The position numbers and the translations under genes were made by a program. Below are positions 1 to 64,000 of a stretch of DNA of 64,000 bases, piece after piece. Positions within the stretch are counted from its first letter, which is position 1. Each line of letters opens with the position of its first letter. This DNA is from an uncultured bacterium. GTDB taxonomy: Bacteria; Omnitrophota; Omnitrophia; Omnitrophales; Aquincolibacteriaceae. The notes beneath the pieces were generated by a model. It ran no database searches. It was not told where the DNA came from and worked only from the letters and a program-made list of their open reading frames with translations. The stretch is from contig CAYLPP010000005.1 of NCBI GenBank assembly GCA_964385615.1, positions 26,130-90,129 on the forward strand, in the 5' to 3' direction.

Positions 1-222
1 CTAATTTACGCCCTGGCACTTTTACCCGTGAGCCTTCTTCCGTCAGCGCTGGGTATGCTTGGAATTTATTATTTTCTGGGAGCGCTGCTGTTTGGTTTGG
101 GGTTTATCGCGTTGAGTCTGGAAAGCCTGAAAAATCTGGATCAAAAAGCCGGACTGCTTTTCCGCGGATCCATTTTGTATTTATCAGGCCTGCTGTTTCT
201 GATGTTTCTTGATAAAGTCTAA
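1..222 (+). CDS. C-terminal fragment of a polytopic membrane protein, probably protoheme IX farnesyltransferase (heme O synthase, UbiA family); the 5' end lies outside the window
   Basis: The frame is open from nt 1 to TAA 220-222. Two hydrophobic helices are separated by a short basic loop (LKNLDQKAGLLFRGSILYLSGLLFLMFLDKV), resembling the CyoE/CtaB C-terminus. The gene lies upstream of SCO1 and a DUF420 (CtaM-like) cytochrome oxidase assembly gene. Confidence 0.4.
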   Translation, partial: LIYALALLPVSLLPSALGMLGIYYFLGALLFGLGFIALSLESLKNLDQKAGLLFRGSILYLSGLLFLMFLDKV

Positions 223-223
223 A

Positions 224-1147
224 ATGATTGAAATTAAAAATCTGTATCATTCCTACCGCGACCGAGAGGTCCTCAAAGGTCTGACGTTATCCGTTGAAAA
301 GGGCGAGATTTTCGGCCTTCTGGGTCCAAACGGAAGCGGAAAGACCACGTTGATGAGAATTTTGTGTACCGTATTTCCCGCGCTTCGCGGCGATGTTCAG
401 ATTGCCGGAATTGATTTGAAATCCCGCCCTCAGGATGTCCGTAAAAAAATTGGCGTTGTTTTTCAATCTCCAAGCCTGGACGGAAAATTGACCGTCATGG
501 AAAATCTTCTGCATCAGGGCCGCCTTTACGGGCTTTTCGGACGTGAATTAAAAAACCGCGCGGAGGATATGCTTTCACGGCTTGGGATTCTGGAGCGCGC
601 CTCTGACCGTGTTGAAAAACTTTCCGGCGGATTAAAAAGGCGCGCGGAAATTGCCAAGAGCCTTCTGCATCGACCTGAGCTTCTATTGCTGGATGAGCCG
701 TCTACGGGTCTTGATCCGGGTTCCCGCCATGATGTCTGGCGTTACCTCCAGACTTTGAGCCGTGAACAAGGAGTGACGGTACTGGTAACAACGCATTTGA
801 TGGAAGAAGCTGAACTTTGTTCGCGTGTCGCAATTTTGAATCATGGAATGATTGTGGCTTTGGGAAAGCCGGAAGAGTTAAAGCGGGCCGTCAGCGGTGA
901 CATTATTCAGATTCAGGCCCGGTCCGCTGAAAACCTTTCCATGAAACTTAAAGAACGCTTTCAGCTGACCCCTCTTTTAGAAGCCGACCGGCTTCAAATT
1001 GAACATCGCCAGGCCGCGGAGTGGATTCCGAAGCTGGCGGAAGCTTTTCCCGGTGAAATTTTGGCCATGACCTTGCGTAAACCCACTCTGGGAGATGTTT
1101 TTATGCATCAGACCGGGCGGAGTTTTGAGCAGGAGACGGAATCATGA
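224..1147 (+). CDS. ABC transporter ATP-binding protein (ABC-2 / CcmA-NosF-like)
   Basis: Walker A GPNGSGKTT, ABC signature LSGGLKRR and Walker B LLLLDEP are present. ATG 224 lies just after the TAA of the preceding gene; an alternative TTG start is at 209. Confidence 0.85.
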   Translation: MIEIKNLYHSYRDREVLKGLTLSVEKGEIFGLLGPNGSGKTTLMRILCTVFPALRGDVQIAGIDLKSRPQDVRKKIGVVFQSPSLDGKLTVMENLLHQGRLYGLFGRELKNRAEDMLSRLGILERASDRVEKLSGGLKRRAEIAKSLLHRPELLLLDEPSTGLDPGSRHDVWRYLQTLSREQGVTVLVTTHLMEEAELCSRVAILNHGMIVALGKPEELKRAVSGDIIQIQARSAENLSMKLKERFQLTPLLEADRLQIEHRQAAEWIPKLAEAFPGEILAMTLRKPTLGDVFMHQTGRSFEQETES

Positions 1148-1905
1148 TGTCTTTCTGGGCCGGTGTTTACACGCTCTGGCTTCGTGAGGTGGTTCGTTTT
1201 TACCGTCAGCCCAGCCGGGTGATGGGCGCTTTGGGGTCTCCGCTGATTTTCTGGCTTTTAATCGGGTCCGGGATTGGGTCTTCATTTAAAGGTTCTTCGG
1301 GCGGGTATCTGGTTTATTTTTTTCCGGGGACTTTGCTGATGATTCTTTTTTTTACCGCGGTTTTTTCCACGATTTCCCTGATTGAAGACCGCAAAGAAGG
1401 ATTCCTTCAGGCGGTTCTGGTCGCGCCGGTTCCGCGCTCCGGAGTCGTGCTTGGAAAAATTTTAGGCGGCTCAACGCTCGCGATGATTCAAGCCCTTCTC
1501 TTTCTTGTTTTTGCTCCCGCTATCGGAATTCATTTGCAATGGGCCGGCCTTCTGGAGACGGGAAGCGCGCTTTTCCTGGGGGCTTTTTTAATGACCACGC
1601 TTGGGTTTCTGATTGCGTGGCAGTTTGATTCGATCCAGGGGTTTCACGCCGTGATGAATTTACTTTTAATGCCGATGTGGATGCTGTCCGGAGCGCTTTT
1701 CCCCGCGCGGGGCGCTTCGGTCTGGATGCAGTGGGTCATGCGCGTCAATCCGCTCAGTTACAGCTATGGCGCGCTCCGCACAGCGCTTCTCGGCCCTCAA
1801 CCGGGAATGGAGTTCGGGTTTTCGATTCTCATTACTGCCGCGCTGGCCTCTTTGTTTTTTATTTGGGCCGTGCGCAACGCTTCCCGCGCCTCGAGGCCCG
1901 CATGA
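1144..1905 (+). CDS. ABC-2 type transporter permease
   Basis: Six predicted TM helices with ABC-2 permease architecture. ATGATG overlaps the ATPase stop (TGA 1145-1147). Confidence 0.75.
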   Translation: MMSFWAGVYTLWLREVVRFYRQPSRVMGALGSPLIFWLLIGSGIGSSFKGSSGGYLVYFFPGTLLMILFFTAVFSTISLIEDRKEGFLQAVLVAPVPRSGVVLGKILGGSTLAMIQALLFLVFAPAIGIHLQWAGLLETGSALFLGAFLMTTLGFLIAWQFDSIQGFHAVMNLLLMPMWMLSGALFPARGASVWMQWVMRVNPLSYSYGALRTALLGPQPGMEFGFSILITAALASLFFIWAVRNASRASRPA

Positions 1906-2519
1906 AGAAAAGTTTTTCACCGTCTTCCATTTTTTGGATTCTCGGAGGGCTGGTTCTCCTTCTCGCTTTCGGCCGTCTTTTTATTTCTTTCCCCGCGAAA
2001 AAACTTCCCGTGCTTGGGCAGTCCGGAGAATTTAATTTGACTGAAAGAAGCGGGAAAAAAGTCACGCTTCGGGATTTATCAGGGAAAGTCTGGATCGGTG
2101 ATTTTATTTTTACCCGCTGCGCGGGAATTTGCCCGCTTATGTCGGGGCATATGCGCCGGCTTCAGGAAGCTCTGAAAGGTTCACAGGATCTTCGTTTTGT
2201 TTCTTTCAGCGTGGATCCCGAATACGACACGCCTGAAAAATTATCGGCATACGCCCAAAAATTCGGCGCGGACCCTGAGAAATGGCTGTTTTTGACCGGG
2301 GATAAAAAAGAGCTTTTTGAACTTTCTTTGAAGCATTTTCATCTGGGCGTGGGCGACGCGCCTCCGGAAGAAAGAACCGATCCGGATCAGGTTGTGACGC
2401 ACAGCACACGGTTTGTGCTGGTCGACCGCGAAGGATTCATCCGGGGCTATTACGACAGCGCTCAGGTTAAAAATATGGATAAACTGGTGCTGGACGCCAA
2501 AAGGCTTTTGAAAGAATGA
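1902..2519 (+). CDS. SCO1/SenC family copper chaperone (thioredoxin fold)
   Basis: N-terminal TM anchor, then a CxxxC motif (FTRCAGICP). The internal ATG at 1902 overlaps the permease stop (ATGA). The longer track ORF 1677..2519 would run through the permease 3' end. Confidence 0.8.
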   Translation: MKKSFSPSSIFWILGGLVLLLAFGRLFISFPAKKLPVLGQSGEFNLTERSGKKVTLRDLSGKVWIGDFIFTRCAGICPLMSGHMRRLQEALKGSQDLRFVSFSVDPEYDTPEKLSAYAQKFGADPEKWLFLTGDKKELFELSLKHFHLGVGDAPPEERTDPDQVVTHSTRFVLVDREGFIRGYYDSAQVKNMDKLVLDAKRLLKE

Positions 2520-2926
2520 CTTTTTCACACCCGGCCCTCAATGCCTGTTTAAACGGAGCCAGCGCCCTTCTTCTCCTGGCCGGTTATTTTTTTATACGCG
2601 GGAAAAAAATTACGGCGCATCGGATCTGCATGGGGTCAGCCTTTATCACTTCCGTGATCTTTTTGATTTCTTATCTGATTTATCATTTTCATCACGGCTC
2701 CACCCGTTATTCTCACACCGGAATTATCCGGATTATTTACTTTTCAATTTTAATTTCACATACTTTATTGGCGGTTGTGATCGTTCCGCTGATTCTGGTT
2801 ACTTTCCGCCGGGCGCTCCGCGGTGATTTTCAGAAACACGCGGCGATAGCCCGGGTTACCTTTCCGCTCTGGCTTTATGTTTCGGTCACCGGCGTCGTTA
2901 TTTATTGGATGCTGTACCAGTTATGA
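2516..2926 (+). CDS. DUF420 family membrane protein (CtaM-like, cytochrome oxidase associated)
   Basis: Four TM helices with His-rich loops (HFHHGSTRYSH), typical of DUF420. ATGA overlap with SCO1. Confidence 0.6.
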   Translation: MTFSHPALNACLNGASALLLLAGYFFIRGKKITAHRICMGSAFITSVIFLISYLIYHFHHGSTRYSHTGIIRIIYFSILISHTLLAVVIVPLILVTFRRALRGDFQKHAAIARVTFPLWLYVSVTGVVIYWMLYQL

Positions 2927-3156
2927 AGAAAGCGGTTTTATTTCTAACGGGATTTTTCACGGGAATTCCTGTTCTTCGAGCCTGTCCTTTCTGCGCTGAC
3001 GTTGTCGCGCGCAGTAAAGATGCTATGCAGGCCGTGCGTTTCGGCGAGGGAATTTCCTGGAGCCTGGTGGTCATGCTCGGAATGCCTTTTCTGCTTGTGA
3101 CCGGCATTACACTTTTTCTGATGAAACAAAACTTATTTAAATCGGAGACAAAATAA
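2923..3156 (+). CDS. Small secreted/membrane-anchored CxxC protein (hypothetical; possibly Cu/heme-copper oxidase related)
   Basis: Signal peptide, a CPFC motif and a C-terminal TM helix. ATGA overlap with the DUF420 gene. Confidence 0.4.
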   Translation: MKKAVLFLTGFFTGIPVLRACPFCADVVARSKDAMQAVRFGEGISWSLVVMLGMPFLLVTGITLFLMKQNLFKSETK

Positions 3157-3158
3157 AC

Positions 3159-4655
3159 ATGAAAACACAAATTACGGTGCTAAACGCAAAAAGACAGCCC
3201 GCGGGACTTTTAGCGGCAGGGTTTTTTGAGGGTGAAAAACTTCACAAGAGCCTGGCTGAAACAGAACCCGTTTTCGCGGCGGCGGTTAAAAAGGCCCTGG
3301 AAAATGGCCGTTTCGAGGGCAAGTTCGCGCAAACGTTCGTTTCTTATCATCCGGAATATAAAGAAGCGCCTGAAATTATTCTTTTTGGGCTCGGAAAAAA
3401 GTCCAATTATAAAAACCGCTGTTTCCGGAAAGCTTTCGCGCAGATTATTCAATTAGCCAAAGCGCGGAAAACCGAAACGCTTCGTGTCTGGCTGGACAGT
3501 TTCGCGGGCGGAGAGGTTAACGCGAAGGTGATTGCCGGAGCCGCGGCGGAAATTTCGATTCTCTCGACTTATGAATTCAACCGCTACAAGAGCGTGAAAA
3601 AAGATTCTAAAACTAAAAAGCTCGAAAAAATCGACCTGGTCCAGGAAAAGAAACCGGATGCTTCGTCTTTAAAAGCTCTCGAGGAAGGAACCGCGGTCGC
3701 TGAAGGTGTTTGCTTCGCCCGCGATTTAATCAATGAGCCGGGCAATATTATGAATGCTCCGCATTTGTGCTCCGTGGCCAAGCAGTGGGCTAAAGAAAAA
3801 GGTGTTTCTTATGAGTCTCTTGAGCAGACAGAGCTTAAAAAACTGAAGATGGGCGGGATTCTGGCGGTGAATCAGGGCAGTGTCACTCCAGCTTCGCTGA
3901 TTATTCTGGAATATGGAAAACAATATCAAAAAAACGGCACGGTTTGTCTGGTCGGTAAAGGCGTTACTTTTGATACCGGCGGTATTTCAATTAAGCCTGC
4001 CAAAGATATGGAAAAAATGAAATATGATATGTCGGGCGCGGCCGCGGTAATAGCGGCCGTTGGAACGGCTGCGGCATTGGGTCTGAAGAGGCATGTGGTC
4101 GGTTTGACGCCGGCGGTGGAAAACAATGTCGCGGAAAATCCGCAGAGACCCGGTGACATTATCCGTATGTACAACGGGAAAAGCGTGGAAGTTCTCAACA
4201 CGGACGCCGAAGGCCGTCTGATTCTGGGCGACGCACTTTCTTATTCGGCTAAATATGAACCTAAAGCCATTATTGATCTCGCGACCCTGACCGGAATGTG
4301 CGCGTACACTTTCGGAACGCACGCGATCGGCCTCATGACTAATGATGAAAAGTTGGCGAAAAAAATTTCCGCCGCTGGAGAAGCGGTAGGTGAACGTTGT
4401 TGGCCGTTACCCATGTGGGAAGAGTACGGCGAGCAGATCAAAGGCCATCACTCCGATCTTTACAATATTGGAGGCCCTTACGGAGGCACGATTACTGCCG
4501 CCAAGTTTTTGCAGGAGTTTGTTCCCGAAAAAACACCCTGGGTTCATCTGGATATCGCCGGCACGGCCTGGGCGGATTCCAACCGGCCGGATTGCGTTAA
4601 AGGCGGTACGGGTGTAGGGGTGAGGCTTTTGATCGAGTTTTTACGCTCTTTCTAA
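3159..4655 (+). CDS. pepA: Leucyl aminopeptidase (M17 family)
   Basis: The M17 signature NTDAEGRL is present within LNTDAEGRLILGDAL. The protein is 498 aa. Confidence 0.9.
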   Translation: MKTQITVLNAKRQPAGLLAAGFFEGEKLHKSLAETEPVFAAAVKKALENGRFEGKFAQTFVSYHPEYKEAPEIILFGLGKKSNYKNRCFRKAFAQIIQLAKARKTETLRVWLDSFAGGEVNAKVIAGAAAEISILSTYEFNRYKSVKKDSKTKKLEKIDLVQEKKPDASSLKALEEGTAVAEGVCFARDLINEPGNIMNAPHLCSVAKQWAKEKGVSYESLEQTELKKLKMGGILAVNQGSVTPASLIILEYGKQYQKNGTVCLVGKGVTFDTGGISIKPAKDMEKMKYDMSGAAAVIAAVGTAAALGLKRHVVGLTPAVENNVAENPQRPGDIIRMYNGKSVEVLNTDAEGRLILGDALSYSAKYEPKAIIDLATLTGMCAYTFGTHAIGLMTNDEKLAKKISAAGEAVGERCWPLPMWEEYGEQIKGHHSDLYNIGGPYGGTITAAKFLQEFVPEKTPWVHLDIAGTAWADSNRPDCVKGGTGVGVRLLIEFLRSF

Positions 4656-4728
4656 GCTGGAAGCGGTCAAGCTTTAAGCGGAGAAGCCGTTATTTAAGAT
4701 GAAACCATTTTTATCTTAAGGGGGCTTT

Positions 4729-5190
4729 ATGCGCGCTTTAAATTCCAGAGTTTTTTCCGTTTTCATGCTCTTGTTCCTTTTTTCTTCTTTCATTCCTCAA
4801 GCCTCTGCTAAAGTCAAGGAAGCTGGAGCCTCTCTGATCCTGCCGACTACCGGGCAGGCCCTGAACGGTGAGCTTGGAAAAGGTAAAACCAAGTTAATGG
4901 CAGGGATTGAGGTTGTGTCGATTACGGCCATCGCGGCGATTGGTTTTGCCGGCGGAGGGCCCGCGGTTTGGTTTGGAGCCGGACCTTTAATTGCCAATCA
5001 CTTATACAGCTCGATAGACGCGTATAAAAACGCGGGGAAAAACCCGGAAACCGCTGCCAATCAGCAGATTCTGTATGACGCTCAGCGTAATATTGAATTA
5101 TCCCGGGAACGGCGTTACGGCCGTGAAGAAGCTTACCGTTCGGATATACGCGAGCGCATCCAGCGCGCGGGCGAGCAATCCGGTTATTGA
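4729..5190 (+). CDS. Hypothetical secreted protein with a Gly-rich hydrophobic segment
   Basis: N-terminal signal peptide ending AKV. No recognisable catalytic motif. Confidence 0.45.
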   Translation: MRALNSRVFSVFMLLFLFSSFIPQASAKVKEAGASLILPTTGQALNGELGKGKTKLMAGIEVVSITAIAAIGFAGGGPAVWFGAGPLIANHLYSSIDAYKNAGKNPETAANQQILYDAQRNIELSRERRYGREEAYRSDIRERIQRAGEQSGY

Positions 5191-5224
5191 TTTCCTGAAA
5201 GCCTCTCTTTAAGATAGGCACCCT

Positions 5225-6508
5225 GTGCCTCCTTCAATGTCGTCTCTGTTAGACCGCCGTCTCGAAATCACGGCTTCGATCTGGTCGGGGATTCAAAACG
5301 CGTCTACACCCGCCGACCGATGGCTGGGAAATTATTTTCACAGCCAGCGTGCCCGCTTTGGGGCCAGTGACCGCCGGTTTTATGCTGAAAACATTTACGC
5401 TCTTTTCCGCCACAAAATTTTTCTAGAAGCTTGGGTTTCGGCTATTTTTCCGGGGACGAATCCAAAATTCATGATCCTGATAGCGGCGGTTCTTGAAGAT
5501 TTGGTTCCTGAAAACGAAGCGCTAGAATTTTCACATCAGCTTCAATGGCCTTTGACCGCGGAGATTTTGAAAAGAATACGCGCGTTCGAACTTCCGCCAG
5601 GTTTTAAAACGCGGGGATTGTCTTCCGAGCTTGCTCTTAAGTATTCATTTCCGCTTTGGCTCGTTGAAAAATGGATTCACAATTTTAGCGCGGGAGAAAC
5701 TGAAGAGCTTTTAAAGCATTGCCGGATGAGGCCTCCTTTTACGGTGCGGGTCAATCCGGTCAAAATAACCCGCGAAGCATTAATTCAAAAATTTCAGGAA
5801 CAGGGCTTTGAAGTTTTTCAAACTCCGGTGTCTCCGTACGGGATTATTTTTAAAGAAAGAGCCAATCTTTTTGACAGCGAAGAGTTTCGGGAAGGGCTTT
5901 TTGAGGTTCAGGACGAGGGCAGTCAAATTCTCTGCCAAACCGTCGATGCTAAACCCGGAGAGCTGGTTTGGGATGTATGCGCCGGCGGGGGAGGAAAAAC
6001 GCTATTGATGGCGGCCATGATGCAAAATAAAGGCCGGGTCGTAGCCACGGATATCCGGGCCCGGAAACTGGACGAATTGGCGAAAAGAGCCAAACGGGCG
6101 GGGCTTTACAATATTTTCCCGGCGGACCTTCAGAGAATGAATGAAATTTCAGCCGTTAAAAAGGGGTTTGATAAAATTCTGGTGGATGCGCCTTGCTCCG
6201 GCACCGGAACCTTGAGACGTAATCCTGATGCCAAATGGAAAATTTCCGCTCAGAAGATTGAGGGCTGTGTGCGGGATCAGCTTTCGATTCTTGAAAACGC
6301 ACTGCCTTACCTGAAGAAAGGCGGGAAGCTGTACTACGCGACCTGCTCCCTGGAGCCTGAGGAAAATGAGGAAATCTTTAAAACCTTTCTGGAAAGACAT
6401 CCTGAGCTGAGCCTGTTCTCTCAGGGGGCGGGCCGGCCGTTTTTAAAGCTTTTTCCTCATCAGCATCAAACTGATGGATTTTTTCTGGCAATAGCCGAAA
6501 ATAAGTAG
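5225..6508 (+). CDS. rsmB: 16S rRNA (cytosine-C5)-methyltransferase, RsmB/Sun (NOL1/NOP2) family
   Basis: Motifs VDAPCSGTGTLRRNPD and YATCSL give the catalytic Cys pair, with GAGGGGKT SAM-binding. GTG start. Confidence 0.85.
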   Translation: MPPSMSSLLDRRLEITASIWSGIQNASTPADRWLGNYFHSQRARFGASDRRFYAENIYALFRHKIFLEAWVSAIFPGTNPKFMILIAAVLEDLVPENEALEFSHQLQWPLTAEILKRIRAFELPPGFKTRGLSSELALKYSFPLWLVEKWIHNFSAGETEELLKHCRMRPPFTVRVNPVKITREALIQKFQEQGFEVFQTPVSPYGIIFKERANLFDSEEFREGLFEVQDEGSQILCQTVDAKPGELVWDVCAGGGGKTLLMAAMMQNKGRVVATDIRARKLDELAKRAKRAGLYNIFPADLQRMNEISAVKKGFDKILVDAPCSGTGTLRRNPDAKWKISAQKIEGCVRDQLSILENALPYLKKGGKLYYATCSLEPEENEEIFKTFLERHPELSLFSQGAGRPFLKLFPHQHQTDGFFLAIAENK

Positions 6509-6541
6509 CAGAATATCACCCGTCTTTATCGAGGAGATTTT

Positions 6542-6925
6542 ATGAAAAAATTTTTAAGCCTGATTTGCCTGTTTTTTATTTTAACTGCCGCGGCGCCTGT
6601 TGAGATCACCCGCGCGGGGCGTTCCGACTTGAACGCTTTTCAGCGAAGCGGGTATGTCTTTGGGCGGGGCGTTCTGAATGCGTTGGCCAGTCCTATGGAG
6701 CTTGTGAGGACCTTTAAAATCGAAAAACGGGATCATACCAGGCTTTGGCCCATCACCATGATTCCAAAGTCATTCTATAATTTCTTCATGCGCATTTCTT
6801 CGGCTGGATACGATATTGCTATCTATCCGTTTTTTGTGGTGCCGTTCACGGATGATATCCGCCCGATGAGCCGTTATTTTGAAATGCCCGACTATCCCTG
6901 GCAGCTTGAGGTTGGAGAGGAATAA
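6542..6925 (+). CDS. Small secreted protein, paralog of 9151..9645 (GRGxxNA motif family; possibly exosortase-associated TIGR04073-like)
   Basis: Signal peptide. Shares FGRGVLNALASPMEL and SSAGYDIAIYPF blocks with the 9151..9645 protein. Confidence 0.5.
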   Translation: MKKFLSLICLFFILTAAAPVEITRAGRSDLNAFQRSGYVFGRGVLNALASPMELVRTFKIEKRDHTRLWPITMIPKSFYNFFMRISSAGYDIAIYPFFVVPFTDDIRPMSRYFEMPDYPWQLEVGEE

Positions 6926-6937
6926 AGAGAAGCAGGC

Positions 6938-7705
6938 TTAAATCTTAAATGTTTGAGCCGCAAGCGCAGGGTCGTCCGTAATCAATCCGTCCGCACCGTT
7001 TTTCGCGAGCCTCCGCATTTCTTCCGGTTTGTTAACCGTCCAAAAATAAACTTTGACGCCTTTGGCGTGCAAAAACCGGATAAATCCAGGATCGCTGAAA
7101 TCCATACCGCACTTTTTTTCAAAAGGCATTGAAGCCGTTCCGAAAGGGTCGGGTTTCGGCGCGGTGCCTTTCTTGAAATCCAGATAACTCAACACCATGT
7201 CTCTTTTTGAATAAAAGCGGGGGGTTTCAGGGTAAAAATTTTTCATGGTTTCAGAGATCTTATGGTGCTTTGAACCGATGACACAGCTTTTCAGACAACC
7301 GTATTTTTGAAGCAGTTTAACGGTTTCATGAACAAGTTCTGGGGAATTTTGCTTGATTTCCACGCACCAGAATTTTCCCGGAAAAGCTTTAAGCAGATTT
7401 TCAAAAGAGGGGATTTTCACGCCTTGTCCGCGGAACGGAAATGATTTATCCTGTCGAGGGTCAAAGCGGAACCCTGCGTCCAGCTTTTGAAGTTCCTCCA
7501 GGGTTTTCGAAATGGCAATTCCGGAGCCGTTGGTGGTCCGCTCGAGTCCCGCGTCATGAAAGACAAAAGGAATACGGTCTTTTGAGAGCCAGAGGTCAAA
7601 CTCAACGGCGTCCGTATTTTGAAATCCGGCGGTGAATGACGGAAGGGTGTTTTCAGGATAAAAGCGGGCGGCGCCGCGATGGCCGATAATTTTAGGCGAA
7701 CTCAT
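6938..7705 (-). CDS. Glycerophosphodiester phosphodiesterase (GDPD family)
   Basis: IIGHRGA and E..D..H motifs. The start is taken at the internal Met (MSSPKIIGHRGA, nt 7705). The longer ORF to 7774 would overlap the divergent trmJ start. Confidence 0.8.
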   Translation of the reverse strand: MSSPKIIGHRGAARFYPENTLPSFTAGFQNTDAVEFDLWLSKDRIPFVFHDAGLERTTNGSGIAISKTLEELQKLDAGFRFDPRQDKSFPFRGQGVKIPSFENLLKAFPGKFWCVEIKQNSPELVHETVKLLQKYGCLKSCVIGSKHHKISETMKNFYPETPRFYSKRDMVLSYLDFKKGTAPKPDPFGTASMPFEKKCGMDFSDPGFIRFLHAKGVKVYFWTVNKPEEMRRLAKNGADGLITDDPALAAQTFKI

Positions 7706-7721
7706 GAACGGATTATAATCG

Positions 7722-8483
7722 ATGAAACCTTTTCTCTCTACGATTCTTGTTGAACCTGAAAACCCTGATAACATCGGCGCGGCTGCCCGCGCGGTTAAAA
7801 ATATGGGTTTTTCGGATCTCCGGCTGGTTAACCCGCCTTCCGGGTGGCTTCGTAATTCTAAAAAAATGGCGATGTCCGCTTATGATGTAGCCCAAAAAGC
7901 GCAGGTTTTTGACTCCGTCTCTGAGGCGGTCGCGGATCTTTACGCGGTCATCGGCACCACGCGCCGATTTGGCCCTAAGAGAGGAACTTTTCTTCCTTGG
8001 GACGCGATGCTTAAAAAAGCCCCGGGACTTTCTTTGAAAGGTTCCCTGGGGGTTATGTTTGGCAAAGAATCCAAAGGGCTCGATAATGATTCCCTGGCTC
8101 TGTGTGACTGGGTTACAACTATTCCGGCTAATCCCGCTTATCCGTCCTTGAACCTTTCGCAGGCGGTGCTGATTGTGTGTTATGAATTCTCGCGGATTTT
8201 CGCGGGCGAAAAAACACAGTACGCCACGGAAATGGAATTTGTTTCAAAAGAAACGGCGGCGGAAGTTTTGGGAAGACTTCATAAAGCTTTGCTCGCGCTG
8301 GGTTATGAAAGACCTGGTTCCAAAGCCAGGATTGCGGAGCGCGTGAAATCCACTTTTCATAGGATGTGGAAACGCGGAGGTCTCCTGCAAAGTGAAGCAC
8401 AAATGTTTCGCGGACTTTCAAGGCGTATTTGCCAGCGCCTCGATCCGCATTCTAAAAAAAATTCGACGGAACCGGGAATTTAA
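7722..8483 (+). CDS. trmJ: tRNA (cytidine/uridine-2'-O)-methyltransferase, SpoU/TrmH class (TrmJ-like)
   Basis: N-terminal LVEPENPDNIGAAARAVKNMGF is typical of TrmJ/LasT. SPOUT fold size. Confidence 0.75.
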   Translation: MKPFLSTILVEPENPDNIGAAARAVKNMGFSDLRLVNPPSGWLRNSKKMAMSAYDVAQKAQVFDSVSEAVADLYAVIGTTRRFGPKRGTFLPWDAMLKKAPGLSLKGSLGVMFGKESKGLDNDSLALCDWVTTIPANPAYPSLNLSQAVLIVCYEFSRIFAGEKTQYATEMEFVSKETAAEVLGRLHKALLALGYERPGSKARIAERVKSTFHRMWKRGGLLQSEAQMFRGLSRRICQRLDPHSKKNSTEPGI

Positions 8484-8497
8484 GGTAGATTACCCCC

Positions 8498-9046
8498 ATG
8501 GACATCGCAAAATTAAAAGAAGAACTGCTTAAAACGATTAAAGAAAAAGCGTTTATGAAGGGCGAAGAACGCACGCTTGCTTCCGGAAAGAAATCTAATT
8601 TTTATATCGACGGAAAACAAGTGACGCTCGATCCTAACGGCCTTCTTCTGACCGGTAAAACGATTCTCGCGGCTTTGGCCGGTTCCAAGATTGACGCGGT
8701 TGGCGGTCCTACCCTCGGCGCGGATCCTATTGCCGCCGCAGTATCCCTCCTGAGCTCTCAGACAGGGCATCCTATCAAGGCTTTTATTGTCCGCAAGGAA
8801 GCCAAGAAGCATGGAATGCAGAAGATGATCGAGGGCCCGGCCTTACAGCCTGGGGATCATGTGGTGATGGTTGAGGATGTCATTACGACCGGCGGATCGG
8901 TTTTAACAGCGATTCAAGAAGTGGAAAAACTTAAGGCTAAGGTAGTGAGAGTTATTTGCCTGGTGGACCGCAATGAAGGGGCCGTTAATTTGTTGGCTCC
9001 CTATAATTACACGCCTCTCTTTAATCTTCAGGATCTAGGTCTCTAG
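8498..9046 (+). CDS. pyrE: Orotate phosphoribosyltransferase (type I PRTase)
   Basis: PRPP-binding motif VMVEDVITTGGS. About 180 aa. Confidence 0.75.
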   Translation: MDIAKLKEELLKTIKEKAFMKGEERTLASGKKSNFYIDGKQVTLDPNGLLLTGKTILAALAGSKIDAVGGPTLGADPIAAAVSLLSSQTGHPIKAFIVRKEAKKHGMQKMIEGPALQPGDHVVMVEDVITTGGSVLTAIQEVEKLKAKVVRVICLVDRNEGAVNLLAPYNYTPLFNLQDLGL

Positions 9047-9048
9047 CG

Positions 9049-9086
9049 AACACTGGAACCGTTGGGGTTCCAGTGTTAATTTTTTC
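9049..9086 (+). terminator. Rho-independent terminator after pyrE
   Basis: Perfect 12-bp stem AACACTGGAACC/GGTTCCAGTGTT (9049-9060 / 9066-9077) with a 5-nt loop, followed by AATTTTTT. Confidence 0.8.
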
Positions 9087-9090
9087 CAAT

Positions 9091-9130
9091 AAAAAACCGG
9101 AAGCCCGTTTTAAGCGGACTTCCGGTTTTT
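9091..9130. terminator. Bidirectional hairpin terminator (serves the minus-strand gene 9151..9645)
   Basis: Stem CCGGAAG/CTTCCGG (9097-9103 / 9119-9125), flanked by an A-run (9091-9096) and a T-run (9126-9130). Confidence 0.6.
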
Positions 9131-9150
9131 CTTTCTGAAGAATTCCTGAA

Positions 9151-9645
9151 TTACTTCTTCACATACTCCATGACATTGCGGGAAGGAGCCGGCTGTTCTT
9201 CAAGGACAGGTTGACGAACCGGAGCCGCAACAGCGGGTGCCACTTCTTCTTGCGCGGGGGCCTCTTCTTCGAATTCAAGGCAGTTATCGTAGCTTTTCGA
9301 AACGGGAATACCATTAAAGCCCGGAACCCAGGAGGTTGCGATATCCAAAACGCCGGAAGTCGCGCGAAGGGCTGTGCAGCCGAGACCGCCGCCGAGACCC
9401 GTTAAGGTACCGATGAAAGCGGGACCTTCTTTGGTTCCATTGACAGTCTGAACGACTAAATCCACGAAGCAGGTAGCGGCATTCACAAGACCGCGGCCTA
9501 ACATCCCGCCGAATTTCTTTCCGTATTGGTCAGATTGAGCCATCGTCCAGATATCTTCCTTGGACTCAGCGGCAGAGGCTTGGGGAGGCAGAGAGACAGA
9601 AGCAAACGCGAGCACAAACGCCAGAAGTAAAGCGGCCTTTTTCAT
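9151..9645 (-). CDS. Small secreted protein, paralog of 6542..6925, with an acidic Pro/Ala-rich C-terminal tail
   Basis: Signal peptide ending SAAE. Shares MLGRGLVNAATCFVDL and TSGVLDIATSW blocks with the 6542..6925 protein. Confidence 0.55.
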   Translation of the reverse strand: MKKAALLLAFVLAFASVSLPPQASAAESKEDIWTMAQSDQYGKKFGGMLGRGLVNAATCFVDLVVQTVNGTKEGPAFIGTLTGLGGGLGCTALRATSGVLDIATSWVPGFNGIPVSKSYDNCLEFEEEAPAQEEVAPAVAAPVRQPVLEEQPAPSRNVMEYVKK

Positions 9646-9804
9646 TTAAAACTCCTTTGTTTTGAACGGGTAAAATATAACAAGCATGATTGCTGTTGGT
9701 TTTTCAGAATAGTACATTTGCCCTGGATGATCAACGTTTTTCTTTAACTCCTTATTATGAAGCAACTTAGGAGCTAATACGAATATAAAAATAAATAGCA
9801 ATAC

Positions 9805-9833
9805 TTGACTTTTTATAATAATAGTATTACATT
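9805..9833 (+). promoter_or_regulatory. Candidate sigma70-like promoter in the AT-rich region upstream of the HTH gene
   Basis: TTGACT at 9805-9810 with AT-rich downstream sequence (TATAAT-like hexamers at 9814-9828, spacing not ideal). SD-like AAGGACGAGG at 9884-9893, before ATG 9895. Confidence 0.25.
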
Positions 9834-9894
9834 TCTATCCAGATATATCAGATTAACTATCAACGATATAACAAAACTAATCAAGGACGAGGCC

Positions 9895-10107
9895 ATGGAA
9901 CAGCATAAATCAGAGCAGCCCAAAAGACCTGAACGTACGCAGATCATGACTCCAAAAGAAGCGGCCAAATATCTCGGTTTTCATTTGGTCACCATCTATC
10001 GCCTGCTGAAAAAACAGGAAATTCCCGCAACCAAGATCGGCGGTCAATGGCGCTTCAAGAAAGATGTTTTGGATGCCTGGCTGATGGACCGGATGAACAA
10101 GAAGTAA
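9895..10107 (+). CDS. Excisionase-family helix-turn-helix DNA-binding protein (HTH_17/AlpA-Xis-like)
   Basis: MTPKEAAKYLGFHLVTIYRLLKKQEIPATKIGGQWRFKKDVLDAWL is a canonical excisionase-type HTH. The start is taken at the Met with a good SD; the longer track ORF from 9805 lacks an RBS. Confidence 0.7.
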   Translation: MEQHKSEQPKRPERTQIMTPKEAAKYLGFHLVTIYRLLKKQEIPATKIGGQWRFKKDVLDAWLMDRMNKK

Positions 10108-10177
10108 TTCTCCGTCAGCTTAGTCAAAAAAACAAAACATTTTTCTCGAATCCGACTCATCTCGGAAAGGTTCCTTT

Positions 10178-10726
10178 ATGGATACCAAGGCGCTAGCCGT
10201 CCGTCCGCCTTCAGGCGTCGATGAAAAAAAGTGGTGCGCGACTCGTTGGTTCGCGGTTTACACGCGTTCCCGCCATGAAAAAATTGCCCAACGGGAGTTA
10301 AATAAAAAAGGCATTGAGACTTTTTTGCCTTTGCGCAAAGTTGTACGTCAATGGTCTGACCGCAAGAAAACTATCGAAGAACCCCTGTTTAAAGGTTATT
10401 TATTCGTTCATACGGCTCTTTCAGAACGCTGGACTGTGCTGAATTCAGTCGGCGTTGTCAGGTTTGTGACACAAGGCGCTGAACCCGCGGAAATTCCCGA
10501 AAAAGAGCTTTCCGCCATTCGTCTTTTTGTGGAAGAAAACATTCAAGTTGATCCATTCCCGTATCTCAAAGAAGGGGAACGGGTGTATGTGCGCTCCGGG
10601 CCGTTTAAAGGCGCGGAAGGTTTCGTAGTGCGTAAGGACAAGCATTGCCGTCTGATTATTTCACTCGATATGCTGATGCAGTCTGTGTCGGTGCTGATTG
10701 ATCAAGCGTGCGTTGAACCGGTCTGA
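10178..10726 (+). CDS. UpxY-family NusG-like transcription antiterminator (NGN + KOW)
   Basis: WFAVYTRSRHEKIAQRELNKKGIETFLPL and PLFKGYLFV form an NGN domain, and the C-terminal GERVYVRSGPFKGAEGFV is KOW-like. It sits at the head of the long co-directional glycan locus. Confidence 0.75.
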   Translation: MDTKALAVRPPSGVDEKKWCATRWFAVYTRSRHEKIAQRELNKKGIETFLPLRKVVRQWSDRKKTIEEPLFKGYLFVHTALSERWTVLNSVGVVRFVTQGAEPAEIPEKELSAIRLFVEENIQVDPFPYLKEGERVYVRSGPFKGAEGFVVRKDKHCRLIISLDMLMQSVSVLIDQACVEPV

Positions 10727-10812
10727 GTTTATGACCGCATAATTTCTAAGACCTTCGTAAGTCACGCCCTGTGACTGAGAGGGCGAAGCTGTGAGCAAGA
10801 GACCTCATTTCC

Positions 10813-11682
10813 TTGAAAAATAAAACACAAAATAGAGAAACTGCTGAAACGGTTATTGAAAGCCCTCAGCATTTCTTTTTGATTCCCTGGAGGGAAATCC
10901 TTCACTACAGGGATCTTCTATTTTTGTTTGTGCGCCGGGATTTTGTTTCGCGGTATAAGCAGACTATTTTGGGGCCTTTATGGTTCATCATTCAGCCCCT
11001 TGTGACGACTCTTGTCTTTACGATTGTTTTCGGACGTTTCACATCTATTTCCACCGGCCGGGTTCCGCAGGTGCTTTTTTATTTAAGCGGATTACTTGCT
11101 TGGGATTATTTCACGCTTTGTCTTTCAGGTACCGCGTATTGTTTAACTTCAAACATTCATTTATTTTCAAAAGTCTATTTCCCGCGCTTGATTGTTCCAA
11201 TTTCTCTTACGCTGTCGAATCTTCCCCGGTTAGGCCTCCAGCTTGTCATTTTTTCAGGGATTTATATTTACTGCGTAAAGCTGGGTGTGGTTCCCGTGTC
11301 TGTGCGTCCGACGGCTCTGATTTTTTTGCTGCCTGGACTTGTTTTTATGACGGCTCTGGCGGGATTAGGTCCTGGGCTTTGGGTTTCAGCGATGACGGTT
11401 AAATACCGCGATCTCCATCATCTGATTGGATTCTCAATTCAGCTTTGGATGTACGCAACGCCCGTGATTTACCCGCTGGAAACAGTTCCGGATTCCTGGA
11501 AATGGGTTCTTCTGCTCAACCCCATGACAGAGATACTCGAGTTGTACCGCCAGGCCTTTTTTGGAACCGGGGATGTCAGCTCCTTGGGTCTTGCGCTTTC
11601 CGGCGCAGTGATCACCGTTACGTTTTTAAGCGGACTGTATATGTTCAACCGGGTTCAGAGTACTTTTGTTGATACGATTTGA
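10813..11682 (+). CDS. wzm: ABC-2 type polysaccharide export permease (Wzm/TagG/KpsM-like)
   Basis: FVRRDFVSRYKQTILGPLWFIIQPL signature with six TM helices. Paralog of the C-terminal half of 29287..31032. Confidence 0.8.
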   Translation: MKNKTQNRETAETVIESPQHFFLIPWREILHYRDLLFLFVRRDFVSRYKQTILGPLWFIIQPLVTTLVFTIVFGRFTSISTGRVPQVLFYLSGLLAWDYFTLCLSGTAYCLTSNIHLFSKVYFPRLIVPISLTLSNLPRLGLQLVIFSGIYIYCVKLGVVPVSVRPTALIFLLPGLVFMTALAGLGPGLWVSAMTVKYRDLHHLIGFSIQLWMYATPVIYPLETVPDSWKWVLLLNPMTEILELYRQAFFGTGDVSSLGLALSGAVITVTFLSGLYMFNRVQSTFVDTI

Positions 11683-12866
11683 TGGCGGAGCCCTTAAAAT
11701 TCGTTTCAGATAAAACTCAGAAAATAGCGGAATTCGATGGGTTGAGAGGGATGGCGCTTTTAATGGTGGTGTTTCATCACTACAACCTTCATTCAAATTA
11801 CAGTTTGCCCATAAGTCAGTTTCTTCTCTCTGTCACAAATCTTTTTTCCATTGCCGTTGATTTCTTTTTTGCTTTATCAGGCTTTCTATTAACGAGAATT
11901 CTAATCGATCACCGCGAGTCCCCGAATCTTTTGAGGGTTTTTTTCATCCGCAGATTTTGCCGGATTGTTCCCGTTTATTATTTGCTGCTGATTTCCTATG
12001 CGCTTTTAATTCACACGAGTTTGGGTCGGATGGTTTTTTATCCCTCCGAGTTTTTGAAATGGGATCATTCCGTGAAATTTTACCTGTTATTTTTACAGAA
12101 TATTCCAATGGCCCTGCAGGGGTCTTTTATGCCGCCGTATTTGACGGTGACCTGGTCGTTGGCGGTTGAGGAACAGTTTTATCTTTTTCTCCCGTTTTTT
12201 ATTTTAATCGCCGGCTCAAAGAGACTTCCTTATGCTCTCGCGGGAATAATCACGGTTTCCGTTATTGCCCGGACGGCTATGATTGCTTTTAACCCATTTC
12301 ATTTTCCTAATCTTTGGTGGGCGGTTTATATTTCCCCTTTTTTAAGGATGGACACTCTTCTTTCAGGAGCCGTGGCCGCGGTTTTTACGCGGAAAGCAGG
12401 CTCGCTATCCTTTATTAGCAGAAATCAAAATTGGTTTTACGCTTATTTAGCCGGATTTTGGGCTTTGTTTTTTTTCTGGAGCTTCCGGCAGGATCAAATG
12501 ATTCTTTCCGTTGTGTCGACGGCTGGGTACTTCATTTTTTCCATAACGTCTTTTGTGATTATTTTATTAGTCGCTTCAGGGTCTTCGCCCGTCTGCGAAT
12601 TTCTGAGATTCCCGCTGTTCACGCATTTTGGCAAGTACTCTTACTTTATTTATCTTTTTCATATTCCAGCGCTGGGATTATTGCACGGACTGATTTTTCG
12701 GGTAAAAATTCCGCTAATCCAGGATTGGCCGACGATCGCGGTGACATTCCTTTCTTTTCTTATCGTATGGGCAGCCGCTCTTGTTTCGTGGAAACTGATC
12801 GAACGGCCGGCAATCCGTTTTGGGCATCGGTTCCAGTTTGAGCTGGGGAAGGCCGGTCTTTCGTGA
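11682..12866 (+). CDS. Acyltransferase family 3 membrane O-acyltransferase (OafA/YrhL-like)
   Basis: FDGLRGMALLMVVFHH N-terminal motif and about 10 TM helices. TGATG overlap with wzm. Confidence 0.75.
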   Translation: MAEPLKFVSDKTQKIAEFDGLRGMALLMVVFHHYNLHSNYSLPISQFLLSVTNLFSIAVDFFFALSGFLLTRILIDHRESPNLLRVFFIRRFCRIVPVYYLLLISYALLIHTSLGRMVFYPSEFLKWDHSVKFYLLFLQNIPMALQGSFMPPYLTVTWSLAVEEQFYLFLPFFILIAGSKRLPYALAGIITVSVIARTAMIAFNPFHFPNLWWAVYISPFLRMDTLLSGAVAAVFTRKAGSLSFISRNQNWFYAYLAGFWALFFFWSFRQDQMILSVVSTAGYFIFSITSFVIILLVASGSSPVCEFLRFPLFTHFGKYSYFIYLFHIPALGLLHGLIFRVKIPLIQDWPTIAVTFLSFLIVWAAALVSWKLIERPAIRFGHRFQFELGKAGLS

Positions 12867-14149
12867 AGCCCGTCGTTAAAGTTCAGAATGTTTCGAAGCT
12901 TTATTCAATCAAAGGAACTCAGACTAAAACTTTATCTGAGCTTTTTGGATGGAATCGCCGGCCTAGAACTTTCGCGCCTATTCAGCGTTCCGGGCAAATT
13001 GCTGAAGTTGGGCCTGAGCCCGGAACTTTTTGGGCGCTTAAAGATATTTCTTTTGAAGTTCAGCCGGGAGAAATTTTAGGAATTTTTGGAAAAAACGGGT
13101 CCGGAAAATCCACGTTGATGAAAATTCTTTCCCGCATTACGGCGCCGACTAAGGGCCGGGCTGTTTTGAAAGGACGCTTCATGTCTCTGCTTGAAGTCGG
13201 CACGGGATTTCATCCCGATTTGACCGGCCGCGAAAATATTTATCTCAACGCGGCCATTTTGGGGATGAGAAAATCAGAAGTGGATCTTAAGCTTGATGAA
13301 ATCATTGATTTTTCCCAGATTGGGTCATTTATCGATACGCCGGTTAAATTTTATTCCAGCGGGATGTATCTGAGGCTTGCCTTCAGCGTGGCGGCGCATC
13401 TTGAAACGGAAATTCTTATATTGGATGAAGTTTTATCCATTGGCGACCTCGATTTTCAGCAGAAATGCCTTCGGAGAATCCTGGATATTTCCCGCCAGGG
13501 GAAAACGATTATTTTTGTAAGCCACAGCATGCGGCATATTACCGACATTTGTTCGCGCGCCATCTATATATCCGGCGGTAAAGCCGCTGATGAAGGTGAT
13601 CCCGAAGATCTTGTTGAAAAGTATATTAGGGCGATTCAAAAAAACTCTACCGGCTCAACAGGCCCGATGGAGCATTTCACGCAATCCTCATTTTTCAAGA
13701 TTGAGAAAGCGGTAATTAAAAATTCGGATGGGGAAAATTCCGCGAATCTTTTATTTAAAGAACCCTTTACCGTTGATGTTGAGGTCAGCGTTTCTCAAAG
13801 TTTAAAAAATGTACGCATCGGCGCGGGTTTTGCCACCCTCAGCGAGACCTGGATCGGCCGGGTGCATCATCCTTCTGCCGAAAAGGAAAAACTCGATCTT
13901 GAGCCGGGCCGTTATCTGATTTCGTTTTCATTCTCAAATTGTTTATGGCCAGGTACGTATTACTTGGGGGTGGGGGCTCATCAAGCCGCGGATAAAGCAT
14001 CTGTGAGTCAAACCCTTGATTACATTCCAAGAGCCATGCGCTTTGCGGTTGAAGACATAGCGGGCAACTCCTCAATTCCTTCTCCGGCCCCGCATAATCA
14101 TGGGCTGGTTGCTTTGGAAGCTCAGAGCGGTTTAAAAAGGCTGAAATGA
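12863..14149 (+). CDS. wzt: Polysaccharide ABC exporter ATP-binding protein with a C-terminal carbohydrate-binding domain (Wzt/TagH-like)
   Basis: Walker A GKNGSGKST, signature YSSGM, Walker B ILILDE, and a roughly 170-aa C-terminal extension (…PGTYYLGVGAHQ…). GTGA overlap with the preceding gene. Confidence 0.85.
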   Translation: MKPVVKVQNVSKLYSIKGTQTKTLSELFGWNRRPRTFAPIQRSGQIAEVGPEPGTFWALKDISFEVQPGEILGIFGKNGSGKSTLMKILSRITAPTKGRAVLKGRFMSLLEVGTGFHPDLTGRENIYLNAAILGMRKSEVDLKLDEIIDFSQIGSFIDTPVKFYSSGMYLRLAFSVAAHLETEILILDEVLSIGDLDFQQKCLRRILDISRQGKTIIFVSHSMRHITDICSRAIYISGGKAADEGDPEDLVEKYIRAIQKNSTGSTGPMEHFTQSSFFKIEKAVIKNSDGENSANLLFKEPFTVDVEVSVSQSLKNVRIGAGFATLSETWIGRVHHPSAEKEKLDLEPGRYLISFSFSNCLWPGTYYLGVGAHQAADKASVSQTLDYIPRAMRFAVEDIAGNSSIPSPAPHNHGLVALEAQSGLKRLK

Positions 14150-14886
14150 GTTTGTTTTCCTTTTTTTCAAAGCAAAAAAAAACGGGGATTCAAAACGGCC
14201 GTTTTGAAAACTGGTTCCATGGCCTTTATGATCTCCCGGTAAAACTTCAATACACCGCCTGGCGTTACGGGCATTTAACGCACGATGAAATGCTCCTGCA
14301 GGTGGCCGCGCTGACACAATATTTAAAGCCTGGAAATGTTTTTGAGTTTGGAACTTTTGACGGGCGCACGACAGTAAATATTGCCTTAAACCTGGAAAAA
14401 AGCTCGAAGATTTACTCTCTGGATCTGCCTGACGATGTCTCTAGGGAGAATTTTCTGGAAAAAGAAAAAGATTATATGCAGCCCCAAATGACGAGGGCTC
14501 TTTTTTCTGAAAAGAAAATCGAATCTGAAGTCTTGAATAAAATCGAGCTTTTGCGCGCGGATTCAAAAGCTTTTGATTTTAGCCGCTTCTATACAAATAT
14601 CGATATGGTCCTCGTTGACGGCGGACATGACCGGATCACCGTAACGTCGGATTCCCTGAACGCTTTCCGGATGCTTCGGCCCGGAGGGGTTATTTTATGG
14701 GATGATTACAATGATTATTGGCCGGATGTTTTTGAGTTTATTAATAAGCTCTCGACCTTATTGCCGTTGTTGAGGGACGAGAGAACAGGGCTTGTGGCTT
14801 ATAAAAGTTCAAACGGCAAGAATATTGACTGGCGGGAAATAAATAAAATTCTAAAACCGGATGACCGGTTTCCGGAAAAATCATGA
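14146..14886 (+). CDS. Class I SAM-dependent methyltransferase (TylF/MycF-like O-methyltransferase fold)
   Basis: FEFGTFDGRTTVNIA and VLVDGGHD motifs. ATGA overlap with wzt. Confidence 0.65.
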   Translation: MSLFSFFSKQKKTGIQNGRFENWFHGLYDLPVKLQYTAWRYGHLTHDEMLLQVAALTQYLKPGNVFEFGTFDGRTTVNIALNLEKSSKIYSLDLPDDVSRENFLEKEKDYMQPQMTRALFSEKKIESEVLNKIELLRADSKAFDFSRFYTNIDMVLVDGGHDRITVTSDSLNAFRMLRPGGVILWDDYNDYWPDVFEFINKLSTLLPLLRDERTGLVAYKSSNGKNIDWREINKILKPDDRFPEKS

Positions 14887-15974
14887 AATCATCCAAGAGA
14901 AACATTTTGATTACCGGAGGATGCGGATTTGTGGGCCGGCATCTTCTCGCGAGGCTCAGCCGGGAAGCCGCGTCAGAGTTTTGGGTTGTGGATGACTTGA
15001 GCACGGGAAAACATCCTGAAACTTGGGAGTTTTTAAAATTATCCGCGATAACTTCCAAAAATTATCCCGGCGCAGAAACGTTTGAAATTTCGGGTACAAG
15101 TCACTCCTTGGTTTTTATCCGGGCGGACTTCATGTCAGTCACTTTGTCGGAATTAGGACGCCAGCCGGGTCTTGGAATTCCGCGGCTTCCTAAATTTGAT
15201 GAAATTTATCATTTGGCTTCGGTGGTCGGCGGGCGCGCTATGATCGACGGGGATCCGCTGATGGTCGGCATCGATTTAGGAATCGACGCCTGTTTTTTTC
15301 TCTGGGCTTCGAAAGTCAATAAGCCCGGGAGAATTTTATACGCCTCTTCCAGCGCGGCTTATCCCGTTTTCAGACAGACGGCGGATAAGGCACAGCCCCT
15401 GCGGGAAAGCGAAATTGATTTTTCAAAAGGTGTTTTCCAGCCGGACTACACCTACGGCTGGAGCAAGTTGACTGGGGAATATCTTGCCGGAATCGCCGCC
15501 GGAAAATATGGTTTAAAAGTAGCGGTGGTCCGGCCTTTTTCGGGATACGGTGAAGATCAGGACCTGACCTATCCGGTTCCCGCGATCGCGCTTCGTGTGG
15601 CCGCGCGGCAAAATCCGGTAAAAATATGGGGAAGCGGTGAGCAAAGCCGGGATTTTGTTTACATTGGAGATTGCGCGGAAGCCTGTGTCCGTGCCTGCCG
15701 AGGCATTGAGGACGGATCCGCGGTTAATATCGGCTCCGGGGTTTTGACATCTTTTAATCAGCTTGCAAGGCTGATGATGAAATTAGAAGGTTACCAGGGA
15801 AATATTCTCGGGGATGAAAACAAACCTGTCGGAGTTGCCAAGCGCTGCTGCGATCCAAAGCGGGTGCGGGAAAAACTTCAATGGGAGCCGGCTGTCACCC
15901 TGGAAGAAGGGATGGCGGGAGTTTTAAAAACGGCGCATCAGAGATTAAATTCGGGAATAAAAATTCCGGAATGA
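14883..15974 (+). CDS. NAD-dependent nucleotide-sugar epimerase/dehydratase (extended SDR)
   Basis: N-terminal ILITGGCGFVGRHL Rossmann motif and a YxxxK region (YGWSK). Confidence 0.7.
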   Translation: MKSSKRNILITGGCGFVGRHLLARLSREAASEFWVVDDLSTGKHPETWEFLKLSAITSKNYPGAETFEISGTSHSLVFIRADFMSVTLSELGRQPGLGIPRLPKFDEIYHLASVVGGRAMIDGDPLMVGIDLGIDACFFLWASKVNKPGRILYASSSAAYPVFRQTADKAQPLRESEIDFSKGVFQPDYTYGWSKLTGEYLAGIAAGKYGLKVAVVRPFSGYGEDQDLTYPVPAIALRVAARQNPVKIWGSGEQSRDFVYIGDCAEACVRACRGIEDGSAVNIGSGVLTSFNQLARLMMKLEGYQGNILGDENKPVGVAKRCCDPKRVREKLQWEPAVTLEEGMAGVLKTAHQRLNSGIKIPE

Positions 15975-17080
15975 TAAAAAAAGAAAAATCTTTCGCCGTT
16001 GTCACGACAACGATCCGTATTCCGGAACTCTTGAGACGTTACGCTCAAGATGCCCGTGATTTTAAACGGAAAATCGAGCAATTTGTGATTGCCGGGGATC
16101 GAAAAACCCCCGATGGTGTCCGTGATTTTTGCGCGCGGCTTTCTGAAGAATTTCAAATTCCTTTTGTTTATCTTTCCGCGCAGGATCAAGATAATTATTT
16201 AAAAACCCGGCCGCGGCTTAAAGAATTTCTTCCCTGGAATTGCATTCAGCGCCGGAATGCCGCCGTGCTTTACGCGTATGACAAAGGTGAAGCCGACATT
16301 ATCGTGACGCTGGATGATGATAATTTTATCTCCCATTCTGATTATTTCGGATGTCACGCCCATATCGGAGACGAGGATGAGGTTGAAGCTGTGAGCTCTT
16401 CGGCTGGATGGTGGAACATTTGTGAAATGCTGGAAGAGAGTAAGGGCCGGTATTTTTATCACAGGGGATACCCGCTTTCAAAACGCTGGCCAAGGGATGA
16501 AAAAATCAAAGTTCAAAAAATCCGGGCTTGCGCGGTGGTTAACGCCGGGCTCTGGCTTGATGATCCGGACGTGGATGCTCTGACCCGCTTGTCTTTTCCC
16601 GTCCGGGCTTCGCGCAGAAGCTCCCTTTTTAGAAACCGCGTAGCCTGCGCTCCGGGAACCTGGTCTCCGTTCAATTCACAAAATACAGCATTGGCCCGCG
16701 AAGTGATTCCGGCCTACTTTTTATTTCCGTATATCGGCCGGTATGATGATATTTGGGCGAGCTATGTCGTTCGGGCGATCGCGGATTATTTGGGAGACGT
16801 AGTGACTTATGGAACTCCGGTGGTCCGTCAAAAGCGTAACCCGCATGATTATTTTAAAGATTTTGACGACGAGCGTTTCGGTTTAACGCACAACGACGTT
16901 TTTTTGAAAGCGCTGACTGCCTGCCGGTTTCAAGGGAAAACGTACCGCGATTGTTTTGCCGAAATTGCCGAGCAGTTTCCCGCCCGGATCCATGAAGCTT
17001 GCAGGTCTTTAAAAAAAGACGCGGCGATTTTCGAGAAAGTCGTTGAAGCCATGAAAATTTGGAAAGAAACGTTTCGATGA
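15971..17080 (+). CDS. Reversibly-glycosylated-polypeptide (RGP/GT75) family protein, UDP-arabinopyranose mutase-like
   Basis: Blocks match plant RGP/UAM: VVTTTIR, TLDDDNF (DDD motif), HRGYPLS, GLWLDDPDVDALTRL, IGRYDDIWASYVVRAIADYLG. ATGA overlap with the SDR gene. The longer track ORF from 15881 runs through the SDR 3' end. Confidence 0.6.
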   Translation: MIKKEKSFAVVTTTIRIPELLRRYAQDARDFKRKIEQFVIAGDRKTPDGVRDFCARLSEEFQIPFVYLSAQDQDNYLKTRPRLKEFLPWNCIQRRNAAVLYAYDKGEADIIVTLDDDNFISHSDYFGCHAHIGDEDEVEAVSSSAGWWNICEMLEESKGRYFYHRGYPLSKRWPRDEKIKVQKIRACAVVNAGLWLDDPDVDALTRLSFPVRASRRSSLFRNRVACAPGTWSPFNSQNTALAREVIPAYFLFPYIGRYDDIWASYVVRAIADYLGDVVTYGTPVVRQKRNPHDYFKDFDDERFGLTHNDVFLKALTACRFQGKTYRDCFAEIAEQFPARIHEACRSLKKDAAIFEKVVEAMKIWKETFR

Positions 17081-17101
17081 AAAACATTTCCTTTTAAAAT
17101 C

Positions 17102-17995
17102 ATGAGAGAAATGCCTTTAATTTCCTTTGTCATTCCGACGTTTAACCGGGCGCTATTTCTTGAAATCGTGCTTAAGGATCTGATCGCGGAGCGCCGTCTT
17201 TATTATCCCAATATGGAAATTATCGTGGTCGACGGAGGTTCCAAAGACGGCACGGCGGAAATGCTTAAAAATTATGAGAGTGAATTATCTTGCTGGGTTT
17301 CAGAGCCGGATAAAGGGCCTGGAGACGCTTTCAAAAAAGGGATTCAGAAAGCGAAGGGGGATTTTATCCGCTACATGTCTGATGACGACCGCATTATTCC
17401 GGGGTGCACCCGGAAAATGATGGAAATCATGTTGAGCCGTCCGGATTTCGATATCGTGGGCGGGGGAGTTAAATCGGTGTATTTGTCCAAGTCGGGCGAA
17501 TTGATTCCTTGCCTGGATTTTACTCCGGCCGGAGATGTCGCTTTATCCAAAGCGGCCGCGCCTGATTTGAACGGTTTTATCGTGCCGGAAGCTTGTTTGT
17601 TTCGGAAGAAACTTTTCAGCGAAATCGGTTACTGGAAGCCGAACATGATGGCTTGTGACGCTGAGTTTTTTCTCCGGACTTTAAAAAAAGGCCGGAAAAT
17701 TTTTATGGCGGATGAAGTTTATCTCCATAAATATTGGCACGACGATTCCACGGTTCTCAAAAGATTGGGCCGTATGCGGACAAGCATCTTTGAAGCGATT
17801 GCTCAAAACGCGGGCGTTATACCGGCCTCAGCTTATTATTACCGCGTTGTGATCGGGCCATGGCTTGAACCCAAAAGAAAATGGATGAAGGAGCATATTT
17901 ACCGCCCGCTTTTGATTTTAGCGGCAAAACCGTTTCACAAGCTGGGACTCCATCCCGTGCGCTTTCTGGAACGTATCAAGAAAAAGCGCTCATGA
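17102..17995 (+). CDS. Glycosyltransferase family 2
   Basis: SFVIPTFNRALFL … VVDGGSKDGT … DDD. GT-A fold N-terminal signature. Confidence 0.8.
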   Translation: MREMPLISFVIPTFNRALFLEIVLKDLIAERRLYYPNMEIIVVDGGSKDGTAEMLKNYESELSCWVSEPDKGPGDAFKKGIQKAKGDFIRYMSDDDRIIPGCTRKMMEIMLSRPDFDIVGGGVKSVYLSKSGELIPCLDFTPAGDVALSKAAAPDLNGFIVPEACLFRKKLFSEIGYWKPNMMACDAEFFLRTLKKGRKIFMADEVYLHKYWHDDSTVLKRLGRMRTSIFEAIAQNAGVIPASAYYYRVVIGPWLEPKRKWMKEHIYRPLLILAAKPFHKLGLHPVRFLERIKKKRS

Positions 17996-18891
17996 GTCCG
18001 GGCTCCATCAAAATTTCGGCAGTGATCTGCACCCGCAACCGGAAAGATCCGCTGTTAAAGGCATTGGAACAGCTCCGGCGTCAGACTCTGCCTGAAGAGA
18101 GTTATGAAATCCTGGTCGTTGATAACGGTTCAACGGACGGCACCGCGCAGATGATTCAAAGCCGTTTCGCGGACGCCCGCAATTTGAGAATGGTTTTTGA
18201 ACCTCAAGCCGGACTTTCCCGTGCGCGAAACAGGGGGTGGCGTAATGCCCGCGCCGGCTATGTGGCTTATCTGGATGACGACGCGGAAGTTGAGCCGGCG
18301 TGGCTCGAAAATATTCTCAAGGCTTTTGAAAACTCCGGCGCCCAAGCCTCCTGCATCGGAGGACCTGTTGAAGTTGTGCTCGAAAGCCGGCCGGATTGGT
18401 TTAGTAATGAGCTTTTGTCCTGTTACGCCTCCCTAAATTGGGGGAGCCAGTCTTTTTATCTTTCCGAAAATCAGTGGCTGGTGGGCGCGAATATGGCTTT
18501 TCGCAAAGACGCGCTGGAGCGTATCGGCGGATTTTTGGAAGACCTGCGTTATTACGGCGACGAGACGTATGTTTTCCGGAGAATTTTTCAAACAGGCGGA
18601 AAAATATTTTATGAACCGTCCATGAAAGCCCGGCACCATATTTCGAATCTCCGGATTTCCCGGAAGTGGATTTTGAAAAAATGGTTTTGGGAAGGCGCAG
18701 CGCTTGCTTTTCTGGAGATTCACTTCAATGCCATTCCCGCGCGCGCGCGGTTCGATCTTTTCATAAAGCAAGTGCCCGGAGCTCTCAAGCTTTTGTTTAA
18801 AAATTGCCGGAATACCGGAAACTTTCACGAAAAAGCTCCGCTGTTTAAACAAACGGGATTTCTGGCGGGACTTGCGGGATACCGTCAATGA
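17992..18891 (+). CDS. Glycosyltransferase family 2
   Basis: ISAVICTRNRKDPL … ILVVDNGSTDGT … YLDDDAEV. The internal ATG 17992 overlaps the upstream stop (ATGA). Confidence 0.8.
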   Translation: MSPGSIKISAVICTRNRKDPLLKALEQLRRQTLPEESYEILVVDNGSTDGTAQMIQSRFADARNLRMVFEPQAGLSRARNRGWRNARAGYVAYLDDDAEVEPAWLENILKAFENSGAQASCIGGPVEVVLESRPDWFSNELLSCYASLNWGSQSFYLSENQWLVGANMAFRKDALERIGGFLEDLRYYGDETYVFRRIFQTGGKIFYEPSMKARHHISNLRISRKWILKKWFWEGAALAFLEIHFNAIPARARFDLFIKQVPGALKLLFKNCRNTGNFHEKAPLFKQTGFLAGLAGYRQ

Positions 18892-18904
18892 TAAAGCGGT
18901 TAGA

Positions 18905-20128
18905 ATGCGGATTCTGATCGTCACGGAATTGTTTCCGCCTCATTATTTCGGCGGAGCTGAAGTCTGCTGCGGAGAGATGGCTGAAATCCTGAAATCGCAG
19001 GGCCACGATGTTCATGTTTTAACAAGCCGTCCGCCTTCGGGCTTAGCCGAGAAAAACGAAGCGGTGAACCGGGTTTTGATCCGGTCGTTTCCCTGGAGGC
19101 GTTATCCGGAAAACAGCTCACAGTTAAAAGAAATGTTTTTGAGAGAAATAACCAATCAAAGTATTTTTAAACAGGCTGTTCGCCGCCTTCGCCCGGACTG
19201 CGTTTATTTCTGGAAGCTGGACACAATATCGCTTTCCCTCCCTCAAGTTTTGGACCGCAGGGTGAAAGCCGTTCACTTTGTTTTTGACACATTCTCTTTT
19301 GAGTGGTGGCTGGATGCCTGGCGTCTTTTTTGGGCTAAAAAGCCGGTTCTCGTTCACAATCGGTTATTTAAAAAAATTTTAAAGCGGATTCTGAATCTTT
19401 TGGGTTTCGCAATTCCCGAAAACCCGTATGAATTTAGAAACGCGCATTTTGCCAGCCAGTTTTTGAGAGATGGAAACCCTACCCGGATTTTAAATCCCGA
19501 AAACACGCGCGTCATTCATTGGGGGGTAAATCTCGGCCGTTTTTATCCGGCACCCGCTTCTGGAAATGAATGCCGAATTTTATACACGGGCAGAATTATT
19601 GAGCACAAAGGGATCGATACAGCGGTCAACGCTTTCAAGAAAGTTGCCGCTGTTCATCCGGAATGCACACTCACGATTGTAGGTGCGAATGATGACCCTC
19701 CGTATGAAAAAGGCCTGCGTCAATGGGTTCAGCGGGAAGGGTTGGAAGAAAAAATCGTTTTTAAGGGTTTTATCGACCGGCGCGGGCTGGCTGAAATTTA
19801 CAGAGAGCACGGTATTTTTATTTTTCCGTCTTTGGTTGAAGAGGGGTTTGGAATGACTCTTTTGGAAGCGATGGCTTCAGGCCTCGCGGTTGTAACTAGC
19901 GCTCAGGGGGGGAGTTTGGAAATTGGGAACGGGGAAACCGACTGTCTTTTTTTTGAAAAAGCAAACGCGGATGCCTGCGCGAAGCAAGTTCTTCGCCTCC
20001 TAAATGATCGGGCATTTTGTTCCAGGGTTCGAGCGGAGGCTCGAAAGACTGTCGAAGCAAAATTTAGCAGTATCAAGCTGGAGCAAACGGTTCAGGAAGC
20101 TTTTGAAGCTTTGAGCTCACGCGGATGA
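18905..20128 (+). CDS. Glycosyltransferase family 4 (GT-B)
   Basis: MRILIVTELFPP N-terminus. The C-terminal EGFGMTLLEAMASG motif gives the E-x7-E donor-binding site. Confidence 0.8.
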   Translation: MRILIVTELFPPHYFGGAEVCCGEMAEILKSQGHDVHVLTSRPPSGLAEKNEAVNRVLIRSFPWRRYPENSSQLKEMFLREITNQSIFKQAVRRLRPDCVYFWKLDTISLSLPQVLDRRVKAVHFVFDTFSFEWWLDAWRLFWAKKPVLVHNRLFKKILKRILNLLGFAIPENPYEFRNAHFASQFLRDGNPTRILNPENTRVIHWGVNLGRFYPAPASGNECRILYTGRIIEHKGIDTAVNAFKKVAAVHPECTLTIVGANDDPPYEKGLRQWVQREGLEEKIVFKGFIDRRGLAEIYREHGIFIFPSLVEEGFGMTLLEAMASGLAVVTSAQGGSLEIGNGETDCLFFEKANADACAKQVLRLLNDRAFCSRVRAEARKTVEAKFSSIKLEQTVQEAFEALSSRG

Positions 20129-21303
20129 AAATTCTGGTAGTTACTAATTTGTATCCGCCGATTTTCCTGGGTGGTTACGAGTTAGCTTGCCAGGAGGTTT
20201 GTTCTTTTATGCGGTCAAGAGGGCATCAAGTCTCTATTTTAACCAGTTCCTGGAATGTTCCGGCCTCTTTAAAAGAAGAAGATGTCCAAAGACGGTTAAA
20301 ATTTCGGCTTTGGTTTGAGCCGTCCGCCTCAAGATTAAAAAAATGGGCCGGATATTTTTTCAACCGCCGAATCTTTCAAAAGGTTTTAAAAGAAAAAAAG
20401 CCTGATCTGATTATCGCTTTTTCTCTTTCAACCCTGGGAGGGCTGCTGATTGACGCTTTACACCGTCAGCCGGTTCCCGTGGTTCACGAGATCGGGGATA
20501 CGGCATTGGCTGATGAATACAAAATTCACCCCTGGTTTGTTCTCTGGGCCAGGTCAGAATTTTTAAGTCACGCTTTTTCAAATTTATTCGGTTTTAAAAA
20601 ACCCGAATTGAATCTTCGGCGGTCTTATTTTCGAAGCGCGTATTTAAAAAATTTTTTTTCTGAAAAAAATTTTGAAGTTTTATCCGCTCCGGTTTTTCAT
20701 CATGGAATCCGCCGTTTTGAAAAACGGCCGTTTTCTGAAAAACTTCGAGGTGTTCTGTATCTTGGGCGGATAAGCCCTGAAAAAGGCATTCATGTTTTTT
20801 TTAAAGCTCTTGAACAGGTTAAAAACGCGTCTTGCCTGAAAGGAGTGCCGATTACCATCGCGGGCGGTGCTGTTAATAAGGAATATGAAGCCGGCCTGAT
20901 GAAGCAGGCTGAAAATTTAAAAGGGCGGCTGGACATTCGTTTCACCGGACATTTAGAGAAAGATAAAGCTATTGAAGTTTTGAGGCAGCATGACATTCTT
21001 GTTTTTCCATCGACCTGGGATGAGCCTTTCGGTCTCGCACCTCTGGAAGCGGCGGCTAATGGGCTCGCTGTCATTACAACGGCTACCGGCGGAGCGGGGG
21101 AAGTGATTCAGAATGAAATTAATGGTCTGCATGTGCGGCGGGAAGATCCAGAGGCGATCGCTCAGGCGCTGATTCGTCTCGCGGAGGATGGGGATTTGCG
21201 TAACCGGTTAATGGAAGCGGCTTATCGCCGCGCGGAGAGTTTTAATTGGGAATCAAGCATGGAGAAAGTGGAAGCGCATCTTTTGAAAGCGGCTGGTTTC
21301 TAA
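20125..21303 (+). CDS. Glycosyltransferase family 4 (GT-B)
   Basis: MKILVVTNLYPP … EPFGLAPLEAAANGLAVI. ATGA overlap with the preceding gene. Confidence 0.8.
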   Translation: MKILVVTNLYPPIFLGGYELACQEVCSFMRSRGHQVSILTSSWNVPASLKEEDVQRRLKFRLWFEPSASRLKKWAGYFFNRRIFQKVLKEKKPDLIIAFSLSTLGGLLIDALHRQPVPVVHEIGDTALADEYKIHPWFVLWARSEFLSHAFSNLFGFKKPELNLRRSYFRSAYLKNFFSEKNFEVLSAPVFHHGIRRFEKRPFSEKLRGVLYLGRISPEKGIHVFFKALEQVKNASCLKGVPITIAGGAVNKEYEAGLMKQAENLKGRLDIRFTGHLEKDKAIEVLRQHDILVFPSTWDEPFGLAPLEAAANGLAVITTATGGAGEVIQNEINGLHVRREDPEAIAQALIRLAEDGDLRNRLMEAAYRRAESFNWESSMEKVEAHLLKAAGF

Positions 21304-22569
21304 ATGGCGGGAGGGAAGAAAAAGGCTGTTATATTTTTTCCTTATAATCCCCACCCTTTTGCCAGCGGAAATCAAAAGCGGGTTTTAGAGATAATTAAGG
21401 CGCTTTCTTCAAAAAGGTTTGAGGTTTATTTCCTGAGCGCGGATTTTTTTGGGCAATCCTGGAATGAAGCGGGGTGCAAAAGTCTTGAAGAAATGGGTGT
21501 GAAGGTTTCGGTTTATCCGATGTCAGCCTGGGAGAGAAAGTGGGTCCATTGGGTGCTTCAGCGTTACAACAAGGATGAAAAGCTTATTTTACGTACGTTT
21601 CATTTGAAGCCGCCTTTCATGAAACGGTGGTTTTTAAGAAAAGTTTTGGAAATTCAGCCTGAAGCCATTTGGGTGCATTACGCCTATTGGGGAGATTTCT
21701 TGAAAAAAGTTCCCGCAAGCATGGTTAGAACTATAGAAAGCAATGATCTCATTTCAACCAGCGACTGGCTTAGGCGGAGGCTGGAGGTTTTTATCCCGCC
21801 GGGCGGAAAAATCAGACGGGAAAATTTTGAAAGTATGCCCGATTTTCTCTGGGATGAAAAATATTGGGAGAGTCAGGCCGGCCGGACGGATCCCTATGAA
21901 TTTAAAATTTATGATAACGCTGACTGCACAGTGGCTATTTCTAAGGCGGAAGCAGAAATGATCCGGCGGAATACCTCCAGGACGCGGGTTGTTTATGTGC
22001 CGCATTACCAGCCCGCGGTCTCCATTGAAAACCGCTATGAAGGCCCGGCGCTTTTCCCTTCCGGAAACCATGTGTTTAATTTTCACGGCTATTTTTATTT
22101 TATTAAGAAAGTATGGCCTCTGATTCGGCAAGCTCAGCCCGATTTTAAAGTTCAAATGACCGGAAATGCCCGCGATCTGTTTTTTGACGAAGATGGAATC
22201 GAGAAGCTCGGTTTTCTCCCGGATCTTCAAAAGCTGTACGCGGAAAGCTGTTTTGCCGTTTGCCCGATTATTTCCGGAACAGGTCAATCTCTGAAGATTG
22301 TTGAAGCGATGGCGCACGGGCTTCCGGCCGTCGCGACCCGGTTTACCGCCGTGAATTCTCCGATTGTTCATGGAGAGAATGGATTTATAGCTGAGGACGC
22401 GGAAACTTTTTCAGAATATTGTGTCCGTTTATGGAAAGACCGGGATTTATGCCGGAAAATGGGAGAGGCTGCCCGCCGGACGATTCAGGATGAATATAAG
22501 AAGTGGAATTATGAAAGCAAAATCGAGGAAATTATTTCTCCTCGCGCGGGAAAGGCGGAGAGAAGTTGA
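21304..22569 (+). CDS. Glycosyltransferase, GT-B fold (GT4-like)
   Basis: The C-terminal GQSLKIVEAMAHGLPAV is a GT4-like donor-binding helix. Confidence 0.6.
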   Translation: MAGGKKKAVIFFPYNPHPFASGNQKRVLEIIKALSSKRFEVYFLSADFFGQSWNEAGCKSLEEMGVKVSVYPMSAWERKWVHWVLQRYNKDEKLILRTFHLKPPFMKRWFLRKVLEIQPEAIWVHYAYWGDFLKKVPASMVRTIESNDLISTSDWLRRRLEVFIPPGGKIRRENFESMPDFLWDEKYWESQAGRTDPYEFKIYDNADCTVAISKAEAEMIRRNTSRTRVVYVPHYQPAVSIENRYEGPALFPSGNHVFNFHGYFYFIKKVWPLIRQAQPDFKVQMTGNARDLFFDEDGIEKLGFLPDLQKLYAESCFAVCPIISGTGQSLKIVEAMAHGLPAVATRFTAVNSPIVHGENGFIAEDAETFSEYCVRLWKDRDLCRKMGEAARRTIQDEYKKWNYESKIEEIISPRAGKAERS

Positions 22570-23714
22570 TGGAAGGCATGAATTATCATCTTGCCGTGAT
22601 CGCTGAAGACGGCCGCTCTTGGGCTGGCGGAGAGGTTTACCTTCGAAATATGATAACGGCGCTGAAGGTTTCAAAAAATGGAAAAAAAGCAAAGATTACG
22701 GTTTTATATTTCCCCGGCCGGACACTCGAACAAATTCAAAGAAGTTACCCTGAGGCGGATGCTTTTATCGAAATGCCCGGCGGGCGGGGAGTTATCAATT
22801 TTTTAAGGAAAATCAAACTGAACTTCTGCAAACTTAAAACCGTGAACGCGGTCATGGGAACTTTCCGGCCGGAATTTTTTAAAAAAATTCCCTTTTTGTG
22901 CTGGATCCCAGATTTACAGTATGTCAGCATGCCTGAGCTTTTTTCGAATTCGGAACGAATCCGTCAGCATGAACTTAATCGGAGCCGGGTTCAAAGCGCC
23001 CATATGATTACGGTGACGAGCCGGACGGTTCTCGATGATATGCGGGGTTGCTTCCCGGAAGGTGTTTTGAAAACGAGACTTTTGGAGCCGGTAAATCTGG
23101 TTCCTGAAACCGTTTATGAGCAGGACCCGGCTGAAATAGCCCAAAAATACGGACTTCCTGAGAAATTTTTTCATATGCCGAACCAGTTTTGGGCGCATAA
23201 AAATCATGAAATGGTTTTGGAAGCCCTTTCTCTTCTTAAAAAAGATCATCCGGATATTTGCGTTGTCTGCACCGGCCGGCCGTACGAATTCCGGGATCCT
23301 GCTTTTTTTAACCGTCTCTTGACTCAGGTTTCGCTTAAGGGTGTAAGATCACAATTTGTGCTTTTGGGTCATATCCCGGGAAAAGATATGTTCGCGCTCA
23401 TGCGCCAGTCTATCGCTCTTCTTCAGCCGTCGCTTTTTGAAGGCTGGAGTAATTCCGTTGAAGAGGCCAGAACTTTAGGGAAAACCGCTATTGTTTCGGA
23501 TTTACCCGTGCATCGGGAGAAAAAAATTCCGGGAGCTGTTTTTTTTGATCCGAAAAACGCAAAACAGCTGGCGGATATTTTGAAAGAGCTTCATTTGAAG
23601 AAAAAATTCGGACCCGACCTAAGTATGGAAAAGCAAGCCCGCGCGGAGCTTCCGGAGCGGATTGAGGTTTTTTCGGAAAAATTTATGGGAATTTTAAATG
23701 AAATCAAAAAATAA
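22566..23714 (+). CDS. Glycosyltransferase family 4 (GT-B)
   Basis: EGWSNSVEEARTLGKTAI C-terminal motif. ATGATG overlap with the preceding gene. Confidence 0.7.
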   Translation: MMEGMNYHLAVIAEDGRSWAGGEVYLRNMITALKVSKNGKKAKITVLYFPGRTLEQIQRSYPEADAFIEMPGGRGVINFLRKIKLNFCKLKTVNAVMGTFRPEFFKKIPFLCWIPDLQYVSMPELFSNSERIRQHELNRSRVQSAHMITVTSRTVLDDMRGCFPEGVLKTRLLEPVNLVPETVYEQDPAEIAQKYGLPEKFFHMPNQFWAHKNHEMVLEALSLLKKDHPDICVVCTGRPYEFRDPAFFNRLLTQVSLKGVRSQFVLLGHIPGKDMFALMRQSIALLQPSLFEGWSNSVEEARTLGKTAIVSDLPVHREKKIPGAVFFDPKNAKQLADILKELHLKKKFGPDLSMEKQARAELPERIEVFSEKFMGILNEIKK

Positions 23715-25014
23715 AGAACGGGTCTACATTCTTGGCGGCGGAGTCACCGGTTTGGCCGCGGGGATTGCTTCCGGCGTCAAAGTTTTTGAAAAAACCGCTT
23801 CGCCGGGCGGAATCTGCTCCTCGTATTACGTAAGAAAAGGTTCAAAGAAAAGGCTTCCCGAACCGCCGAAGAACGCGGAAGCTTACCGGTTTGAAATCGG
23901 CGGAGGGCACTGGATTTTCGGCTGTGACGGTGAAACCGCGAAATTCCTTTCCCGGTTCTGCAGTTTTAAGAAATACAGCCGGCGTTCGTCGGTTTTCTTT
24001 TCCCGAAATAAAATCCGGCTTCCTTACCCGCTCCAGGAACACGCGGAGCTTCTCGGGAAACCGGTTTTCGAAAAGATTCTTCGTGAAAAGAAAAGAGGTT
24101 TTCATCGGAAAATCAGAACCATGGCGGATTGGCTGGAAGCTTCTTTCGGAAAAACTCTTTGTAAGCTTTTCTTTTTCCCTTTTCATGAAAAATACACGGA
24201 TGGGCTTTACCGGAAAATTGCTCCGCAAGACGCTTATAAGTCGCCTCGATTGGGAAGAGCTAATCAGGCAAAGAAAAAACCCGCCGGCTACAACCCCGAT
24301 TATTTTTACCCTTCCAAAGGTTTAGGGTATTTGTGCGCGGGACTGGCTTCCGGATGCCGGATTGGATACGGGAAAAAGGCGGTGCGTATTGATTCTAAGA
24401 AAAGAATCGTTTGGTTCTCAGACGGCACAAAAATTTCTTATGACAGGCTTGTTTCAACCCTGCCGTTGAACCGTATGCTGGAACTGACAGGGCTTAAAAC
24501 CGGAGAAAAACCCGCGCCTTTTACTTCTGTTCTGGTTTTAAATATTGGAGCTGAACGGGGAGTTTCCTGCCCTCCGGATCACTGGCTCTATGTGCCGGAT
24601 ACAAAGTCCGGATTCAGCCGCGTTGGTTTTTATAGTAACGTCGATACCGGGTTTTTACCGCTTTCGGCAAGAGTGAAAAAAAATCGGACCAGCATTTATG
24701 TGGAGAAAGCTTTCGCAAACGGGCGGAAACCTTCAGAAGCGGAAATAAAACGGTATTCAGCTGAAGCCGTGCGCGAACTTCAATCATGGGGCTGGATTGG
24801 TAAAACGGAAGTTGTGGATCCGACATGGATTGACGTGGCTTACACCTGGTCTTATCCGGATTCCGGCTGGACGAAAAAAGCAATTGATGTCTTGGAGCGG
24901 CGGGACATTCATCCGCTTGGCCGTTACGGCCGCTGGCATTTTCAGGGGATCGCGCAATCTATTCGGGACGGTCTTGAAGCTGGGCGTGTGTTGAAGGGAA
25001 GGAAGAATGCCTAA
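23698..25014 (+). CDS. NAD(P)/FAD-dependent oxidoreductase (amine-oxidase/UDP-galactopyranose-mutase-like fold)
   Basis: N-terminal YILGGGVTGLAAG dinucleotide-binding motif and FEKTASPGGICSSY. Function uncertain. Confidence 0.5.
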   Translation: MKSKNKERVYILGGGVTGLAAGIASGVKVFEKTASPGGICSSYYVRKGSKKRLPEPPKNAEAYRFEIGGGHWIFGCDGETAKFLSRFCSFKKYSRRSSVFFSRNKIRLPYPLQEHAELLGKPVFEKILREKKRGFHRKIRTMADWLEASFGKTLCKLFFFPFHEKYTDGLYRKIAPQDAYKSPRLGRANQAKKKPAGYNPDYFYPSKGLGYLCAGLASGCRIGYGKKAVRIDSKKRIVWFSDGTKISYDRLVSTLPLNRMLELTGLKTGEKPAPFTSVLVLNIGAERGVSCPPDHWLYVPDTKSGFSRVGFYSNVDTGFLPLSARVKKNRTSIYVEKAFANGRKPSEAEIKRYSAEAVRELQSWGWIGKTEVVDPTWIDVAYTWSYPDSGWTKKAIDVLERRDIHPLGRYGRWHFQGIAQSIRDGLEAGRVLKGRKNA

Positions 25015-25894
25015 GGTCAGCGTCGGCATTCCTGTTTATAACGCCGAAGCGTATATTGGCGCGGCGGTTCAAAGCGTTCTAAATCAGACGCTGAAAGATT
25101 TTGAATTAATTATCACGGATGATCAGTCGACTGACCGGACACCGGAAATTATTCAAAAATTTTCAGATCCCAGAATCCGCTATTACCGCAACGAGAAGCG
25201 TTTGGGACCTCCGGGTAATTTCAACCGATGCATCAAACTCGCGGACAGTGAATACATTTCTATCTTTCACGCGGACGATCTAATGGAACCTGAAAATCTG
25301 GAGAAGAAAAAAGCGTTTCTGGATTCAAATCCGGAGGCTGGATTTGTTCACAGTAATATTTTCCGGGTCGATTCCGCAGGGAAGGTGCTGGGAGAGCATT
25401 GGCATTGTCCGGCCGAAAAGGACACGTTATTTACCGGGAAAAAAGTTTTTCTGGAATTGTTTGACGGCATTAATTTTATTTGCGCGCCGTCGGTCATGAT
25501 GCGCCGTGAATGCTTCCGGCGTACCGGAAAATTTGAAGAAACCCTGCTTCACGCGTGCGATTGGGAGATGTGGATGAAGACTGCGCTTTTTTTTAAGGTG
25601 GGGTATCTGGCCGAGCCTCTCGTCCGCTACCGTGTTCATGAACAGATGCATTCCGGGACTTACTTCGGTTATTTAAAAGGCGAAGAGGAGTACCTTCAGA
25701 CAAAAGTCCTTATTTTAAAAAAATATGAAAAAGATATTCCGGAGTCTGAAAAACTCAAGAGAAAGATGCTTAAAACAGCAGCGCTTCGAGGACTTGATTT
25801 TTCTCTCGCCCGGTTCTCTGAAAAAAAATACCGGGAAGGTTTTAAGCTTTTAATGTTTTCAATTAAAAAAGCGATGAGATTTATTAATTCGTGA
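25007..25894 (+). CDS. Glycosyltransferase family 2
   Basis: VSVGIPVYNAEAYIGAAVQSVLNQT … IITDDQSTD … HADD. Confidence 0.8.
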   Translation: MPKVSVGIPVYNAEAYIGAAVQSVLNQTLKDFELIITDDQSTDRTPEIIQKFSDPRIRYYRNEKRLGPPGNFNRCIKLADSEYISIFHADDLMEPENLEKKKAFLDSNPEAGFVHSNIFRVDSAGKVLGEHWHCPAEKDTLFTGKKVFLELFDGINFICAPSVMMRRECFRRTGKFEETLLHACDWEMWMKTALFFKVGYLAEPLVRYRVHEQMHSGTYFGYLKGEEEYLQTKVLILKKYEKDIPESEKLKRKMLKTAALRGLDFSLARFSEKKYREGFKLLMFSIKKAMRFINS

Positions 25895-27018
25895 CTCCCA
25901 TGAAAATCGCATTAGTAAATGAAAAATGGACTGCCGGCGCGACCCGGTGCGCCCGGGATATGGAAAAATTTTTAATCCGCGAGGGACACGAGGTGCGTTA
26001 CTACCCTCAAAAAGCACTTGAGAGGGAAGCGGATATCCTGGCGGATCTCAAAAAGTTTTCTCCGGATGTTGTTCACGCGCATTCTTATTACGGGGATTTT
26101 TCTTACGGCTTCATCCGGGAACTGGCCTCTCGTTACCCTGCGGTATTTACGCCTCATGATCCCAGGCCGGCCGGTACGATGGAGACTGTGTGTTGGGACT
26201 GTGCCAGCTATCAAACCTGCTGGAATTGTCCGTTGGTTCCGGGGATCCTTCGCCGTTGGAATCCGCTCACCAACGGCTATTTCCGTTTGAGGCTTAAAAA
26301 GAAACTCACGCATTTCCTCCTGCCTTCCCGGTTGAAGATCGCCGTGCCGAGCGTTTGGATGCGCGAGAGACTTCAGCGGACTGAATTGAGCCGGTTTTCG
26401 ATGACGCATATTCCTTACGGAATCGACACCGAGTTTTTCCGGTTTCATCCCGGATCGAAACAGAGGCTGGGTTTCGGCGAAAATTCAAAAATAGTTTTAT
26501 TTGTATCGCATCCTTCCGGGCCGGGCATCAATAAGCGTAAAGGGCTGGATATTCTTAGTCAGGCATTTGTATCAAAAATTGTTCCGCAATTTCCGGAAGC
26601 TATGCTGGTCATCGCGGGTGAAAGTGCCGTTCCGAATCATCCCGCCATTCGAGGGGTAGGGATGATTTCTCAGGAACAGCTTCCTTTCTATTATTCAGCG
26701 GCGGATGTTTTGGCCTGCCCTTCCCGCGCGGACAATTTGCCTTATACCATTCTGGAGGCTATGGCTTGCGGAATCCCGGTTGTGGGGGCGCGTGTCGGCG
26801 GTATTCCCGAACAGATTGAAGAAGGGGTCACGGGTTTTTTGGTACCGAAGGAAAACCCGGACGCGTTGAGTGAAGCTTTGCTCCGTCTGCTTCGCGATCC
26901 CGAAGCGTCTCTTCGGATGGGCCGTGCCGGCCGGGCGAAGGCCGAAAGGTGTTTTTCCATGAAAGCGTTTACTGAAAAATACGAAACAATTTACCGGGAA
27001 GCGGCGGGGCTCGCGTGA
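25891..27018 (+). CDS. Glycosyltransferase family 4 (GT-B)
   Basis: DNLPYTILEAMACGIPVV C-terminal motif. Start is GTG 25891 or ATG 25900. Confidence 0.75.
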   Translation: MTPMKIALVNEKWTAGATRCARDMEKFLIREGHEVRYYPQKALEREADILADLKKFSPDVVHAHSYYGDFSYGFIRELASRYPAVFTPHDPRPAGTMETVCWDCASYQTCWNCPLVPGILRRWNPLTNGYFRLRLKKKLTHFLLPSRLKIAVPSVWMRERLQRTELSRFSMTHIPYGIDTEFFRFHPGSKQRLGFGENSKIVLFVSHPSGPGINKRKGLDILSQAFVSKIVPQFPEAMLVIAGESAVPNHPAIRGVGMISQEQLPFYYSAADVLACPSRADNLPYTILEAMACGIPVVGARVGGIPEQIEEGVTGFLVPKENPDALSEALLRLLRDPEASLRMGRAGRAKAERCFSMKAFTEKYETIYREAAGLA

Positions 27019-28133
27019 ACTTTCACAAAAAAATCGCTTTTATTTCCACGATGCGGGGATTTCCGTGGGGAGGCAGTGAGGAATTGTGGTCGAGAGCCGC
27101 CTTGATTCTTCAAGAGCGCGGAATTCAAACGGCGGCGTGTTTTTCTTACTCTCCGGAAGCTCCCGGAATCAGGCGCCTGATCGAGAAAGGCGGAAAAGTT
27201 TTTCCAGCGGAACAGACAAGTTTTTTCGGCCGGGCGAAAAGAAAAATCTTAGGAAAGAAGCGGTCTTATCCGATTCTCGATGAGTTTAAGCCGGACCTGG
27301 CCGTAATTTCTCAGGGAACGAATCTCGATGGAATGCTCTGGATGAAATCTTGTGAAGCGCTTCGGATTCCCTTCGTGACAGCCGCGCAGTCGGCATCCGC
27401 TTCCAAAACCTGGCAGACGGATGAAGAGCTTTCTGAAATATCAGCAAGTTACCGGAAAGCCCTGGCGTGTTATTTTGTTTCCCGTGAAAATTTGGAGTGC
27501 GCCCGGATGCAGCTCTCCGCTGAGCTTCCTCAGGCTGAAGTGGTGTGGAATCCTTTTTTAGTCAATTTTAACGAAGTCTTTTCCTGGCCGGATAAAGAAA
27601 ATCCATTCAAACTGGCTTGTGTCGGACGGTTTTTTATCCAGGATAAAGGGCAGGATATTCTTTTAAAGGTGCTCAGCCTTGAAAAATGGCGCAGCCGCCC
27701 GCTTCAAGTCACGCTGTTCGGTTCGGGTCCTCAACGGAGGATGATTGAAAATTATATTCAAAATTTAAAGCTTAAAAACGTGTCGTCGGAAAAAGAAATG
27801 CATCCCGGAAAAATCTGGGAAACACAGCATGCATTGATTTTGCCTTCGCGCTCAGAAGGTTCGCCCTTGGTTCTTATTGAGGCGATGTTAAAAGGGCGTC
27901 CGGCAATTGCTTCGGCTGTCGGCGGAGTTTCTGAAATTTTGGAGGACGGCGTCACGGGTTTTCTGGCGCATGGAGCCGAAGTGAATTGTCTGGATCAGGC
28001 GATGGAGAGAGCCTGGGAAGCGCGTAGCGAATGGCGAAAAATAGGTGAAACCGCGTATCGTAAAATCCGGCAAGCCGTTCCGGAAAGCCCTGAAAGCGTT
28101 TTTGCGGATAAATTGATGAGGCATTTAAAGTGA
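27015..28133 (+). CDS. Glycosyltransferase family 4 (GT-B)
   Basis: EGSPLVLIEAMLKGRPAI motif. GTGA overlap with the preceding gene. Confidence 0.7.
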   Translation: MNFHKKIAFISTMRGFPWGGSEELWSRAALILQERGIQTAACFSYSPEAPGIRRLIEKGGKVFPAEQTSFFGRAKRKILGKKRSYPILDEFKPDLAVISQGTNLDGMLWMKSCEALRIPFVTAAQSASASKTWQTDEELSEISASYRKALACYFVSRENLECARMQLSAELPQAEVVWNPFLVNFNEVFSWPDKENPFKLACVGRFFIQDKGQDILLKVLSLEKWRSRPLQVTLFGSGPQRRMIENYIQNLKLKNVSSEKEMHPGKIWETQHALILPSRSEGSPLVLIEAMLKGRPAIASAVGGVSEILEDGVTGFLAHGAEVNCLDQAMERAWEARSEWRKIGETAYRKIRQAVPESPESVFADKLMRHLK

Positions 28134-29290
28134 GTTCGGAAAAACTTCACATTTGCTATGTGATCGCGCCCGGCGGAGGGCCTGAAACCTACGTGCGGAA
28201 TTTGGCGCCATGGCTGACCGCGCAGGGGCACAGAGTTTCCGTAGTTACTCTTGGCAAAGAACTCCATTTTCCGCCGGAGATTAAAACGGTTTGCGCGCGG
28301 GGTGCCGTGAAACATTATTGGGTTTCGAAATTTTTCGGTAATTTCCGGCAGTGGGCCCTGCGGCTGAGAAGTTTTGAGTGGGAACAGGCGATTAAAGGGT
28401 CTTTGGAAGAGATTGAAAGAACGCGAAAAGTTGATTTGGTGGAGGTGACGGAAGGGATTTCGATTGGTCTTTTAAGAAAGCGCTGGAAGGTTGTGGTCCG
28501 GATTCACGGCTCGGACTGGAGTTTCCGGCATTTCTGCCGTGATGAAGGAAGCCGTAATGATTACGCGCTGATTCAGGCCGAAAAGAAACAGCTCGAGCAA
28601 GCGAACGGCGTTATTTCGATCAGCCGTCATTCCGCCGATCATGTTAGTAAGGCCTGCCATTTTTCAAGGAACCTCATTGAAGTTATTCCGTATCCCGTTG
28701 TACAGCATTTCAAATATAAGAGAGACGGCAATAAGCCCGAAAACCGCATCCTCAGCGTGGGGCGGCTGGAAAAAAGAAAAGGAACCCATACTCTCGTTCA
28801 GGCCATGGAAATTGTTTGGAAAAAATTTCCCGAAATAGAACTTTGTCTTTTTGGGCATGAAGCAGGATTTTCTAAAGAACAACTGCTGAGGATGGTTTCG
28901 GAAAAGAACCGTTCAAAAATCGGTTTTATGGGTTTTGTTTCCCAGGAAACGCTCGCGGATTATTATTCAAAGTCCGTTTTATACGCAGCGCCCACTCAGT
29001 ATGAAACGTTCGGCTACACCTTATTGGAGGCTATGTCCTTCGCGTTGCCTGTTGTCACCACGGCTGTCGGTGCGATTCCGGAGTTGATTGAGGATGGAGT
29101 CAACGGTAAGCTTGTTCCTTACGGCGACTTTAAAAAATTAGCCGGTGTGATCACGGAACTTATAGAAGACCCGCTTCAAAGAGAGAAGATGGGGGAGAAT
29201 GGTTTGCGGAAAGCCGGTGAATATACTTTGGAAAAAATTGCTCCCAGAACACTCGAGTTTTATTTTAAGACGCTGAAGGCGGATTCATGA
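28130..29290 (+). CDS. Glycosyltransferase family 4 (GT-B)
   Basis: ETFGYTLLEAMSFALPVV motif. GTGA overlap with the preceding gene. Confidence 0.75.
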   Translation: MSSEKLHICYVIAPGGGPETYVRNLAPWLTAQGHRVSVVTLGKELHFPPEIKTVCARGAVKHYWVSKFFGNFRQWALRLRSFEWEQAIKGSLEEIERTRKVDLVEVTEGISIGLLRKRWKVVVRIHGSDWSFRHFCRDEGSRNDYALIQAEKKQLEQANGVISISRHSADHVSKACHFSRNLIEVIPYPVVQHFKYKRDGNKPENRILSVGRLEKRKGTHTLVQAMEIVWKKFPEIELCLFGHEAGFSKEQLLRMVSEKNRSKIGFMGFVSQETLADYYSKSVLYAAPTQYETFGYTLLEAMSFALPVVTTAVGAIPELIEDGVNGKLVPYGDFKKLAGVITELIEDPLQREKMGENGLRKAGEYTLEKIAPRTLEFYFKTLKADS

Positions 29291-31032
29291 TTTCAATCGT
29301 CATACGCACTAAAAATGAGGCGAAGGCAATTGAGAAAACACTTCAGCTTTGCCTGTCCCAGAAAGAGGTTCCGGAATTTGAAATAATCGTGATTGATTCC
29401 GGATCGACGGACGGAACTCTGGATATTATCCGCCGTTACCCCGCCGTGAAAATTCTTCATTATGACCAGCCGGTTTTTAGTTTTGGACACGCTTTAAACC
29501 AGGCTTTCAAGGAAGCTAAGGGAGATATTTTGGTTGCGTTGAGCGCGCACGCTTACCCGGCAAGCGAGTATTGGCTGAAAAATCTTATCGAACCCTTTGA
29601 GGATCCACAAGTTGCCGGTGTTTATGGACGGCAGCTGCCCCATAAAGATGCCTGGCCGCCGGTTGAGCGTGAATATTGCGTGGGATATGGAGCGAATCCC
29701 TTAAAGATCATCTCGGCGGAGAAAGTTACTTTTTCAAACGCGAATTCAGCCATTCGAAAATCCTGCTGGCAGGAACGGTTTTTTGCGGAGCATTTAATGC
29801 ATACGGAAGATGTGGAATGGGCTCACGCCATGGTTCAATCCGGATACATTATTCATTATCGTCCTAAAGCTGAGGTTTATCACTCTCACAACGAGTCCTT
29901 GAAGCAGGTTTTTGACCGCTGTTATAAAGGGATGAAGGGATATCGCCTGATTAAAGGTGGAAACCGGCAAAGGGAGCTTGGGGTTTTTTGGATTTTTCCG
30001 AAATGGTACGGGGAAACCAGCCGGGATATTCGGTGGGTTCTAGAAAAAAAGACCGGGTATAAGTGGATTTTTATTGCACCGGTGTACCGGCTTTTTTATG
30101 TACTGGGGCTTATTTCAGCCGATATGCCCGGCGCTTTATGGGTGCCGTTGGAAAAAGTCTGTAATAAAATTTCAAAAAAAATGATAGGGAAAACAGAAAG
30201 CGCGCCGTGCAACGAGGCTTTTCCCGTCTTTCACTTTGAAGCGAACCGTGAATCCGGGTTAAGACTCCGTGAAATCTGGCGGTATCGGGAACTTCTGTTC
30301 TTCCTCATGTGGCGGGATATCAAAGTCCGTTACAAGCAGACCGCTCTCGGTGCCGCATGGGCCATCATTCAGCCGTTTATGACCATGGTTATTTTCAGCA
30401 TTTTCTTCGGTCATTTAGGGAAGATTCCTTCGGATGGAATTCCTTACCCGCTGTTTTCTTTTACGGCACTGGTTCCCTGGACTTTTTTTGCCAACGGCTT
30501 AACGCAATCGTCTAACAGTCTGGTGGGAAGCTCCAATTTGATTACGAAAGTTTATTTCCCGCGGCTGATTATTCCTATTGCGTCGGTTTTGACGGGTGTT
30601 ATTGACTTTCTGCTGGCGTTTCTAGTTCTGATCGGAATGATGCTTTGTTTTGGTCTTCACATTACTTCTTCGGTGATCTGGCTTCCGGTGTTTTTGTTTC
30701 TCGCCCTTGTGACCGCTCTCGGGGCGGGTTTCTGGCTTTCGGCTTTAAACGTGGAATTTAGAGACGTTCGGCATGTCATGCCGTTTTTAATTCAGTTTTG
30801 GATGTTCGCGACACCGATTGCTTACCCAAGCAGTCTTCTTCCAGAGCCCTGGAGAACTTTTTATGGGCTTAATCCGATGACCGGCGTTATCGCGGGATTT
30901 CGCTGGGTCCTTTTAGGCAATGACCCGCCCGGGCCCATCATTTTCGTGTCAGCTTTTACGGCAATTCTTATTTTAATCAGCGGGCTGAGGTATTTTAGGC
31001 GCATGGAAAAGCATTTCGCGGATGTGGTGTGA
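29287..31032 (+). CDS. Fusion protein: N-terminal glycosyltransferase family 2 domain + C-terminal ABC-2 polysaccharide export permease (Wzm)
   Basis: aa 1 to ~290 are GT-A (ISIVIRTKNE … IIVIDSGSTDGT). aa ~320-581 are a Wzm paralog (WRDIKVRYKQTALGAAWAIIQPF, six TM helices). One uninterrupted 581-codon frame. Confidence 0.7.
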   Translation: MISIVIRTKNEAKAIEKTLQLCLSQKEVPEFEIIVIDSGSTDGTLDIIRRYPAVKILHYDQPVFSFGHALNQAFKEAKGDILVALSAHAYPASEYWLKNLIEPFEDPQVAGVYGRQLPHKDAWPPVEREYCVGYGANPLKIISAEKVTFSNANSAIRKSCWQERFFAEHLMHTEDVEWAHAMVQSGYIIHYRPKAEVYHSHNESLKQVFDRCYKGMKGYRLIKGGNRQRELGVFWIFPKWYGETSRDIRWVLEKKTGYKWIFIAPVYRLFYVLGLISADMPGALWVPLEKVCNKISKKMIGKTESAPCNEAFPVFHFEANRESGLRLREIWRYRELLFFLMWRDIKVRYKQTALGAAWAIIQPFMTMVIFSIFFGHLGKIPSDGIPYPLFSFTALVPWTFFANGLTQSSNSLVGSSNLITKVYFPRLIIPIASVLTGVIDFLLAFLVLIGMMLCFGLHITSSVIWLPVFLFLALVTALGAGFWLSALNVEFRDVRHVMPFLIQFWMFATPIAYPSSLLPEPWRTFYGLNPMTGVIAGFRWVLLGNDPPGPIIFVSAFTAILILISGLRYFRRMEKHFADVV

Positions 31033-32243
31033 TGAATCAAACGGCCATTCAGATACATAATCTAAGTAAACGCTACAAAATCGGCCGGGCCGAATCATAT
31101 AAAACGCTTCGCGACGCCATCAGTTTGTGGGGCCCGAAAATTTTTTCTGGAAAAGGAAAATCGGAAGATGCCGAAGAGGGCATGATATGGGCGTTGAAGA
31201 ATATTTCTTTCGAAATTAAAAAAGGGGAAGTGGTTGGAATTATCGGCCGTAATGGTGCGGGGAAAAGCACACTGCTCAAAATTCTTTCGCAAATTACGGA
31301 TCCCTCTGAAGGATCGGTGGATATTTACGGAAAGGTCAGTTCTTTGCTTGAGGTTGGAACCGGATTTCATCCTGAGTTAACCGGCCGGGAGAACGTTTAT
31401 TTGAATGCGGCGATTTTGGGGATGAAAAAGCGCGAGATTCAAAATCGATTTGATGAAATTGTGGCTTTTGCTGAGGTTGAGAAGTTTATGGATACGCCGG
31501 TCAAACATTTCTCCAGCGGGATGTATATGCGCTTGGCTTTTTCGATCGCGGCCCATTTGAGTCCGGATATTATGATTGTGGATGAGGTTTTGGCCGTCGG
31601 CGACGCGGCGTTTCAGAAAAAGTGTCTTGATAAAATGGACGGCGCCGCCAAATCCGGACGGACGATTCTTTTTGTGAACCACAATCTCGGGCAAATCCGC
31701 AGACTTTGCACTTCAGCGCTTTGGCTGGAAAATGGACAATGCAAATCTTTCGGCCCTGTCGGCGAAGTGACGGCCGCTTATCAGGCATCACTGTCTAATG
31801 TCCATTTTGATGTGAATGAATCGATAAAGAATCAAGAAGGTTTTGTATCCTGGAGAATTGAAGGCTTGGACTCAAATGTTATTGAACGGGAAAAGCCGTT
31901 TACGCTGGAATGCCGTCTTCAGCTTAAACGGAAGGTATACAACGGTCATCACGGGCTGATTCTGAAGAATGTCGACGGCCAAAATGTCGCAGGCTGGGCG
32001 TTCAATGGGTTAAAGCTTGAACCCGGACTGCATATCCTTCGATATCAAATTCCATACCTGCCTTTGCGTCCCGGGACCTATTATCTCTACGCTTCGCTTT
32101 GGGATGGGGCTTTAAAAATTGACGCAAGCCATTTAATGCCTGAATTAATTTTTGCCACTCCTGAGTATAGCGAACTTAGCGATGAATGGGCGGGGATTTT
32201 AAATCTTCCCTGCAGCATTGATATTAAAAAGGTTTCTCAGTGA
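31029..32243 (+). CDS. wzt: Polysaccharide ABC exporter ATP-binding protein with a C-terminal carbohydrate-binding domain (Wzt paralog)
   Basis: Walker A GRNGAGKST, highly similar to the 12863 gene through the NBD (LLEVGTGFHP.LTGREN.YLNAAILGM), with a divergent C-terminal domain. GTGATG overlap with the preceding gene. Confidence 0.85.
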   Translation: MMNQTAIQIHNLSKRYKIGRAESYKTLRDAISLWGPKIFSGKGKSEDAEEGMIWALKNISFEIKKGEVVGIIGRNGAGKSTLLKILSQITDPSEGSVDIYGKVSSLLEVGTGFHPELTGRENVYLNAAILGMKKREIQNRFDEIVAFAEVEKFMDTPVKHFSSGMYMRLAFSIAAHLSPDIMIVDEVLAVGDAAFQKKCLDKMDGAAKSGRTILFVNHNLGQIRRLCTSALWLENGQCKSFGPVGEVTAAYQASLSNVHFDVNESIKNQEGFVSWRIEGLDSNVIEREKPFTLECRLQLKRKVYNGHHGLILKNVDGQNVAGWAFNGLKLEPGLHILRYQIPYLPLRPGTYYLYASLWDGALKIDASHLMPELIFATPEYSELSDEWAGILNLPCSIDIKKVSQ

Positions 32244-34183
32244 AAATTACTCTCGTCAGCCGCTGTTATCCGCCCCACTCAGGTTATGGCGGAATCGCGG
32301 TTTACAGCTATTACCTTGCCCGCGCTTTGGCAAAACAGGGACACACGATCAATGTTGTCGCCGCGAGATTTTCCCCGGAAATTCCGGAAGAGACCGTTGA
32401 TGAAGGGGTTCGTGTCATAAGAATCCTGGTTAAGCACAGGTCTTTTTTTCAGCGGGTTCCTTTTTTTGGAAAATTTTACAGGCCGGTACAGCGGTTTTTC
32501 TACAGCTTGAAAGTTTCCTCGATTTTAGCGGGCATAGATAAAAACCAGAAACAGGATATTGTGGAATTCCCTGAAATTGAGGCAGAAGGATTCTGTTATC
32601 TTTTGCGGAAAAAACGGGCCAGGGTTATTGTCCGGTGCCATACTCCCACGTTTGTTCTGAAGAAATATTACAATCAGGAAGAAGTTTTTTACGACACTTT
32701 CTTCATGGGACTGATGGAAACATTCTGTATACGGAAAGCGGATCTTCTCAGCGCGCCGTCTCATGATATGGCGGCGACGATCGCCCTTGAATGCGGGATT
32801 CCGGAAAACCAGATTCGAGTGATTCCTAACGGTTTAGGCCCTGAGTTATTTGTTGATGGCGGAAAAAACCGAGATCCGAAAGAATTGCTTGTCCTTCATG
32901 TCGGGCGTCTGGACAGACTGAAAGGCGTTGAAGTTCTGGCGCAGGCGATTCCTCTTGTTCTTAAAGAAAACCCGGAAACCCGTTTTGTTTTTATCGGTCA
33001 ATCGATTTCTGATGCAAAGGGAGTTAACTGGAAACGGCGTCTGGAAGCCTATTTGGCAGAGCGAAAAAGCATGGATAAGGTCCAGTTTTTGGAGCACCTG
33101 GATCAATCCGCGATGCTTCAGTGGTACACCCGCGCGGATATCGCGGTGGTTCCCTCAATTCTCTACGAGAGTTTTTCCTATACTTGCGCTCAGGCTATGG
33201 CCGCGGGATTGCCTTTGGTCGCGACCCGAATTGGCGGTATTCCTGAAACTCTTGGGGAAGATTCCGCCGGTATTTTAGTCAAGGCGGGAGATGCTCAGGC
33301 TCTGGCGGATGGAATTCTGAAATTCGCGAAAAATCCTGAAATGCGGCTGGAGGCAGGCAGGAAAGCCCGAAAAAGAGCTGAGGAGAAATTCAGTCAGGAA
33401 AAAATCCTTCCCGATTACCTGGCGTATTGTGCCGAAGAAGATTTTCAGAAACATCATACTTCGTCTGTTAGTAAGATATCTGAGAAGGGGAAGAAAGCCG
33501 TTATTCTTGCTTACCATGAAGTCGGAGAAGAAAAGGGAAGCCCATTCCCTTCGATTTACGTGGTTTTGGAAAATTTCAAACGGCAAATTAACGCTTTAAA
33601 ACGGCTTGGATATAAATTTATTTCCATGGACGAGTTTATTTCCGGCCTTCAGGGTAAAACAAAGCTTCCAAAATACTCAGCCGTCATTACTTTTGATGAT
33701 GGGTACGAAGGGGTTTATAAAAACGCGTTTCCGTTTCTGCGCAGTCAAAATTTACCGGCGACTGTTTACGCGATCGCGGATAAGGTTGAGACAAGGGAGA
33801 ACACAAGTTTCCCCTATCTATCCGCCGAACAGCTTAAAGAGATGGCGGGCTGTGGAATTTCGATAGGGTCTCATTCTTTTTCACACGCCGATTTAAAGCA
33901 ATGTTCAGGTGAAATCTTACGCCGCGAGATCTCAGATTCTAAAAAGAAGCTGGAAGAAATCACCGGAACCGAAGTCCGGCATTTCTGCTACCCGTTCGGG
34001 TCTTTTAACCATAAAACAGCTGATCTGGTTGCCGGAGAAGGCTACCAGAGCGCCGTTTCAACCCTGTTCGGAAGCAGGCATCGGGTCAGTGATATTTTTC
34101 ATTTAAAAAGAGTCAGCGTGGGGTACCGCTGGAGCCTTCCTTATTTTCTGTATAAAGTTCATCAGAGCAGGTCAAGGCCATAA
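32240..34183 (+). CDS. Fusion protein: glycosyltransferase family 4 (N-terminal ~400 aa) + polysaccharide deacetylase NodB/CE4 domain (C-terminal)
   Basis: The N-terminal part has MKITLVSRCYPP … ESFSYTCAQAMAAGLPLV. The C-terminal part has CE4 motifs TFDDGY and HSFSH, plus ILAYHEVGEE. Single 647-codon frame. Confidence 0.75.
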   Translation: MKITLVSRCYPPHSGYGGIAVYSYYLARALAKQGHTINVVAARFSPEIPEETVDEGVRVIRILVKHRSFFQRVPFFGKFYRPVQRFFYSLKVSSILAGIDKNQKQDIVEFPEIEAEGFCYLLRKKRARVIVRCHTPTFVLKKYYNQEEVFYDTFFMGLMETFCIRKADLLSAPSHDMAATIALECGIPENQIRVIPNGLGPELFVDGGKNRDPKELLVLHVGRLDRLKGVEVLAQAIPLVLKENPETRFVFIGQSISDAKGVNWKRRLEAYLAERKSMDKVQFLEHLDQSAMLQWYTRADIAVVPSILYESFSYTCAQAMAAGLPLVATRIGGIPETLGEDSAGILVKAGDAQALADGILKFAKNPEMRLEAGRKARKRAEEKFSQEKILPDYLAYCAEEDFQKHHTSSVSKISEKGKKAVILAYHEVGEEKGSPFPSIYVVLENFKRQINALKRLGYKFISMDEFISGLQGKTKLPKYSAVITFDDGYEGVYKNAFPFLRSQNLPATVYAIADKVETRENTSFPYLSAEQLKEMAGCGISIGSHSFSHADLKQCSGEILRREISDSKKKLEEITGTEVRHFCYPFGSFNHKTADLVAGEGYQSAVSTLFGSRHRVSDIFHLKRVSVGYRWSLPYFLYKVHQSRSRP

Positions 34184-34186
34184 CCG

Positions 34187-34948
34187 ATGCCTTTCGGCAG
34201 CGAGAGAAAAGTCCTTTTTAAAAATTCCGCGCAATATTTTTTATGGGCGGTGAGAGGCGATTCTCATTTAGGGCGGTGGGCCAGATATTTCAGATTAAAA
34301 AATATGCTGAGCCGGCTTCATTTTAAACCGGCCCGGATTTTGGATGCCGGCTGCGGTTTGGGTCAGACAGCCTTTTATTTAAGAAGAAAATTTCCGCAGG
34401 CGGAAATCGACGGCATGGATATTTCCCGGCAGGATATCGCTTCTTGCCGGCAAATTAATCAGGAGCTTGGTTCCGGAATCGAGTTTTTGGAAGAAGATCT
34501 CCAGAAAGTCCAATTTCAAAAGCAATACGATTTTATCTGTCTTACAAACGCGCTTTGTTCGATTCCTGATTACAAAGAGGCGCTGGCTCGTCTTTCCGGA
34601 AAACTTTCAAGCGGAGGGTTTTTGCTGATCCAAGACATGAATCTGGATTATATCCGGCGTCATTTTGGGGAAAAGATAGTACCCACGGATGTTGTGCGCA
34701 CGGGATTTTTAGTTGAGGATTTAAAAAAGTGTTTGGAAGCTTCCGGGTTTAAAGTGCTTCACACTGAAAAAAATATGGGGCCGTTAGGCTTAGCGGCAAA
34801 TAGAGCATTTGACGTCGTCCGGGGGAACCCCCTTTTTTTAAACCTGGTTTTTCCGGTTTTAATTTTTTTGTCGTATATAGACGCCCGCGTCAAAGTTAAT
34901 GACGGCCCAGGGCTGTTGATTCTCGCGCAGGCTCGATCTGGTGAATAA
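34187..34948 (+). CDS. Class I SAM-dependent methyltransferase
   Basis: ILDAGCGLGQTAFYL (motif I) and a D/E acidic loop. Confidence 0.7.
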   Translation: MPFGSERKVLFKNSAQYFLWAVRGDSHLGRWARYFRLKNMLSRLHFKPARILDAGCGLGQTAFYLRRKFPQAEIDGMDISRQDIASCRQINQELGSGIEFLEEDLQKVQFQKQYDFICLTNALCSIPDYKEALARLSGKLSSGGFLLIQDMNLDYIRRHFGEKIVPTDVVRTGFLVEDLKKCLEASGFKVLHTEKNMGPLGLAANRAFDVVRGNPLFLNLVFPVLIFLSYIDARVKVNDGPGLLILAQARSGE

Positions 34949-36074
34949 ACCTCAAAAAAGAATCGCGTTCATACACCCGTTTCTCTATAGGTATGCCCGC
35001 GGTATTGAGCGGTATGTGGCCGCGTTAAGCAGATCTCTTTCAGAGAAAAATGTTTCTGTTGAAATTTTAACCTGGAACCGTCCGAACCCTATCTGCTGGC
35101 CGGAACTTTCGGAACTTTCGGATATAAAAATCAAAGCTTTTCCTTTGCCCCGGTATTTTGAGGCCAAGTTTATCGTTCCTTTTTACGCGTTGGATTTAGC
35201 GGTAAACCGCTATGACGATGTCATTATTCACTTCGCGGATTACGGAGAGGCGGAAGCGCTTTATCTATTAAAACTCATAGGCCGAAAGATTCCTTACTCA
35301 ATCGTGCTTCACTACCCCTACAGCCAGGTTCCGCACCGGTACCATTCCTTTAATAAAACGCTATTGGCTCAAGGCGCCAAACGGATTATTGCGGTCAGCC
35401 GTTTTGTCGCAGAGGAAGCGGAGAAAATTCTTGGCAGGCCGTGCGAAGTCATTTCACACGGGGTCGATACGGACCTTTTTAAACCGGATCTTTCAAAACG
35501 CGCGGAAGTGAGACGGCGAATGGGGGTTCCTGAAAATGCGCGGGTTTTTTTAACGGCAGCCGCTCTTGAGGAGCGAAAAGGCGTTCAGCATTTTATCAAG
35601 ACACTCCCGCTTCTTCTTAAAAGCAGGCCGGAATCGTTTTACGCAGTGTTGGGGGACGGACCTTATCTGCAGAGTCTCAAGGACCTTGCCTGTGAGCGCG
35701 GGGTTGAATCACGTGTCCGTTTTGTTTCAGCGACATCCACGCCGTTTGAGTTTTATCAGGCGGCTGATTTATTCGTGATTTTAGCCAAGGGAGAAGCTTC
35801 ATCGCTGGTTTCTCTTGAAGCGATGGCGTGTGAAGTGCCGGTGATGGCTTCAAAGCAGAGACCTTTTGAGGAATTAATCGATCCTCGGTGGGGGATTCAG
35901 GTCCGGGAAGATCAGCCTCAGGAAATCGTCTCTCAAATCGACGCTTTATTTTCTAATTCTGAAAATTTTGAAAAAATGCGTAAGGCCGCGCGAATCGAAG
36001 TTTTAAAAAATTATCAATGGGGTCATGTGGCTGAAAGCTATCTTCAGGTTTTATCCGGTGAGGTGAAAAAATGA
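34941..36074 (+). CDS. Glycosyltransferase family 4 (GT-B)
   Basis: SSLVSLEAMACEVPVM motif. GTG start overlaps the upstream stop. Confidence 0.7.
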   Translation: MNKPQKRIAFIHPFLYRYARGIERYVAALSRSLSEKNVSVEILTWNRPNPICWPELSELSDIKIKAFPLPRYFEAKFIVPFYALDLAVNRYDDVIIHFADYGEAEALYLLKLIGRKIPYSIVLHYPYSQVPHRYHSFNKTLLAQGAKRIIAVSRFVAEEAEKILGRPCEVISHGVDTDLFKPDLSKRAEVRRRMGVPENARVFLTAAALEERKGVQHFIKTLPLLLKSRPESFYAVLGDGPYLQSLKDLACERGVESRVRFVSATSTPFEFYQAADLFVILAKGEASSLVSLEAMACEVPVMASKQRPFEELIDPRWGIQVREDQPQEIVSQIDALFSNSENFEKMRKAARIEVLKNYQWGHVAESYLQVLSGEVKK

Positions 36075-36982
36075 AATGCTCCGTGCTTTTGTGCACGTTT
36101 AACCGCCATGTCCTGCTTCAGAAAGCGCTCGCCAGTATTGTGGACGGCACGCTGGAAAAACCGGATGAAATTGTTATTGTGAATGCCGGAGACTCCCGGG
36201 CGGATGAAGTAATTAAGAAATTTCAGGGACGGCACGGGATTTCCTGGAAAGTCCTGAAGGTTATCAATAAAAATTTGGCCGCGAACCGGAATCTTGGGCT
36301 GCCTCAGTGCTCAGGCGATATTATCGCAATGACGGATGATGACGCTGAGGTTTTTCCGGACTGGATCACTCAGCTGAAACGGGTTCACCGCGAACATCCT
36401 GAGGCTGGAGCTGCGGGAGGACTGGTTTTAGGAACAAACACGGATTCTCTTGTCGGAAAAGTCGCGGATTTGATCACGTTTCCTTCCTGGTCCGCCGGGC
36501 AGTACGTGCGCACTCTGCCCGGGGTCAATGTGAGTTACAAGAAAGAAGCGGTTGAGAGAACAGGTCTTCAGGATGAAATCCTTTTTCGAGGGGAAGACGT
36601 GGACTACAACTGGAGAATTCTTGAGCTTGGTTACAAAATTTACTTTGATCCCGCGGTTAAGGTTTATCATTACCACCGTCCGACACTCAAAGGGTTTTTG
36701 AACCAGCATTATATGTATGGTAGAGCTTACTACCTGGTCCGTAAAAAATGGCCGGCCATGTATTGCGTTTATCCTCACCAGCTTAAAACCGTCCGTGATT
36801 TTCTTAAAGCAGTTAACACCGTGGTCTCTTTGTTTTATCAGCCGTTTCTTTCCGCGCGGAACCTTCCTAAATGGGGAGACCGGATACAGGCCGTTCCTCT
36901 GCTTTTTATTTCAGGGCTGGCGTGGAAAGGCGGAATGCTGGTGCAGAAACTTAAATCTTTGACGGAAAAAGGATCTTGTTGA
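36071..36982 (+). CDS. Glycosyltransferase family 2
   Basis: CSVLLCTFNRHVLL … MTDDDAEV. ATGA overlap with the preceding gene. Confidence 0.75.
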   Translation: MKCSVLLCTFNRHVLLQKALASIVDGTLEKPDEIVIVNAGDSRADEVIKKFQGRHGISWKVLKVINKNLAANRNLGLPQCSGDIIAMTDDDAEVFPDWITQLKRVHREHPEAGAAGGLVLGTNTDSLVGKVADLITFPSWSAGQYVRTLPGVNVSYKKEAVERTGLQDEILFRGEDVDYNWRILELGYKIYFDPAVKVYHYHRPTLKGFLNQHYMYGRAYYLVRKKWPAMYCVYPHQLKTVRDFLKAVNTVVSLFYQPFLSARNLPKWGDRIQAVPLLFISGLAWKGGMLVQKLKSLTEKGSC

Positions 36983-38127
36983 TGCGGATTCTGCTGATGC
37001 CAGGCAGTTACGCGCCGGTGATCGGAGGCCTTCAAACCGCGGTTGCCTCGCTTGCGGAGGGGTTGAAGAAATCCGGGCATGACGTCCGGGTCCTGACTCA
37101 GCGCTATCCCCGTGTTTTGAAGAGAAATGAACGCGTAAATGAAATTCCGGTTTACCGGGAATTCTTTTTTAAATCCGGAATTGAATATTTGAAGTCCGGA
37201 CGCCCGGATTTATTGCTCGCGTCTTTATTCCTCAATCCAAAGACGGAGGGCCGTCTGGAGCGGATGATTCAGGAGTTCAATCCGGATGTCGTGAATGTCC
37301 ACTTCGCGGGAGTGTTGATTCCGTTTGTTCTCAAGATAAGAGCGAAATTTAAATTTAGGTTTGTGCTTTCATTTCACGGTAACGATATTGAGAGGTTTTT
37401 TGACGAAAATCCCCCCGCCGTTGAAAAAGAAATGGTTATGAAGGCTTTGAAAGAAGCGGGCGCGGTTACGGTGCCTTCGAAGTATTTATTGAGCCGGGTT
37501 ATTCAATTAGACGCTTCGGCAGCCTCAAAGAGTCATGCTATTTGCAACGGAATCTCTCTGGAAAAATATTTGAATTCCAGGCCTTACCGCTATCCCCAGC
37601 CTTATATTCTGGCTTATGGAAGACTGATTCCGGTCAAGGGTTTTGACCTGCTGATCCGGGCTTTCGCGGTTATTTCAAAAAAAAATCCGCAGATGCATTT
37701 AATCCTCGCGGGAGAGGGCGGTGAAAAAGCAAACCTGGTAAAACTGGCGAATGGCCTGGGTGTCAGCGCAAAAATTTTATTTTACGGAAAAGCTTCTTCT
37801 GAAGAAATTCGAAGCCTTTTAAATGGATGCCTGTTCGCGGCGGTGCCTTCCAGACAAGAATCATTTGGTCTTTCGGCGCTTGAAGCGATGGCTGCCGGAA
37901 AGTTTGTGGTCGCGGCAAAAGTGGGCGGGCTTCCTGAGATTTTGCAGGATACAGCCAGCGCTCTGGTTCTTCCGGAGCCCGGGGCTATAGCGGAAGCGAT
38001 TGAAGCCTCTCTTCAGGATTTAGAAGGAATCAAGGCCGGAGGAGCTCGAAACCGCGCCGCTGCCGCGCGATACGGTTTAAGCGTTATGATTCAACGGTAT
38101 GAGCGTATTTATCAAAATGGTTCCTGA
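36976..38127 (+). CDS. Glycosyltransferase family 4 (GT-B)
   Basis: ESFGLSALEAMAAGKFVV motif. Confidence 0.75.
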   Translation: MLMRILLMPGSYAPVIGGLQTAVASLAEGLKKSGHDVRVLTQRYPRVLKRNERVNEIPVYREFFFKSGIEYLKSGRPDLLLASLFLNPKTEGRLERMIQEFNPDVVNVHFAGVLIPFVLKIRAKFKFRFVLSFHGNDIERFFDENPPAVEKEMVMKALKEAGAVTVPSKYLLSRVIQLDASAASKSHAICNGISLEKYLNSRPYRYPQPYILAYGRLIPVKGFDLLIRAFAVISKKNPQMHLILAGEGGEKANLVKLANGLGVSAKILFYGKASSEEIRSLLNGCLFAAVPSRQESFGLSALEAMAAGKFVVAAKVGGLPEILQDTASALVLPEPGAIAEAIEASLQDLEGIKAGGARNRAAAARYGLSVMIQRYERIYQNGS

Positions 38128-38190
38128 AAAGAAGGACTATTTGATTAGGCTTTTCGAGCCGATATACAGAGTTTACAAGGCGGATTTTTC

Positions 38191-39624
38191 ATGAAAAAAA
38201 CAATATCAAAAGCTAAGGAACGCTGGAGAACAATCCTTTCATTTTTGGGAATTCAGGCATTCTTTTCCTTAATGGTGATTAGTTTTTCATGGGGCGGGCA
38301 GAATATTTTTGCTGTCCTGATTGGAATTCCTCCGCTCGTGGCCGCCGCGTTAATGAGCCGGCGGAGCTTGTTTTTCATTTTTTACTTTATGTGCGTGCTT
38401 TTTGTTGTGGGTCAGCGCACTCTCTACTGGGGGCCTTCGCTCCGGTTCGTGCCTGGAGAAATGCTTTTATATCTTCTCGGGTTTCTTTGCCTTGGGTATA
38501 AAACACCGTCTCCGCTTCTACGGCAAGGAGGAATTCCGGCAGCTGTTTGGGTTTTATTTTTAGCGACGTTTTTCGCGGTTTATTCGACGGCCCGGTGGAC
38601 TTATTATCAGCCTGGAGATTTAAACCAAGCTTTCTTTTACGCTAAAATGATGTGGTTGAGCATTCCCGCTTTCTTTGTATGCGGCCGGCTGATTCAGCGC
38701 TTTGAGCATGTCCAGACAACGATTCTTCTAATTTCAGTAGGATGTTTCTTCCTTTCTGGGTTGGCGCTGGCTGAATATTACCATCTGCCCTTTATCCGTT
38801 ATTTCGGAGGTTTCGTGGAAGCGAAAAGCCATGATTCATTCAGCGCCGAAGGCTTTAGGCGCCTTGGCGCCAGTTTCTGGGGTGGTCCTATGCTTGCGGG
38901 TTATTTAACGGTTTCCTTTCCTGTGATCATGTCTCAGTTTTTTAATTCGAAATCCAACGTTCAAAAAATGATTACCCTGGGAACCTTAGTCATGAATTTT
39001 CTAGTGATCTATTATTCAGGACATCGCGGACTTTGGGTGACTTGTCTGATTTCAATCGCTATTTTCTTTTATTTAAAAGGGCTTAAAGGAATTTTTATCC
39101 TGCTTCTTTTAGGATCTCTGGGACTTCATTTTGTGCCGGATATCGCGAAAGAAAGAATACAATCTGTGGTAGGGTCGACGGAGGATTCCAGCGCTAAAAA
39201 ACGCAAAGAGAGAGCTGAATATGCCTGGGAGATGGTTAAGCGCGATCCTATTATCGGAAGCGGATGGGGTTCAAGCGGGCTGGTTCACAGCGATTTTCTG
39301 CAGCTTTGGGCGGATGCCGGCGGCGTCGCTTTTCTTTCACTGCTGTTTATTTTCCTGCAAATTACCAGCCGTCTTTGGATTTGGTTTCGAAAGATCAGAG
39401 ACCGAAGTTATCGGGAATATTACTTCGGGTTATTTGCTTCGGTTTCAGCCGGGTTTATCATTTTATGGCACCAAGCCTGGTTTAACCTCCCGGAACAATT
39501 TTTTCCTTTCTGGATTCTGATGGCGCTTGCTTACCATTATCCCACTATTTGTTTGAATGATACGAGAGTCGCTTTAACAACTTTAATGAATAAAGTTGAA
39601 ATGGAGAAAAAACAAAATGCCTAA
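38191..39624 (+). CDS. Wzy_C-domain membrane protein: O-antigen ligase/polymerase family (alternatively a PglL-type O-oligosaccharyltransferase)
   Basis: About 12 TM helices with a periplasmic loop carrying IIGSGWGSSGLVHSDFLQLWADAGGVAF, a Wzy_C-like motif. Preceded by the only 63-nt gap in this part of the locus. Confidence 0.6.
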   Translation: MKKTISKAKERWRTILSFLGIQAFFSLMVISFSWGGQNIFAVLIGIPPLVAAALMSRRSLFFIFYFMCVLFVVGQRTLYWGPSLRFVPGEMLLYLLGFLCLGYKTPSPLLRQGGIPAAVWVLFLATFFAVYSTARWTYYQPGDLNQAFFYAKMMWLSIPAFFVCGRLIQRFEHVQTTILLISVGCFFLSGLALAEYYHLPFIRYFGGFVEAKSHDSFSAEGFRRLGASFWGGPMLAGYLTVSFPVIMSQFFNSKSNVQKMITLGTLVMNFLVIYYSGHRGLWVTCLISIAIFFYLKGLKGIFILLLLGSLGLHFVPDIAKERIQSVVGSTEDSSAKKRKERAEYAWEMVKRDPIIGSGWGSSGLVHSDFLQLWADAGGVAFLSLLFIFLQITSRLWIWFRKIRDRSYREYYFGLFASVSAGFIILWHQAWFNLPEQFFPFWILMALAYHYPTICLNDTRVALTTLMNKVEMEKKQNA

Positions 39625-40777
39625 AAAATTCATTGTTTTCGGAAGCCCCAGAATTGAGCGTGAAGAGATTCGGGAGGTTATGGATTCGATTAAGACCGGG
39701 TGGCTTTCATCCGGCCCCAAAGTTGTCCGGTTTGAAGAGGATTTTAAAGCTTATATGCAGTCAGATTACGCCGTCGCGGTGAATTCATGCACGGCCGGAC
39801 TTTTTCTTTCTCTGGTTGCCGCAGGCATAGGGCAGGGGGACGAAGTGATCACCACTCCGCTGACTTTCGCGGCGACCGCGAATGTGATTATTCACCGCGG
39901 AGCCAAACCCGTTTTCGTGGATGTGGATCCGCAAACCATGAATATTGACGTGAATCAGATCGAGAGAAAAATCACAAAACGCACCCGCGCGATCATTCCC
40001 GTTCATTTCGCCGGCCGTGCCTGCGATATGAACGCGATCGGAACAATCGCTAAAAAACACAAGCTCTTAGTGATTCAAGACGCGGCGCACGCTCTCGAAA
40101 CGCTTTATGACGGAAGAAAAATCGGAGATTTTGGAGATTTGACGGCGTTCAGTTTTTACGCGACTAAAAATCTCACCACCGGTGAAGGCGGGATGGTGAC
40201 GACTTCCAAAAGAAAATGGGCTGAAGCGATTCAGGTTCTCGCTTCGCAGGGGATGACGCGCGGTGCCTGGCGCCGTTATTCCGATAAAGGATTTAAACAG
40301 TATCAGATTATTCTTCCCGGGTTTAAATTCAACATGATGGATATGCAGGCCGCGTTCGGGATTCACCAGCTCAGAAAAATCGAAAGTTTCCTCAAAGTCC
40401 GCGAGAAACTCTGGGCGGCTTATGATAAAGCCCTGCAAAGTCTGCCTTTGGAAATTCCCGCGGAGCCGGAGCCGGGAAGCCGCCACGCCCGCCATTTATA
40501 CACGGTGCTTTTAGACACGGACGCTCTTAAAATCAACCGTGATCAATTTCAGCACGAGCTTTTTAAAATGAAGATCGGAACCGGAGTGCACTTTATCGCT
40601 TTGCACCTCCATCCGTATTACCGCAAAACTTACGGATTCAGACCCAAGGATTTCCCCGCGGCGTCGGATATTTCCGCCCGCACCCTGTCACTTCCGATGT
40701 CGGCAAAATTGACTTCGGCGGAAACGGCTTATGTCATTGAATCTATCAGAAAAATCGTGAAGAAAAACAAACGCTGA
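39617..40777 (+). CDS. DegT/DnrJ/EryC1/StrS family PLP-dependent sugar aminotransferase (PglE/ArnB/WbpE-like)
   Basis: GWLSSGPKVVRFEEDF, and SFYATKNLTTGEGG gives the PLP lysine region. Start taken at MPKKFIVFG (39617). Confidence 0.8.
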   Translation: MPKKFIVFGSPRIEREEIREVMDSIKTGWLSSGPKVVRFEEDFKAYMQSDYAVAVNSCTAGLFLSLVAAGIGQGDEVITTPLTFAATANVIIHRGAKPVFVDVDPQTMNIDVNQIERKITKRTRAIIPVHFAGRACDMNAIGTIAKKHKLLVIQDAAHALETLYDGRKIGDFGDLTAFSFYATKNLTTGEGGMVTTSKRKWAEAIQVLASQGMTRGAWRRYSDKGFKQYQIILPGFKFNMMDMQAAFGIHQLRKIESFLKVREKLWAAYDKALQSLPLEIPAEPEPGSRHARHLYTVLLDTDALKINRDQFQHELFKMKIGTGVHFIALHLHPYYRKTYGFRPKDFPAASDISARTLSLPMSAKLTSAETAYVIESIRKIVKKNKR

Positions 40778-41325
40778 TGCTGAAAGAAACCGTGAAAACG
40801 TTATTCCGTTTCCTGATCTGGGCGGCTTATGCCTCTTACAAAATCGAAGGGGTTAACGCCCTCCTTCTATTAATGCCGGCCAAATTGATTGTTCCCACGC
40901 TTAGGAAATACGGCGCGGTGATCGGAGACGGCACCGTGATTCATTCTCCTTTAATCATTCATAATGCCGGTACTGATTACCGCAACCTTACTATTGGCAG
41001 TCATTCTTATTTCGGCCGTGCCGTGTTTCTTGACCTTAAAGACAAGATTTCGATTCAGGACAATGTGACGGTTTCGATGCGCGTGACTCTTCTGACTCAC
41101 ACCGACGCGGGTGACAGTGATGTTAAAACGGCGCTTCCTGTGTCTCAAGCGCCGGTGAGGATTGATTCCGGTTCTTATGTCGGCGCCAGTGCCACTATCC
41201 TTCAGGGAGTTCATATGCATGAGGGTTCCGCGGTCGGCGCGGGCAGTGTGGTGCTTCATGATGTGCCCGCTAAGACCATTGTCGCGGGGAATCCTGCCAA
41301 AACAATCAAAACACTTGATGCCTGA
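40777..41325 (+). CDS. Left-handed beta-helix (hexapeptide-repeat) sugar N-acetyltransferase (PglD/WbpD-like)
   Basis: Tandem hexapeptide repeats IGDGTVIHSPLII … IDSGSYVGASATI … VGAGSVV. TGATG overlap with the preceding gene. Confidence 0.7.
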   Translation: MLKETVKTLFRFLIWAAYASYKIEGVNALLLLMPAKLIVPTLRKYGAVIGDGTVIHSPLIIHNAGTDYRNLTIGSHSYFGRAVFLDLKDKISIQDNVTVSMRVTLLTHTDAGDSDVKTALPVSQAPVRIDSGSYVGASATILQGVHMHEGSAVGAGSVVLHDVPAKTIVAGNPAKTIKTLDA

Positions 41326-42076
41326 AAAAATATCAATTTTAATTCCCGCCTTTAATTCCGAAAAAACGATTCGGAACACGCTGGAGTCCGTCAAATGGGC
41401 GGATGAGATCCTGGTTTGCGATTCCTGGAGCACCGACCGCACGCTCGAAATTGCCCGAGAGTACGGTGCCCGGGTTATCCAGCATGAGTACATCAATTCC
41501 GCGCTTCAAAAAAATTGGGCTATTCCGCAATGCGCGCACGAATGGGTGCTGATTGTTGACACGGATGAAGTTGTGGAGGATGAACTTAAAAAAGAAATCC
41601 AATCCGTTCTGCGGAAACCCGACCCTGGTACGGATGGGTATTGGATTCCGCGCAAAAACTTTATCTATGGAAAATGGATGCGCCACGGCGGGATTTACCC
41701 CGATCTTCAGCTGCGGTTTTTCCGCCGCGATAAAGGCCTTTACGAGACCCGCGAAGTCCACGCTCATTTAAAAGTTTCCGGCAGAGCGGGACGGTTTAAC
41801 GGACATTTTCTTCATGAGGGATTTAAAGATTTTAAAACATGGACACTCAAGCTCGACCGGTATGTCCGTTACGAGACCGACGAATTGATTAAACAAAATA
41901 AAAAATTCCGCCTTTCCCGGGTCACGGTTTACCCGGTTCTGGTTTTTGCGCGCAGTTACTTTTGGCAGAGAGGATTCTTGGAAGGCTATCGCGGGTTTCT
42001 TTTAGCGGTTCTGGACGCTTTTTACTATTACGCGACTTACGCCCGGCTTTACGAGAGACAGAAAAAGATTGGCTGA
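41318..42076 (+). CDS. Glycosyltransferase family 2
   Basis: ISILIPAFNSEKTIRNTLESV … VCDSWSTD … VDTDE. The internal ATG 41318 gives an 8-nt overlap with the acetyltransferase. Confidence 0.75.
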   Translation: MPEKISILIPAFNSEKTIRNTLESVKWADEILVCDSWSTDRTLEIAREYGARVIQHEYINSALQKNWAIPQCAHEWVLIVDTDEVVEDELKKEIQSVLRKPDPGTDGYWIPRKNFIYGKWMRHGGIYPDLQLRFFRRDKGLYETREVHAHLKVSGRAGRFNGHFLHEGFKDFKTWTLKLDRYVRYETDELIKQNKKFRLSRVTVYPVLVFARSYFWQRGFLEGYRGFLLAVLDAFYYYATYARLYERQKKIG

Positions 42077-43262
42077 TAAAATAAAAATCGCTTTCCTGAT
42101 GCAGGAATCCCGTATGGGCGGGATCGAGTACAACTCCGTCCACCTGGCTGAAAAAATGAATCTTAAAAGATTTGATATCGTTTTTTTGTGCCCGGGAGAA
42201 GGTAAACTGCCTGAACTTCTAAGAAGTAAAAAAATCCCTTTCTTGTTTTACCGGCGGCCGGGTTTCTTTTCCACCAGTGTCCGGATCGGGGGAAACTATT
42301 TTTTCAATCCTTTCGCGACGGCCTGGAATTTCCTGTCTTTTTTTGTGATTACCTCCGGGCTCGCCGGAATTTTGAAAAGGGAAAATTTTAAAATTATTTT
42401 CACAAAAGGACTTCTGGCTAATTTTTACGGAGGTTTCGCGGCGCGCGCCGCTTCCATACCTTGCGTTTGGGATATGCAGGAGATCGTTTCAAACAGAAAA
42501 GCCTTCGGTTTATTTTCTATGATTCAGAATATTTGGGCGGTTTTAACCGTTAACCGGATTCTCGCGTCCTCCGAAGCGATTCGAAATCAATTTTGCGGAG
42601 CTGTAAGACGTAAAACCTCTGTAGTTCCAAATGGCATCGATACGGAATTTTATAAACCCGTTACGGGGGTTTCGGAAGTGAGGCGCGAGTGGAAGTTAAC
42701 CTCTGAGGAAGTGTTGATCAGTCATATTGCCAGACTGACTTACTGGAAAGGGCAAAAGGATTTTTTGAAAGCCGCGGCGGAGATCGCCAAAAAAATGCCT
42801 CGCGTAAAGTTCGCGGTTGTCGGATCTCCGGTATTTGAAAACCATGCTTATGAGCAGGAGATAAGACAGTTAGCTTCCGAGCTTGGTCTTGACGGCCGCG
42901 TGCTGTTTCCCGGGTTCCGGAACGACTTAAAAGAGGTGTTGTCGGCTTCAGATATTTTTGTTCATTCTTCGACGGAGCCGGAAGGGTGTCCGATTACCCT
43001 GATAACCGCTATGTCCATGGGCGTTCCATCGGTTATCACCGGCGTTGAGGGCAATACGGAGATTGTCTCCTCGCAAGACCAGGCTTTGGTGGTTTCTCCG
43101 GGGAAACCGGAAGAAATCGCGGCGGCGCTTTTGCGGATTCTGAACGATCCGGAACTCGCGGATAAAATGAGAAAAAGCGCTCGGAAAAGAGCGGTCGAGA
43201 GACATTCGATCGAAAGTTATGTCAGGGGCTGCGAAGGGGTGTTTGAAAATATTGCAAAATAG
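42069..43262 (+). CDS. Glycosyltransferase family 4 (GT-B)
   Basis: EGCPITLITAMSMGVPSV motif. TTG start. Confidence 0.7.
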   Translation: MADKIKIAFLMQESRMGGIEYNSVHLAEKMNLKRFDIVFLCPGEGKLPELLRSKKIPFLFYRRPGFFSTSVRIGGNYFFNPFATAWNFLSFFVITSGLAGILKRENFKIIFTKGLLANFYGGFAARAASIPCVWDMQEIVSNRKAFGLFSMIQNIWAVLTVNRILASSEAIRNQFCGAVRRKTSVVPNGIDTEFYKPVTGVSEVRREWKLTSEEVLISHIARLTYWKGQKDFLKAAAEIAKKMPRVKFAVVGSPVFENHAYEQEIRQLASELGLDGRVLFPGFRNDLKEVLSASDIFVHSSTEPEGCPITLITAMSMGVPSVITGVEGNTEIVSSQDQALVVSPGKPEEIAAALLRILNDPELADKMRKSARKRAVERHSIESYVRGCEGVFENIAK

Positions 43263-44244
43263 AAAAAAAATATTTTTTGTCTGCCAGGGAAGAAGAAGTT
43301 TTTTTGAGACGGACATTTCCATTCTTCGGGAGCATTTTCAGACGGACGTTTTTGATCTTTATCCTCCGTCAGCGGCGCATATTCCCGGAATATGGAGAGG
43401 TGTTTCCAGAGCGGACATTGTTTTTATCTGGTTTTTAGGCAGGCACGCGGTTCTTCCGCTAATTATAGCCCGGGTTTTGAATAAGAAAATCGTTCTTGTG
43501 GCCGGAGGCTGGGACGTAGCGGATTGTCCCGAAATTAATTATGGGCTGATGCGCAACGGGCCGTTTCATTTTTTGATTAAATTTCTTTTTACGCTTCCGC
43601 ATAAGGTTCTGGCGGTTTCTCAGTCCAATCTTCGGGAAATTCAAATGAACGCGGAAGTGCCGGCATCTAAAACAGAGCTGATTTATCACGGAATCGAAGA
43701 CGTGCCGGATGCCGGCGAAACGATTCAAAAAGAAAAAAAAGTTATTACGGCCGGTGAAATCACCCGGAGCAATTTACGGCGTAAGGGACTGGAGGCTTTT
43801 GTCAGGTGCGCGGCTCGTTTCACGGATGTTCCGTTTGTCCTGGCCGGAAAAGATTGCGGAGACGGCGCGTTGGAATATCTAAAGAGTATCGCGCCGGCAA
43901 ACGTGGTTTTTACCGGTTTTTTATCGCGGGAGGAACTTGACCGGCAGATGAAAAGCGCTGCCGTTTACGCGCAATTTTCTTTTCACGAAGCTTTCGGGCG
44001 TTCGGTTGCCGAAGCCATGCTTTTTGAATGCGTTCCTGTCGTCACGGACCGCGGGGCTTTGCCGGAAGTGGCCGGAGATGCGGGATATGTTGTTCCTTAT
44101 GGAGATGAAAATGCCTATGCGGACAGGATCTTGAAGGCGTTGAATGACACGCAGAAAGGCCTCGCGCCGCGAAAGCGGGTCCTAAAGCTTTTTTCTTATG
44201 AACAGCGGAATGATGCTCTAAAGAGGCTGGTTGACGGGTTATGA
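43219..44244 (+). CDS. Glycosyltransferase, GT-B fold (GT4-like)
   Basis: EAFGRSVAEAMLFECVPVV motif. Start uncertain: ATG 43219 overlaps the preceding gene by 44 nt, and an in-frame TTG lies at 43252. Confidence 0.6.
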   Translation: MSGAAKGCLKILQNRKKIFFVCQGRRSFFETDISILREHFQTDVFDLYPPSAAHIPGIWRGVSRADIVFIWFLGRHAVLPLIIARVLNKKIVLVAGGWDVADCPEINYGLMRNGPFHFLIKFLFTLPHKVLAVSQSNLREIQMNAEVPASKTELIYHGIEDVPDAGETIQKEKKVITAGEITRSNLRRKGLEAFVRCAARFTDVPFVLAGKDCGDGALEYLKSIAPANVVFTGFLSREELDRQMKSAAVYAQFSFHEAFGRSVAEAMLFECVPVVTDRGALPEVAGDAGYVVPYGDENAYADRILKALNDTQKGLAPRKRVLKLFSYEQRNDALKRLVDGL

Positions 44245-44951
44245 AAAAACAAACCATGGATGAAGTTGAGAGAATCCGCGGGGAATACGCGCGTAGAGAA
44301 AAGGAGTTTCCTCCGGGCTTTTACGCCTCCGCCGGAGATACCCTGCTTTACAGGACAAGGTGCGGAGCCGTTTTGAATTTGCTCAAATCAAACGGAATGA
44401 TCCCTTTGGCCGGAAAAAAAATACTCGAGGTCGGATGCGGCGAGGGCGCGTGGTTTTCGAGTTTTAAAGAATGGGGGGCCGAAGAATCCAGTTTATTCGG
44501 AGTCGATTTTATTCCTGAAAAAATCAGCAGTATCCGGCGGAAGTTTCCGTCCGCGAAGACTGAAATTGGTGAAGCTTCCAGTCTTAGGTGGGCGGATCAC
44601 TCCTTTGATATCGTGCTTCAATCGACGCTTTTTAGCTCTGTCCTCAGTCCGGAACTTAAGCGCAGAATCGCTGATGAAATGATTCGGGTGTTAAAACCGG
44701 GAGGAAAAATCATTTGGTATGATTTTTTTTGTAACAATCCCTGGAATCCAAATGTTAAAGGGGTTGGATTGAGCGAAATCAAAGATCTTTTTCCGGAAAG
44801 CGCGTTGAAATACAGCCGAATTACGCTTGCACCGCCTTTGGCTAGAAAGCTTGCCGGGAGTTTCCCGTCGCTTTGCGTTTTTCTGGAAAAGCTGAGCATT
44901 TTTAACACGCATTATCTGATTTTGATTCAGCCTGGAGCTCAAGTCATCTAA
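44241..44951 (+). CDS. Class I SAM-dependent methyltransferase
   Basis: ILEVGCGEGAWF motif I. ATGA overlap with the preceding gene. Confidence 0.7.
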   Translation: MKKQTMDEVERIRGEYARREKEFPPGFYASAGDTLLYRTRCGAVLNLLKSNGMIPLAGKKILEVGCGEGAWFSSFKEWGAEESSLFGVDFIPEKISSIRRKFPSAKTEIGEASSLRWADHSFDIVLQSTLFSSVLSPELKRRIADEMIRVLKPGGKIIWYDFFCNNPWNPNVKGVGLSEIKDLFPESALKYSRITLAPPLARKLAGSFPSLCVFLEKLSIFNTHYLILIQPGAQVI

Positions 44952-45958
44952 TGACGGATGAACTTCCTTTTGTATCAGTGATCATGCCTGTCCGTAACGA
45001 AGGCGCTTGTATGAAAGACGCTTTGGAAGCTGTGCTGCGGCAAGATTATCCCGCGGACCGGATGGAGGTAATAGCCGCGGATGGTATGTCGACCGATGCA
45101 ACCCGGAAGGTTATTGGAGAATTTCAAAAGAAATATACTAATTTAAAATTAATCGATAATCCCGGGAAGATTGTCAGTACCGGCTTGAACGCGGCGATTT
45201 TGAAATCCGCGGGCAGTATCATCATCCGCATGGACGGCCATACGGTCATGGCTCCTGACTATGTGCGCGCCTGTGTTTCGGCTTTAAAGCGGTCCAATGC
45301 CGATAATGTCGGCGGCAGGATGCGGGCCGAGGGGCGGGGTTTTGTCGGAAAAGCGATCGCATTGGCCACAAGCACTCCCTTCGGTGTCGGCGGAGCCCGG
45401 TTTCATTATTCCGAAAAAGAGGAGTGGGTGGATACGGTCTATCTTGGAGCCTGGAAGCGGGAAATTTTTGAAAAAATCGGACTCTTTGACGAAGAAATGA
45501 TCCGCAATCAGGATGATGAATGGAATTACAGACTGCGCAAGGCTGGCGGCCGGATCTTGATCAATCCCGGGATTCGATCGGTTTATTCGGTGAGGGAAAG
45601 TTTCACAGCGCTCTGGAAGCAGTATTTTAATTACGGCTTTTGGAAAGTCCGTGTTTTTCAAAAACATCCGGCTCAAATGCGCTTACGGCAATTCGTGCCC
45701 TCTTTATTCGTTTCGATTTTGATAGGTTCGGCTCTGATCAGTTTGATTTTAAAGAACCCCGCGTATTTTTTGACGCCGGCAACTATTTATTTGCTCGCGG
45801 ATCTTTGTGCGTCGCTTTGGATTTCAGGAAAATCCGGGACACGCTATTTGGCCGTTCTTCCCGCGGTTTTTTTGATTCTTCACGCAAGTTATGGAGCGGG
45901 GTTTCTTTGGGGAATTCTCAATGCTGCCAAGTTTAAAAAAGTCCGGGTTGAACCCTGA
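44951..45958 (+). CDS. Glycosyltransferase family 2 with C-terminal TM helices (GtrB/ArnC/DPM1-like polyprenyl-phosphate sugar synthase candidate)
   Basis: FVSVIMPVRNEGACM … VIAADGMSTD GT-A core plus two C-terminal TM helices (FVPSLFVSILIGSALISLIL…). Confidence 0.65.
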   Translation: MTDELPFVSVIMPVRNEGACMKDALEAVLRQDYPADRMEVIAADGMSTDATRKVIGEFQKKYTNLKLIDNPGKIVSTGLNAAILKSAGSIIIRMDGHTVMAPDYVRACVSALKRSNADNVGGRMRAEGRGFVGKAIALATSTPFGVGGARFHYSEKEEWVDTVYLGAWKREIFEKIGLFDEEMIRNQDDEWNYRLRKAGGRILINPGIRSVYSVRESFTALWKQYFNYGFWKVRVFQKHPAQMRLRQFVPSLFVSILIGSALISLILKNPAYFLTPATIYLLADLCASLWISGKSGTRYLAVLPAVFLILHASYGAGFLWGILNAAKFKKVRVEP

Positions 45959-45962
45959 AGAT

Positions 45963-47681
45963 ATGAATAAACTTTTTTCTGAAAATACGCGGACCGTAAA
46001 ATGGGGATTCTGGCTCATTTTAATGGCCGCGTTTTTTGTTAGGACTTGGGGGATTCATTACGGCCTTCCTTACGCTTACCACCCGGATGAACCTCTGAAC
46101 GTAAATGTCGTTTTGTCGATGGGATACCGCCACGATTTCAATCCTCATTGGTTCATTCATCCCGCATTGATGTTTTATTTCTTAGGGGTTCTCTACGGGG
46201 TTTATTTCGCGGCGGGGCTGGCCGCGGGATTTTGGAAGAACTCTCACGATTTTGGGCTGCTGATTCTTCAGGACCCTTCAAATATTTATTTAATAGGCCG
46301 AATAGCCTCCGCTCTTTTAAGCACCATAACCGTTGCCGCGGTTTACGAGGCGGGCCGGAAGCTGTTCGATAATAAAACAGGCTTAACGGCGGCCGTGATA
46401 CTTTCGTTTCTTTACCTGCCGGTTTACTTTGGGCACTTTATCAAAACAGAGTCGCTCCAAACCTTACTTACGCTTATTTCATTTCTGTTTTCGATCCGGA
46501 TTTTTGAACAAGGTAAAACGCGCGACTATTTGATTAGCGGTTTATTCGCAGGTTTGGCGGCGGCGGCTAAACAGCCGTCTCTTCTGGTGGTTCTTGCCGG
46601 TATTGCCGGGCATTTCTTCCATCAGAAAAAGACTCGCGGTTCCGAATGGGGAAAACTTCTGCTTCTTCTGACGGCGGCAGGCGCGGGTTTTTTTGCCGGC
46701 TCTCCATTCAGCGTTATTAAGTTCAGCGAAATGCTCCAAGCTTATCAGGGGATCAAATTTTACACGGTGGGAAGAGCGGGGGATTCTCTCCAGACCTGGT
46801 TTCATGATTTAATGACGGACATAGGCCCCGGCCCGCTTTTAGTTTTTTTTCTCTCATCGGTATATTTGATCATTAAGCCTTCGAAGAAAAAAAGCATGGC
46901 CGCGGTTTTCCCGTGGGCACACTTTATTCTGTTTTCTCTTCCAGCTTGGAAGAATGTACATTGGCAAGTCGTCACGATGCCTTTTTTTGCTTTATTGGCC
47001 GCTGATTTTTTGCAGGAGACAGCTTCGGCGGCCCGCCGTTTTTGGGGATGGAACCGCGGTTTAACGATGGCGCTGCTGGTTGGGGTGATGATGGCCGGCC
47101 CGTTGTTTCGGTGTCTTGCCTATGACGCTCAATTGAACCGGGTTGACACGAGAACTCAGGCTAAAGAGTGGATTGAACGGAATATTCCAGCCGGTTCAAA
47201 AATCGCGATGGAGCGCGGGCGGTTTATGAGCCGGAATGCACCGCCCATTAGAGAAAGCGCTGAAAGCATTCAGAGAAATTATATGTCTCCGCAAAGCCCT
47301 CTTTTGAAAAACGGATATCAAATGCAGGGTGTTGAAACTTATTACCGTATGCTGATTGAAGCGCAGGAGGGCAAGGGAGATGCCGCTTATGACATCATCC
47401 CTTTGTTTTATGAACCTTTTGGAGGGCGGGCTTCTTTTTGGCAAAGGCCGGCGATTCAATCTCTGGAGGAATATGAAGCCCAAAAAGTGGAGTATGTGAT
47501 TATTTCCGGCATGGCGGAGGAAAAGAGTTCGGCGGCCGGATCTTCCGAGGGGATGTGGGATCATTTTTACAAAAGTCTTCAAAATACAAATCGCGCGGTG
47601 TTGATTAAGGAATTTGTTCCGGGGAATCATCCTGGGCCGGCGATTCACATTTACCGGTTAAAAAAAGAGGAAAATACGTGA
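45963..47681 (+). CDS. GT-C fold membrane glycosyltransferase (GT39/GT83 ArnT/PMT-like)
   Basis: About 11 TM helices. First periplasmic loop YAYHPDEPLNV is a DE-type motif. C-terminal soluble domain. The track ORF begins at 45891; ATG 45963 avoids overlap with the preceding gene. Confidence 0.6.
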   Translation: MNKLFSENTRTVKWGFWLILMAAFFVRTWGIHYGLPYAYHPDEPLNVNVVLSMGYRHDFNPHWFIHPALMFYFLGVLYGVYFAAGLAAGFWKNSHDFGLLILQDPSNIYLIGRIASALLSTITVAAVYEAGRKLFDNKTGLTAAVILSFLYLPVYFGHFIKTESLQTLLTLISFLFSIRIFEQGKTRDYLISGLFAGLAAAAKQPSLLVVLAGIAGHFFHQKKTRGSEWGKLLLLLTAAGAGFFAGSPFSVIKFSEMLQAYQGIKFYTVGRAGDSLQTWFHDLMTDIGPGPLLVFFLSSVYLIIKPSKKKSMAAVFPWAHFILFSLPAWKNVHWQVVTMPFFALLAADFLQETASAARRFWGWNRGLTMALLVGVMMAGPLFRCLAYDAQLNRVDTRTQAKEWIERNIPAGSKIAMERGRFMSRNAPPIRESAESIQRNYMSPQSPLLKNGYQMQGVETYYRMLIEAQEGKGDAAYDIIPLFYEPFGGRASFWQRPAIQSLEEYEAQKVEYVIISGMAEEKSSAAGSSEGMWDHFYKSLQNTNRAVLIKEFVPGNHPGPAIHIYRLKKEENT

Positions 47682-47685
47682 GCTC

Positions 47686-48402
47686 ATGAAGTTATCTATT
47701 ATTATTCCCACCTACAATGAGTATGCCACGATTGAACAGCTGATCGAGTATGTGCAGTCAGTGCGGTATCCCGTCGAGCATGAAATTATTATTGTAGATG
47801 ACGCCTCCATTGACCGTACCTATGAGAAAGAAAAAATGCTGCGCATAAAAAGCAGAAAAGAAAAAAATAATATCAGGCTCTTTAAGAACAGAATTAACCG
47901 GGGTAAAGGGTACTCGATTAGAAAAGGGATTCGCCGGGCCTCGGGCGATATCATTATTGTTCAGGATGCTGACCATGAATATGACCCTCACGACATTCCG
48001 AAGCTTTTAGAACCCCTTTTGAAAAATGAAGCGCAGGTTGTTTACGGCAGCAGATTTCTGAACCGGCCTAAGCCGGAGAGAATGGCTTTCCCGAACTGGA
48101 TTGCCAACCGGTTTCTGACTTGGCTGACCAATCTCTTGTATGGTTTGAAGCTCACGGACATGGAGACCTGTTATAAAGCTTTTAAGGCGGACATTATTAA
48201 AGGTTTAAAGCTGAAGGCAAACCGTTTTACTTTTGAACCTGAAGTCACGGCGTTAATCGCGAAGAAAAGGATTAAAATCATTGAATTGCCAATCAGTTAC
48301 AGGGGAAGAACGGCTGAAGAAGGGAAGAAAATCAAAGCGAGAGACTTTTTTTTCGCGGTTCTTATTTTGATCCGTTACTGTTTTCCGGGAGGACGCGATT
48401 AG
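47686..48402 (+). CDS. Glycosyltransferase family 2, dolichyl/undecaprenyl-phosphate sugar synthase-like (DPM1/ArnC/GtrB class)
   Basis: LSIIIPTYNEYATIEQLI … IIIVDDAS … VQDADHEY, with a Lys/Arg-rich insertion. Confidence 0.65.
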   Translation: MKLSIIIPTYNEYATIEQLIEYVQSVRYPVEHEIIIVDDASIDRTYEKEKMLRIKSRKEKNNIRLFKNRINRGKGYSIRKGIRRASGDIIIVQDADHEYDPHDIPKLLEPLLKNEAQVVYGSRFLNRPKPERMAFPNWIANRFLTWLTNLLYGLKLTDMETCYKAFKADIIKGLKLKANRFTFEPEVTALIAKKRIKIIELPISYRGRTAEEGKKIKARDFFFAVLILIRYCFPGGRD

Positions 48403-48493
48403 AACCTTTTTAAAAATAACGTCAGCGGTCTTTATTTTTTATTCAGTTCTAGCGCTTTTTCTAGGTAAATTTCTGGAGATACCGACGGATACG

Positions 48494-49591
48494 GTGAATT
48501 ATTACTCGCCCCTGGCGGTGAATCTGCTTCACGGAAATGGATATTCTGTTTCCGGGCAGTTTGTAACGGTTTATCCGCCGGGTTTCCCTCTTTTTTTAGC
48601 GTTGATTTATAAAATAACCGGTTACGCGGGAACGGAGAATGCGGTTTATCCTTGGGCCGCGGCACTGCTTCAGGCTTTTTCCTGCGGATTTATTTATTTG
48701 TGCGCGCGGCTTTATCTTTTGGAACGGACCGCGGTTACGGCCGCTTTGCTTTTGGCTTGTTATCCCTTTTTTATGCTGTTAGGAGTAACCGAGTATGTTT
48801 GGACCGCTATGCCGCTGTTTCTTTCTCTGTTTTTTTCCGCCTCTTTTTTTTATTTAAAAACGAGATTAAAGAAAACCGGATTCCTTTTGATCTTTTCAGG
48901 CTTGTTGTTTGGGGCTGCCAGCCTGGTATGGCCTGGCGGGTCTTATCTCTGGGCTGTCATGGCAATACTCGGTTTGAGCTTTCAGTTTCAGCCTCTTAAA
49001 AAAACGCTGTGGATTGCGGTTTTCACTGGCGCCTTCTGGGTTTTACCAGCCTTCTGGCATGGGTATGTTATGAAGGCAACCGGCAAAAGCGTCTGGTTTT
49101 CTGAGAACTTGGTTGGTTCCATGAAGGACGGGTTAATCCGCCATGAGGGATCCAAATTGAGAAATTTTGAAACGGCCAAGGATGGGGAACGGCTTAACCA
49201 AGCGGGTTATTTTAAAACCTCCGGAGATTTTATAAGATTTTATTTTGAAGAATTACAGACTAAACCTAACGAAACAATACGGTTTATTCTGTTTAAGCTT
49301 TTCCGGCCCTGGTACGCCACGGATTCTGAAAAGCATGAACCGTGGATTTTTTTAATTCAGATTCCCTATTTATTTTTAGGTTTTTGGGGCGCGGTGTACG
49401 CCATCCGGCAGAGGCCCTTTTTGACGGTTTTTTCTGGGATGGTTATAGTTTATTTCTGGCTCGTTTCTTTTTCGGTTTTGTCGATACTTCGATACATGAT
49501 GCCCGCGATGGGATTTGTCATGATTTGGACCGCGGTTTCTATTGAGGCGATAGCCGGCAGCATAAGGGGGATCAAAAATGAAAAAATTTGA
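48494..49591 (+). CDS. Polytopic membrane protein, GT-C-like (PMT_2/ArnT-like) candidate; N-terminus probably incomplete as annotated
   Basis: YPPGFPLFLALIY and further TM helices. The GTG start at 48494 is preceded by 91 nt of in-frame open sequence that encodes a TM helix but has no canonical start. Confidence 0.45.
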   Translation: MNYYSPLAVNLLHGNGYSVSGQFVTVYPPGFPLFLALIYKITGYAGTENAVYPWAAALLQAFSCGFIYLCARLYLLERTAVTAALLLACYPFFMLLGVTEYVWTAMPLFLSLFFSASFFYLKTRLKKTGFLLIFSGLLFGAASLVWPGGSYLWAVMAILGLSFQFQPLKKTLWIAVFTGAFWVLPAFWHGYVMKATGKSVWFSENLVGSMKDGLIRHEGSKLRNFETAKDGERLNQAGYFKTSGDFIRFYFEELQTKPNETIRFILFKLFRPWYATDSEKHEPWIFLIQIPYLFLGFWGAVYAIRQRPFLTVFSGMVIVYFWLVSFSVLSILRYMMPAMGFVMIWTAVSIEAIAGSIRGIKNEKI

Positions 49592-50768
49592 TATTTGCGT
49601 GATCGGCGGATGCGGGCATGTCGGCCTGCCGCTAGCTCTTTGTTTCGCCCAGGAAGGAAAGCGTGTCGCTATTGTTGACGTAAACGAATCAGCGGTTCGA
49701 AAAATCCGGAGCGGAAAAATGCCGTTTAAGGATGAGGGGGGTGATGAAATTCTGCCCCGTGTTCTCCGGTCTAAAAAGTTAACTGTCGATACTGATCCCC
49801 GGCTGATTTCTGAAAGTGAAAATATTATTTTTGTGCTGGGCACTCCCGTTTCAACCCATCTTTATCCCTCTTACACGCAGTTTTACGAAACGCTTCAGCG
49901 GTACATGAAATATTTTAAAAAAGAACAGCTTATCGTTTTCCGGAGCACGCTGTTCCCGGGAAGCATGAAGACAATCCGGCAAATGTTCGCGGACGCCGGG
50001 CTTCGCGTTTCTCTGGCGTTCTGCCCTGAACGCGTGGCCGAAGGCCTTGCCATCCGTGAAATTTACGAACTCCCGCAAATCGTTTCCGCGTTTGACGCGA
50101 AAAGCCGCCGCCGCGCGAAGGCGCTCTTCTCCGTTTTTACCAAGGAACTGGTAGAGCTTGAACCTTTGGAAGCAGAGCTTGGAAAACTGTTTACTAATGT
50201 GTGGCGTTACATGAAATTCGCGATCGCCAATCAGTTTTACATGATCGCTAATGACAGCCGTCTGGACTTTTATAAGATTTACAACGCGATCGTCGGCGGG
50301 TATCCGCGGCTCAAGGATATGCCCCGCGCCGGATTTGCCGCCGGGCCCTGCCTGTTTAAAGACACCATGCAGCTGGCTTCTTTTACGGACAACAGGCTGT
50401 TTTTGGGGCACGCGGCCATGCTGATTAATGAAGGCTTGCCTAGCTATTTGATTACTCAGCTCAGAAAGCGGTTCTCTCTCGAGAAAAAGCGGGTGGGCAT
50501 TTTGGGGATGGCATTTAAAGCGGAATCAGACGACAGCCGGGAATCGCTGTCGTTCAAGCTTTTGAATATTCTCCAAAAGGACTGCCGGGCTGTTTACGTC
50601 ACGGACCCCTTCGTGAAAGATCCTAGAATTCTCCCGGTTCAAGAAGTCGTTAAGAAGAGCGACATTCTGATTATTGGCGCACCGCACCGCGAGTATAAAA
50701 AACTGAATCTTTCGAAAAAAACGGTAATTGACGTTTGGAACCTTTACGGCAAGGGAGGGCTGGTCTGA
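49578..50768 (+). CDS. Nucleotide-sugar dehydrogenase (UDP-glucose/GDP-mannose dehydrogenase family)
   Basis: N-terminal ICVIGGCGHVGLPLA Rossmann motif with the family's three-domain length (~396 aa). Confidence 0.75.
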   Translation: MKKFDICVIGGCGHVGLPLALCFAQEGKRVAIVDVNESAVRKIRSGKMPFKDEGGDEILPRVLRSKKLTVDTDPRLISESENIIFVLGTPVSTHLYPSYTQFYETLQRYMKYFKKEQLIVFRSTLFPGSMKTIRQMFADAGLRVSLAFCPERVAEGLAIREIYELPQIVSAFDAKSRRRAKALFSVFTKELVELEPLEAELGKLFTNVWRYMKFAIANQFYMIANDSRLDFYKIYNAIVGGYPRLKDMPRAGFAAGPCLFKDTMQLASFTDNRLFLGHAAMLINEGLPSYLITQLRKRFSLEKKRVGILGMAFKAESDDSRESLSFKLLNILQKDCRAVYVTDPFVKDPRILPVQEVVKKSDILIIGAPHREYKKLNLSKKTVIDVWNLYGKGGLV

Positions 50769-51793
50769 TGAAAGTTCTGGTGACCGGCGCGGCCGGATTC
50801 GTGATGGGCTATCTGACCGAAGAATTGCTTCGAGCCGGGCATGAGGTTGTCGGCGTGGATAATTTCTCAAAGTACGGGAGGGTCGCCCGAAGTTACGATC
50901 AGCATCCTAAATATCAATTTGTTCAGGGAGACTGTAAAGATGTTGAGCTGATGAAGCGTTTGGCTGAGGGGTGTGATCAGGTTGTCGCCGGAGCCGCGAT
51001 GATTGGGGGGATTTCCTATTTTCACCGCTTCGCGTATGACTTGCTGGCGGAAAACGAAAGGATTCTCGCGGCCACTTTTGACGGCGCCATCTCTGCTTTT
51101 AAAGCGGGAAAGCTTTCGAGGATTATCGTGATCTCTTCTTCAATGGTGTTTGAAAATACGCCTCACTTCCCGTCGCGCGAAGGCGATCAGCTTAAATCGC
51201 CTCCGCCTTCTTCAACTTATGGGTTTCAAAAACTCGCGAGCGAGTTTTTTGCCAAAGGGGCATGGGAGCAGTATCAGCTTCCTTACACGATTTTAAGACC
51301 GTTCAATTGTGTCGGCATCGGAGAGAAAAAAGCCGTTCAGGAAGGCGGACGGATTGAAAAAGGGAATCTGGACCTCGCGCTCAGCCATGTGGTTCCGGAT
51401 TTGATCGTGAAAGTTCTCAAAGGGCAGGACCCTCTGGAGATCTTGGGTGATGGAACCCAGGTGCGCCATTACACCTACGGAGGCGATCTTGCCCGCGGGA
51501 TCCGCCTTGCCATGGAAAGCTCAAAAGCGGTGAATGAAGATTTTAATCTTTCCACGCCGGTTTCCACCACCGTTCTTCAGCTCGCGGAAATGATTTGGAA
51601 AAAAATCAACAGCCCTGGAAAACCTTTCCGGTATGTCAGCGCGGAAAAATTCGCTTACGATGTGCAGAAAAGAGTTCCTGACACTGAAAAAGCAAAAAAA
51701 ATTCTAGGTTTCAGCACTCAGACATCGCTTGATGAAATGCTCGACATTGTCATCGCGTGGATTAAAGACCAGCTCAAGCAGGGTACTTTCTGA
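50768..51793 (+). CDS. NAD-dependent epimerase/dehydratase (extended SDR; UDP-glucuronate epimerase/decarboxylase-type candidate)
   Basis: MKVLVTGAAGFVMGYL … YGFQK (YxxxK). TGATG overlap with the dehydrogenase. The track ORF from 50735 runs through the dehydrogenase 3' end. Confidence 0.7.
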   Translation: MKVLVTGAAGFVMGYLTEELLRAGHEVVGVDNFSKYGRVARSYDQHPKYQFVQGDCKDVELMKRLAEGCDQVVAGAAMIGGISYFHRFAYDLLAENERILAATFDGAISAFKAGKLSRIIVISSSMVFENTPHFPSREGDQLKSPPPSSTYGFQKLASEFFAKGAWEQYQLPYTILRPFNCVGIGEKKAVQEGGRIEKGNLDLALSHVVPDLIVKVLKGQDPLEILGDGTQVRHYTYGGDLARGIRLAMESSKAVNEDFNLSTPVSTTVLQLAEMIWKKINSPGKPFRYVSAEKFAYDVQKRVPDTEKAKKILGFSTQTSLDEMLDIVIAWIKDQLKQGTF

Positions 51794-51816
51794 ACAGCTT
51801 CCCAAAAATATCCATC

Positions 51817-52506
51817 GTGATTCCCGTCTACAATGAAGGCGGAAATATTCCGGCTTTGTTTACGGAGCTGAAAAAAAGTATCGGAAGCGGAAGCGAAATC
51901 CTGATTTGCTATGATTTTGAAGAAGACAACACGCTTCCTGAAGCCCGGAAATACCAGGCGGATTTCCCGAAGCTCAGATTTGTTAAGAATCAATTTGGAT
52001 CAGGATGTCTGGGCGCCATTAAATCCGGGTTTAAAGAAGCTTCCGGACCGGCAGTGCTTGTCATGATGGCTGATCTCTCCGACGATTTGAGTTCCGTAAG
52101 CCCCATGATGAATCTGTTTGAAGAGGGATGCGCGGTTGTGGCCGCTTCCCGCTATACGGCCGGAGGGCGTCAAATCGGAGGACCTCCCGTTAAAAAATTC
52201 CTTTCGAAAATTGCCGGGCTCTCGCTTCATTACTTTACCGGCTTGCCTTCGGTAGACCCCACGAATAATTTCAAACTCTACGCCAAATCTTTTTTGGAAA
52301 AGACGCGGATAGAAAGTGACGGCGGTTTTGAGCTGGGCCTGGAATTGACCGTGAAAGCTTATTTAAGCGGATCGAAAGTCGGAGAATGCCCGACCGTTTG
52401 GCGTGACCGGACGGCTGGAGTATCGAGGTTTCAATTCAAGAAATGGCTTCCGAAATATCTTCGATGGTACTTGTACGCAGTGAAGGGGCGCTTTTTCAAA
52501 AAATAA
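51817..52506 (+). CDS. Glycosyltransferase family 2, polyprenyl-phosphate sugar synthase-like
   Basis: (KIS)IVIPVYNEGGNIPALF … ICYDFEEDNT. The frame is open upstream of GTG 51817, so the true start is probably a few codons earlier (non-ATG). Confidence 0.6.
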   Translation: MIPVYNEGGNIPALFTELKKSIGSGSEILICYDFEEDNTLPEARKYQADFPKLRFVKNQFGSGCLGAIKSGFKEASGPAVLVMMADLSDDLSSVSPMMNLFEEGCAVVAASRYTAGGRQIGGPPVKKFLSKIAGLSLHYFTGLPSVDPTNNFKLYAKSFLEKTRIESDGGFELGLELTVKAYLSGSKVGECPTVWRDRTAGVSRFQFKKWLPKYLRWYLYAVKGRFFKK

Positions 52507-52507
52507 A

Positions 52508-54448
52508 ATGCAATCTACAGTGCTAAAAAATGAAATGCCCACGCTTTTTCGCTGGAGCTGGTTGGCGGTTTTTGGAATAGCCGTCGGCGCCGCGGTTTTT
52601 TTCCGTGCTTTTCCTTCCTTGAGCGGCGATGAATATAACTCTCTGATCGGGGCGGGAGATCTCAGGCTGAATCTGCACGCGGTCGGTTATTTTTCGCAGC
52701 TGAAAATTTGGAGCTGGATCAGCGGGTCTGATTTATGGCTTCGCGGGTTATCTTTAATTTGGGCTGCCGCGGGGCTTTGGGCTTTTATGAAACTGGGAGA
52801 AAAAACGGAACTTCCGCGTCCGGTGATTCTTAACAGCGGTTTATTGCTGGCGGTAAACGCTTTTTTTCTCCAGTACGCTTTTCAGGTACGGTTTTACGCG
52901 TTATTCGCGGCCGCGAGCACCCTCTGGTTCGCTCTGCTGGCCGGAATCGTTGTCCGCCGTGAAAAGGTTAATTGGGTTTTGCTTTTATTTTCGGCGCTTC
53001 TTCTGGTGTCTTCTCATTTATTTGGGTGGATGGTCATCGCTATGGGAGGTATTCTGGTTTTTTGGTTCCGCTGCACCAGAACGACAAAGATAATCTTACT
53101 CGCGTCTATTTTTATTCTTCTCGCGTTATTTTACACCAAACCAGTTCAGGATATTTTGACCCGCCTGGTTTATAAAACGACACTTCCGCTTGAACAAATT
53201 CCGGCTGCGGGTCCCAGAGGGTTGACCACGGCTATGATTTTTAAATTCCCTCTGACTTTTTTCTTTTTCGCTTTAGGCGAAAGAGTTTACCCTCTTTCCT
53301 GGATTTCGGCGGCTGGGGTTCCTATTATAGGTACGGCGTTCATTTTGGGCTGTATCCGTCTGAGACATTTTCCTTTTCTGAGTTCAATCGCGGTTCTTTG
53401 CCTGGCGAGTATCGCTGCGTTATTTCTGATTTTTGATCCGCTGGCGCCGCCTTCACTTCAGGGTGCCGCGGCCCGTTACGTCATTTACGCGCTTCCTTTT
53501 TTCGTGATGATTTGCGCGCTGGGCGCGCATGAGCGCCCGGTTCTTTGTTTTTTGGTGTGGGGTATTACGCTTTTTGCTTTTGCTTCATTCACAAAACCTT
53601 TCTGGAGTTCCAGTCAGATCGATTTAATGGATTGGGAAAAACAGTTTAGGTCCGATATTGTTGACCCTGCGAAAACATGCGTGGTTTCGGATGGAAGAGC
53701 CCAAGGAGCCGTGACCCGTTATCTTCCCGCCGGCGTACGTCTTGCGGATAATCCCGAAGCTTGCCTGGGCTTTGACCGCGTTTTAATCGCTTCGGCGAAT
53801 TTTGATTTAAAAGCCATCCGGTATCTGGATTCTCAAAACGCGAAACTTGCCTCGGATTACCAACTTGTTCGAAACACCAACGCTTTTCCCAATCAATTAA
53901 CAGTTTATGAGAAAAAAGCTTCAAAAAATTTAACCTTAGATTTTGCACCGGACCGGCTGGGTCTTCCGGAACAAGACCTTCGTTTTCCTCTTGTGATTCG
54001 AAACGGCCGGTTACTGAATGGTTTTGTCCGGCTGGATGAATTCCGATCCGCGTACGAATTTCAGTCCGTTCCAAAGGGAAAATTCCGTCTTTTAATCAAT
54101 TATCGGGAACTGGGCCTCGTGACTCCGGGCGAGCCGGTCGCGGCTGTCCGGTGGCACAGCCTCGACGGAACTTTTACTGAAACCCCTCTGCGCGCCGGTA
54201 TTGAAACGGCTGCCTGGGACGGCCATTGCGGCAGCTGCGCTGAAGAAGCAGGCTGGACAAAACGGCTGCATTTACTTGGAGCCCAAAGTTACCCCGGAGC
54301 CTACCGCCAGTACCGGGCTGGAATTTGGTCTGTGGAAATGGTTTCGCCGTCTTCCGCGGTTAAAGCAGAGCTAGTGAAACTCCATCCAAATGCCGTTATT
54401 TACTTTTGGGGAAATGAACCTTCAAGCCCGGAAAAAACCAATGCTTAA
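52508..54448 (+). CDS. GT-C-like polytopic membrane protein with a C-terminal soluble domain (putative periplasmic-acting glycosyltransferase)
   Basis: About 11 TM helices in the first 380 aa. The first loop has SLSGDEYNSLIGAGDL (DE motif). C-terminal domain of about 260 aa. Confidence 0.45.
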   Translation: MQSTVLKNEMPTLFRWSWLAVFGIAVGAAVFFRAFPSLSGDEYNSLIGAGDLRLNLHAVGYFSQLKIWSWISGSDLWLRGLSLIWAAAGLWAFMKLGEKTELPRPVILNSGLLLAVNAFFLQYAFQVRFYALFAAASTLWFALLAGIVVRREKVNWVLLLFSALLLVSSHLFGWMVIAMGGILVFWFRCTRTTKIILLASIFILLALFYTKPVQDILTRLVYKTTLPLEQIPAAGPRGLTTAMIFKFPLTFFFFALGERVYPLSWISAAGVPIIGTAFILGCIRLRHFPFLSSIAVLCLASIAALFLIFDPLAPPSLQGAAARYVIYALPFFVMICALGAHERPVLCFLVWGITLFAFASFTKPFWSSSQIDLMDWEKQFRSDIVDPAKTCVVSDGRAQGAVTRYLPAGVRLADNPEACLGFDRVLIASANFDLKAIRYLDSQNAKLASDYQLVRNTNAFPNQLTVYEKKASKNLTLDFAPDRLGLPEQDLRFPLVIRNGRLLNGFVRLDEFRSAYEFQSVPKGKFRLLINYRELGLVTPGEPVAAVRWHSLDGTFTETPLRAGIETAAWDGHCGSCAEEAGWTKRLHLLGAQSYPGAYRQYRAGIWSVEMVSPSSAVKAELVKLHPNAVIYFWGNEPSSPEKTNA

Positions 54449-56882
54449 AAGACCTCTGGATATTTTATTGAGTTTGTTTTTAATTGTTCTTGTCGCGCCT
54501 CTTTTTCTGCTGATTTCCATCCTGATCCGTCTGGATTCCCCGGGGCCGGTTATTTTTAAACAGAAAAGAACCGGTTTGAACGGAACGGAATTTACCCTGT
54601 TTAAATTCCGCACAATGATTGAAGACGCTCCAAGCATGGGGCCGGTGATTACCGCTAAAAATGATCCGCGCGTGACCCAAATCGGCCGTGTTCTCCGCTG
54701 GACCAAACTGGATGAACTGCCTCAGCTGCTCAATGTGCTCAAAGGCGATATGAGCATGGTCGGCCCCAGGCCTGAAGTTCCCCAAATGACGGCGCTTTAT
54801 AAAGGCGAACAGACGAAAGTATTTTCCGTCCGGCCCGGCATTATGGGATCAAGTCAAATTAACAACCGTGATGAAGAGCAGATGCTGATAGAAGGGGATC
54901 AGGTTGAGGATTTTTACGTGCAGAAAATTCTGCCGGATAAAATTAAAAACGATCTGACCTATATTCATAATCCCGACCCTTTCAAGGATCTTAAGATTCT
55001 TTTTGGCGGAGGAGTCACGCTTTTATTCAGCTCGCTTAAACTTCCTTATATCTTCGAGAGTAAACGCCGGGTTCTTTTCCTCCTTTTCGACCTGCTGATT
55101 TCCGGCCTGTCTTTCTGGTTCGGTTTTCTTCTGCGTTTTGAAGGCCGGGTTCCGCACGCCGATGCCGTCATTTTTCAAACCCTTCTTCCCCTGATGCTGA
55201 TTGTGCGCGCTCCGTGTTTTATTTCATTCGGGCTTTATCAAACGCTTTGGCAGTATCTGGGCATTCAGGAATTGCTTTCGATTATCCGGGCCGTTATCGT
55301 CGGGTCTTTTATTTTTCCGGTTATTCCGTTTTTGTTCCAGATGGATTTCCCGCCGCGGTCGGTTTTAATCACCGACGGACTGCTTTTGATTACCTGTCTG
55401 GGCGGTTCGCGCGTTATTTTCAAGTTAACCGCTGAAAGATTGAGGCGCCCGATTCTAGGCTCCAAGAAAAACGCTTTGATTATTGGAGCGGAAGACACCG
55501 GGGAATTTCTGGTGCGTGAATTTATTAAAAACCCGGCGGCCGGTTACCGGCCTGTCGCGTTTCTGGACAATGATGCCGGTAAACTGGGAGTCCGGATTCA
55601 CGGCGTGAAAGTCATGGGAAAAATTTCCCAGCTCAGCCAGGTGGTGCGGGTCCGTAAAGTTGACGAAGTGATTATCGCGCTTTCCCAGGCTTCGGCGAAT
55701 GAAATCCGGGAAATTGTTAAGACCTGCGGAGAGCTGAAACTTCCTTCTCGAATCGTACCGCCGGCTTCGGCGCTTCTCTCACCGCAGATTTTGCCCTTGA
55801 GGCTCCGGCCGGTTGATGTTTCGGATCTTTTGGGCCGTGAATTGGTGCAGGCGGATCTTCCCGGAATTCAGAATCTCCTGAGGGGGAAGAAAGTCCTGGT
55901 CACAGGCGCGGGCGGTTCTATCGGCTCTGAGTTGAGCAAAATTATTTTTCAAAATCATCCCGAAGAGTTGATCTTGGTCGACAACTCCGAAAGCAGTTTG
56001 TATGACATTGAAATGGAGCTCAAGGCGAAACCGCTGGGCACGAATATCGTGACTTATCTGGCCAGCGTGGCTGACGGCGAAACGTTGGAAAAAATTTTCA
56101 AACGCCATAAACCGCAGATTGTTTATCACGCCGCGGCTTACAAGCATGTGCCCCTTATGGAAATTCATTTTGCGCAGGCGGTGAAGAACAATATTTGGGG
56201 GACGAAGATTGTCGCGGATCTGGCCAAGAAAAACGGGGCTGAAAGCTTTGTGCTGATTTCAACGGATAAAGCGATTAATCCGACAAGCATTATGGGCGCC
56301 ACCAAAAGAGTCTGCGAGATTTACGCCCAAAGTTTAAAGGGCGGAAAAACCCGCTTTCTCGCGGTGCGGTTCGGCAACGTTTTCAACAGCAAAGGCAGTG
56401 TGGTTCCTCTGTTTAGAAAGCAGATTGAAATGGGCGGGCCGGTCACGGTGACGGACCCCGAAGTCACGCGTTATTTCATGGATGTTTCCGAGGCTGTTTT
56501 TTTAATTCTGCAAGCCACGATTTTAGGATCCGATTCTGAAATTTTTGTTCTGGAAATGGGTCAACCGGTCAAAATTGCCGATCTCGCGCGGGATTTGATC
56601 CGTTTAATGGGGGTGCCTTCAGACCGGATGCCTGTCAGATTTACGGGTTTAAGGCCGGGTGAAAAACTTCATGAAGAACTGCAGTTGGGAAGTGAAACGG
56701 CCAGCGCGACCTCGCATCCCAAAATTAAAATCTGGAAACCCGGAAAAAATCAGGGTATTGATATTCATTCGGGAATCGAACATTTGCTCAAGCTTGTGGA
56801 GCAAGGCGCTTCCCGCGACGCGGTTATTCAGGAGTTCAAAAAGATAGTGCCTGAATACGCGCCTTGGAACCCTCAGATTTAA
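54441..56882 (+). CDS. Fusion protein: PglC-like monotopic phosphoglycosyltransferase (Bac_transf) + PglF/WbpM/CapD-like UDP-HexNAc 4,6-dehydratase
   Basis: N-terminal LDILLSLFLIVLVAPLFLLI re-entrant helix, DELPQL, and GDMSMVGPRPE PGT motifs. Then four TM helices and a CapD-type SDR domain (VLVTGAGGSIGSEL … YHAAAYKHV … STDKAINP). Start ATG 54441 (MLKRPLD). Confidence 0.8.
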   Translation: MLKRPLDILLSLFLIVLVAPLFLLISILIRLDSPGPVIFKQKRTGLNGTEFTLFKFRTMIEDAPSMGPVITAKNDPRVTQIGRVLRWTKLDELPQLLNVLKGDMSMVGPRPEVPQMTALYKGEQTKVFSVRPGIMGSSQINNRDEEQMLIEGDQVEDFYVQKILPDKIKNDLTYIHNPDPFKDLKILFGGGVTLLFSSLKLPYIFESKRRVLFLLFDLLISGLSFWFGFLLRFEGRVPHADAVIFQTLLPLMLIVRAPCFISFGLYQTLWQYLGIQELLSIIRAVIVGSFIFPVIPFLFQMDFPPRSVLITDGLLLITCLGGSRVIFKLTAERLRRPILGSKKNALIIGAEDTGEFLVREFIKNPAAGYRPVAFLDNDAGKLGVRIHGVKVMGKISQLSQVVRVRKVDEVIIALSQASANEIREIVKTCGELKLPSRIVPPASALLSPQILPLRLRPVDVSDLLGRELVQADLPGIQNLLRGKKVLVTGAGGSIGSELSKIIFQNHPEELILVDNSESSLYDIEMELKAKPLGTNIVTYLASVADGETLEKIFKRHKPQIVYHAAAYKHVPLMEIHFAQAVKNNIWGTKIVADLAKKNGAESFVLISTDKAINPTSIMGATKRVCEIYAQSLKGGKTRFLAVRFGNVFNSKGSVVPLFRKQIEMGGPVTVTDPEVTRYFMDVSEAVFLILQATILGSDSEIFVLEMGQPVKIADLARDLIRLMGVPSDRMPVRFTGLRPGEKLHEELQLGSETASATSHPKIKIWKPGKNQGIDIHSGIEHLLKLVEQGASRDAVIQEFKKIVPEYAPWNPQI

Positions 56883-57765
56883 TCCCCGCGAAAACTTCTC
56901 CGCCGTCTTTTTCAAAAAAACCTTTCGCGACGTAGCCCAGCGCGATATTTTTTCCGGTTTCCTCCGAATAGCACGCGCTTGTAATCCTGCCGATATTTTT
57001 TTCTTCCGCGCTTAAAATTTCTTCCCCGTTTTTCGGTAAATTTTTTCCGTTTAGAATCAGACGCACCATTTTTTTCTGAAGGCCTTTGTAGGTTTTGGTG
57101 CGCGCCACGACTTCCTGTCCCGGGTAACACCCCTTGGTTTCGCTTGCCGAGATTTCATCCAGTCCGGTTTCCGAAAGCGAAACCGTTTCATCCATATCAA
57201 TTCCGTAACGCAGCCAGCCCCATTCGATTCTCGCGATTTCCAGGGCTTCCGGCCCCGCGTTAACCGCGCCTGCGCAAATCAGGGCTTCTTTGACCGCGCG
57301 GGCTTCTGATTTCGGCATTATCGAATGAAAAGCTTTCGGGCCGGTCATACCCCGAAGCATGGAAAAAAAAGGAAATTTCAAATCTGCCGGAATAACCGCT
57401 TTGGGGCCTTCAACAGCCAGGTGCGCGGTTTCGGCGGTGATGTCTTTGAGAACCGCGTCTTCCGTGATTAAAAATTTATCCAGCAGAGGGAGCAGTTTTT
57501 TTTCAAGACCGGGTTCGGTGTCCAGAACCAGCTGGTTTTCAAAAACGAAAACGTTCATGTCGGCCAGCACTTTTCCGGGCGCGGAAAGAAGAGCCGCGTA
57601 AGTGCTCTGACCGGGTTGCAGGTTTTTAATGTCCTGCGTCAGAATATTATGCAGAAAAGAAACACGGTCACTGCCCGAAACCTCGATTTTCCCGCGGGCG
57701 GATAAATCCAGCAGTCCGGCGCTTTTCTTAAGAGCCGTGTATTCTGAGTCAGAAGCCGGAGTCAT
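56836..57765 (-). CDS. Folate-binding protein YgfZ / aminomethyltransferase (GcvT) family
   Basis: GLLDLSARGKIEVSGSDRVSFLHNILTQDI N-terminal GcvT-like motif. 309 aa. Confidence 0.7.
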   Translation of the reverse strand: MTPASDSEYTALKKSAGLLDLSARGKIEVSGSDRVSFLHNILTQDIKNLQPGQSTYAALLSAPGKVLADMNVFVFENQLVLDTEPGLEKKLLPLLDKFLITEDAVLKDITAETAHLAVEGPKAVIPADLKFPFFSMLRGMTGPKAFHSIMPKSEARAVKEALICAGAVNAGPEALEIARIEWGWLRYGIDMDETVSLSETGLDEISASETKGCYPGQEVVARTKTYKGLQKKMVRLILNGKNLPKNGEEILSAEEKNIGRITSACYSEETGKNIALGYVAKGFFEKDGGEVFAGIKSEGSKARIQALSF

Positions 57766-58777
57766 TGAGAACCGCCTTTGCGATTTTTTTGTGAGGGGAG
57801 GGAAAAGCCACTTGCTCCAGGTCTTTGACTTTGACCCATTTTGAGTTTGGTCCGGCCAAATTCAGAGCGGTTCCGGCCTCATAAACATCCAGCTGAACTT
57901 TATACTTCGTGAAGCCGTGAAACAAAGTCAGCTTACGGGCCGGTGTTGAATTTAATTTAAACCGGGTCAGCACGGCTTCAGCGTTCGCGCCGTGAGGAAA
58001 CATCCAGAGACCGCCCCATCTGGCTTCGGAAGGCTGTTTTTCGATTAAAACTTTTTCGTTATTTCTAAGTACCAGCGCGGCGCTTGAAATTTTTTCCAGT
58101 TTTTCCCGGTTTGTTTTAAAAGGAAGAACAGACCAGCTTTTTTTCCTGTAAGCCGCGCAGATTTTCAAAGCCGGGCATTTTCCGCAATTAGGGCTTTGGG
58201 GCGAGCAAACGGTCGCGCCTAATTCCATCATGGCCTGATTAAAATCTCCGGTATTTTTTTCCGGCAAAACGGATTCGGAGATTTTCCACAGCTTTTCAAT
58301 CGTTTTGGGTTTTGTGATGTCGTCTCCGATGCCGAAAATACGCGTCAGGATGCGGATGACATTGCCGTCCAGAATCGGCTGCTTCAGTCCGAACGCGATA
58401 CTCGAAATGGCTCCGGCGGTGTAGCGCCCAATCCCCGGCAGTTCCAGAATTTTTTCCGGCTCTGAGGGAAATTTCCCCCCGTTATTTTCCAGAATCAGCC
58501 GGGAGGCTTTATGAATCATTCTCGCCCGGCGGTAGTAGCCCAGCCCCGCCCAGTGCTTCATGACTTCAGCTTCCGGCGCTTTAGCCAGCGAAGAAATGTC
58601 AGGAAAGCGTTTCAGCCATTTTTCATAATAAGGAATAACTGTCTGCACCTGGGTCTGCTGAAGCATGATTTCAGAAATCCAGATTTTGTAGGGATCGGAA
58701 GTTTCGCGCCAGGGCAGGCTGCGGGCGTTTTTGCGGTACCAGGGAAGAAGCAGGCGGTGCAAAGCGGGCTGAGGCAT
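57749..58777 (-). CDS. mutY: A/G-specific adenine DNA glycosylase
   Basis: LLPWYRKNARSLPWRETSDPYKIWISEIMLQQTQV HhH-GPD N-terminus, Fe-S Cys cluster (CSPQSPNCGKCPALKICAAY) and NUDIX-like C-terminal domain. Confidence 0.85.
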   Translation of the reverse strand: MPQPALHRLLLPWYRKNARSLPWRETSDPYKIWISEIMLQQTQVQTVIPYYEKWLKRFPDISSLAKAPEAEVMKHWAGLGYYRRARMIHKASRLILENNGGKFPSEPEKILELPGIGRYTAGAISSIAFGLKQPILDGNVIRILTRIFGIGDDITKPKTIEKLWKISESVLPEKNTGDFNQAMMELGATVCSPQSPNCGKCPALKICAAYRKKSWSVLPFKTNREKLEKISSAALVLRNNEKVLIEKQPSEARWGGLWMFPHGANAEAVLTRFKLNSTPARKLTLFHGFTKYKVQLDVYEAGTALNLAGPNSKWVKVKDLEQVAFPSPHKKIAKAVLNDSGF

Positions 58778-58841
58778 GGCGTATCATATAAAAATAAAGG
58801 AGACGGCACAAGACAGTGTGTACGCTCCCGGCGAGTTGCGG

Positions 58842-58847
58842 TATAAT
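58842..58847 (+). promoter_or_regulatory. Perfect TATAAT -10 hexamer 8 nt upstream of the thyA ATG (near-leaderless transcript predicted)
   Basis: TATAAT at 58842-58847; thyA ATG at 58856. No convincing -35 element. Confidence 0.3.
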
Positions 58848-58855
58848 TCACCGCT

Positions 58856-59650
58856 ATGAAAGTTTATCTCGAGTTGCTCCGTCACATCCTCGAAAAAGGC
58901 GCGAAGAAGGACGACCGCACCGGCACCGGAACCATCAGCACCTTCGGGTACCAGATGCGCTTTGATCTTCAGGCCGGTTTCCCGCTGGTCACGACCAAAA
59001 AAGTTCATACCAAGTCGATCATCCACGAACTCCTCTGGTTTCTGAAAGGGGAGACCAATATTCAGTATTTAAAAGAAAACGGTGTTTCCATCTGGAATGA
59101 ATGGGCGGATGAAAACGGCGACCTGGGCCCGGTTTACGGCAAGCAGTGGCGTTCCTGGCAGGGGCCCGACGGTAAAGTGGTGGATCAGATTTCAAACGCG
59201 GTCGAAACGCTGAAAAAAAATCCCGACAGCCGGCGCATCATTGTCAGCGCCTGGAATCCGGCCGAAATTGACAAAATGGCCCTGGCGCCCTGTCATTGCT
59301 TGTTTCAGTTTTACGCGAGTGAGGGAAAGCTTTCCTGCCAACTCTATCAAAGAAGCGCGGATGTTTTTCTGGGAGTTCCTTTTAATATCGCGTCTTACGC
59401 CCTTTTGACTTTAATGATGGCTCAGGTGACCGGACTGAAGCCCGGCGAATTTGTGCACACCTTCGGCGATGTTCATATTTATTCGAATCATCTGGAACAG
59501 GTGAAACTCCAGCTGTCGCGCGAACCCAAAGCCCTCCCTCAAATTAAAATCAATCCTTCAGTTAAAAGTATTTTTGATTTTAAATATGAGGATTTTGAAT
59601 TGACCGGATACGACCCCCATCCGGCTATCAAAGCGCCTGTCGCCGTATGA
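58856..59650 (+). CDS. thyA: Thymidylate synthase
   Basis: [19 protein letters not shown], and CHCLFQFY carries the catalytic Cys. 264 aa. Confidence 0.95.
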
Positions 59651-60192
59651 AGCTTTACCACGTTGTCGCTGCCGCGGGTAAAAAGCACGTGATCGGCAAA
59701 GACAATAAACTTCCCTGGCATTTCCCCGAAGATCTGAAATTTTTTAAAAATATAACAACTAATCAAGGTGTCGGCGGGATTGTTATTATGGGGAGAAAAA
59801 CTTTTGAGAGTATTATCAATCGATTAGGAAAACCATTACCGAATCGAGAAATGATTTATCTGACAAGAAAAAACAAAGCCAACGTTCCTCTTGAGATTTT
59901 AACCAATAAAAATATTCGCCCTTGTAGTTCTATGGCGGATGTCAGGAGAGAGCTCAAGGAAGATCCTTTTTTCAATCGACACGATAGAGCCTTCATTATC
60001 GGTGGTGCTGACCTTTACAAGCAAACTATTAATGATGTGGATGGAATTTACATGACTCAAATTTACGCTGACTACGAAGGCGACGCTTTTTACCCTGAAA
60101 TCCCGGAGGATTTTGAGGAGATTGAAGTTGTGGGGCTTCGCGAAAAAGATCCCAAAATTCAGGCGGTTTATTATGAGCGTAAAGAATCCTGA
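59647..60192 (+). CDS. folA: Dihydrofolate reductase
   Basis: [38 protein letters not shown] overlap with thyA. Confidence 0.9.
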
Positions 60193-60826
60193 GCGTCTTT
60201 ATCTCCGGCAAATCGAAGCCGGACCGATGGAGAATTTTGTTTACCTCATCGGCGACCGTGAGAAAAACGAATGTGTGATGATCGATCCCGCCTGGGAAGT
60301 TGACCGCATTTTAAAAATCGCGGCCGAAGACGGTATGAAAGTCACAGCCGGGCTGGCGACGCATTATCATCATGATCACACGAACGGGATCGCGGATTTG
60401 GCTTCGCGCGCGGGTTGCCCGGTTTATGTGCATAAAGATGACGCGCCGTACCTGAAAAATTTTAAAAGCGCTCTTAAAAGCGTGGATGCCGGCGATAAAC
60501 TTGAAATTGGCGATCTTACGGTTACGTTTATTCATACTCCCGGCCACACACCCGGCTCTCAGTGTTTTTTGATCAATAACCGGCTTGTTTCCGGCGATAC
60601 GCTTTTTATCAATGCCTGCGGGCGGTGCGACCTGCCGGGCGGTAACGCGGAGCAAATGTATGAAAGCCTCCAGAAATTGGGCAAGCTGGAGGACTCCACC
60701 ATTCTTCTCCCGGGCCATAACTACGCGGAAGTCACCACTTCCACTATTGGGCGGGAAAAGCAGAACAACCCCTACTACCAGGCCCATTCGCTCCGTGATT
60801 TTTTAACCCACCGTATGGGCTATTAA
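60173..60826 (+). CDS. MBL-fold metallo-hydrolase (glyoxalase II-like)
   Basis: HYHHDHTNG (HxHxDH) and TPGHTPG motifs. Start taken at ATG 60173 ([10 protein letters not shown]), a 20-nt overlap with folA. Confidence 0.75.
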   Translation: MSVKNPERLYLRQIEAGPMENFVYLIGDREKNECVMIDPAWEVDRILKIAAEDGMKVTAGLATHYHHDHTNGIADLASRAGCPVYVHKDDAPYLKNFKSALKSVDAGDKLEIGDLTVTFIHTPGHTPGSQCFLINNRLVSGDTLFINACGRCDLPGGNAEQMYESLQKLGKLEDSTILLPGHNYAEVTTSTIGREKQNNPYYQAHSLRDFLTHRMGY

Positions 60827-60870
60827 AACCTTTTAATACGCATAAATTTTTAGCAATCCCCCTGTGAATT

Positions 60871-60879
60871 TGATATAAT
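60871..60879 (+). promoter_or_regulatory. Extended -10 promoter (TGaTATAAT) upstream of the TPR gene
   Basis: TGATATAAT at 60871-60879, 16 nt before ATG 60895, implying a very short leader. Confidence 0.35.
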
Positions 60880-60894
60880 TCGCTTTCTCTAAAA

Positions 60895-61383
60895 ATGAGC
60901 GACGACAGTTACGATCAGGAAGAAGCCCTCAAGCTTTTTCAGGACGCCTATCAGAAGCAAACAGAGGGCAGTCTCGACGAAGCGATTCAGTTGTATCATC
61001 GTTCGATCGGGCTTTGCCCCACGGCTGAAGCGCACACTTTTTTGGGATGGGCGTTGAGTTTGAAAGGTCTTTTTGACGACGCGATTGAAGAATGCCGTAA
61101 GGCCATCGAAATCGACCCTGATTTTGGAAATCCTTATAATGACATCGGCGCCTACCTGATTGAAAAAGGGAAGCACGATGAAGCGGTGGAATGGCTTGAA
61201 AAAGCCGTTTCCGCGAAACGTTACGACAGTTATTTTTACCCGCACTATAATCTGGGCCGTGTGTGGGAGAAAAAAGGGGATTGGAGCCGGGCAGTGAACA
61301 GCTACCGCAACGCTCTGATCAGCAATCCCGATTACACCCTGGCCCAAAAAGCTTTGAACCGGCTTCAAGCCATGATGAATTAA
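60895..61383 (+). CDS. Tetratricopeptide-repeat protein
   Basis: Three to four TPR-like 34-aa repeats (AIQLYHRSIGLCP, AIEECRKAIEIDPDF, AVNSYRNALISNPDY). Confidence 0.7.
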   Translation: MSDDSYDQEEALKLFQDAYQKQTEGSLDEAIQLYHRSIGLCPTAEAHTFLGWALSLKGLFDDAIEECRKAIEIDPDFGNPYNDIGAYLIEKGKHDEAVEWLEKAVSAKRYDSYFYPHYNLGRVWEKKGDWSRAVNSYRNALISNPDYTLAQKALNRLQAMMN

Positions 61384-61390
61384 GGAAAGC

Positions 61391-61747
61391 ATGCTGCACA
61401 GTCATTTCGGAATTCTGGCCATGTTTATTTTCGCGGCGGGCGTCGCTTCGCTGTTTATTATTCTTTCCCAGGCGCTGGGCCCCAAAAAACCCAATCCGGC
61501 CAAAAACCAGCCCTTCGAGTGCGGGAAACTTCCTTTTGAAACCGCTTCCGGCCGTCATTCCGTGAAATTCTATCTGGCCGGCATGCTCTTTGTGCTTTTC
61601 GATATTGAAATGATTTTCTTCTTTCCCTGGGCCGTGCTTTACCGTAAGCTCGGCTTTTTTGGATTTGGTGAAATGATGGTTTTTATGGGCCTTTTGTTCC
61701 TGGGTTTTATCTATGCCTGGAAAAAAGGCGCCCTGGAGTGGAAATAA
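61391..61747 (+). CDS. nuoA: NADH-quinone oxidoreductase subunit A
   Basis: Three TM helices with a PFECG motif. First gene of the nuo order. Confidence 0.85.
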   Translation: MLHSHFGILAMFIFAAGVASLFIILSQALGPKKPNPAKNQPFECGKLPFETASGRHSVKFYLAGMLFVLFDIEMIFFFPWAVLYRKLGFFGFGEMMVFMGLLFLGFIYAWKKGALEWK

Positions 61748-61748
61748 A

Positions 61749-62213
61749 ATGACTGAAGCCCTGGCCTCTTCCGGTTTTACCTCAAAGCTTAATGACATGA
61801 TCGGCTGGGCCCGCAAGTTTTCTATTTTTCAATATCCCTTTGTTACAGCCTGTTGCGGTATGGAATACATGGCCACGGCCTGTTCCCACTATGACGTGGA
61901 CCGCTTCGGCGCCGGTCTTCCGCGTTTTTCTCCGCGCCAGTCGGATGTGCTTTTTGTGGTCGGCACGATTTCCCATAAAATGGCTCCGGTTCTGAAACAA
62001 ATTTATGATCAGATGGCCGATCCCAAGTGGGTTGTGGCTTTCGGCGTTTGCACCTGCACGGGCGGTTTTTATGACAATTACGCGACCGTCCAGGGGATTG
62101 ATACGATTATTCCGGTGGATGTTTACATTCCCGGCTGTCCTCCGCGCCCTGAAAACGTGCTCGACGGGCTGATTAAACTGCAGGAAAAAATTCAGGCTCA
62201 GAAACAGGAATAA
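61749..62213 (+). CDS. nuoB: NADH-quinone oxidoreductase subunit B
   Basis: CCGMEY … GCPPRPE Fe-S cluster N2 ligands. The start is taken at ATG 61749, as the track ORF from 61713 overlaps nuoA. Confidence 0.9.
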   Translation: MTEALASSGFTSKLNDMIGWARKFSIFQYPFVTACCGMEYMATACSHYDVDRFGAGLPRFSPRQSDVLFVVGTISHKMAPVLKQIYDQMADPKWVVAFGVCTCTGGFYDNYATVQGIDTIIPVDVYIPGCPPRPENVLDGLIKLQEKIQAQKQE

Positions 62214-62214
62214 A

Positions 62215-62697
62215 ATGAACGGTCTTCACGAAAAAATTCAAGCCAAGTTCGGCGATAAGGTGACGGAGATTCACAATCAGCACGGCGATGAAACCGTGGT
62301 TGTGAAGCGCGAAGCCTTGATTGAAATCGCGGCCTTCCTGAAAGAGAACCGTGATTTCGATATGAATGTGCTCATGGATTTAACCGCGGTTGACGGCCTC
62401 TGGATGAAGTGGTATCCCCGGTTTGAAATGGTTTATCATTTTTACTCGCTGGCTCACAATCACCGCCTGCGCGTTAAAGTCAAAGTGGATGAAAAAGACC
62501 TGAATGTACCCACGCTTACCCAGCTCTGGCCCATCGCGGATTGGTTCGAGCGCGAAGTTTGGGATATGTTCGGCATTAAATTTCAGGGGCATCCGAATCT
62601 TAAACGCATTCTCATGTACGAAGAATTTGTCGGGCATCCGCTTCGCAAGGATTATCCGATTACCAAAAGACAGCCTTTAATAGGCCCCAGGAACTAA
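62215..62697 (+). CDS. nuoC: NADH-quinone oxidoreductase subunit C (30 kDa)
   Basis: The ERE.WDMFGI motif is typical of the 30-kDa subunit. Confidence 0.85.
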   Translation: MNGLHEKIQAKFGDKVTEIHNQHGDETVVVKREALIEIAAFLKENRDFDMNVLMDLTAVDGLWMKWYPRFEMVYHFYSLAHNHRLRVKVKVDEKDLNVPTLTQLWPIADWFEREVWDMFGIKFQGHPNLKRILMYEEFVGHPLRKDYPITKRQPLIGPRN

Positions 62698-64000
62698 TGA
62701 GCGATCCTTCACAGGTTATCCTTGATCCGCAGGCTTCGCCGATCCGCAAGACGCGCAAGGATTCCATGCTTCTCAATATCGGCCCGTCGCATCCGGCCAT
62801 GCACGGCATTGTGCGGATTGTCACCGAGCTGGACGGCGAAATTGTGGTCAATTCCGATGTTGAAATCGGCTACCTGCACCGTTGTTTTGAAAAAGACGCG
62901 GAGCAGAACGGCTATTTGCAGGTTATTCCCTACACCGACCGCCTGAATTACGTTTCTCCGCTGATCAATAACGTCGGCTACTGCATGGCGGTGGAAAAAC
63001 TTTTCGATCTTAAAGTTACGGAACGCGCGCAATACATCCGCGTTATTATGAGTGAAATTTCCCGCATCACCGACCATTTGACTTGCGTGGGCGCGGCGGC
63101 TATGGAGCTGGGCGCCTTTACCGTTTTCCTTTACATGATTAAAGCGCGCGAATGGTTTTATGAACTTGTGGAGCAGGTGACCGGCGCGCGTTTGACGATT
63201 TCTTATGTGCGCGTGGGCGGGGTGAAAGGTGATCTCCCGGATGATTTTAAGGAAAAGTGCCTAAACCACATTAAAGAAACCCGCAAAGTTCTTAAAGAAT
63301 GCGACGCGCTTTTGACCAAGAACAAAATTTTCGTGGACCGCATGAAGGACGTCGGAATTATTTCAAAAGAAGATGCGCTGTCTTACGGCATCACCGGGCC
63401 TTTCCTGCGTTCGACCGGCGTGGATTACGATGTCCGCCGCGCGGCGCCTTATTTGATTTATGACCGCGTCAATTTTGAGGTTCCGGTTGGGGAGCACGGA
63501 GACAATTTTGACCGTTATCTTTGCCGCGTGGAAGAAATGGAACAAAGTATGCGGATTATCGAGCAGTGCTTTCAGCAGATTCCCGAAGGGCACATTATGC
63601 TCGATACGGAAGGCAAAGTGATTCCTGCTGATCAGTTCCGCGATACCGGAAAATCCGGAAAAATTGAAAACCTTCAGGGGAAATGCGCGAAGTTTGATCC
63701 GACTCTCGAAGGCGCGCATGAAGCCCAATATCCGGAGCTTCAGACGGCCAACAAGCGGGTCATTCTTCCCGCCAAGGAAGACACTTACGGAAATATCGAA
63801 GGTTTAATGAACCATTTTAAAATGATCATGAACGGCCACGGCATCCGCCCGCCCAAAGGCGAAGCTTATATGGCGGTTGAAGGCGCTAACGGAGAACTTG
63901 GTTTTTATGTCGTTTCCGACGGCACCGGCCGGCCTTACCGCGTGCGCGTGCGTCCGCCCTGCTTTGTGATTGTCGCGGCCCTGCCGTTGATGCTTAACGG
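62697..64000 (+). CDS. nuoD: NADH-quinone oxidoreductase subunit D (49 kDa), 3'-truncated by the window end
   Basis: MSDPSQVILDPQ … LLNIGPSHPAMHGIVRIV … RVRVRPPCFVIVAALP. TAATG overlap with nuoC. Absent from the ORF track because no stop lies within the window. Confidence 0.9.
   Translation, partial: MSDPSQVILDPQASPIRKTRKDSMLLNIGPSHPAMHGIVRIVTELDGEIVVNSDVEIGYLHRCFEKDAEQNGYLQVIPYTDRLNYVSPLINNVGYCMAVEKLFDLKVTERAQYIRVIMSEISRITDHLTCVGAAAMELGAFTVFLYMIKAREWFYELVEQVTGARLTISYVRVGGVKGDLPDDFKEKCLNHIKETRKVLKECDALLTKNKIFVDRMKDVGIISKEDALSYGITGPFLRSTGVDYDVRRAAPYLIYDRVNFEVPVGEHGDNFDRYLCRVEEMEQSMRIIEQCFQQIPEGHIMLDTEGKVIPADQFRDTGKSGKIENLQGKCAKFDPTLEGAHEAQYPELQTANKRVILPAKEDTYGNIEGLMNHFKMIMNGHGIRPPKGEAYMAVEGANGELGFYVVSDGTGRPYRVRVRPPCFVIVAALPLMLN

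Follow-up and report, generated by a model that had tools for sequence, protein, structure and literature searches.

The window analysed here, a 64,000-nt stretch of DNA from an Omnitrophota bacterium with a mean GC of 47.8%, contains a very long glycan operon of the O-antigen/capsule type, served by an ABC exporter, and a putative control region at its head (Table 1). The operon starts with Wzm (10813-11682), an acyltransferase and Wzt (12863-14149), followed by glycosyltransferases and others; besides Wzm/Wzt, its Pfam matches comprise ~20 glycosyltransferases, epimerases, DegT, Bac_transf and similar products. All its ORFs lie on the + strand and most of them overlap or abut, the only gaps of more than 50 nt being 38128-38190 and 48403-48493. 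Intrinsic terminators are not enriched within it (terminator-like sites are no commoner than in shuffled sequence), and the need for antitermination is therefore presumed. A sequence-only reading of the same DNA had described an AT-rich non-coding stretch, a 70-aa excisionase-family HTH gene, a UpxY-family NusG paralog, an 86-nt leader (10727-10812) with a small inverted repeat and a 46-kb co-directional locus. All of these were recovered, the inverted repeat one base away from the 10760-10774 that had been given for it, its arms lying at 10761-10765 and 10771-10775.

Table 1. Features of the putative control region and its operon (window coordinates)
Feature	Position	Strand	Description
Putative divergent promoter for gene 9151-9645	9706..9735	-	Conserved; TTGATC-17-TATTCT (minus-strand reading)
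AT-rich conserved block	9784..9804	+	TATAAAAATAAATAGCAATAC; adjoins the -35 on its upstream side; conservation of 80% or more across an alignment of 22 HTH promoters
Sigma-70-type promoter	9805..9833	+	-35 TTGACT 9805-9810, 17-nt spacer, -10 TACATT 9828-9833
HTH_17 gene	9895..10107	+	ATG 9895, stop 10105-10107, 70 aa; excisionase/MerR-like winged helix
Long RNA hairpin	10058..10147	+	Covers the stop codon of the HTH gene and the spacer before upxY; lineage-specific
UpxY-family NusG paralog	10178..10726	+	182 aa, NGN + KOW; second gene of the unit
Two-tier hairpin (candidate pause hairpin)	10752..10783	+	Outer CCTTC/GAGGG 10752-10756/10779-10783; inner GTCAC/GTGAC 10761-10765/10771-10775
Ops-like core	10770..10793	+	TGTGACTGAGAGGGCGAAGCTGTG, 24 nt; GCGAAGC mini-hairpin 10783-10789; conserved hairpin overlapping upstream
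Target operon	10813..56882	+	~46 kb, ~40 co-directional glycan biosynthesis/export genes (ORF map and Pfam matches)

The HTH-UpxY pair occupies one shared housekeeping site in ~19 Omnitrophota genomes. The GDPD/SpoU/PRTase synteny around it is fixed among related genomes, and both site and gene order hold although the neighbouring proteins are just 50-75% identical between genomes; the glycan loci downstream are variable. The second gene of the pair is a UpxY-type paralog: it passes the UpxY profile (NF033644, 153.9 bits, cut-off 100) and falls below the cut-offs for RfaH (TIGR01955, 91.3 bits against 144.5; NF006534, 73.2 against 124), for LoaP (NF033641, 77.6 against 125) and for the housekeeping NusG (TIGR00922, 43 against 135.7), the one grouping that had been named as fatal to the assignment. 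In Pfam, the NusG (NGN) domain reaches 85.4 bits and the KOW domain 17.7 bits, under its gathering cut-off of 22.3; identity to E. coli RfaH is 25% over residues 24-170, and of 679 homologs, those that carry a name are called Omnitrophica "UpxY family" proteins. Located at the 5' end of the operon, the gene is directly followed by Wzm, the acyltransferase, Wzt and glycosyltransferases. No UpxZ lies directly downstream of it, the next gene being an ABC-2 permease, and Pfam scans gave no UpxZ match for the HTH protein or any ORF at the locus head.

The leader between the paralog and the operon encodes a two-tier hairpin that folds at -15.2 kcal/mol (z -1.96). This architecture is also the fold of minimum energy in 19/22 Omnitrophota leaders, 82.5% of the hairpin cells are paired in alignment A3 vs 39-52% with the pairing slid, and one pair covaries, alternating between A-U (8), C-G (6) and G-U (2). 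No Rfam family was found for the leader at E up to 10, nor any match at gathering score over the whole window. Overlapping the hairpin is the 24-nt core TGTGACTGAGAGGGCGAAGCTGTG, present in one exact copy in the window, invariant in Omnitrophota leaders and also found downstream of UpxY genes in Sphingobacteriales. It fits the consensus pause (G-11 G-10 ... T-3 G-2 T-1 G+1), with a predicted pause at T10792 (-1)/G10793 (+1), and its 12-mer GGCGAAGCTGTG matches E. coli ops GGCGGTAGCGTG at 8/12 positions in the same register. The sequence-only reading had found no ops element in this leader; this stands for the exact ops GGCGGTAG and for the 12-mer GGCGGTAGnnTG, both absent, and fails for the ops-like GGCGAAGCTGTG, which lies inside a 24-nt block that does not vary between phyla and has a covarying hairpin upstream.

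The association of this core with UpxY extends well outside Omnitrophota. A metagenome scan for the core was blind (the pattern encodes no protein), and 59 of the 122 instances scanned for context share a locus with a UpxY-family gene: 42 directly upstream of it, 13 directly downstream and 4 elsewhere in the locus. Orphan copies are found ahead of Poly_export, UDP-glucose dehydrogenase and CapD-like genes. Among 146 distinct core contexts, the positions left free in the search pattern are still conserved and the borders are sharp. On the other hand, a stem anchored on GKRAC occurs in 42% of all 146 contexts vs ~24% in shifted controls, a modest enrichment, and the upstream hairpin was accordingly rejected as a universal defining part of the element, being strong in Omnitrophota and modest across phyla. 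One locus (L024) has HTH and UpxY but no canonical element. The architecture agrees with that of B. fragilis opsX, which comprises a pause hairpin, an upstream duplex and GCGNAGC (Saba et al. 2024; PMC11685472). The stability of the GCGAAGC hairpin is predicted from the literature, GCGNAGC and GCGNNAGC being documented mini-hairpin DNAs (PMC13037366); nearest-neighbour DNA folding of GGGCGAAGCTGTG gave no structure, in a model that excludes 2-bp mini-hairpins with sheared G-A.

In 24 of the 42 element-before-upxY loci the element ends in the in-frame upxY start codon, which takes up its last three bases, with GAGGG at Shine-Dalgarno distance; conservation in many soil lineages may partly reflect translation signals. 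The leader element could work as RNA rather than as non-template DNA, either read by the KOW domain, in the way suggested for LoaP, or as a ribosome-binding/start region. The hairpin is predicted as RNA and G-U wobbles are frequent in its stem (5/20 sequences at several pairs), both in keeping with such a role, which we consider unlikely: in Omnitrophota and Sphingobacteriales no upxY follows the 24 nt and the next start codon is 2 to ~60 nt away. The invariant part stays unpaired in the RNA fold, is sharply bordered and shares its register with the ops/opsX non-template DNA (ntDNA) hairpins and the elemental pause. Furthermore, the DNA mode has been demonstrated experimentally for Bacteroides (PMC11685472).

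The first gene of the unit encodes a small protein that matches PF12728 HTH_17 (65.5 bits) and the excisionase model TIGR01764 "excise" (63.8 bits, cut-off 28.8), its Pfam matches being HTH_17 plus a weak HTH_23 only. A PDB sequence search gave no match, the fold search alone being informative: with the AF2 model (pLDDT 83.5), the best Foldseek matches are RdfS, BldC, the SoxR/MerR N-domain, RacA and Xis, with a TM of 0.57-0.70 for the BldC/RdfS folds, at 21-24% sequence identity, and of 0.57-0.74 for 6ama and 6amk. PADLOC returned a weak, domain-level mad1 match for this protein and none for the NusG paralog. Residues 14-63 are nearly invariant across Omnitrophota, and the gene is the most conserved of the neighbourhood, with a median identity of 91% vs 67.5% for UpxY. 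The end of the gene also takes part in a long hairpin, formed by an 18-nt inverted repeat (89% complementary) within a 136-nt region that folds at -40.3 kcal/mol (z -3.5); a stable fold was not consistently found at this place in orthologous loci, and the HTH-UpxY spacer shows no conservation.

Adjacent to upxY and co-transcribed with it in ~19 Omnitrophota genomes, and conserved to an extraordinary degree that would point to several constrained interfaces, the HTH protein might be taken for a partner of UpxY, acting as a UpxZ-like antagonist or as a loading/specificity factor at the ops-like site, in a three-part antitermination system. The distribution of the parts makes this quite improbable. 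HTH copies with the same promoter also head DegT units without NusG or ops, and relatives of the protein stand at the head of other glycan units (DegT, Bac_transf). Conversely, UpxY-plus-ops pairs without the HTH gene occur in L016 and L023, two loci that group with Omnitrophota, and in every other phylum sampled; an identical ops-like core is found in phyla that lack such an HTH. The fold is moreover that of a DNA-binding winged helix, and no UpxZ match was obtained in the Pfam scan. The UpxZ-analogue reading was rejected on these grounds, and with it the suggestion of the sequence-only reading that the HTH protein takes the place of UpxZ.

That the HTH protein instead serves an integrated mobile element as its excisionase (recombination directionality factor), with an accidental NusG neighbour, is suggested by the TIGR01764 match, by the RdfS excisionase as best fold match and by a 67%-identical relative in L212, whose neighbour is a tRNA gene bearing an att-like direct repeat. 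Nonetheless, this reading was rejected as very improbable, since no tRNA was found in the 64-kb window, the genes flanking the locus are housekeeping with no integrase among them, the promoter is conserved, and the chromosomal site and its GDPD/SpoU/PRTase order are fixed across genomes, in agreement with the sequence-only reading, which had seen no integrase/att site in the window. The protein thus has the excisionase domain of TIGR01764 and lacks the integrase/att context of an integrative element; as a stand-alone winged helix of ~60-70 aa, chromosomal and with no integrase linkage, it is BldC-like, and its annotation as "excisionase-family" is misleading.

Upstream of the HTH gene, the non-coding stretch between it and the minus-strand gene 9151-9645 includes the lowest-GC 200 nt of the window (9671-9870, 27%, against 32% for the runner-up). 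When the upstream regions of 19 Omnitrophota loci are aligned, AGAATAnTAyATTT and TCAAT stand out as conserved blocks, and a divergent promoter for gene 9151-9645 can be inferred from the consensus. The sigma-70-type match that faces the HTH gene is not above chance in a consensus scan alone; its TTGAC, spacing and TAnnnT are kept in 22 orthologous and paralogous promoters, duplicated HTH copies included, together with an AG ~7 nt past the -10, and transcription likely starts near A9841. The block TATAAAAATAAATAGCAATAC, found once in the window, may be an operator bound by the HTH protein, an UP element, or both, and an UP element might be all that it is. Its TATAAA forms with the TTTATA of the spacer an inverted repeat around the -35, and in L217, where the context is unrelated, the ATAGCAAT motif reappears in inverted form ahead of an HTH gene; the AT-rich repeats at 9784-9822 are candidate sites for cooperative binding of the HTH protein. 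An imperfect 20-nt inverted repeat (75% complementary) on both sides of the -35 recalls the invertible, phase-variable promoters of Bacteroides capsule loci, a reading rejected as extremely improbable, as its AT-rich, poorly complementary arms are 15 nt apart inside the promoter, which they consequently do not bracket, no recombinase gene is nearby, and the promoter has the same orientation in 22/22 loci.

Taken together, we consider it reasonably probable that the region is the control head of the glycan operon and is built from two separable modules. The HTH gene and the UpxY-ops pair each occur without the other, which makes the modules separable and the HTH protein look like a promoter-level regulator rather than an antiterminator partner; in one lineage, the only such case seen (L218), HTH and promoter are kept and lead directly to an ABC exporter, UpxY and element both being absent. 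The first module would consist of the conserved promoter TTGACT-17-TACATT, its AT-rich upstream block and, as first gene, the HTH_17 protein. We infer that this protein is most likely a regulator of its own conserved promoter, binding the -35 block (TATAAAAAT..ATAGCAAT / TTTATA) and autoregulating or activating transcription from it, in the manner of BldC and other small MerR/Xis-like regulators. The second module would be the UpxY-family paralog followed by an ops-like loading site in the leader, with an RNA pause hairpin, the upstream-duplex bases TGTGACTGA, the non-template mini-hairpin GCGAAGC and the consensus pause. A pause of RNA polymerase is predicted at about T10792, once the enzyme has passed through the HTH and upxY genes; there the UpxY-like protein would dock via its NGN domain, replacing NusG, and the modified polymerase would then traverse the next 46 kb without premature, probably Rho-dependent, termination. 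As the site comes after the gene for the factor, the synthesis of the factor should not depend on its own action.

A bolder and rather improbable reading would make the near-invariant HTH_17 protein a third, hitherto undescribed component of NusG-paralog control, bound to the promoter and either passing the UpxY-like factor on to RNA polymerase or gating its loading at the ops-like site; related to it is the proposal, equally tentative, that TGKRACTGAnnGGGCGAAGCTRTR is the ancestral UpxY-family ops across phyla. Were the former true, one small protein would couple initiation and processive elongation of giant Omnitrophota glycan operons; were the latter, regulons would become predictable in uncultivated lineages. 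In the literature covered, which included few subscription-journal papers, no link was found of UpxY/NusG to an excisionase-type HTH, to Omnitrophota or to GGGCGAAGCT.

Among the products controlled by specialised NusG paralogs are capsules, O-antigens, toxins and antibiotics; the loading sites of such factors are, to our knowledge, known experimentally only for RfaH, LoaP and, since 2024, Bacteroides UpxY. Omnitrophota are uncultivated bacteria of ultra-small size that probably attach to hosts by means of their surface glycans. A UpxY-type factor together with an opsX-like site carrying the GCGAAGC mini-hairpin is now seen in them at the level of sequence, and the same 24 nt marks polysaccharide operon leaders in Sphingobacteriales and many soil lineages, so that the 24-nt consensus offers a concrete, testable basis for UpxY regulon prediction outside Bacteroides. 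The phylum-wide invariant HTH_17 protein is, in turn, a candidate dedicated glycan-operon regulator. The locus as a whole would be a case of UpxY-type control with features that depart from described systems, namely the HTH_17 gene, the downstream site and the lack of UpxZ.

The closest of these systems is the capsule-operon control by UpxY/UpxZ in Bacteroides fragilis, which Chatzidaki-Livanis and colleagues reportedly described in 2009. There as here, a polysaccharide operon carries the gene for the paralog at its 5' end, and the leader, as far as its letters tell, joins a hairpin-encoding region to a GCGNAGC non-template mini-hairpin that lies in the context of a pause, as opsX does; the core GCGAAGC is identical to the ntDNA hairpin of B. 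fragilis opsE (CTGCGAAGCATA; PMC11685472). Unlike in B. fragilis, there is neither UpxZ nor an invertible promoter, and upxY has an HTH_17 gene before it. With respect to upxY, the ops-like site is downstream here and upstream in Bacteroides, so that the logic is not identical. Furthermore, element and UpxY occur at a single locus in the window, and apparently in each genome, whereas B. fragilis has eight competing loci; the upstream half TGKRACTGA is conserved across phyla, whereas Bacteroides sites diverge for specificity.

With E. coli RfaH/ops (JUMPstart), the locus shares a specialised NusG paralog devoted to long polysaccharide operons, the partial match of GGCGAAGCTGTG with GGCGGTAGCGTG and, as predicted here, loading at a paused polymerase via a non-template DNA hairpin. 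It differs from it in the profile scores, which are below the RfaH cut-offs, in the hairpin (GCGNAGC against GCGGTAGC), in a factor encoded in cis rather than by a lone gene, and in a longer element of 24 nt plus hairpin. As with LoaP (Bacillus) and TaA (Myxococcus), a NusG paralog stands beside a very long biosynthetic operon; LoaP and TaA, however, act on polyketide clusters rather than on a glycan operon, and LoaP, whose profile cut-off the paralog does not reach, is proposed to read an RNA hairpin. As for the HTH protein, RdfS is an excisionase that also activates transcription, and we know of no described link of BldC or RdfS to NusG paralogs. Like BldC (Streptomyces) and RdfS, the protein is an HTH_17-type winged helix of ~70 aa without an effector domain, and it is chromosomal and heads operons, as a transcription factor does.

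The lowest GC content of any 200-nt segment in the 64 kb (27% at 9671-9870, window mean 47.8%) lies between a minus-strand gene and a 70-codon ORF (ATG 9895) whose product is, by profile search, an HTH_17/“excise” domain protein (hereafter HTH). The next ORF begins 70 nt downstream and encodes a 182-aa NusG paralog with an NGN and a weak KOW domain, which scores 153.9 bits with the curated UpxY model (cut-off 100) and stays under the cut-offs of the RfaH, LoaP and housekeeping NusG models. An 86-nt leader is followed by about 40 co-directional, mostly overlapping genes as far as 56882, with products including Wzm, an acyltransferase, Wzt, around 20 glycosyltransferases, epimerases, DegT, Bac_transf and a CapD-like enzyme, among others. 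The sequence-only reading had described this layout accurately, from the AT-rich stretch to the co-directional locus; the small inverted repeat that it reported is present (10761-10765/10771-10775), and its UpxY assignment agrees with the curated model. One gene of the operon (15881-17080) matches RGP (reversibly glycosylated polypeptide, PF03214), a family known mostly from plants. The divergent gene is in synteny at most Omnitrophota loci, and its product reaches a sub-threshold 44.8 bits with the exosortase-associated model TIGR04073 (cut-off 50). An unusually stable RNA fold (10045-10180, -40.3 kcal/mol, z -3.5), in which the final HTH codons pair with the spacer ahead of the paralog, is kept in the closest relatives, not phylum-wide.

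Features at the head of the glycan locus, in window coordinates
Feature	Position	Strand or direction	Remarks
Divergent gene	9151-9645	minus	164-aa protein, signal-peptide-like N-terminus, secreted-looking
Second conserved promoter	9706-9735	opposite direction	for the divergent gene; from alignment
AT-rich block	9784-9804		conserved in alignment
-35 TTGACT	9805-9810		conserved in alignment
-10 TACATT	9828-9833		conserved in alignment
Likely transcription start	near A9841
HTH gene	9895-10107	plus
NusG paralog gene	10178-10726	plus
Leader	10727-10812
Leader hairpin	10752-10783
24-nt core of the element	10770-10793
GCGAAGC	10783-10789

Alignment of the regions 5' of 22 HTH genes revealed a conserved block TATAAAAATnnATAGCAATaCTTGAC, a 17-nt spacer with TTTATA, TAnnnT and, ~7 nt past the latter, a conserved AG. 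The promoter call is based on this conservation, since a consensus promoter scan was by itself not significant. The ATAGCAATACTTGAC motif occurs a single time in the window, and an UP element would be just as likely a role for the conserved AT block. Between the divergent promoters, a TAAC-N(16-20)-GTTA inverted repeat (9746-9769) recurs in most orthologous loci, its inner bases pairing at times (TAACCCC...GGGGTTA in locus L020, TAACTC...GAGTTA in L013); it may serve as an operator or form a small hairpin.

Homologs of the paralog number 679 at E-values up to 1e-5, the named ones being “UpxY family transcription antiterminator” proteins of Candidatus Omnitrophica. In long contigs the neighbourhood has a constant order, namely GDPD (minus), SpoU methylase, phosphoribosyltransferase, a ~160-aa minus-strand gene, HTH_17, the NusG paralog and the glycan locus, the content of which differs between genomes (Wzm/Wzt in some, a fused ABC exporter in others). 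Counting one genome per species, the HTH ortholog lies immediately 5' of the paralog in all Omnitrophota loci with upstream DNA (~19 non-redundant cases) except the homologous loci L016 and L023, so that the HTH-NusG pair is conserved, as had been proposed for checking, at the head of variable glycan loci; the HTH is absent from all of the ~60 loci of Terriglobia, Calditrichota and Bacteroidota. The alternative already named in the sequence-only reading, that the HTH belongs to an integrated mobile element, is excluded for this locus, since the window contains no tRNA gene, the remaining genes have housekeeping functions (M17 peptidase, RsmB, thymidylate synthase, DHFR) and gene order is fixed. 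At another locus, L212 (1240-1540), an HTH_17 relative (67% identical) sits beside a tRNA gene and is followed by a ~46-nt direct repeat of the tRNA 3' end, the att-like signature of an integrated element; more distant HTH relatives may therefore be genuine excisionases.

The HTH stands out by its conservation: residues 14-63 are almost invariant, and identity to the protein in the window has a median of 91%. By the same measure the paralog reaches 67.5%, the phosphoribosyltransferase 73.5% and SpoU 53.6%. Its predicted fold (pLDDT 83.5) matches RdfS, BldC, the MerR/SoxR DNA-binding domain, RacA and Xis (TM 0.57-0.70, with weak Foldseek E-values). In several genomes the HTH is present twice, the second copy leading, behind the same promoter type, a DegT aminotransferase unit with neither a NusG gene nor an ops-like element. 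At the main site of L218 and L219, which represent one Omnitrophota lineage, an ABC exporter comes directly after the HTH and the conserved promoter is kept, with neither NusG paralog nor recognisable ops-like element ahead of the exporter (L218 6350-6960). An HTH relative (75% identical) stands directly 5' of an initiating sugar transferase in L211, and in L217 an HTH adjoins an unrelated 183-aa protein, with an inverted ATAGCAAT motif upstream. L016 and L023 contain the paralog with a variant element (GGGCGGAGC) and no HTH. Given these HTH units without paralog and paralog-element pairs without HTH, the HTH is not tied to the paralog. The simplest reading, to which we would give about even odds, is that the HTH is a small, putatively autoregulated transcription factor tied to the promoter and UpxY-ops a separate elongation module, the parts of which are kept or lost together. 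The second promoter-HTH cassette, which drives a DegT-family aminotransferase (L207 7900-9502, L209 7418-8869, L213 1201-2664), lies immediately 5' of the main HTH-NusG unit, and that of L218 adds a TylF methyltransferase; GGTCAGAGAGCGGGCGGGG in the L218/L219 lineage is a possible degenerate remnant of the element.

When the DNA 3' of the paralog stop codon was aligned, Omnitrophota leaders were found to keep CCyTCGTAGGTCAC-loop-GTGACTGAGAGGGCGAAGCTGTG, with a loop variable in sequence and length. Minimum-energy folding gives the two-tier hairpin in 19 of 22 leaders (-15.2 kcal/mol in the window); its pairing holds in 82.5% of the cells of a 20-sequence alignment, against 39-52% with partners slid, and one pair alternates between A-U (8), C-G (6) and G-U (2). 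The 3' half of this conserved sequence, GTnACTGAnnGGGCGAAGCTrTr, also recurs in Sphingobacteriales (Pedobacter, Mucilaginibacter and others), 50-170 nt past UpxY-family genes. Scanning a metagenome collection with ACTGANNGGGCGAAGCTRT, a pattern encoding no protein, yielded at least 120 loci. Among the matches listed (146 distinct contexts), positions outside the pattern are also conserved (5', T in 88%, G in 94%, K, then G/A; 3', a purine) and conservation ends abruptly at both borders, thus defining a 24-nt core, TGKRACTGAnnGGGCGAAGCTRTR. A UpxY-family gene begins just 3' of the element in 42 of 122 instances among the matches listed, ends just 5' of it in 13 and lies elsewhere in the examined DNA in four; 27 lack one although at least 800 nt flank the element on each side, and 36 are on fragments too short for judging linkage. 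The genes behind ten orphan elements, which have no linked UpxY-family gene, encode Poly_export (2), UDP-glucose dehydrogenase, a CapD-like enzyme and two sigma-54 activators; a few others are unrelated. The element matches no Rfam family, and none of the papers searched contains its sequence in this context.

Sigma-54 enhancer-binding regulators, not biosynthetic genes, follow orphan elements in the metagenome loci L123 (1841 and 5212, two copies 3.4 kb apart) and L127 (3489). Where the element sits just 5' of a UpxY-family gene (loci within L087-L206, e.g., L097 3868-3890), its final three bases (ATG/GTG) double as that gene's first in-frame start codon in 24 of 42 loci, with a Shine-Dalgarno-like GAGGG 8 nt upstream; putative loading site, ribosome-binding site and start codon overlap there, in soil lineages of 50-60% GC. 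A variant with GCGGAGC for GCGAAGC, consistent with a GCGNAGC rule, follows UpxY genes in the two HTH-less loci grouped with Omnitrophota (L016 4540-4590, L023 ~4651) and in some Bacteroidota (variant carriers also include L031, L068 and L084).

In the mechanism that we propose, transcription would begin near 9841, the HTH and the UpxY-like protein would be made, and polymerase would next reach the hairpin and predicted pause (10752-10793), where the paralog would dock onto the exposed GCGAAGC hairpin and upstream duplex, displacing NusG, and the modified complex would read through the 46-kb operon. As the site is 3' of the factor gene, synthesis of the factor would not depend on its own action. 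Terminator-like hairpins within the operon occur only at chance level, and the suppressed termination is therefore presumably Rho-dependent or pause-driven.

The earlier observation is confirmed and its interpretation in part supported: judged by profile, architecture, position and leader site, the locus belongs to the UpxY family. New here are a putative phylum-wide HTH_17 regulator module and sequence evidence suggesting one ops-like sequence common to UpxY-family systems of several phyla. Nothing established is overturned; specialists gain a directly testable ops-like consensus and a small protein whose extreme conservation calls for an explanation.

With T10792 set as -1, the element reads G-11 G-10 ... 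T-3 G-2 T-1 G+1, which we take to be a full match to the elemental pause consensus, and the TGTGACTGA block would fall at -23 to -15, within the upstream duplex. In an alignment with RfaH, the invariant TRSRHEK stretch and K43/K44 of the paralog family map to the helix region with which RfaH contacts ops, offering weak but consistent support. UpxY recruitment has been worked out in B. fragilis (Saba et al., 2024; PMC11685472), where ~40-bp sites in the operon leader comprise a pause-hairpin-encoding region, upstream duplex DNA and a non-template mini-hairpin YGCGNAGCR, located around -11 to +1 of a pause that resembles the consensus; opsE has the sequence CTGCGAAGCATA, and GCGGTAGC is contained in E. 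coli ops (PMC11685472). GCGNAGC and GCGNNAGC form the classic DNA mini-hairpins of extraordinary stability (PMC13037366). The window element has a GCGAAGC core identical to that of opsE, and in the above register the 3' arm of its hairpin ends at about -10, as in Bacteroides class-1 sites. The earlier statement that the leader contains no ops thus holds for the exact GGCGGTAG, which is absent, but is wrong in substance, an ops-like site being present. Unlike the Bacteroides UpxY systems, the window locus has no UpxZ, and its site lies 3' of the factor gene, whereas the Bacteroides site lies 5' of upxY.

Follow-up and report, generated by a model that had tools for sequence, protein, structure and literature searches.

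A divergent bacterial GT75 protein and its partner SDR in a surface-glycan locus: a predicted flavin-free mutase for furanosyl donors

Results

Organization of the locus

The window, by which we mean the whole 64-kb stretch of DNA analysed here, contains a single-strand glycan-assembly locus (10178..56882, + strand, as for all genes below unless only positions are given) with a NusG paralogue, two Wzm/Wzt sets and about 25 glycosyltransferases, which also encodes methyl-, acyl- and acetyltransferases, an aminotransferase and a PGT-dehydratase fusion. Within it lies the gene of a GT75 (RGP/MtdL-family) protein (15971..17080, +), whose 369-aa product begins MIKKEKSFAVVTTTIR. A longer open reading frame from 15881 was dismissed, since it would overlap the SDR gene by 94 nt and since the homologues and the database entry begin at 15971. 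The initial annotation had proposed translational coupling to an upstream SDR gene, and indeed the stop codon of this gene (14883..15974, +), which encodes an extended SDR of 363 aa termed SDR0, overlaps the GT75 start by 4 nt (ATGA). Directly downstream follows a GT2 (17102..17995, +; Pfam Glycos_transf_2), a candidate user of the furanosyl donor, which has a 49%-identical orthologue in the same place in the closest related locus (L003).

Two ArnC/AglJ-like GT2s of the window adjoin GT-C-like proteins. The one at 47686..48402 (+) is small and resembles the polyprenyl-phosphate sugar synthases (AglJ/ArnC/PpgS-like). It is homologous to the GT2 found beside GT75 in 35 related loci and matches 32 members of this cluster of neighbours (cluster 1; best identity 37%). 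It stands between a multi-pass PMT_2 membrane protein of the GT-C type with 7 predicted TM segments (45891..47681, +), possibly a user of a lipid-phosphate sugar, and a second PMT_2-like membrane protein, also of the GT-C type (48494..49591, +). The other (51817..52506, +) is akin to the same cluster (34 members, best identity 28%) and is followed by a gene product of 646 aa (52508..54448, +), which has about 8 predicted TM segments, matches no family and may be its GT-C-like partner. The dehydrogenase and second SDR reported earlier between 49578 and 51793 were both found there. The dehydrogenase, which starts at 49578, is a generic NDP-sugar dehydrogenase that matches best, weakly, the UDP-ManNAc dehydrogenase models. 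The distal SDR (50735-51793) reads ISSSMVF where its best PDB match, 8vr2, reads STSEVFG, and it lacks the Thr/Ser-x-Glu of UXS/ArnA-type decarboxylases. This pair is located 33 kb from GT75 and adjoins its own ArnC-like GT2 and the 8-TM protein; near GT75, the dehydrogenase has a homologue in only one of 79 related loci. A UGM-like flavoprotein is encoded at 23698-25014. GDP-mannose genes were absent from the 64-kb window.

Family and fold of the GT75 protein

All five RGP-type motifs quoted in the initial annotation are present in the translation of 15971-17080, namely VVTTTIR (residues 10-16), TLDDDNF (113-119), HRGYPLS (164-170), GLWLDDPDVDALTRL (193-207) and IGRYDDIWASYVVRAIADYLG (255-275). 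AtRGP1 agrees with the plant strings set against them and with the substitutions published in PMC9937993. The Pfam RGP profile PF03214 matches residues 164-367 only, with 46.9 bits (E=2.9e-12) against a gathering score of 23.8 bits, so that membership of the RGP/GT75 family is confirmed and the homology is far beyond chance. NCBIfam holds no model for the protein, and weak Pfam matches to STELLO and FTCD_C fell below the cut-off and were ignored.

MtdL matches over its full length, both in a single-sequence search (E=2.4e-42, 32% identity) and with the clade profile (E=6e-78), whereas rice UAM2, as the solved chain, matches the C-terminal half only (E=4.9e-4 with a single sequence, 1.3e-7 with the profile). 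The AlphaFold2 model (pLDDT 95.8, pTM 0.94) contains the GT-A Rossmann-like N-domain, the MtdL-type core and the C-terminal helical domain. In Foldseek it superimposes on MtdL with a TM of 0.87 and an rmsd of 2.3 A, compared to a TM of 0.61 at 16% identity for rice UAM2. No unrelated GT-A family matches better, as all other GT-A folds, of which GlfT2 comes next in structure, reach a TM of at most 0.44. The gene is thus real and its product a genuine member of the GT75/RGP family. The initial annotation had called it a homologue of plant RGP/UAM; this holds for the family, but its closest characterised relatives are the GDP-sugar mutases MtdL and Hyg20 and not plant UAM, and its base-selecting residues (Thr13, no Asp86) are of the MtdL type.

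Active-site residues define a sister subfamily

Residues D43, K45, C91, I92, R165 and D200 of the protein correspond to D40, N42, S86, D87, R159 and D195 of MtdL, S236/Q237 to S228/Q229, D115-D117 to the DXD motif and Q287 to H287; R257, D260, R289 and H292 bear the same number in both, and T13, I15, R94/R95 and N118 were mapped as further residues. In MtdL, mutagenesis has shown the roles of R159, D195, S228/Q229, R257, D260, the DXD motif, R289 and H292 (PMC9937993). All of these are invariant in our protein and 80 relatives, and D115-D116-D117, R165, D200 and D260 are so in alignments of 30 and of 80 sequences.

Two positions deviate. Gln287 is found in our protein and 78 of 80 relatives, while 117 of 120 sequences of the MtdL branch have His287. 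Position 87 (MtdL numbering; Ile92 here) is Ile or Val in 74 of the 80 related loci and Asp in all 120 MtdL-branch sequences. His287 is an Mn2+ ligand in MtdL, where Asp87 contacts the sugar O4 and is essential, with D87N and D87S inactive; the inactivity of AtRGP5 has been linked to the loss of His287 (PMC9937993). Since both replaced residues are important in characterised members, activity cannot be presumed. On the other hand, the nearly or fully fixed Gln287 and the nearly fixed Ile/Val87 across phyla indicate a functional variant rather than decay. Identity is about 32% between the two subfamilies and 49-50% inside each, and the substitutions at 287 and 87, as read from the alignments, mark a large sister subfamily of MtdL/Hyg20. 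We looked for substitutions that differ by type of neighbourhood, as a hint of different substrates, but all 80 relatives carry one signature.

The guanine-selecting positions are of the MtdL type (T13, D43 for Asp40, and C91 at residue 86, which is not Asp). Base selection was probed in MtdL by T13P and S86D, and the plant UDP-type selectors are Pro13, Asp42, Asp86 and Ser87 (PMC9937993). The latter are absent here, with Thr, Lys, Cys and Ile at positions 13, 42, 86 and 87. Position 86 is Ser or Cys in the relatives, Lys42 is the majority residue in the MtdL branch, and T13/D40/K42/S86 represent the consensus of this branch.

Distribution and neighbourhoods of the relatives

The view that bacterial members are rare had to be abandoned: the searches gave 2107 matches at E<=1e-5, 484 species-representative genomes and 3642 representatives of 50%-identity clusters. 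The carriers of the Gln287 type are almost all uncultured bacteria; of the species-representative genomes, the nearest related loci come from an uncultured bacterium and from a Nitrospirae MAG. In diversity this subfamily equals or exceeds the MtdL type, and its genes are set in loci for surface glycans in phyla that are mostly uncultured.

An orthologue of SDR0 occurs in 35 of 79 related loci, in about 30 of them at position -1 of GT75, and natural SDR0-GT75 fusions exist in two organisms (P0365 and L050). The upstream SDR is therefore a conserved partner of GT75. A close SDR0 homologue in the cultured Sphingomonas citri stands alone, with no GT75 beside it. ArnC/AglJ-like GT2s stand at -1 or -2 of GT75 in 35 of the 79 loci, where ArnE-like 4-TM proteins and multi-TM proteins are found close by. 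Neither in the window nor in its closest relatives (L003-L006) does such a GT2 adjoin GT75, which weakens the case for a lipid-carrier step here. Relatives with the same signature also share loci with genes of the GDP-heptose/GDP-fucose type, which are GmhA-like, HddA-like, HddC/ManC-like, Gmd-like and Fcl-like.

SDR0, the partner of GT75

SDR0 displays the motifs TGGCGFVGRHL, VVDDLSTG (beta2 of the NAD+ type), YASSSAAYP and YGWSK, and its triad is intact (S156/S157, Y191, K195). It lacks the Glu/Asp of dehydratases and decarboxylases, and its GxxGxxG, the acidic residue in beta2 and Ser...YxxxK fit GalE-like NAD+-retaining epimerases. Motifs of the GME/Fcl lineage are present as well (LASxVGG, YASSxxxYP..Q). 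In alignment with AtGME and with a Streptomyces Fcl (L084), SDR0 lacks the Cys and Lys/His of GM35E and GMER and has invariant Ala158 and Tyr230 instead. These enzymes employ a Cys (C145 or C109, respectively) together with Lys217 (GM35E) or His179 (GMER) beside the Ser-Tyr-Lys triad (PMC8787198). Due to the missing pair, SDR0 looks like a single-centre NAD+-retaining epimerase, and since it fails this test for a GDP-mannose 3,5-epimerase, the textbook route to GDP-L-Gal would be unavailable.

Near-ties among GME, Fcl, UDP-hexose and UDP-GlcA 4-epimerases and UXS were obtained with NCBIfam, PDB sequences, PDB profiles and Foldseek. The best PDB profile matches (4-epimerases, GME, UXS) range from E 1e-30 to 6e-36, with 6e-36 for UDP-hexose 4-epimerase, 1e-33 for UDP-GlcA 4-epimerase and 2e-31 for GME; Foldseek gave a TM of 0.72-0.76 for both GME and a 4-epimerase. 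The slight lead of the UDP-hexose and UDP-GlcA 4-epimerase profiles over GME speaks against GDP as the nucleotide, as does the absence of GDP-mannose genes from the window.

Discussion

A probable GT75 mutase with a putative partner epimerase

From the family, fold, residue conservation and gene linkage observed here we infer the mutase activity, its nucleotide and sugar and the downstream user of the product. A non-flavin mutase step between pyranose and furanose, as suggested by the initial annotation, remains the best reading of the GT75 protein. We consider it fairly probable that it acts as a flavin-free NDP-sugar mutase dependent on a divalent cation, probably with GDP as the nucleotide, and that together with its partner SDR it supplies a furanosyl donor to the glycan of the locus. 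GDP is favoured by the base-contact residues of the MtdL branch, by the GDP-sugar-like loci of the relatives and by the GME/Fcl motifs of SDR0.

By analogy with MtdL, Arg165 would attack the nucleotide sugar at C1, Asp260 serving as the base while Asp200 orients the adduct; the ring would then open and reclose via O4, before the NDP is rejoined. The NDP would be held by the DDD motif, the metal ion, Arg257, Arg289 and His292, in a metal site altered relative to MtdL, with Gln287 in place of the His ligand and Ile92 in place of the essential Asp87 beside the sugar. SDR0 most probably converts a common nucleotide sugar to the pyranose substrate, but could act on the furanose product instead. The furanosyl donor may be used directly by a cytoplasmic glycosyltransferase, such as the downstream GT2, for an O-antigen-like glycan. 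Alternatively, as the linkage in the relatives suggests, an ArnC-like GT2 may move the furanose to polyprenyl phosphate for GT-C enzymes outside the membrane.

Alternative functions

The initial annotation placed the protein at the end of a route from UDP-Glc via UDP-GlcA, UDP-Xyl and UDP-L-Arap to UDP-L-Araf. The dehydrogenase at 49578 would provide UDP-GlcA for the SDR at 50735, which would form UDP-Xyl, the upstream SDR would yield UDP-L-Arap and GT75 would act as UDP-L-arabinopyranose mutase. Plant UAMs of the same family carry out this last reaction (PMC9937993), the active-site motif and profile matches of SDR0 resemble 4-epimerases, and the locus contains both a dehydrogenase and an SDR. 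However, the GT75 protein is far nearer to GDP-specific MtdL than to UAM, and Thr13 and the missing Asp86 are the opposite of UDP-type selectors. The route also finds no support in the other genes, since the ISSSMVF-type SDR has no decarboxylase Glu, the best matches of the generic dehydrogenase are, weakly, UDP-ManNAc dehydrogenases, and this pair lies 33 kb away beside its own ArnC-like GT2, with a homologue of the dehydrogenase accompanying GT75 in one of 79 loci. We regard this pathway as very improbable. A non-flavin UDP-galactopyranose mutase, with SDR0 as a GalE-type enzyme that converts UDP-Glc to UDP-Galp and GT75 forming UDP-D-Galf, would be a self-contained module with one common precursor and would suit small Patescibacteria genomes. 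SDR0 has no second acid/base pair, its top profile match is a UDP-hexose 4-epimerase, and its SSSAAY resembles the SSSATVY of GalE; moreover, interconversion of UDP-Galp with UDP-Galf is known from plant GT75 enzymes. Still, the GDP-type base contacts, the GDP-sugar-like loci around relatives of the same signature and the GME/Fcl-lineage motifs of SDR0 make this unlikely, and a second UDP-Galp mutase would be redundant to the UGM-like flavoprotein at 23698-25014.

The protein might also not be a mutase. It might be a GT-A protein that glycosylates itself or arginine, act as a conventional glycosyltransferase, or serve as a partner that lacks catalysis, in the manner of the class-2 plant RGPs. 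D87N, D87S and the loss of His287 go along with inactivity in characterised members, GT75 proteins also autoglycosylate, and the GT-A fold has GlfT2 as its next structural neighbour. Yet across phyla no other catalytic residue varies, and Gln287 too is conserved, which argues for selection on the active site. The tight linkage or fusion to a nucleotide-sugar epimerase and the place within complete nucleotide-sugar pathways fit an enzyme that modifies nucleotide sugars better than a transferase. There is little to commend this reading over the mutase.

Comparison with known systems

MtdL of Marinactinospora thermotolerans is the GDP-L-galactopyranose/GDP-L-fucopyranose mutase of the A201A pathway (PDB 7XPR/7XPS/7XPT/7XPU/7YUA; PMC9937993). 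The protein described here has in common with it the DDD motif, the nucleophile Arg, Asp195/Asp260, Ser-Gln, Arg257, Arg289, His292, Thr13 and Asp40, but has Gln for His287, Ile for Asp87, Lys for Asn42 and Cys for Ser86. Unlike mtdL, its gene belongs to a cell-surface glycan locus and not to an antibiotic cluster, and is coupled to a different SDR. Hyg20, the GDP-L-fucopyranose mutase of Streptomyces hygroscopicus in hygromycin A biosynthesis, is of the same family and presumably of the same chemistry. Some relatives of the Gln287 type have Gmd-like and Fcl-like neighbours, which is what a GDP-L-fucose substrate would predict. P0247, a Hyg20-like protein from Streptomyces with 31% identity to ours, differs by Asp87/His287 and is encoded in a natural-product cluster. 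The Fcl of this cluster is canonical (GSSCIYP, SHVLPAL), and SDR0 has neither of its two catalytic residues. The plant UAM/RGP enzymes (OsUAM1, AtRGP1-3) share PF03214, the DXD motif, the catalytic Arg and Asp and a flavin-free, metal-dependent ring contraction, but they have Pro13, Asp86 and Ser87 and use UDP-sugars.

The flavin enzymes UGM/Glf and HS41.17, HS41.15 and HS10.16 of C. jejuni achieve the same net reaction with an unrelated fold and FADH2 as cofactor. Bacteria usually rely on such FADH2 mutases to obtain the furanose donors of their capsules and O-antigens (PMC12369002, PMC10680097). The HS:41 and HS:10 furanose pathways were rejected as a precedent, since their mutases are FADH2 enzymes and not GT75 proteins. 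As in the Arn and the mycobacterial decaprenyl-phospho-arabinofuranose systems, the relatives link GT75 with an SDR, an ArnC-like GT2, ArnE-like 4-TM and GT-C-like proteins, and the logic common with the Arn pathway (ArnA-ArnC-ArnE/F-ArnT) is that a lipid-phosphate sugar is made as the donor when glycosylation takes place outside the membrane. In contrast to both systems, the furanose would form at the level of the nucleotide sugar by the GT75 mutase. None of the components is an orthologue at the equivalog level, as all NCBIfam scores are far under the cut-off, and the Arn-like genes of the window are 30 kb distant from that of GT75.

Significance

Our literature search revealed MtdL and Hyg20 as characterised bacterial GT75 enzymes and none further, and no lipid-linked furanose route with an RGP homologue. 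Both mutases stem from actinomycete antibiotic pathways, and bacterial surface furanoses are usually credited to flavin-dependent mutases. New is the sister GT75 subfamily, in which the metal ligand and the residue contacting the sugar are changed and which has a partner epimerase of its own. Provided that it is active, it would give bacterial envelopes a second route to furanosyl donors, one that needs no flavin, and could yield enzymes for making NDP-furanoses. It could also mark unusual furanose glycans, possibly with lipid-phosphate donors analogous to mycobacterial decaprenyl-phospho-arabinose, and the natural SDR-GT75 fusions represent a ready-made construct for probing the chemistry.

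A bolder and rather doubtful proposal is that the Gln287/Ile87 GT75 and its dedicated, sometimes fused SDR epimerase open an undescribed, widespread pathway, completed by a synthase of the ArnC type, a flippase of the ArnE type and GT-C enzymes, which would provide polyprenyl-phosphate furanose donors for glycosylation outside the membrane, starting from a GDP-sugar that is neither the L-Gal of a canonical GME nor L-Ara. If true, this pathway would span Patescibacteria, Acidobacteriota, Nitrospirota and others and would rely on a flavin-free mutase with a re-engineered metal site. In the window, it would give the O-antigen-like glycan exported by an ABC transporter an unusual furanose, in addition to a second furanose from the UGM-like flavoenzyme.

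Results

The 369-aa protein encoded at 15971-17080 (+) carries all five motif blocks by which the initial annotation had likened it to the plant RGP/UAM family, and the start codon (ATG) of its gene overlaps the stop codon (TGA) of the SDR gene upstream (14883-15974, +; here SDR0) as ATGA. A longer open reading frame from 15881 was rejected, as it overlaps the SDR gene by 94 nt and homologues begin at the 15971 start. The RGP profile PF03214 matched residues 164-367 only (E=2.9e-12; 46.9 bits, gathering score 23.8), while NCBIfam held no model for the protein. In a sequence search of solved structures the top match was to chains named 'Transglycosylse' (7XPR, 7YUA and others; E=2.4e-42, residues 5-335 aligned), whereas the solved UAM chain 8CID reached just E=4.9e-4. 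The 7XPR chains are MtdL, the GT75 enzyme that acts in the A201A pathway as a Mn2+-dependent GDP-L-galactopyranose/GDP-L-fucopyranose mutase (PMC9937993). A profile built from 30 relatives found MtdL over its full length at 6e-78 and 8CID at 1.3e-7, in the C-terminal half only. The AlphaFold2 model (pLDDT 95.8, pTM 0.94) superposed on MtdL with a TM score of 0.87 (rmsd 2.3 Å, 30% identity) and on rice UAM2 with 0.61 (16% identity); for generic GT-A enzymes, GlfT2 among them, the score was no higher than 0.44. The protein is thus a genuine GT75 member. A non-flavin mutase, as first proposed, remains its most probable reading, but the likeness to plant UAM gives way to a closer one to MtdL.

Contrary to the initial annotation, bacterial members are not rare. 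In a word-indexed search the query hit 2107 proteins, almost all of them unnamed, at E<=1e-5, and relatives are encoded in 484 species-representative genomes; by exhaustive HMMER search the number of cluster representatives was 3642 at E<=1e-3 and 778 at E<=1e-30. The best 80 of the 484 genomes were without exception assembled from metagenomes or single cells, and they represent Acidobacteriota/Bryobacterales, Patescibacteria, Nitrospirota/Nitrospinota, Planctomycetia, Proteobacteria, Chlamydiae, Melainabacteria and a few archaea.

Residue roles in MtdL rest on structures and mutagenesis (PMC9937993). The query keeps Thr13, Ile15, Asp40 (query D43), the DDD motif (D115-D117) followed by Asn112 (N118), the nucleophile Arg159 (R165), Asp195 (D200), Ser228/Gln229 (S236/Q237), Arg257, Asp260, Arg289 and His292, and these conserved positions are invariant in the 30-sequence alignment and in 80 genomic relatives. 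Four positions differ: Asn42 (Lys45 in the query), Ser86 (Cys91), Asp87 (Ile92) and His287 (Gln287). Since Lys42 is the majority residue of the MtdL branch too, position 42 does not discriminate; positions 87 and 287 separate query-type from MtdL-type sequences. Gln287 occurs in 119 and Ile/Val87 in ~110 of 120 hits to the query, while Asp87 and His287 occur together in 117 of 120 hits to MtdL. Among the best 150 cluster representatives (50% identity), 88 have Gln287, 55 His287 and a few are mixed forms. With identities of ~32% between the two groups and 49-50% inside each, these two residues place the query in a sister subfamily of MtdL/Hyg20 that is distinct and under strong constraint.

An SDR0 orthologue (45-64% identity) is present in 35 of 79 non-redundant related loci, in 30 of them directly upstream of the GT75 gene on the same strand, and two fusions join an N-terminal SDR0 to a C-terminal GT75 (the 742-aa metagenome protein P0365 and a 721-aa open reading frame of a Saccharibacteria MAG, L050:5093-7258, +). 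Other GT75 architectures include a fusion to a Methyltransf_11 domain (P0077, 477 aa) and an extra C-terminal extension of ~200 aa (P0361, 570 aa). Invariant in the SDR0 family are TGGCGFVGRHL, TYGWSKLTGEY and an acidic beta2 end (VVDDLSTG) of the type typical of NAD+-retaining epimerases and dehydratases, as well as LASvVGGR and YASSSAAYP..Q, motifs common to the GME/Fcl lineage. What defines GDP-mannose 3,5-epimerase and GDP-fucose synthase is an additional acid/base pair, Cys with Lys or His (PMC8787198). In an alignment with AtGME and the canonical Fcl of a Streptomyces locus (L084), SDR0 has invariant Ala158 and Tyr230 at these positions, which rules out a canonical GME or Fcl. SDR0 also lacks the dehydratase/decarboxylase Glu/Asp, and profile and fold comparisons gave near-ties among UDP-hexose and UDP-GlcA 4-epimerases, GME and UXS. 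Taken together, these features point to SDR0 as a predicted redox-neutral epimerase, probably acting at a single centre. A 57%-identical homologue in the cultured Sphingomonas citri is flanked by clpB and an MFS transporter gene, without a GT75 gene in the vicinity (L083:10001-11074), and is a tractable source for finding the function of the epimerase.

In the 79 loci, every gene up to five positions away from GT75 was clustered and representatives were annotated, which revealed three recurrent contexts with one GT75 active-site signature. In the first, a small GT2 of ~246 aa, resembling polyprenyl-phosphate sugar synthases (dolichyl-P-hexose transferase, AglJ, PgfS, ArnC), occupies -1 or -2 in 35 loci, and SDR0 is present in 24 of these. 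Often these loci encode multi-pass membrane proteins of the LA_3751 family (8-9 TM) or an unnamed family (6-8 TM), and a 4-TM protein best matching ArnE. In some Patescibacteria the GT2-SDR0-GT75 module adjoins a gene for a 272-aa protein that joins an RfaE-domain-II-like (adenylyl/cytidylyl-type) nucleotidyltransferase to a type-II phosphomannose isomerase cupin (L022:7236-8054, -; homologues in L018, L025, L028 and L031). This protein may be an unusual sugar-1-phosphate nucleotidyltransferase. The second context (~8 loci) has a gene set typical of GDP-heptose pathways: SIS/GmhA-like, HddA-like kinase, HddC/ManC-like nucleotidyltransferase, Gmd-like dehydratase, small cupin and RmlD-like reductase. 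In loci L047, L057, L066, L078 and L079 (~5 kb each side of position 10000) a query-type GT75 sits inside an apparently complete GDP-(6-deoxy)heptose pathway, which points to a way of making heptofuranose donors without flavin; the corresponding step of C. jejuni has been assigned to FADH2 mutases (PMC12369002, PMC10680097). The third (~4 loci) combines kinase, nucleotidyltransferase, Gmd-like and Fcl-like genes; two of the Fcl-like proteins have the Cys and His of canonical members. On long contigs, MtdL-type genes lie instead in hygromycin-A-like natural-product clusters (L084, L086, L087). In a Bryobacteraceae locus (L085:8001-11582), an MtdL-type GT75 (Asp87/His287) is followed by a 9-TM protein of 518 aa and a small ArnC-like GT2 that shares 41% identity with the cluster found beside query-type genes; the gene linkage pointing to a lipid carrier is therefore not limited to the Gln287 subfamily.

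In the window, every gene of 10178-56882 is on the + strand. This 46-kb locus is headed by a NusG paralogue (10178-10726), probably an operon-specific antiterminator, whose place is conserved in the nearest related locus (L001/L003). A first transporter set follows, with Wzm, an acyltransferase-3 protein and Wzt (Wzm/Wzt at 10813-11682 and 12863-14149). The Methyltransf_24 protein at 14146-14886, between Wzt and SDR0, may be the chain-terminating methyltransferase of an ABC-transporter-dependent pathway; no homologue lies near GT75 in any of the 79 loci. After SDR0, GT75 and two GT2 genes come many GT4 and GT2 genes and a second set with an unusual 581-aa Wzm, fused to an N-terminal GT2 domain (29287-31032), and Wzt (31029-32243); each Wzt has a carbohydrate-binding Wzt_C domain. 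The locus further encodes a 647-aa fusion of GT4 and polysaccharide deacetylase domains (32240-34183), a Wzy_C protein, a DegT aminotransferase (39596-40777), a hexapeptide acetyltransferase (40777-41325), a 238-aa AglJ/ArnC-like GT2 (47686-48402) flanked by two PMT_2 (GT-C) proteins, and a second small GT2 (51817-52506) followed by an 8-TM protein. An 830-aa protein (54390-56882) fuses a phosphoglycosyl transferase (Bac_transf), CoA_binding_3 and a PglF-like Polysacc_synt_2 dehydratase; it resembles, together with the aminotransferase and acetyltransferase, a PglF/E/D/C-type route, with diacetamido-trideoxyhexose as initiating sugar. ManB, ManC, Gmd and Fcl are all absent from the 64-kb window.

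Discussion

We consider it probable that the GT75 protein is a flavin-independent NDP-sugar pyranose/furanose mutase. A real caveat lies in the predicted active site, where Gln would be the metal ligand and Asp87 is missing: in MtdL, Asp87 is essential and His287 is a Mn2+ ligand, and loss of His287 has been linked to the inactive AtRGP5 (PMC9937993). For the nucleotide we lean towards GDP, based on the GDP-heptose and Gmd/Fcl-like contexts, the MtdL-type base-contact residues and the lineage motifs of SDR0.

The initial annotation had proposed the route UDP-Glc, UDP-GlcA, UDP-Xyl, UDP-L-Arap, UDP-L-Araf, with a nucleotide-sugar dehydrogenase and a distal SDR feeding GT75. Both genes are present (49578-50768 and 50735-51793), but the dehydrogenase passes a generic NDP-sugar dehydrogenase model only, its best equivalog-type matches (UDP-ManNAc dehydrogenase) falling far under the cut-off, and in the SDR, ISSSMVF stands in place of the STSEVFG of decarboxylase 8VR2, its closest match in the PDB, so that the decarboxylase Glu is absent. 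Moreover, the GalE-like SDR and the dehydrogenase lie 33 kb from GT75 beside their own ArnC-like GT2 and membrane protein, and a dehydrogenase homologue occurs near GT75 in only one of 79 loci. Together with the GDP-type selector residues of the GT75 protein, this makes the arabinose route very improbable. Supply of UDP-Galf is a further alternative, and an unlikely one. The flavoprotein-like 438-aa protein at 23698-25014 (+) gave only a weak Amino_oxidase match in Pfam, and in the PDB its sequence matches nothing but eukaryote-type UDP-galactopyranose mutases (T. cruzi, 4dsg, E=3.4e-10; Aspergillus, ~6e-7). The alignment shows UGM-like motifs of the forms WLYxP...F(S/Y)R and GR(Y/F)GxW, namely WLYVPD...FSR and a C-terminal GRYGRWHF opposite GRFGAWRY of UGM. 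Judged from these matches, it may be a second, flavin-type mutase of the locus; UDP-Galf would then be made separately, which counts against GT75 doing that job.

We propose that the GT75 mutase and its dedicated epimerase SDR0 would provide a furanosyl donor used in building a large O-antigen-like glycan. In L003, the closest relative (64% identity), the order NusG-Wzm-acyltransferase-Wzt-SDR0-GT75-GT2 is preserved, which makes the GT2 downstream of GT75 a candidate direct user of the donor, while the pair of ArnC-like GT2 genes that lie beside GT-C genes would offer an alternative lipid-carrier route. The small-GT2 context shares with the Arn and decaprenyl-phospho-arabinose systems the logic of a lipid-phosphate sugar donor, and by this analogy suggests that the furanose product is often passed to polyprenyl phosphate for GT-C enzymes. 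What is new is a widespread, uncharacterised Gln287/Ile87 subfamily of GT75 in cell-surface loci of uncultured bacteria, distinct both from plant UAMs and from the antibiotic-pathway enzymes MtdL and Hyg20.

Follow-up and report, generated by a model that had tools for sequence, protein, structure and literature searches.

A GT2-Wzm reading frame in the polysaccharide locus of an Omnitrophota-like bacterium, probably joined by a single nucleotide

The closest described counterparts of the protein analysed here are the Wzm-Wzt O-antigen ABC transporter of A. aeolicus (6m96, 6oih, 7k2t and 8dku) and the membrane-associated GT2 enzyme PcManGT (6yv7). The N-terminus of Wzm is a cytoplasmic interface helix (PMC9445017). 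In the window, i.e. the whole stretch of 64,000 nucleotides that we analysed and that is known from sequence alone, a permease half resembles the A. aeolicus Wzm in sequence and fold. Unlike that protein, it carries a 298-aa GT2 module on its N-terminus, the end that bears the interface helix in the A. aeolicus Wzm. The neighbouring protein, Wzt2, resembles the A. aeolicus Wzt in that an additional C-terminal domain follows its ATPase part.

The fused reading frame and its two halves

Positions 29287..31032 of the forward strand form, as a preliminary description of this DNA had stated, a single frame of 581 codons, uninterrupted and initiated at an ATG. The gene of a cognate Wzt-type ATPase adjoins the Wzm half, also as claimed, and overlaps the fused frame by 4 bp. 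The features of this module are the following:

29287..30180, + strand: GT2 (GT-A) glycosyltransferase module, aa 1-298 (Pfam PF00535)
30181..31032, + strand: Wzm (ABC-2) permease module, aa 299-581 (PF01061)
31029..32243, + strand: Wzt2, ABC ATPase with a divergent C-terminal domain (ABC_tran, E 2.9e-23)

The N-terminal half had been described as a canonical GT-A/GT2 domain. Pfam bears this out, with matches to Glycos_transf_2 (PF00535, aa 3-144, E 3.8e-25, 89.2 bits against a cut-off of 23.3) and Glyco_tranf_2_3 (aa 2-216), and the motif IIVIDSGSTDGT is present. AlphaFold predicted one confident fold for the GT2 module alone (pLDDT 94.4, pTM 0.90), the last helix of which (282-297) terminates at K298. 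Foldseek retrieved PcManGT as the best structural neighbour (E 5e-15, TMq 0.64), together with TarP, K4CP, WrtF and SpsA. The GT-A fold, the failure of which would have counted against the claim of the preliminary description, is thus confirmed by Pfam, AlphaFold and Foldseek. Among PDB sequences, PcManGT is also the best glycosyltransferase match (E 1.6e-8), at an identity of only 18%, and in both proteins C-terminal helices follow a GT-A core. In all homologs, the GT2 module is a whole free-standing enzyme.

In place of the DXD motif that is usual for GT2 enzymes, the subfamily of this GT2 has S86-A87-H88. No canonical DXD was found in the module at the expected site, after strand 81-86, at which S86-A87-H88 was placed on the basis of secondary structure. 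Among 93 subfamily members, S86 never varies, and conservation of A87 and H88 is 90% or higher. The H199-S-H201-N-E203 stretch is likewise conserved in the subfamily, and these sequence features are compatible with a possible His-based metal site. In the ED motif, which corresponds to the acidic catalytic-base region and lies within TEDVEW, E174 is invariant and D175 is at least 90% conserved.

The C-terminal half matches ABC2_membrane (PF01061, aa 336-542, E 1.4e-21, 77.4 bits against a cut-off of 26.9) and is 60-75% identical to stand-alone Wzm proteins of ~320 aa. Its proposed paralogy with the Wzm encoded at 10813 holds (36% identity over 263 aa, E 1e-53). phmmer matched it to the A. aeolicus Wzm (6m96/6oih, E 4e-19) as well as to TarG and the M. 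abscessus Wzm, and Foldseek gave TM-scores of 0.83-0.87 to the A. aeolicus protein (6m96_B/7k2t_B) and 0.82-0.84 to TarG. This is the Wzm fold, in which an N-terminal interface helix accompanies a six-helix membrane bundle. In the AlphaFold model of the fused protein, pLDDT exceeds 90 in both halves, the Wzm part covering aa ~320-575.

The junction and the nearest relatives

The fusion very probably stems from a one-nucleotide event that joined ancestrally separate, overlapping genes of an ordinary ABC-transporter-dependent export module. Three features at the junction bear on this:

30174..30181, + strand: A8 homopolymer at the domain junction, the length of which sets the frame of the halves (direct reading and run scan)
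30181..30183, + strand: in-frame ATG (Met299), putative ancestral wzm start, aligned with the Wzm starts of relatives L001 and L003
30182..30187, + strand: TGA TAG, one base out of frame, putative ancestral double stop of the GT2 gene (sequence reading)

The sequence across the junction is tca aaa aaa ATG ata ggg. Out of frame, it contains TGATAG right after the run, and between Met299 and the conserved Wzm core no further in-frame start codon occurs. When the run was reduced to A7 in a simulation, the GT2 ended as ...CNKISKK at a double stop (298 aa), and a separate 283-aa Wzm (MIGKTES...) began through an ATGA overlap. With A9, the GT2 gained 19 aa before a stop. Of 19 pairs of neighbouring genes inspected in this locus, 13 share a 4-bp overlap of the NTGA type. 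The junctions of two other fusion ORFs in the window are devoid of start or stop relics.

The two closest syntenic relatives are L001 (Logan SRR29476932 contig 17589) and L003 (GCA_964553835.1 CAZKMJ010000013.1). Both share the gene order of the window, GT4-GT4-GT2-Wzm-Wzt, but they have two genes where the window, through one extra A, has one frame. Their GT2 (295 and 286 aa) and Wzm (273 and 274 aa) proteins are separate. The corresponding genes are unfused and in different reading frames in L001/L002 and in L003, with an overlap of 14 bp in L001 and of 4 bp (TTGA) in L003. The GT2 C-termini of these orthologs align to aa 294-298 of the window protein, and their Wzm N-termini to aa ~299-310. 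Identities to the window proteins are 55-57% for GT2 and 65-70% for Wzm, and Wzt2 is 61% identical to the Wzt of L003 and 47% to that of L001. P0121 (56% identity) and P0122 (54%), the GT2 homologs closest to the window module, are encoded in syntenic loci of this gene order, where GT2 and Wzm are separate genes that overlap by 14 bp and 4 bp. As the closest PepA (80% identity) likewise lies on the L001 contig, L001 is the nearest of the available relatives. No closer relative or second sequence of the same species was found in the protein or metagenome collections.

In the ancestral state, the GT2 stop and the wzm start would have overlapped as ATGA after a run of seven A's, a number deduced from relatives at only 55-57% (GT2) and 65-70% (Wzm) identity that are not of the same species. 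An eighth A would bring wzm into the frame of GT2 and abolish the GT2 stop, yielding the 581-codon ORF. Since a single extra A joins genes that are split in the closest relatives, the fusion points to either a sequencing error or a mutation of very recent origin rather than to an evolved design. As to which of the two, a homopolymer miscall in the assembly and a very recent slippage mutation are nearly balanced, with a slight lean towards the mutation. The preliminary description had recommended inspection of positions 30150-30250. The ORF is continuous there, and the A8 run with its relics is the precise candidate site of a possible frameshift. The other 23 A/T runs of at least 8 and 90 other runs of at least 7 in the window all lie in intact ORFs, and no split genes were found elsewhere in the window. 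These observations speak against frequent indel errors and thereby, to some extent, against a pure miscall, but not against a one-base origin of the fusion.

Could the fusion be an evolved or a regulated trait?

We searched for the same fusion in other genomes, as the preliminary description had suggested. None was found with the same GT2 subfamily. The ~120 listed homologs of the subfamily include no Wzm fusion, being 280-330 aa long or otherwise lacking PF01061, and homologs of the module, 280-310 aa in length, span 92-97% of aa 1-310. A scan of 1.84 billion representative proteins yielded no other joining of this subfamily to Wzm among the best 150 matches, and a further 80 loci that hold GT2 relatives all lack a Wzm gene directly downstream. 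In its exact 581-aa form, the protein is a singleton, known from a single NCBI contig. One of the scan matches, P0308, is a GT2-GT2 tandem.

GT2-Wzm and GT4-Wzm fusions do occur in other lineages. The conserved GT2-Wzm fusions are those of the two related clusters P0068 and P0069, the latter with six members from JGI, ENA and NCBI, as well as P0029, whose gene is followed by that of a Wzt with a Wzt_C domain, and P0026. A partial ORF follows the gene of P0069. P0246 and P0348 are GT4-Wzm fusions, and fusions of Wzm to a PGT or to an acetyltransferase also occur. We found no paper on the other-lineage GT-Wzm fusions in a literature search. The latter have the same domain order as the window protein, with a cytoplasmic glycosyltransferase at the N-terminus, and their Wzm halves share one highly conserved clade with that of the window protein (60-70% identity). 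However, their glycosyltransferases belong to unrelated subfamilies, and full-length identities of 38-42% come mostly from the Wzm half. Their linkers are ~100 aa long, and, in contrast with the window singleton, the fusions recur across independent assemblies.

The preliminary description had proposed that the fusion hard-wires the last glycosyl transfer, or chain termination, to export. A selected fusion that tethers the GT2 to the exporter in this manner appears quite improbable, even though the frame is unbroken and a fold is predicted for each domain. An N-terminal, cytoplasmic glycosyltransferase on Wzm is topologically reasonable, as that description had expected: the hydrophobic helix 260-277 has positive charges on both sides and the tail of the GT2 is rich in K, so that this part is probably cytoplasmic, and independent, conserved fusions of the types listed above exist elsewhere, some with a downstream Wzt that bears Wzt_C. 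In addition, the location of GT2 immediately 5' of wzm in the two nearest relatives suggests a functional link. Against hard-wiring stand the split genes of these same relatives, the lack of any other fusion found in the GT2 subfamily, and a wzm start codon and out-of-frame double stop kept right after a slippage-prone A8 run. The singleton status of the protein, and the unrelated GT2 subfamilies and long linkers of the truly conserved fusions, also speak against it.

The existence of conserved Wzm fusions elsewhere makes it plausible that a real fusion would be tolerated here. In that case, the GT2 would be cytoplasmic and complete at residue 298, and the N-terminal tail native to Wzm would supply a linker of ~27 residues to a Wzm whose N-terminus lies on the cytoplasmic side, at the interface helix. 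The assembled complex would have the composition (GT2-Wzm)2 Wzt2, and the retained ATG might also yield some free Wzm.

Homopolymer tracts are classic contingency loci when they lie in genes for surface glycans, and long A/T runs cause RNA polymerase to slip. Slippage during transcription or translation, or phase variation at the DNA level, might mix fused GT2-Wzm with separate GT2 and Wzm and thereby tune coupling or surface-glycan expression. The A8 run lies exactly at the domain boundary, A7, A8 and A9 give three different products, and the GT2 gene of L001 also ends in an A7 run. Nevertheless, we regard such a functional slippage site as quite improbable, as A8 is short for efficient slippage, no obvious OFF state exists among the three tract lengths, the boundary in L003 has no A-run, and A/T runs of at least 8 are common in the window. 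Their number (24 observed against ~36 expected in order-1 Markov simulations) is no higher than dinucleotide composition predicts, which indicates that the A8 tract is not special.

The export module in its glycan locus

Judged from the encoded sequences, the one-nucleotide origin leaves an ordinary ABC-transporter-dependent glycan exporter (GT2, Wzm and Wzt) in a ~46-kb polysaccharide locus of an Omnitrophota-like bacterium. The other relevant features of this locus are:

10178..10726, + strand: UpxY-family NusG-like antiterminator (NCBIfam NF033644, 153.9 bits against a cut-off of 100; Pfam NusG)
10813..11682, + strand: Wzm1, stand-alone Wzm
11679..12866, + strand: Acyl_transf_3 gene (Pfam), between wzm and wzt of the first system
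12863..14149, + strand: Wzt1, ABC_tran with a clear Wzt_C (55.8 bits)
25891..29290, + strand: three GT4 glycosyltransferase genes directly upstream of the fused ORF (Pfam)
34187..34948, + strand: SAM-dependent methyltransferase (Pfam Methyltransf_23/31/25/11), candidate chain-terminating or capping enzyme of the second system
38191..39624, + strand: Wzy_C (O-antigen ligase-like) membrane protein (PF04932, 34.3 bits against a cut-off of 31.7)
54390..56882, + strand: Bac_transf phosphoglycosyl transferase, CoA_binding_3 and Polysacc_synt_2 dehydratase fusion (Pfam), with no relic of a start or stop at its junction

Both of the Wzm/Wzt pairs claimed in the preliminary description are present, although it had missed the Acyl_transf_3 gene within the first. 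The nucleotide-binding domains of Wzt1 and Wzt2 are 50-55% identical, not ~65% as had been estimated, and overall identity is 38-41%. The C-terminal domains are divergent, as proposed (23% identity). That of Wzt1 shows weak similarity to 6o14, the carbohydrate-binding domain from A. aeolicus. Against Wzt_C PF14524, Wzt2 reaches 25.1 bits (E 1.9e-5), below the Pfam cut-off of 30.4; its best NCBIfam matches, TagH and galactan Wzt, are all below their cut-offs, and no PDB sequence match was found for its C-terminal domain. This domain may well be carbohydrate-binding. As it matches Wzt_C only below the threshold, export of two different capped polymers by the two systems is no more than plausible.

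The last two of the upstream GT4 genes are syntenic with those that precede GT2 in L001 and L003, and a methyltransferase gene lies directly 3' of wzt in L001. In the second system, the GT4 and GT2 enzymes would assemble an undecaprenyl-linked glycan at the cytoplasmic face. The methyltransferase may cap this glycan, and the cap may be read by the Wzt C-terminal domain. Wzm2Wzt2 would then translocate the glycan, and the Wzy_C ligase-like protein, a candidate periplasmic ligase, would attach it outside. The protein encoded at 54390..56882 is a candidate initiating enzyme of the locus, and the antiterminator gene at 10178..10726 heads its ~46 kb of single-strand glycan genes.

A glycosyltransferase and a permease in one frame

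The single 581-codon frame of the preliminary description, at 29287..31032 on the forward strand, is present in the sequence, and its domains are those that had been proposed. The N-terminal half matches the Pfam families Glycos_transf_2 (residues 3-144, E 3.8e-25) and Glyco_tranf_2_3 (residues 2-216), and the C-terminal half, described as a Wzm permease, matches ABC2_membrane (residues 336-542, E 1.4e-21). In the AlphaFold model of the whole protein, pLDDT exceeds 90 in both halves, and residues 214-310 in the middle are poorly predicted. Foldseek analyses agree with a GT-A fold for the N-terminal half (matches to K4CP, PcManGT, WrtF, TarP and SpsA) and place the C-terminal half with Wzm of A. 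aeolicus (TM-score 0.83-0.87) and also with TarG. As an exact sequence, the 581-residue protein is a singleton, present on one NCBI contig only.

Modelled on its own with an alignment of 93 sequences, the GT2 module (residues 1-298) forms one confident unit (pLDDT 94.4, pTM 0.90), in which a GT-A core is followed by helices 205-223, 233-254, 260-277 and 282-297. The last helix of this GT2-only model stops at the inferred stop codon of a separate GT2 gene. The closest structure is that of the membrane-associated GT2 enzyme PcManGT (6yv7), with a TMq of 0.64. We considered the segment 260-279 as a membrane span, which would invert the fused Wzm. Its hydrophobicity is borderline (Kyte-Doolittle 1.67), R268 is kept in at least 90% of the subfamily, positive charges flank both ends and the segment belongs to a confidently folded domain; this helix is probably interfacial or structural rather than membrane-spanning.

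The motifs RTKNEA, DSGSTD, E174-D175 and HSHNE are conserved in the GT2 subfamily. Its members have S86-A87-H88 at the usual DXD position of GT2 enzymes, also conserve H199-S-H201-N-E203 (alignment A5) and may have a His-based metal site. Many of them are cyanobacterial proteins that JGI labels 'rhamnosyltransferase'.

The junction and the separate genes of relatives

The frame had been taken for an evolved architecture that hard-wires glycosyl transfer to export. The evidence favours instead the joining, by one A, of ancestrally separate, overlapping genes. The frame is intact over 30150-30250, the stretch that had been singled out for inspection, but a run of eight A (A8) lies there together with relics of a start and a stop. 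Bases 30160-30189 are tgt aat aaa att tca aaa aaa ATG ata ggg. The last A of the run (30174-30181) is that of an in-frame ATG (Met299), and TGATAG comes next. The predicted junction-spanning peptide of the fused protein includes ...VCNKISKKMIGKTESAPCNEAF...

When one A was deleted in silico, the GT2 frame ended ...C N K I S K K TGA TAG, giving a protein of 298 residues with a double stop, and ATG ata ggg... started a 283-residue Wzm, the start and stop overlapping as ATGA. One A added in silico extended the GT2 protein by 19 residues, followed by a stop. Of the 19 pairs of neighbouring genes examined, 13 have a 4-bp NTGA overlap, among them all junctions between 25891 and 32243. The shorter run thus restores two genes with an overlap typical of the locus, and the fused ORF is exactly one homopolymer base from a conventional two-gene layout. 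With NTGA overlaps at so many junctions, one base inserted directly upstream of a start codon would join neighbouring genes at many sites. Whether a miscall or a mutation, the joining is a recent, single-base event, since neither the start codon nor the double stop beyond the reading frame has decayed.

With the GT2 half as the sole query, approximately 120 homologs were listed, nearly all of 280-330 residues and covering 92-97% of residues 1-310; none of those listed has an ABC2 domain. The best two, P0121 (56% identity) and P0122 (54%), belong to syntenic loci with the order GT4, GT4, GT2, Wzm, Wzt. The closest syntenic relatives are L001 (Logan SRR29476932 contig 17589) and L003 (GCA_964553835.1, CAZKMJ010000013.1), whose genes are arranged as follows.

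GT2 and Wzm genes of the closest syntenic relatives
L001: GT2 8001-8888, 295 aa; Wzm 8875-9696, 273 aa; overlap 14 bp
L003: GT2 8001-8861, 286 aa; Wzm 8858-9682, 274 aa; overlap 4 bp (TTGA)

In both loci, tblastn places the GT2 and Wzm halves in different frames. In the alignment, the C-termini of the orthologous GT2 proteins fall at window residues 294-298, and the N-termini of the orthologous Wzm proteins at approximately 299-310. The GT2 protein of L001 also terminates in ...KK before its stop codon, on a run of seven A. L001 is the nearest available relative, because its contig holds the closest homolog of the PepA protein of the window (80% identity); the named PepA matches are from Candidatus Omnitrophota MAGs, and the organism is accordingly Omnitrophota-like. 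Two more distant subfamily members are stand-alone proteins, one (P0123) encoded three genes downstream of a Wzm-Wzt pair and the other (P0124) with no exporter nearby.

The genome-contig search with the GT2 alignment (one pattern of which, VVDSGS, differs from the VIDSGS of the window) gave at least 80 loci, and a Wzm fused to or directly downstream of GT2 occurs in 0 of the 80 other genome loci listed with GT2 relatives. The same fusion was also sought elsewhere by running HMMER with the full fusion against 1.84 billion representative proteins; the best 150 matches include no second GT2-subfamily-Wzm protein. P0308, with two matched stretches, appeared to be a candidate but is a GT2-GT2 tandem.

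An assembly miscall is nearly as probable an origin of the extra A as a real, recent slippage mutation. No same-species sequence was found, the best GT2 matches being 56% identical in the protein collection and 38% identical in metagenome contigs, and the junction DNA pattern with a variable run length had no match in metagenome contigs. The window contains 91 A/T runs of at least 7 bases and 24 of at least 8. The other 23 runs of at least 8 and 90 other runs of at least 7 lie in intact ORFs, which bounds the per-run error rate loosely, at roughly 3-12%. No split genes were found in the window. The overlapping pairs 1144/1677, 40777/41162, 44951/45891, 52508/54390 and 59647/60113 were considered as frameshift pairs; their members belong to different families and have complete domains, and the five pairs reflect over-extended starts, not split genes. 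An enrichment of A/T runs over base composition was also considered, and Markov simulations of order 1 to 5 gave similar or higher counts. The abundance of these runs follows from dinucleotide composition, with no separate enrichment, and the A8 run does not stand out in this genome.

At an ATGA stop/start overlap, one homopolymer base can be enough to create a striking domain fusion, and inferring an evolved architecture from such a fusion requires both conservation and support from the reads. Were the extra A real, this gene would be a natural example of overlapping genes fusing in one step, and would offer an inexpensive way to ask whether a glycosyltransferase works when tethered to an O-antigen-type exporter.

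A possibly tethered enzyme and Wzm fusions in other lineages

That A8 is the true genomic state and that the 581-residue GT2-Wzm protein is made and works, i.e. that this is a freshly born fusion at its origin, is a tentative reading that we hold to be less likely than not. If it were true, a normally free glycosyltransferase would tolerate covalent tethering where the export channel opens to the cytoplasm, with two tethered GT2 copies per Wzm2Wzt2. The N-terminus of Wzm is a cytoplasmic interface helix (PMC9445017). The GT2 half is expected to be cytoplasmic, the native Wzm tail (residues 299-325, about 27 residues) would serve as a linker, and the fused protein would probably assemble as (GT2-Wzm)2 Wzt2. 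N-terminal cargo on Wzm is probably tolerated, since the same Wzm clade bears conserved fusions at its N-terminus in other lineages. Most gene starts in the locus are without a clear Shine-Dalgarno sequence, and Met299 might therefore still serve as the start of some free Wzm.

That Wzm clade, outside the window and 60-75% identical across phyla (L084 and L085 are among its loci), repeatedly bears differing N-terminal fusions. The proteins of the clade that we considered are P0078, P0118 and those listed below.

N-terminal fusions in the Wzm clade
GT2-Wzm, other GT2 subfamilies: P0069 cluster (6 members, from JGI, ENA and NCBI), P0068, P0029, P0026
GT4-Wzm: P0246, P0348
Bac_transf phosphoglycosyl transferase-Wzm: P0040
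Hexapeptide acetyltransferase-Wzm: P0258
DegT aminotransferase-Wzm: P0056

Further N-terminal fusions in this clade involve a truncated epimerase and VanZ. The gene after P0029 codes for a Wzt with Wzt_C, and that after P0069 is a partial, unannotated ORF. Stand-alone members of the clade have a variable, low-complexity N-terminal tail of ~60 residues. The GT2 fusion of the P0069 cluster and the GT4 fusions, at least, are each found in more than one independent assembly; the literature searched yielded no description of native GT-Wzm fusions. Their recurrence is a modest lead that hints at physical coupling of assembly and export. Together with a working fusion in the window, these fusions in other phyla would argue that, in the ABC-transporter-dependent pathway, late cytoplasmic assembly enzymes normally work while docked at the N-terminus of Wzm.

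The two exporters and their glycan locus

The locus holds two Wzm/Wzt pairs, as had been described. The first, at 10813..14149, comprises Wzm1, an Acyl_transf_3 protein and Wzt1 with a clear Wzt_C domain. Wzt2 (31029..32243), an ABC ATPase, overlaps the fused ORF by 4 bp, and its Wzt_C match is weak (25.1 bits, under the 30.4 cut-off). The Wzm copies are paralogous (36% identity), and the two Wzt proteins, also paralogs, share 38-41% identity overall. Their nucleotide-binding domains, estimated earlier at about 65% identity, are 50-55% identical, and the C-terminal domains are indeed divergent (23%). Two exporters with divergent C-terminal domains would fit the export of two different glycans.

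The module is a known kind of exporter module, and the standard ABC-transporter-dependent pathway is its likely mechanism. The glycan would be assembled in the cytoplasm on undecaprenyl phosphate, possibly capped by methylation, recognized by the Wzt C-terminal domain, exported by Wzm2Wzt2 and ligated outside. The module lies within a ~46-kb single-strand locus with many GT4 and GT2 genes, methyltransferases and sugar-nucleotide enzymes, and with the following features.

Further features of the locus
10178..10726, forward strand: UpxY-family NusG-like antiterminator at the head of the locus (153.9 bits, above the NCBIfam cut-off)
11679..12866, forward strand: Acyl_transf_3 membrane acyltransferase, its gene overlapping both wzm1 before it and wzt1 after it by 4 bp
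15881..17080, forward strand: Reversibly Glycosylated Polypeptide family PF03214 (E 3.7e-12), STELLO family weakly
32240..34183, forward strand: GT4-deacetylase fusion, 647 aa; complete GT4 at residues 1-390, polysaccharide deacetylase (NodB) at residues 475-603
38191..39624, forward strand: Wzy_C, O-antigen ligase-like
45891..47681, forward strand: PMT_2, GT-C, ArnT/PMT-like
54390..56882, forward strand: phosphoglycosyl-transferase-dehydratase fusion, 830 aa; Bac_transf at residues 20-206, CoA_binding_3, 4,6-dehydratase-type Polysacc_synt_2 at residues 502-782

No start/stop relic was seen at the junctions of the 32240..34183 and 54390..56882 fusions, and the GT4-NodB fusion is absent from the syntenic L001 and L003. 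At E ≤ 1e-4, Pfam matched none of three sizeable forward-strand ORFs within the glycan locus, 23698..25014 (438 aa), 48494..49591 (365 aa) and 52508..54448 (646 aa). The Wzy_C and PMT_2 proteins, which share the locus with both exporters, point to ligation in the periplasm and to steps of lipid-linked sugar transfer, and the placement of the Acyl_transf_3 gene suggests O-acylation tied to the first exporter. The UpxY family takes its name from the UpxY proteins of Bacteroides. The PF03214 and STELLO families are best known from plants and are unusual in a bacterial glycan locus.
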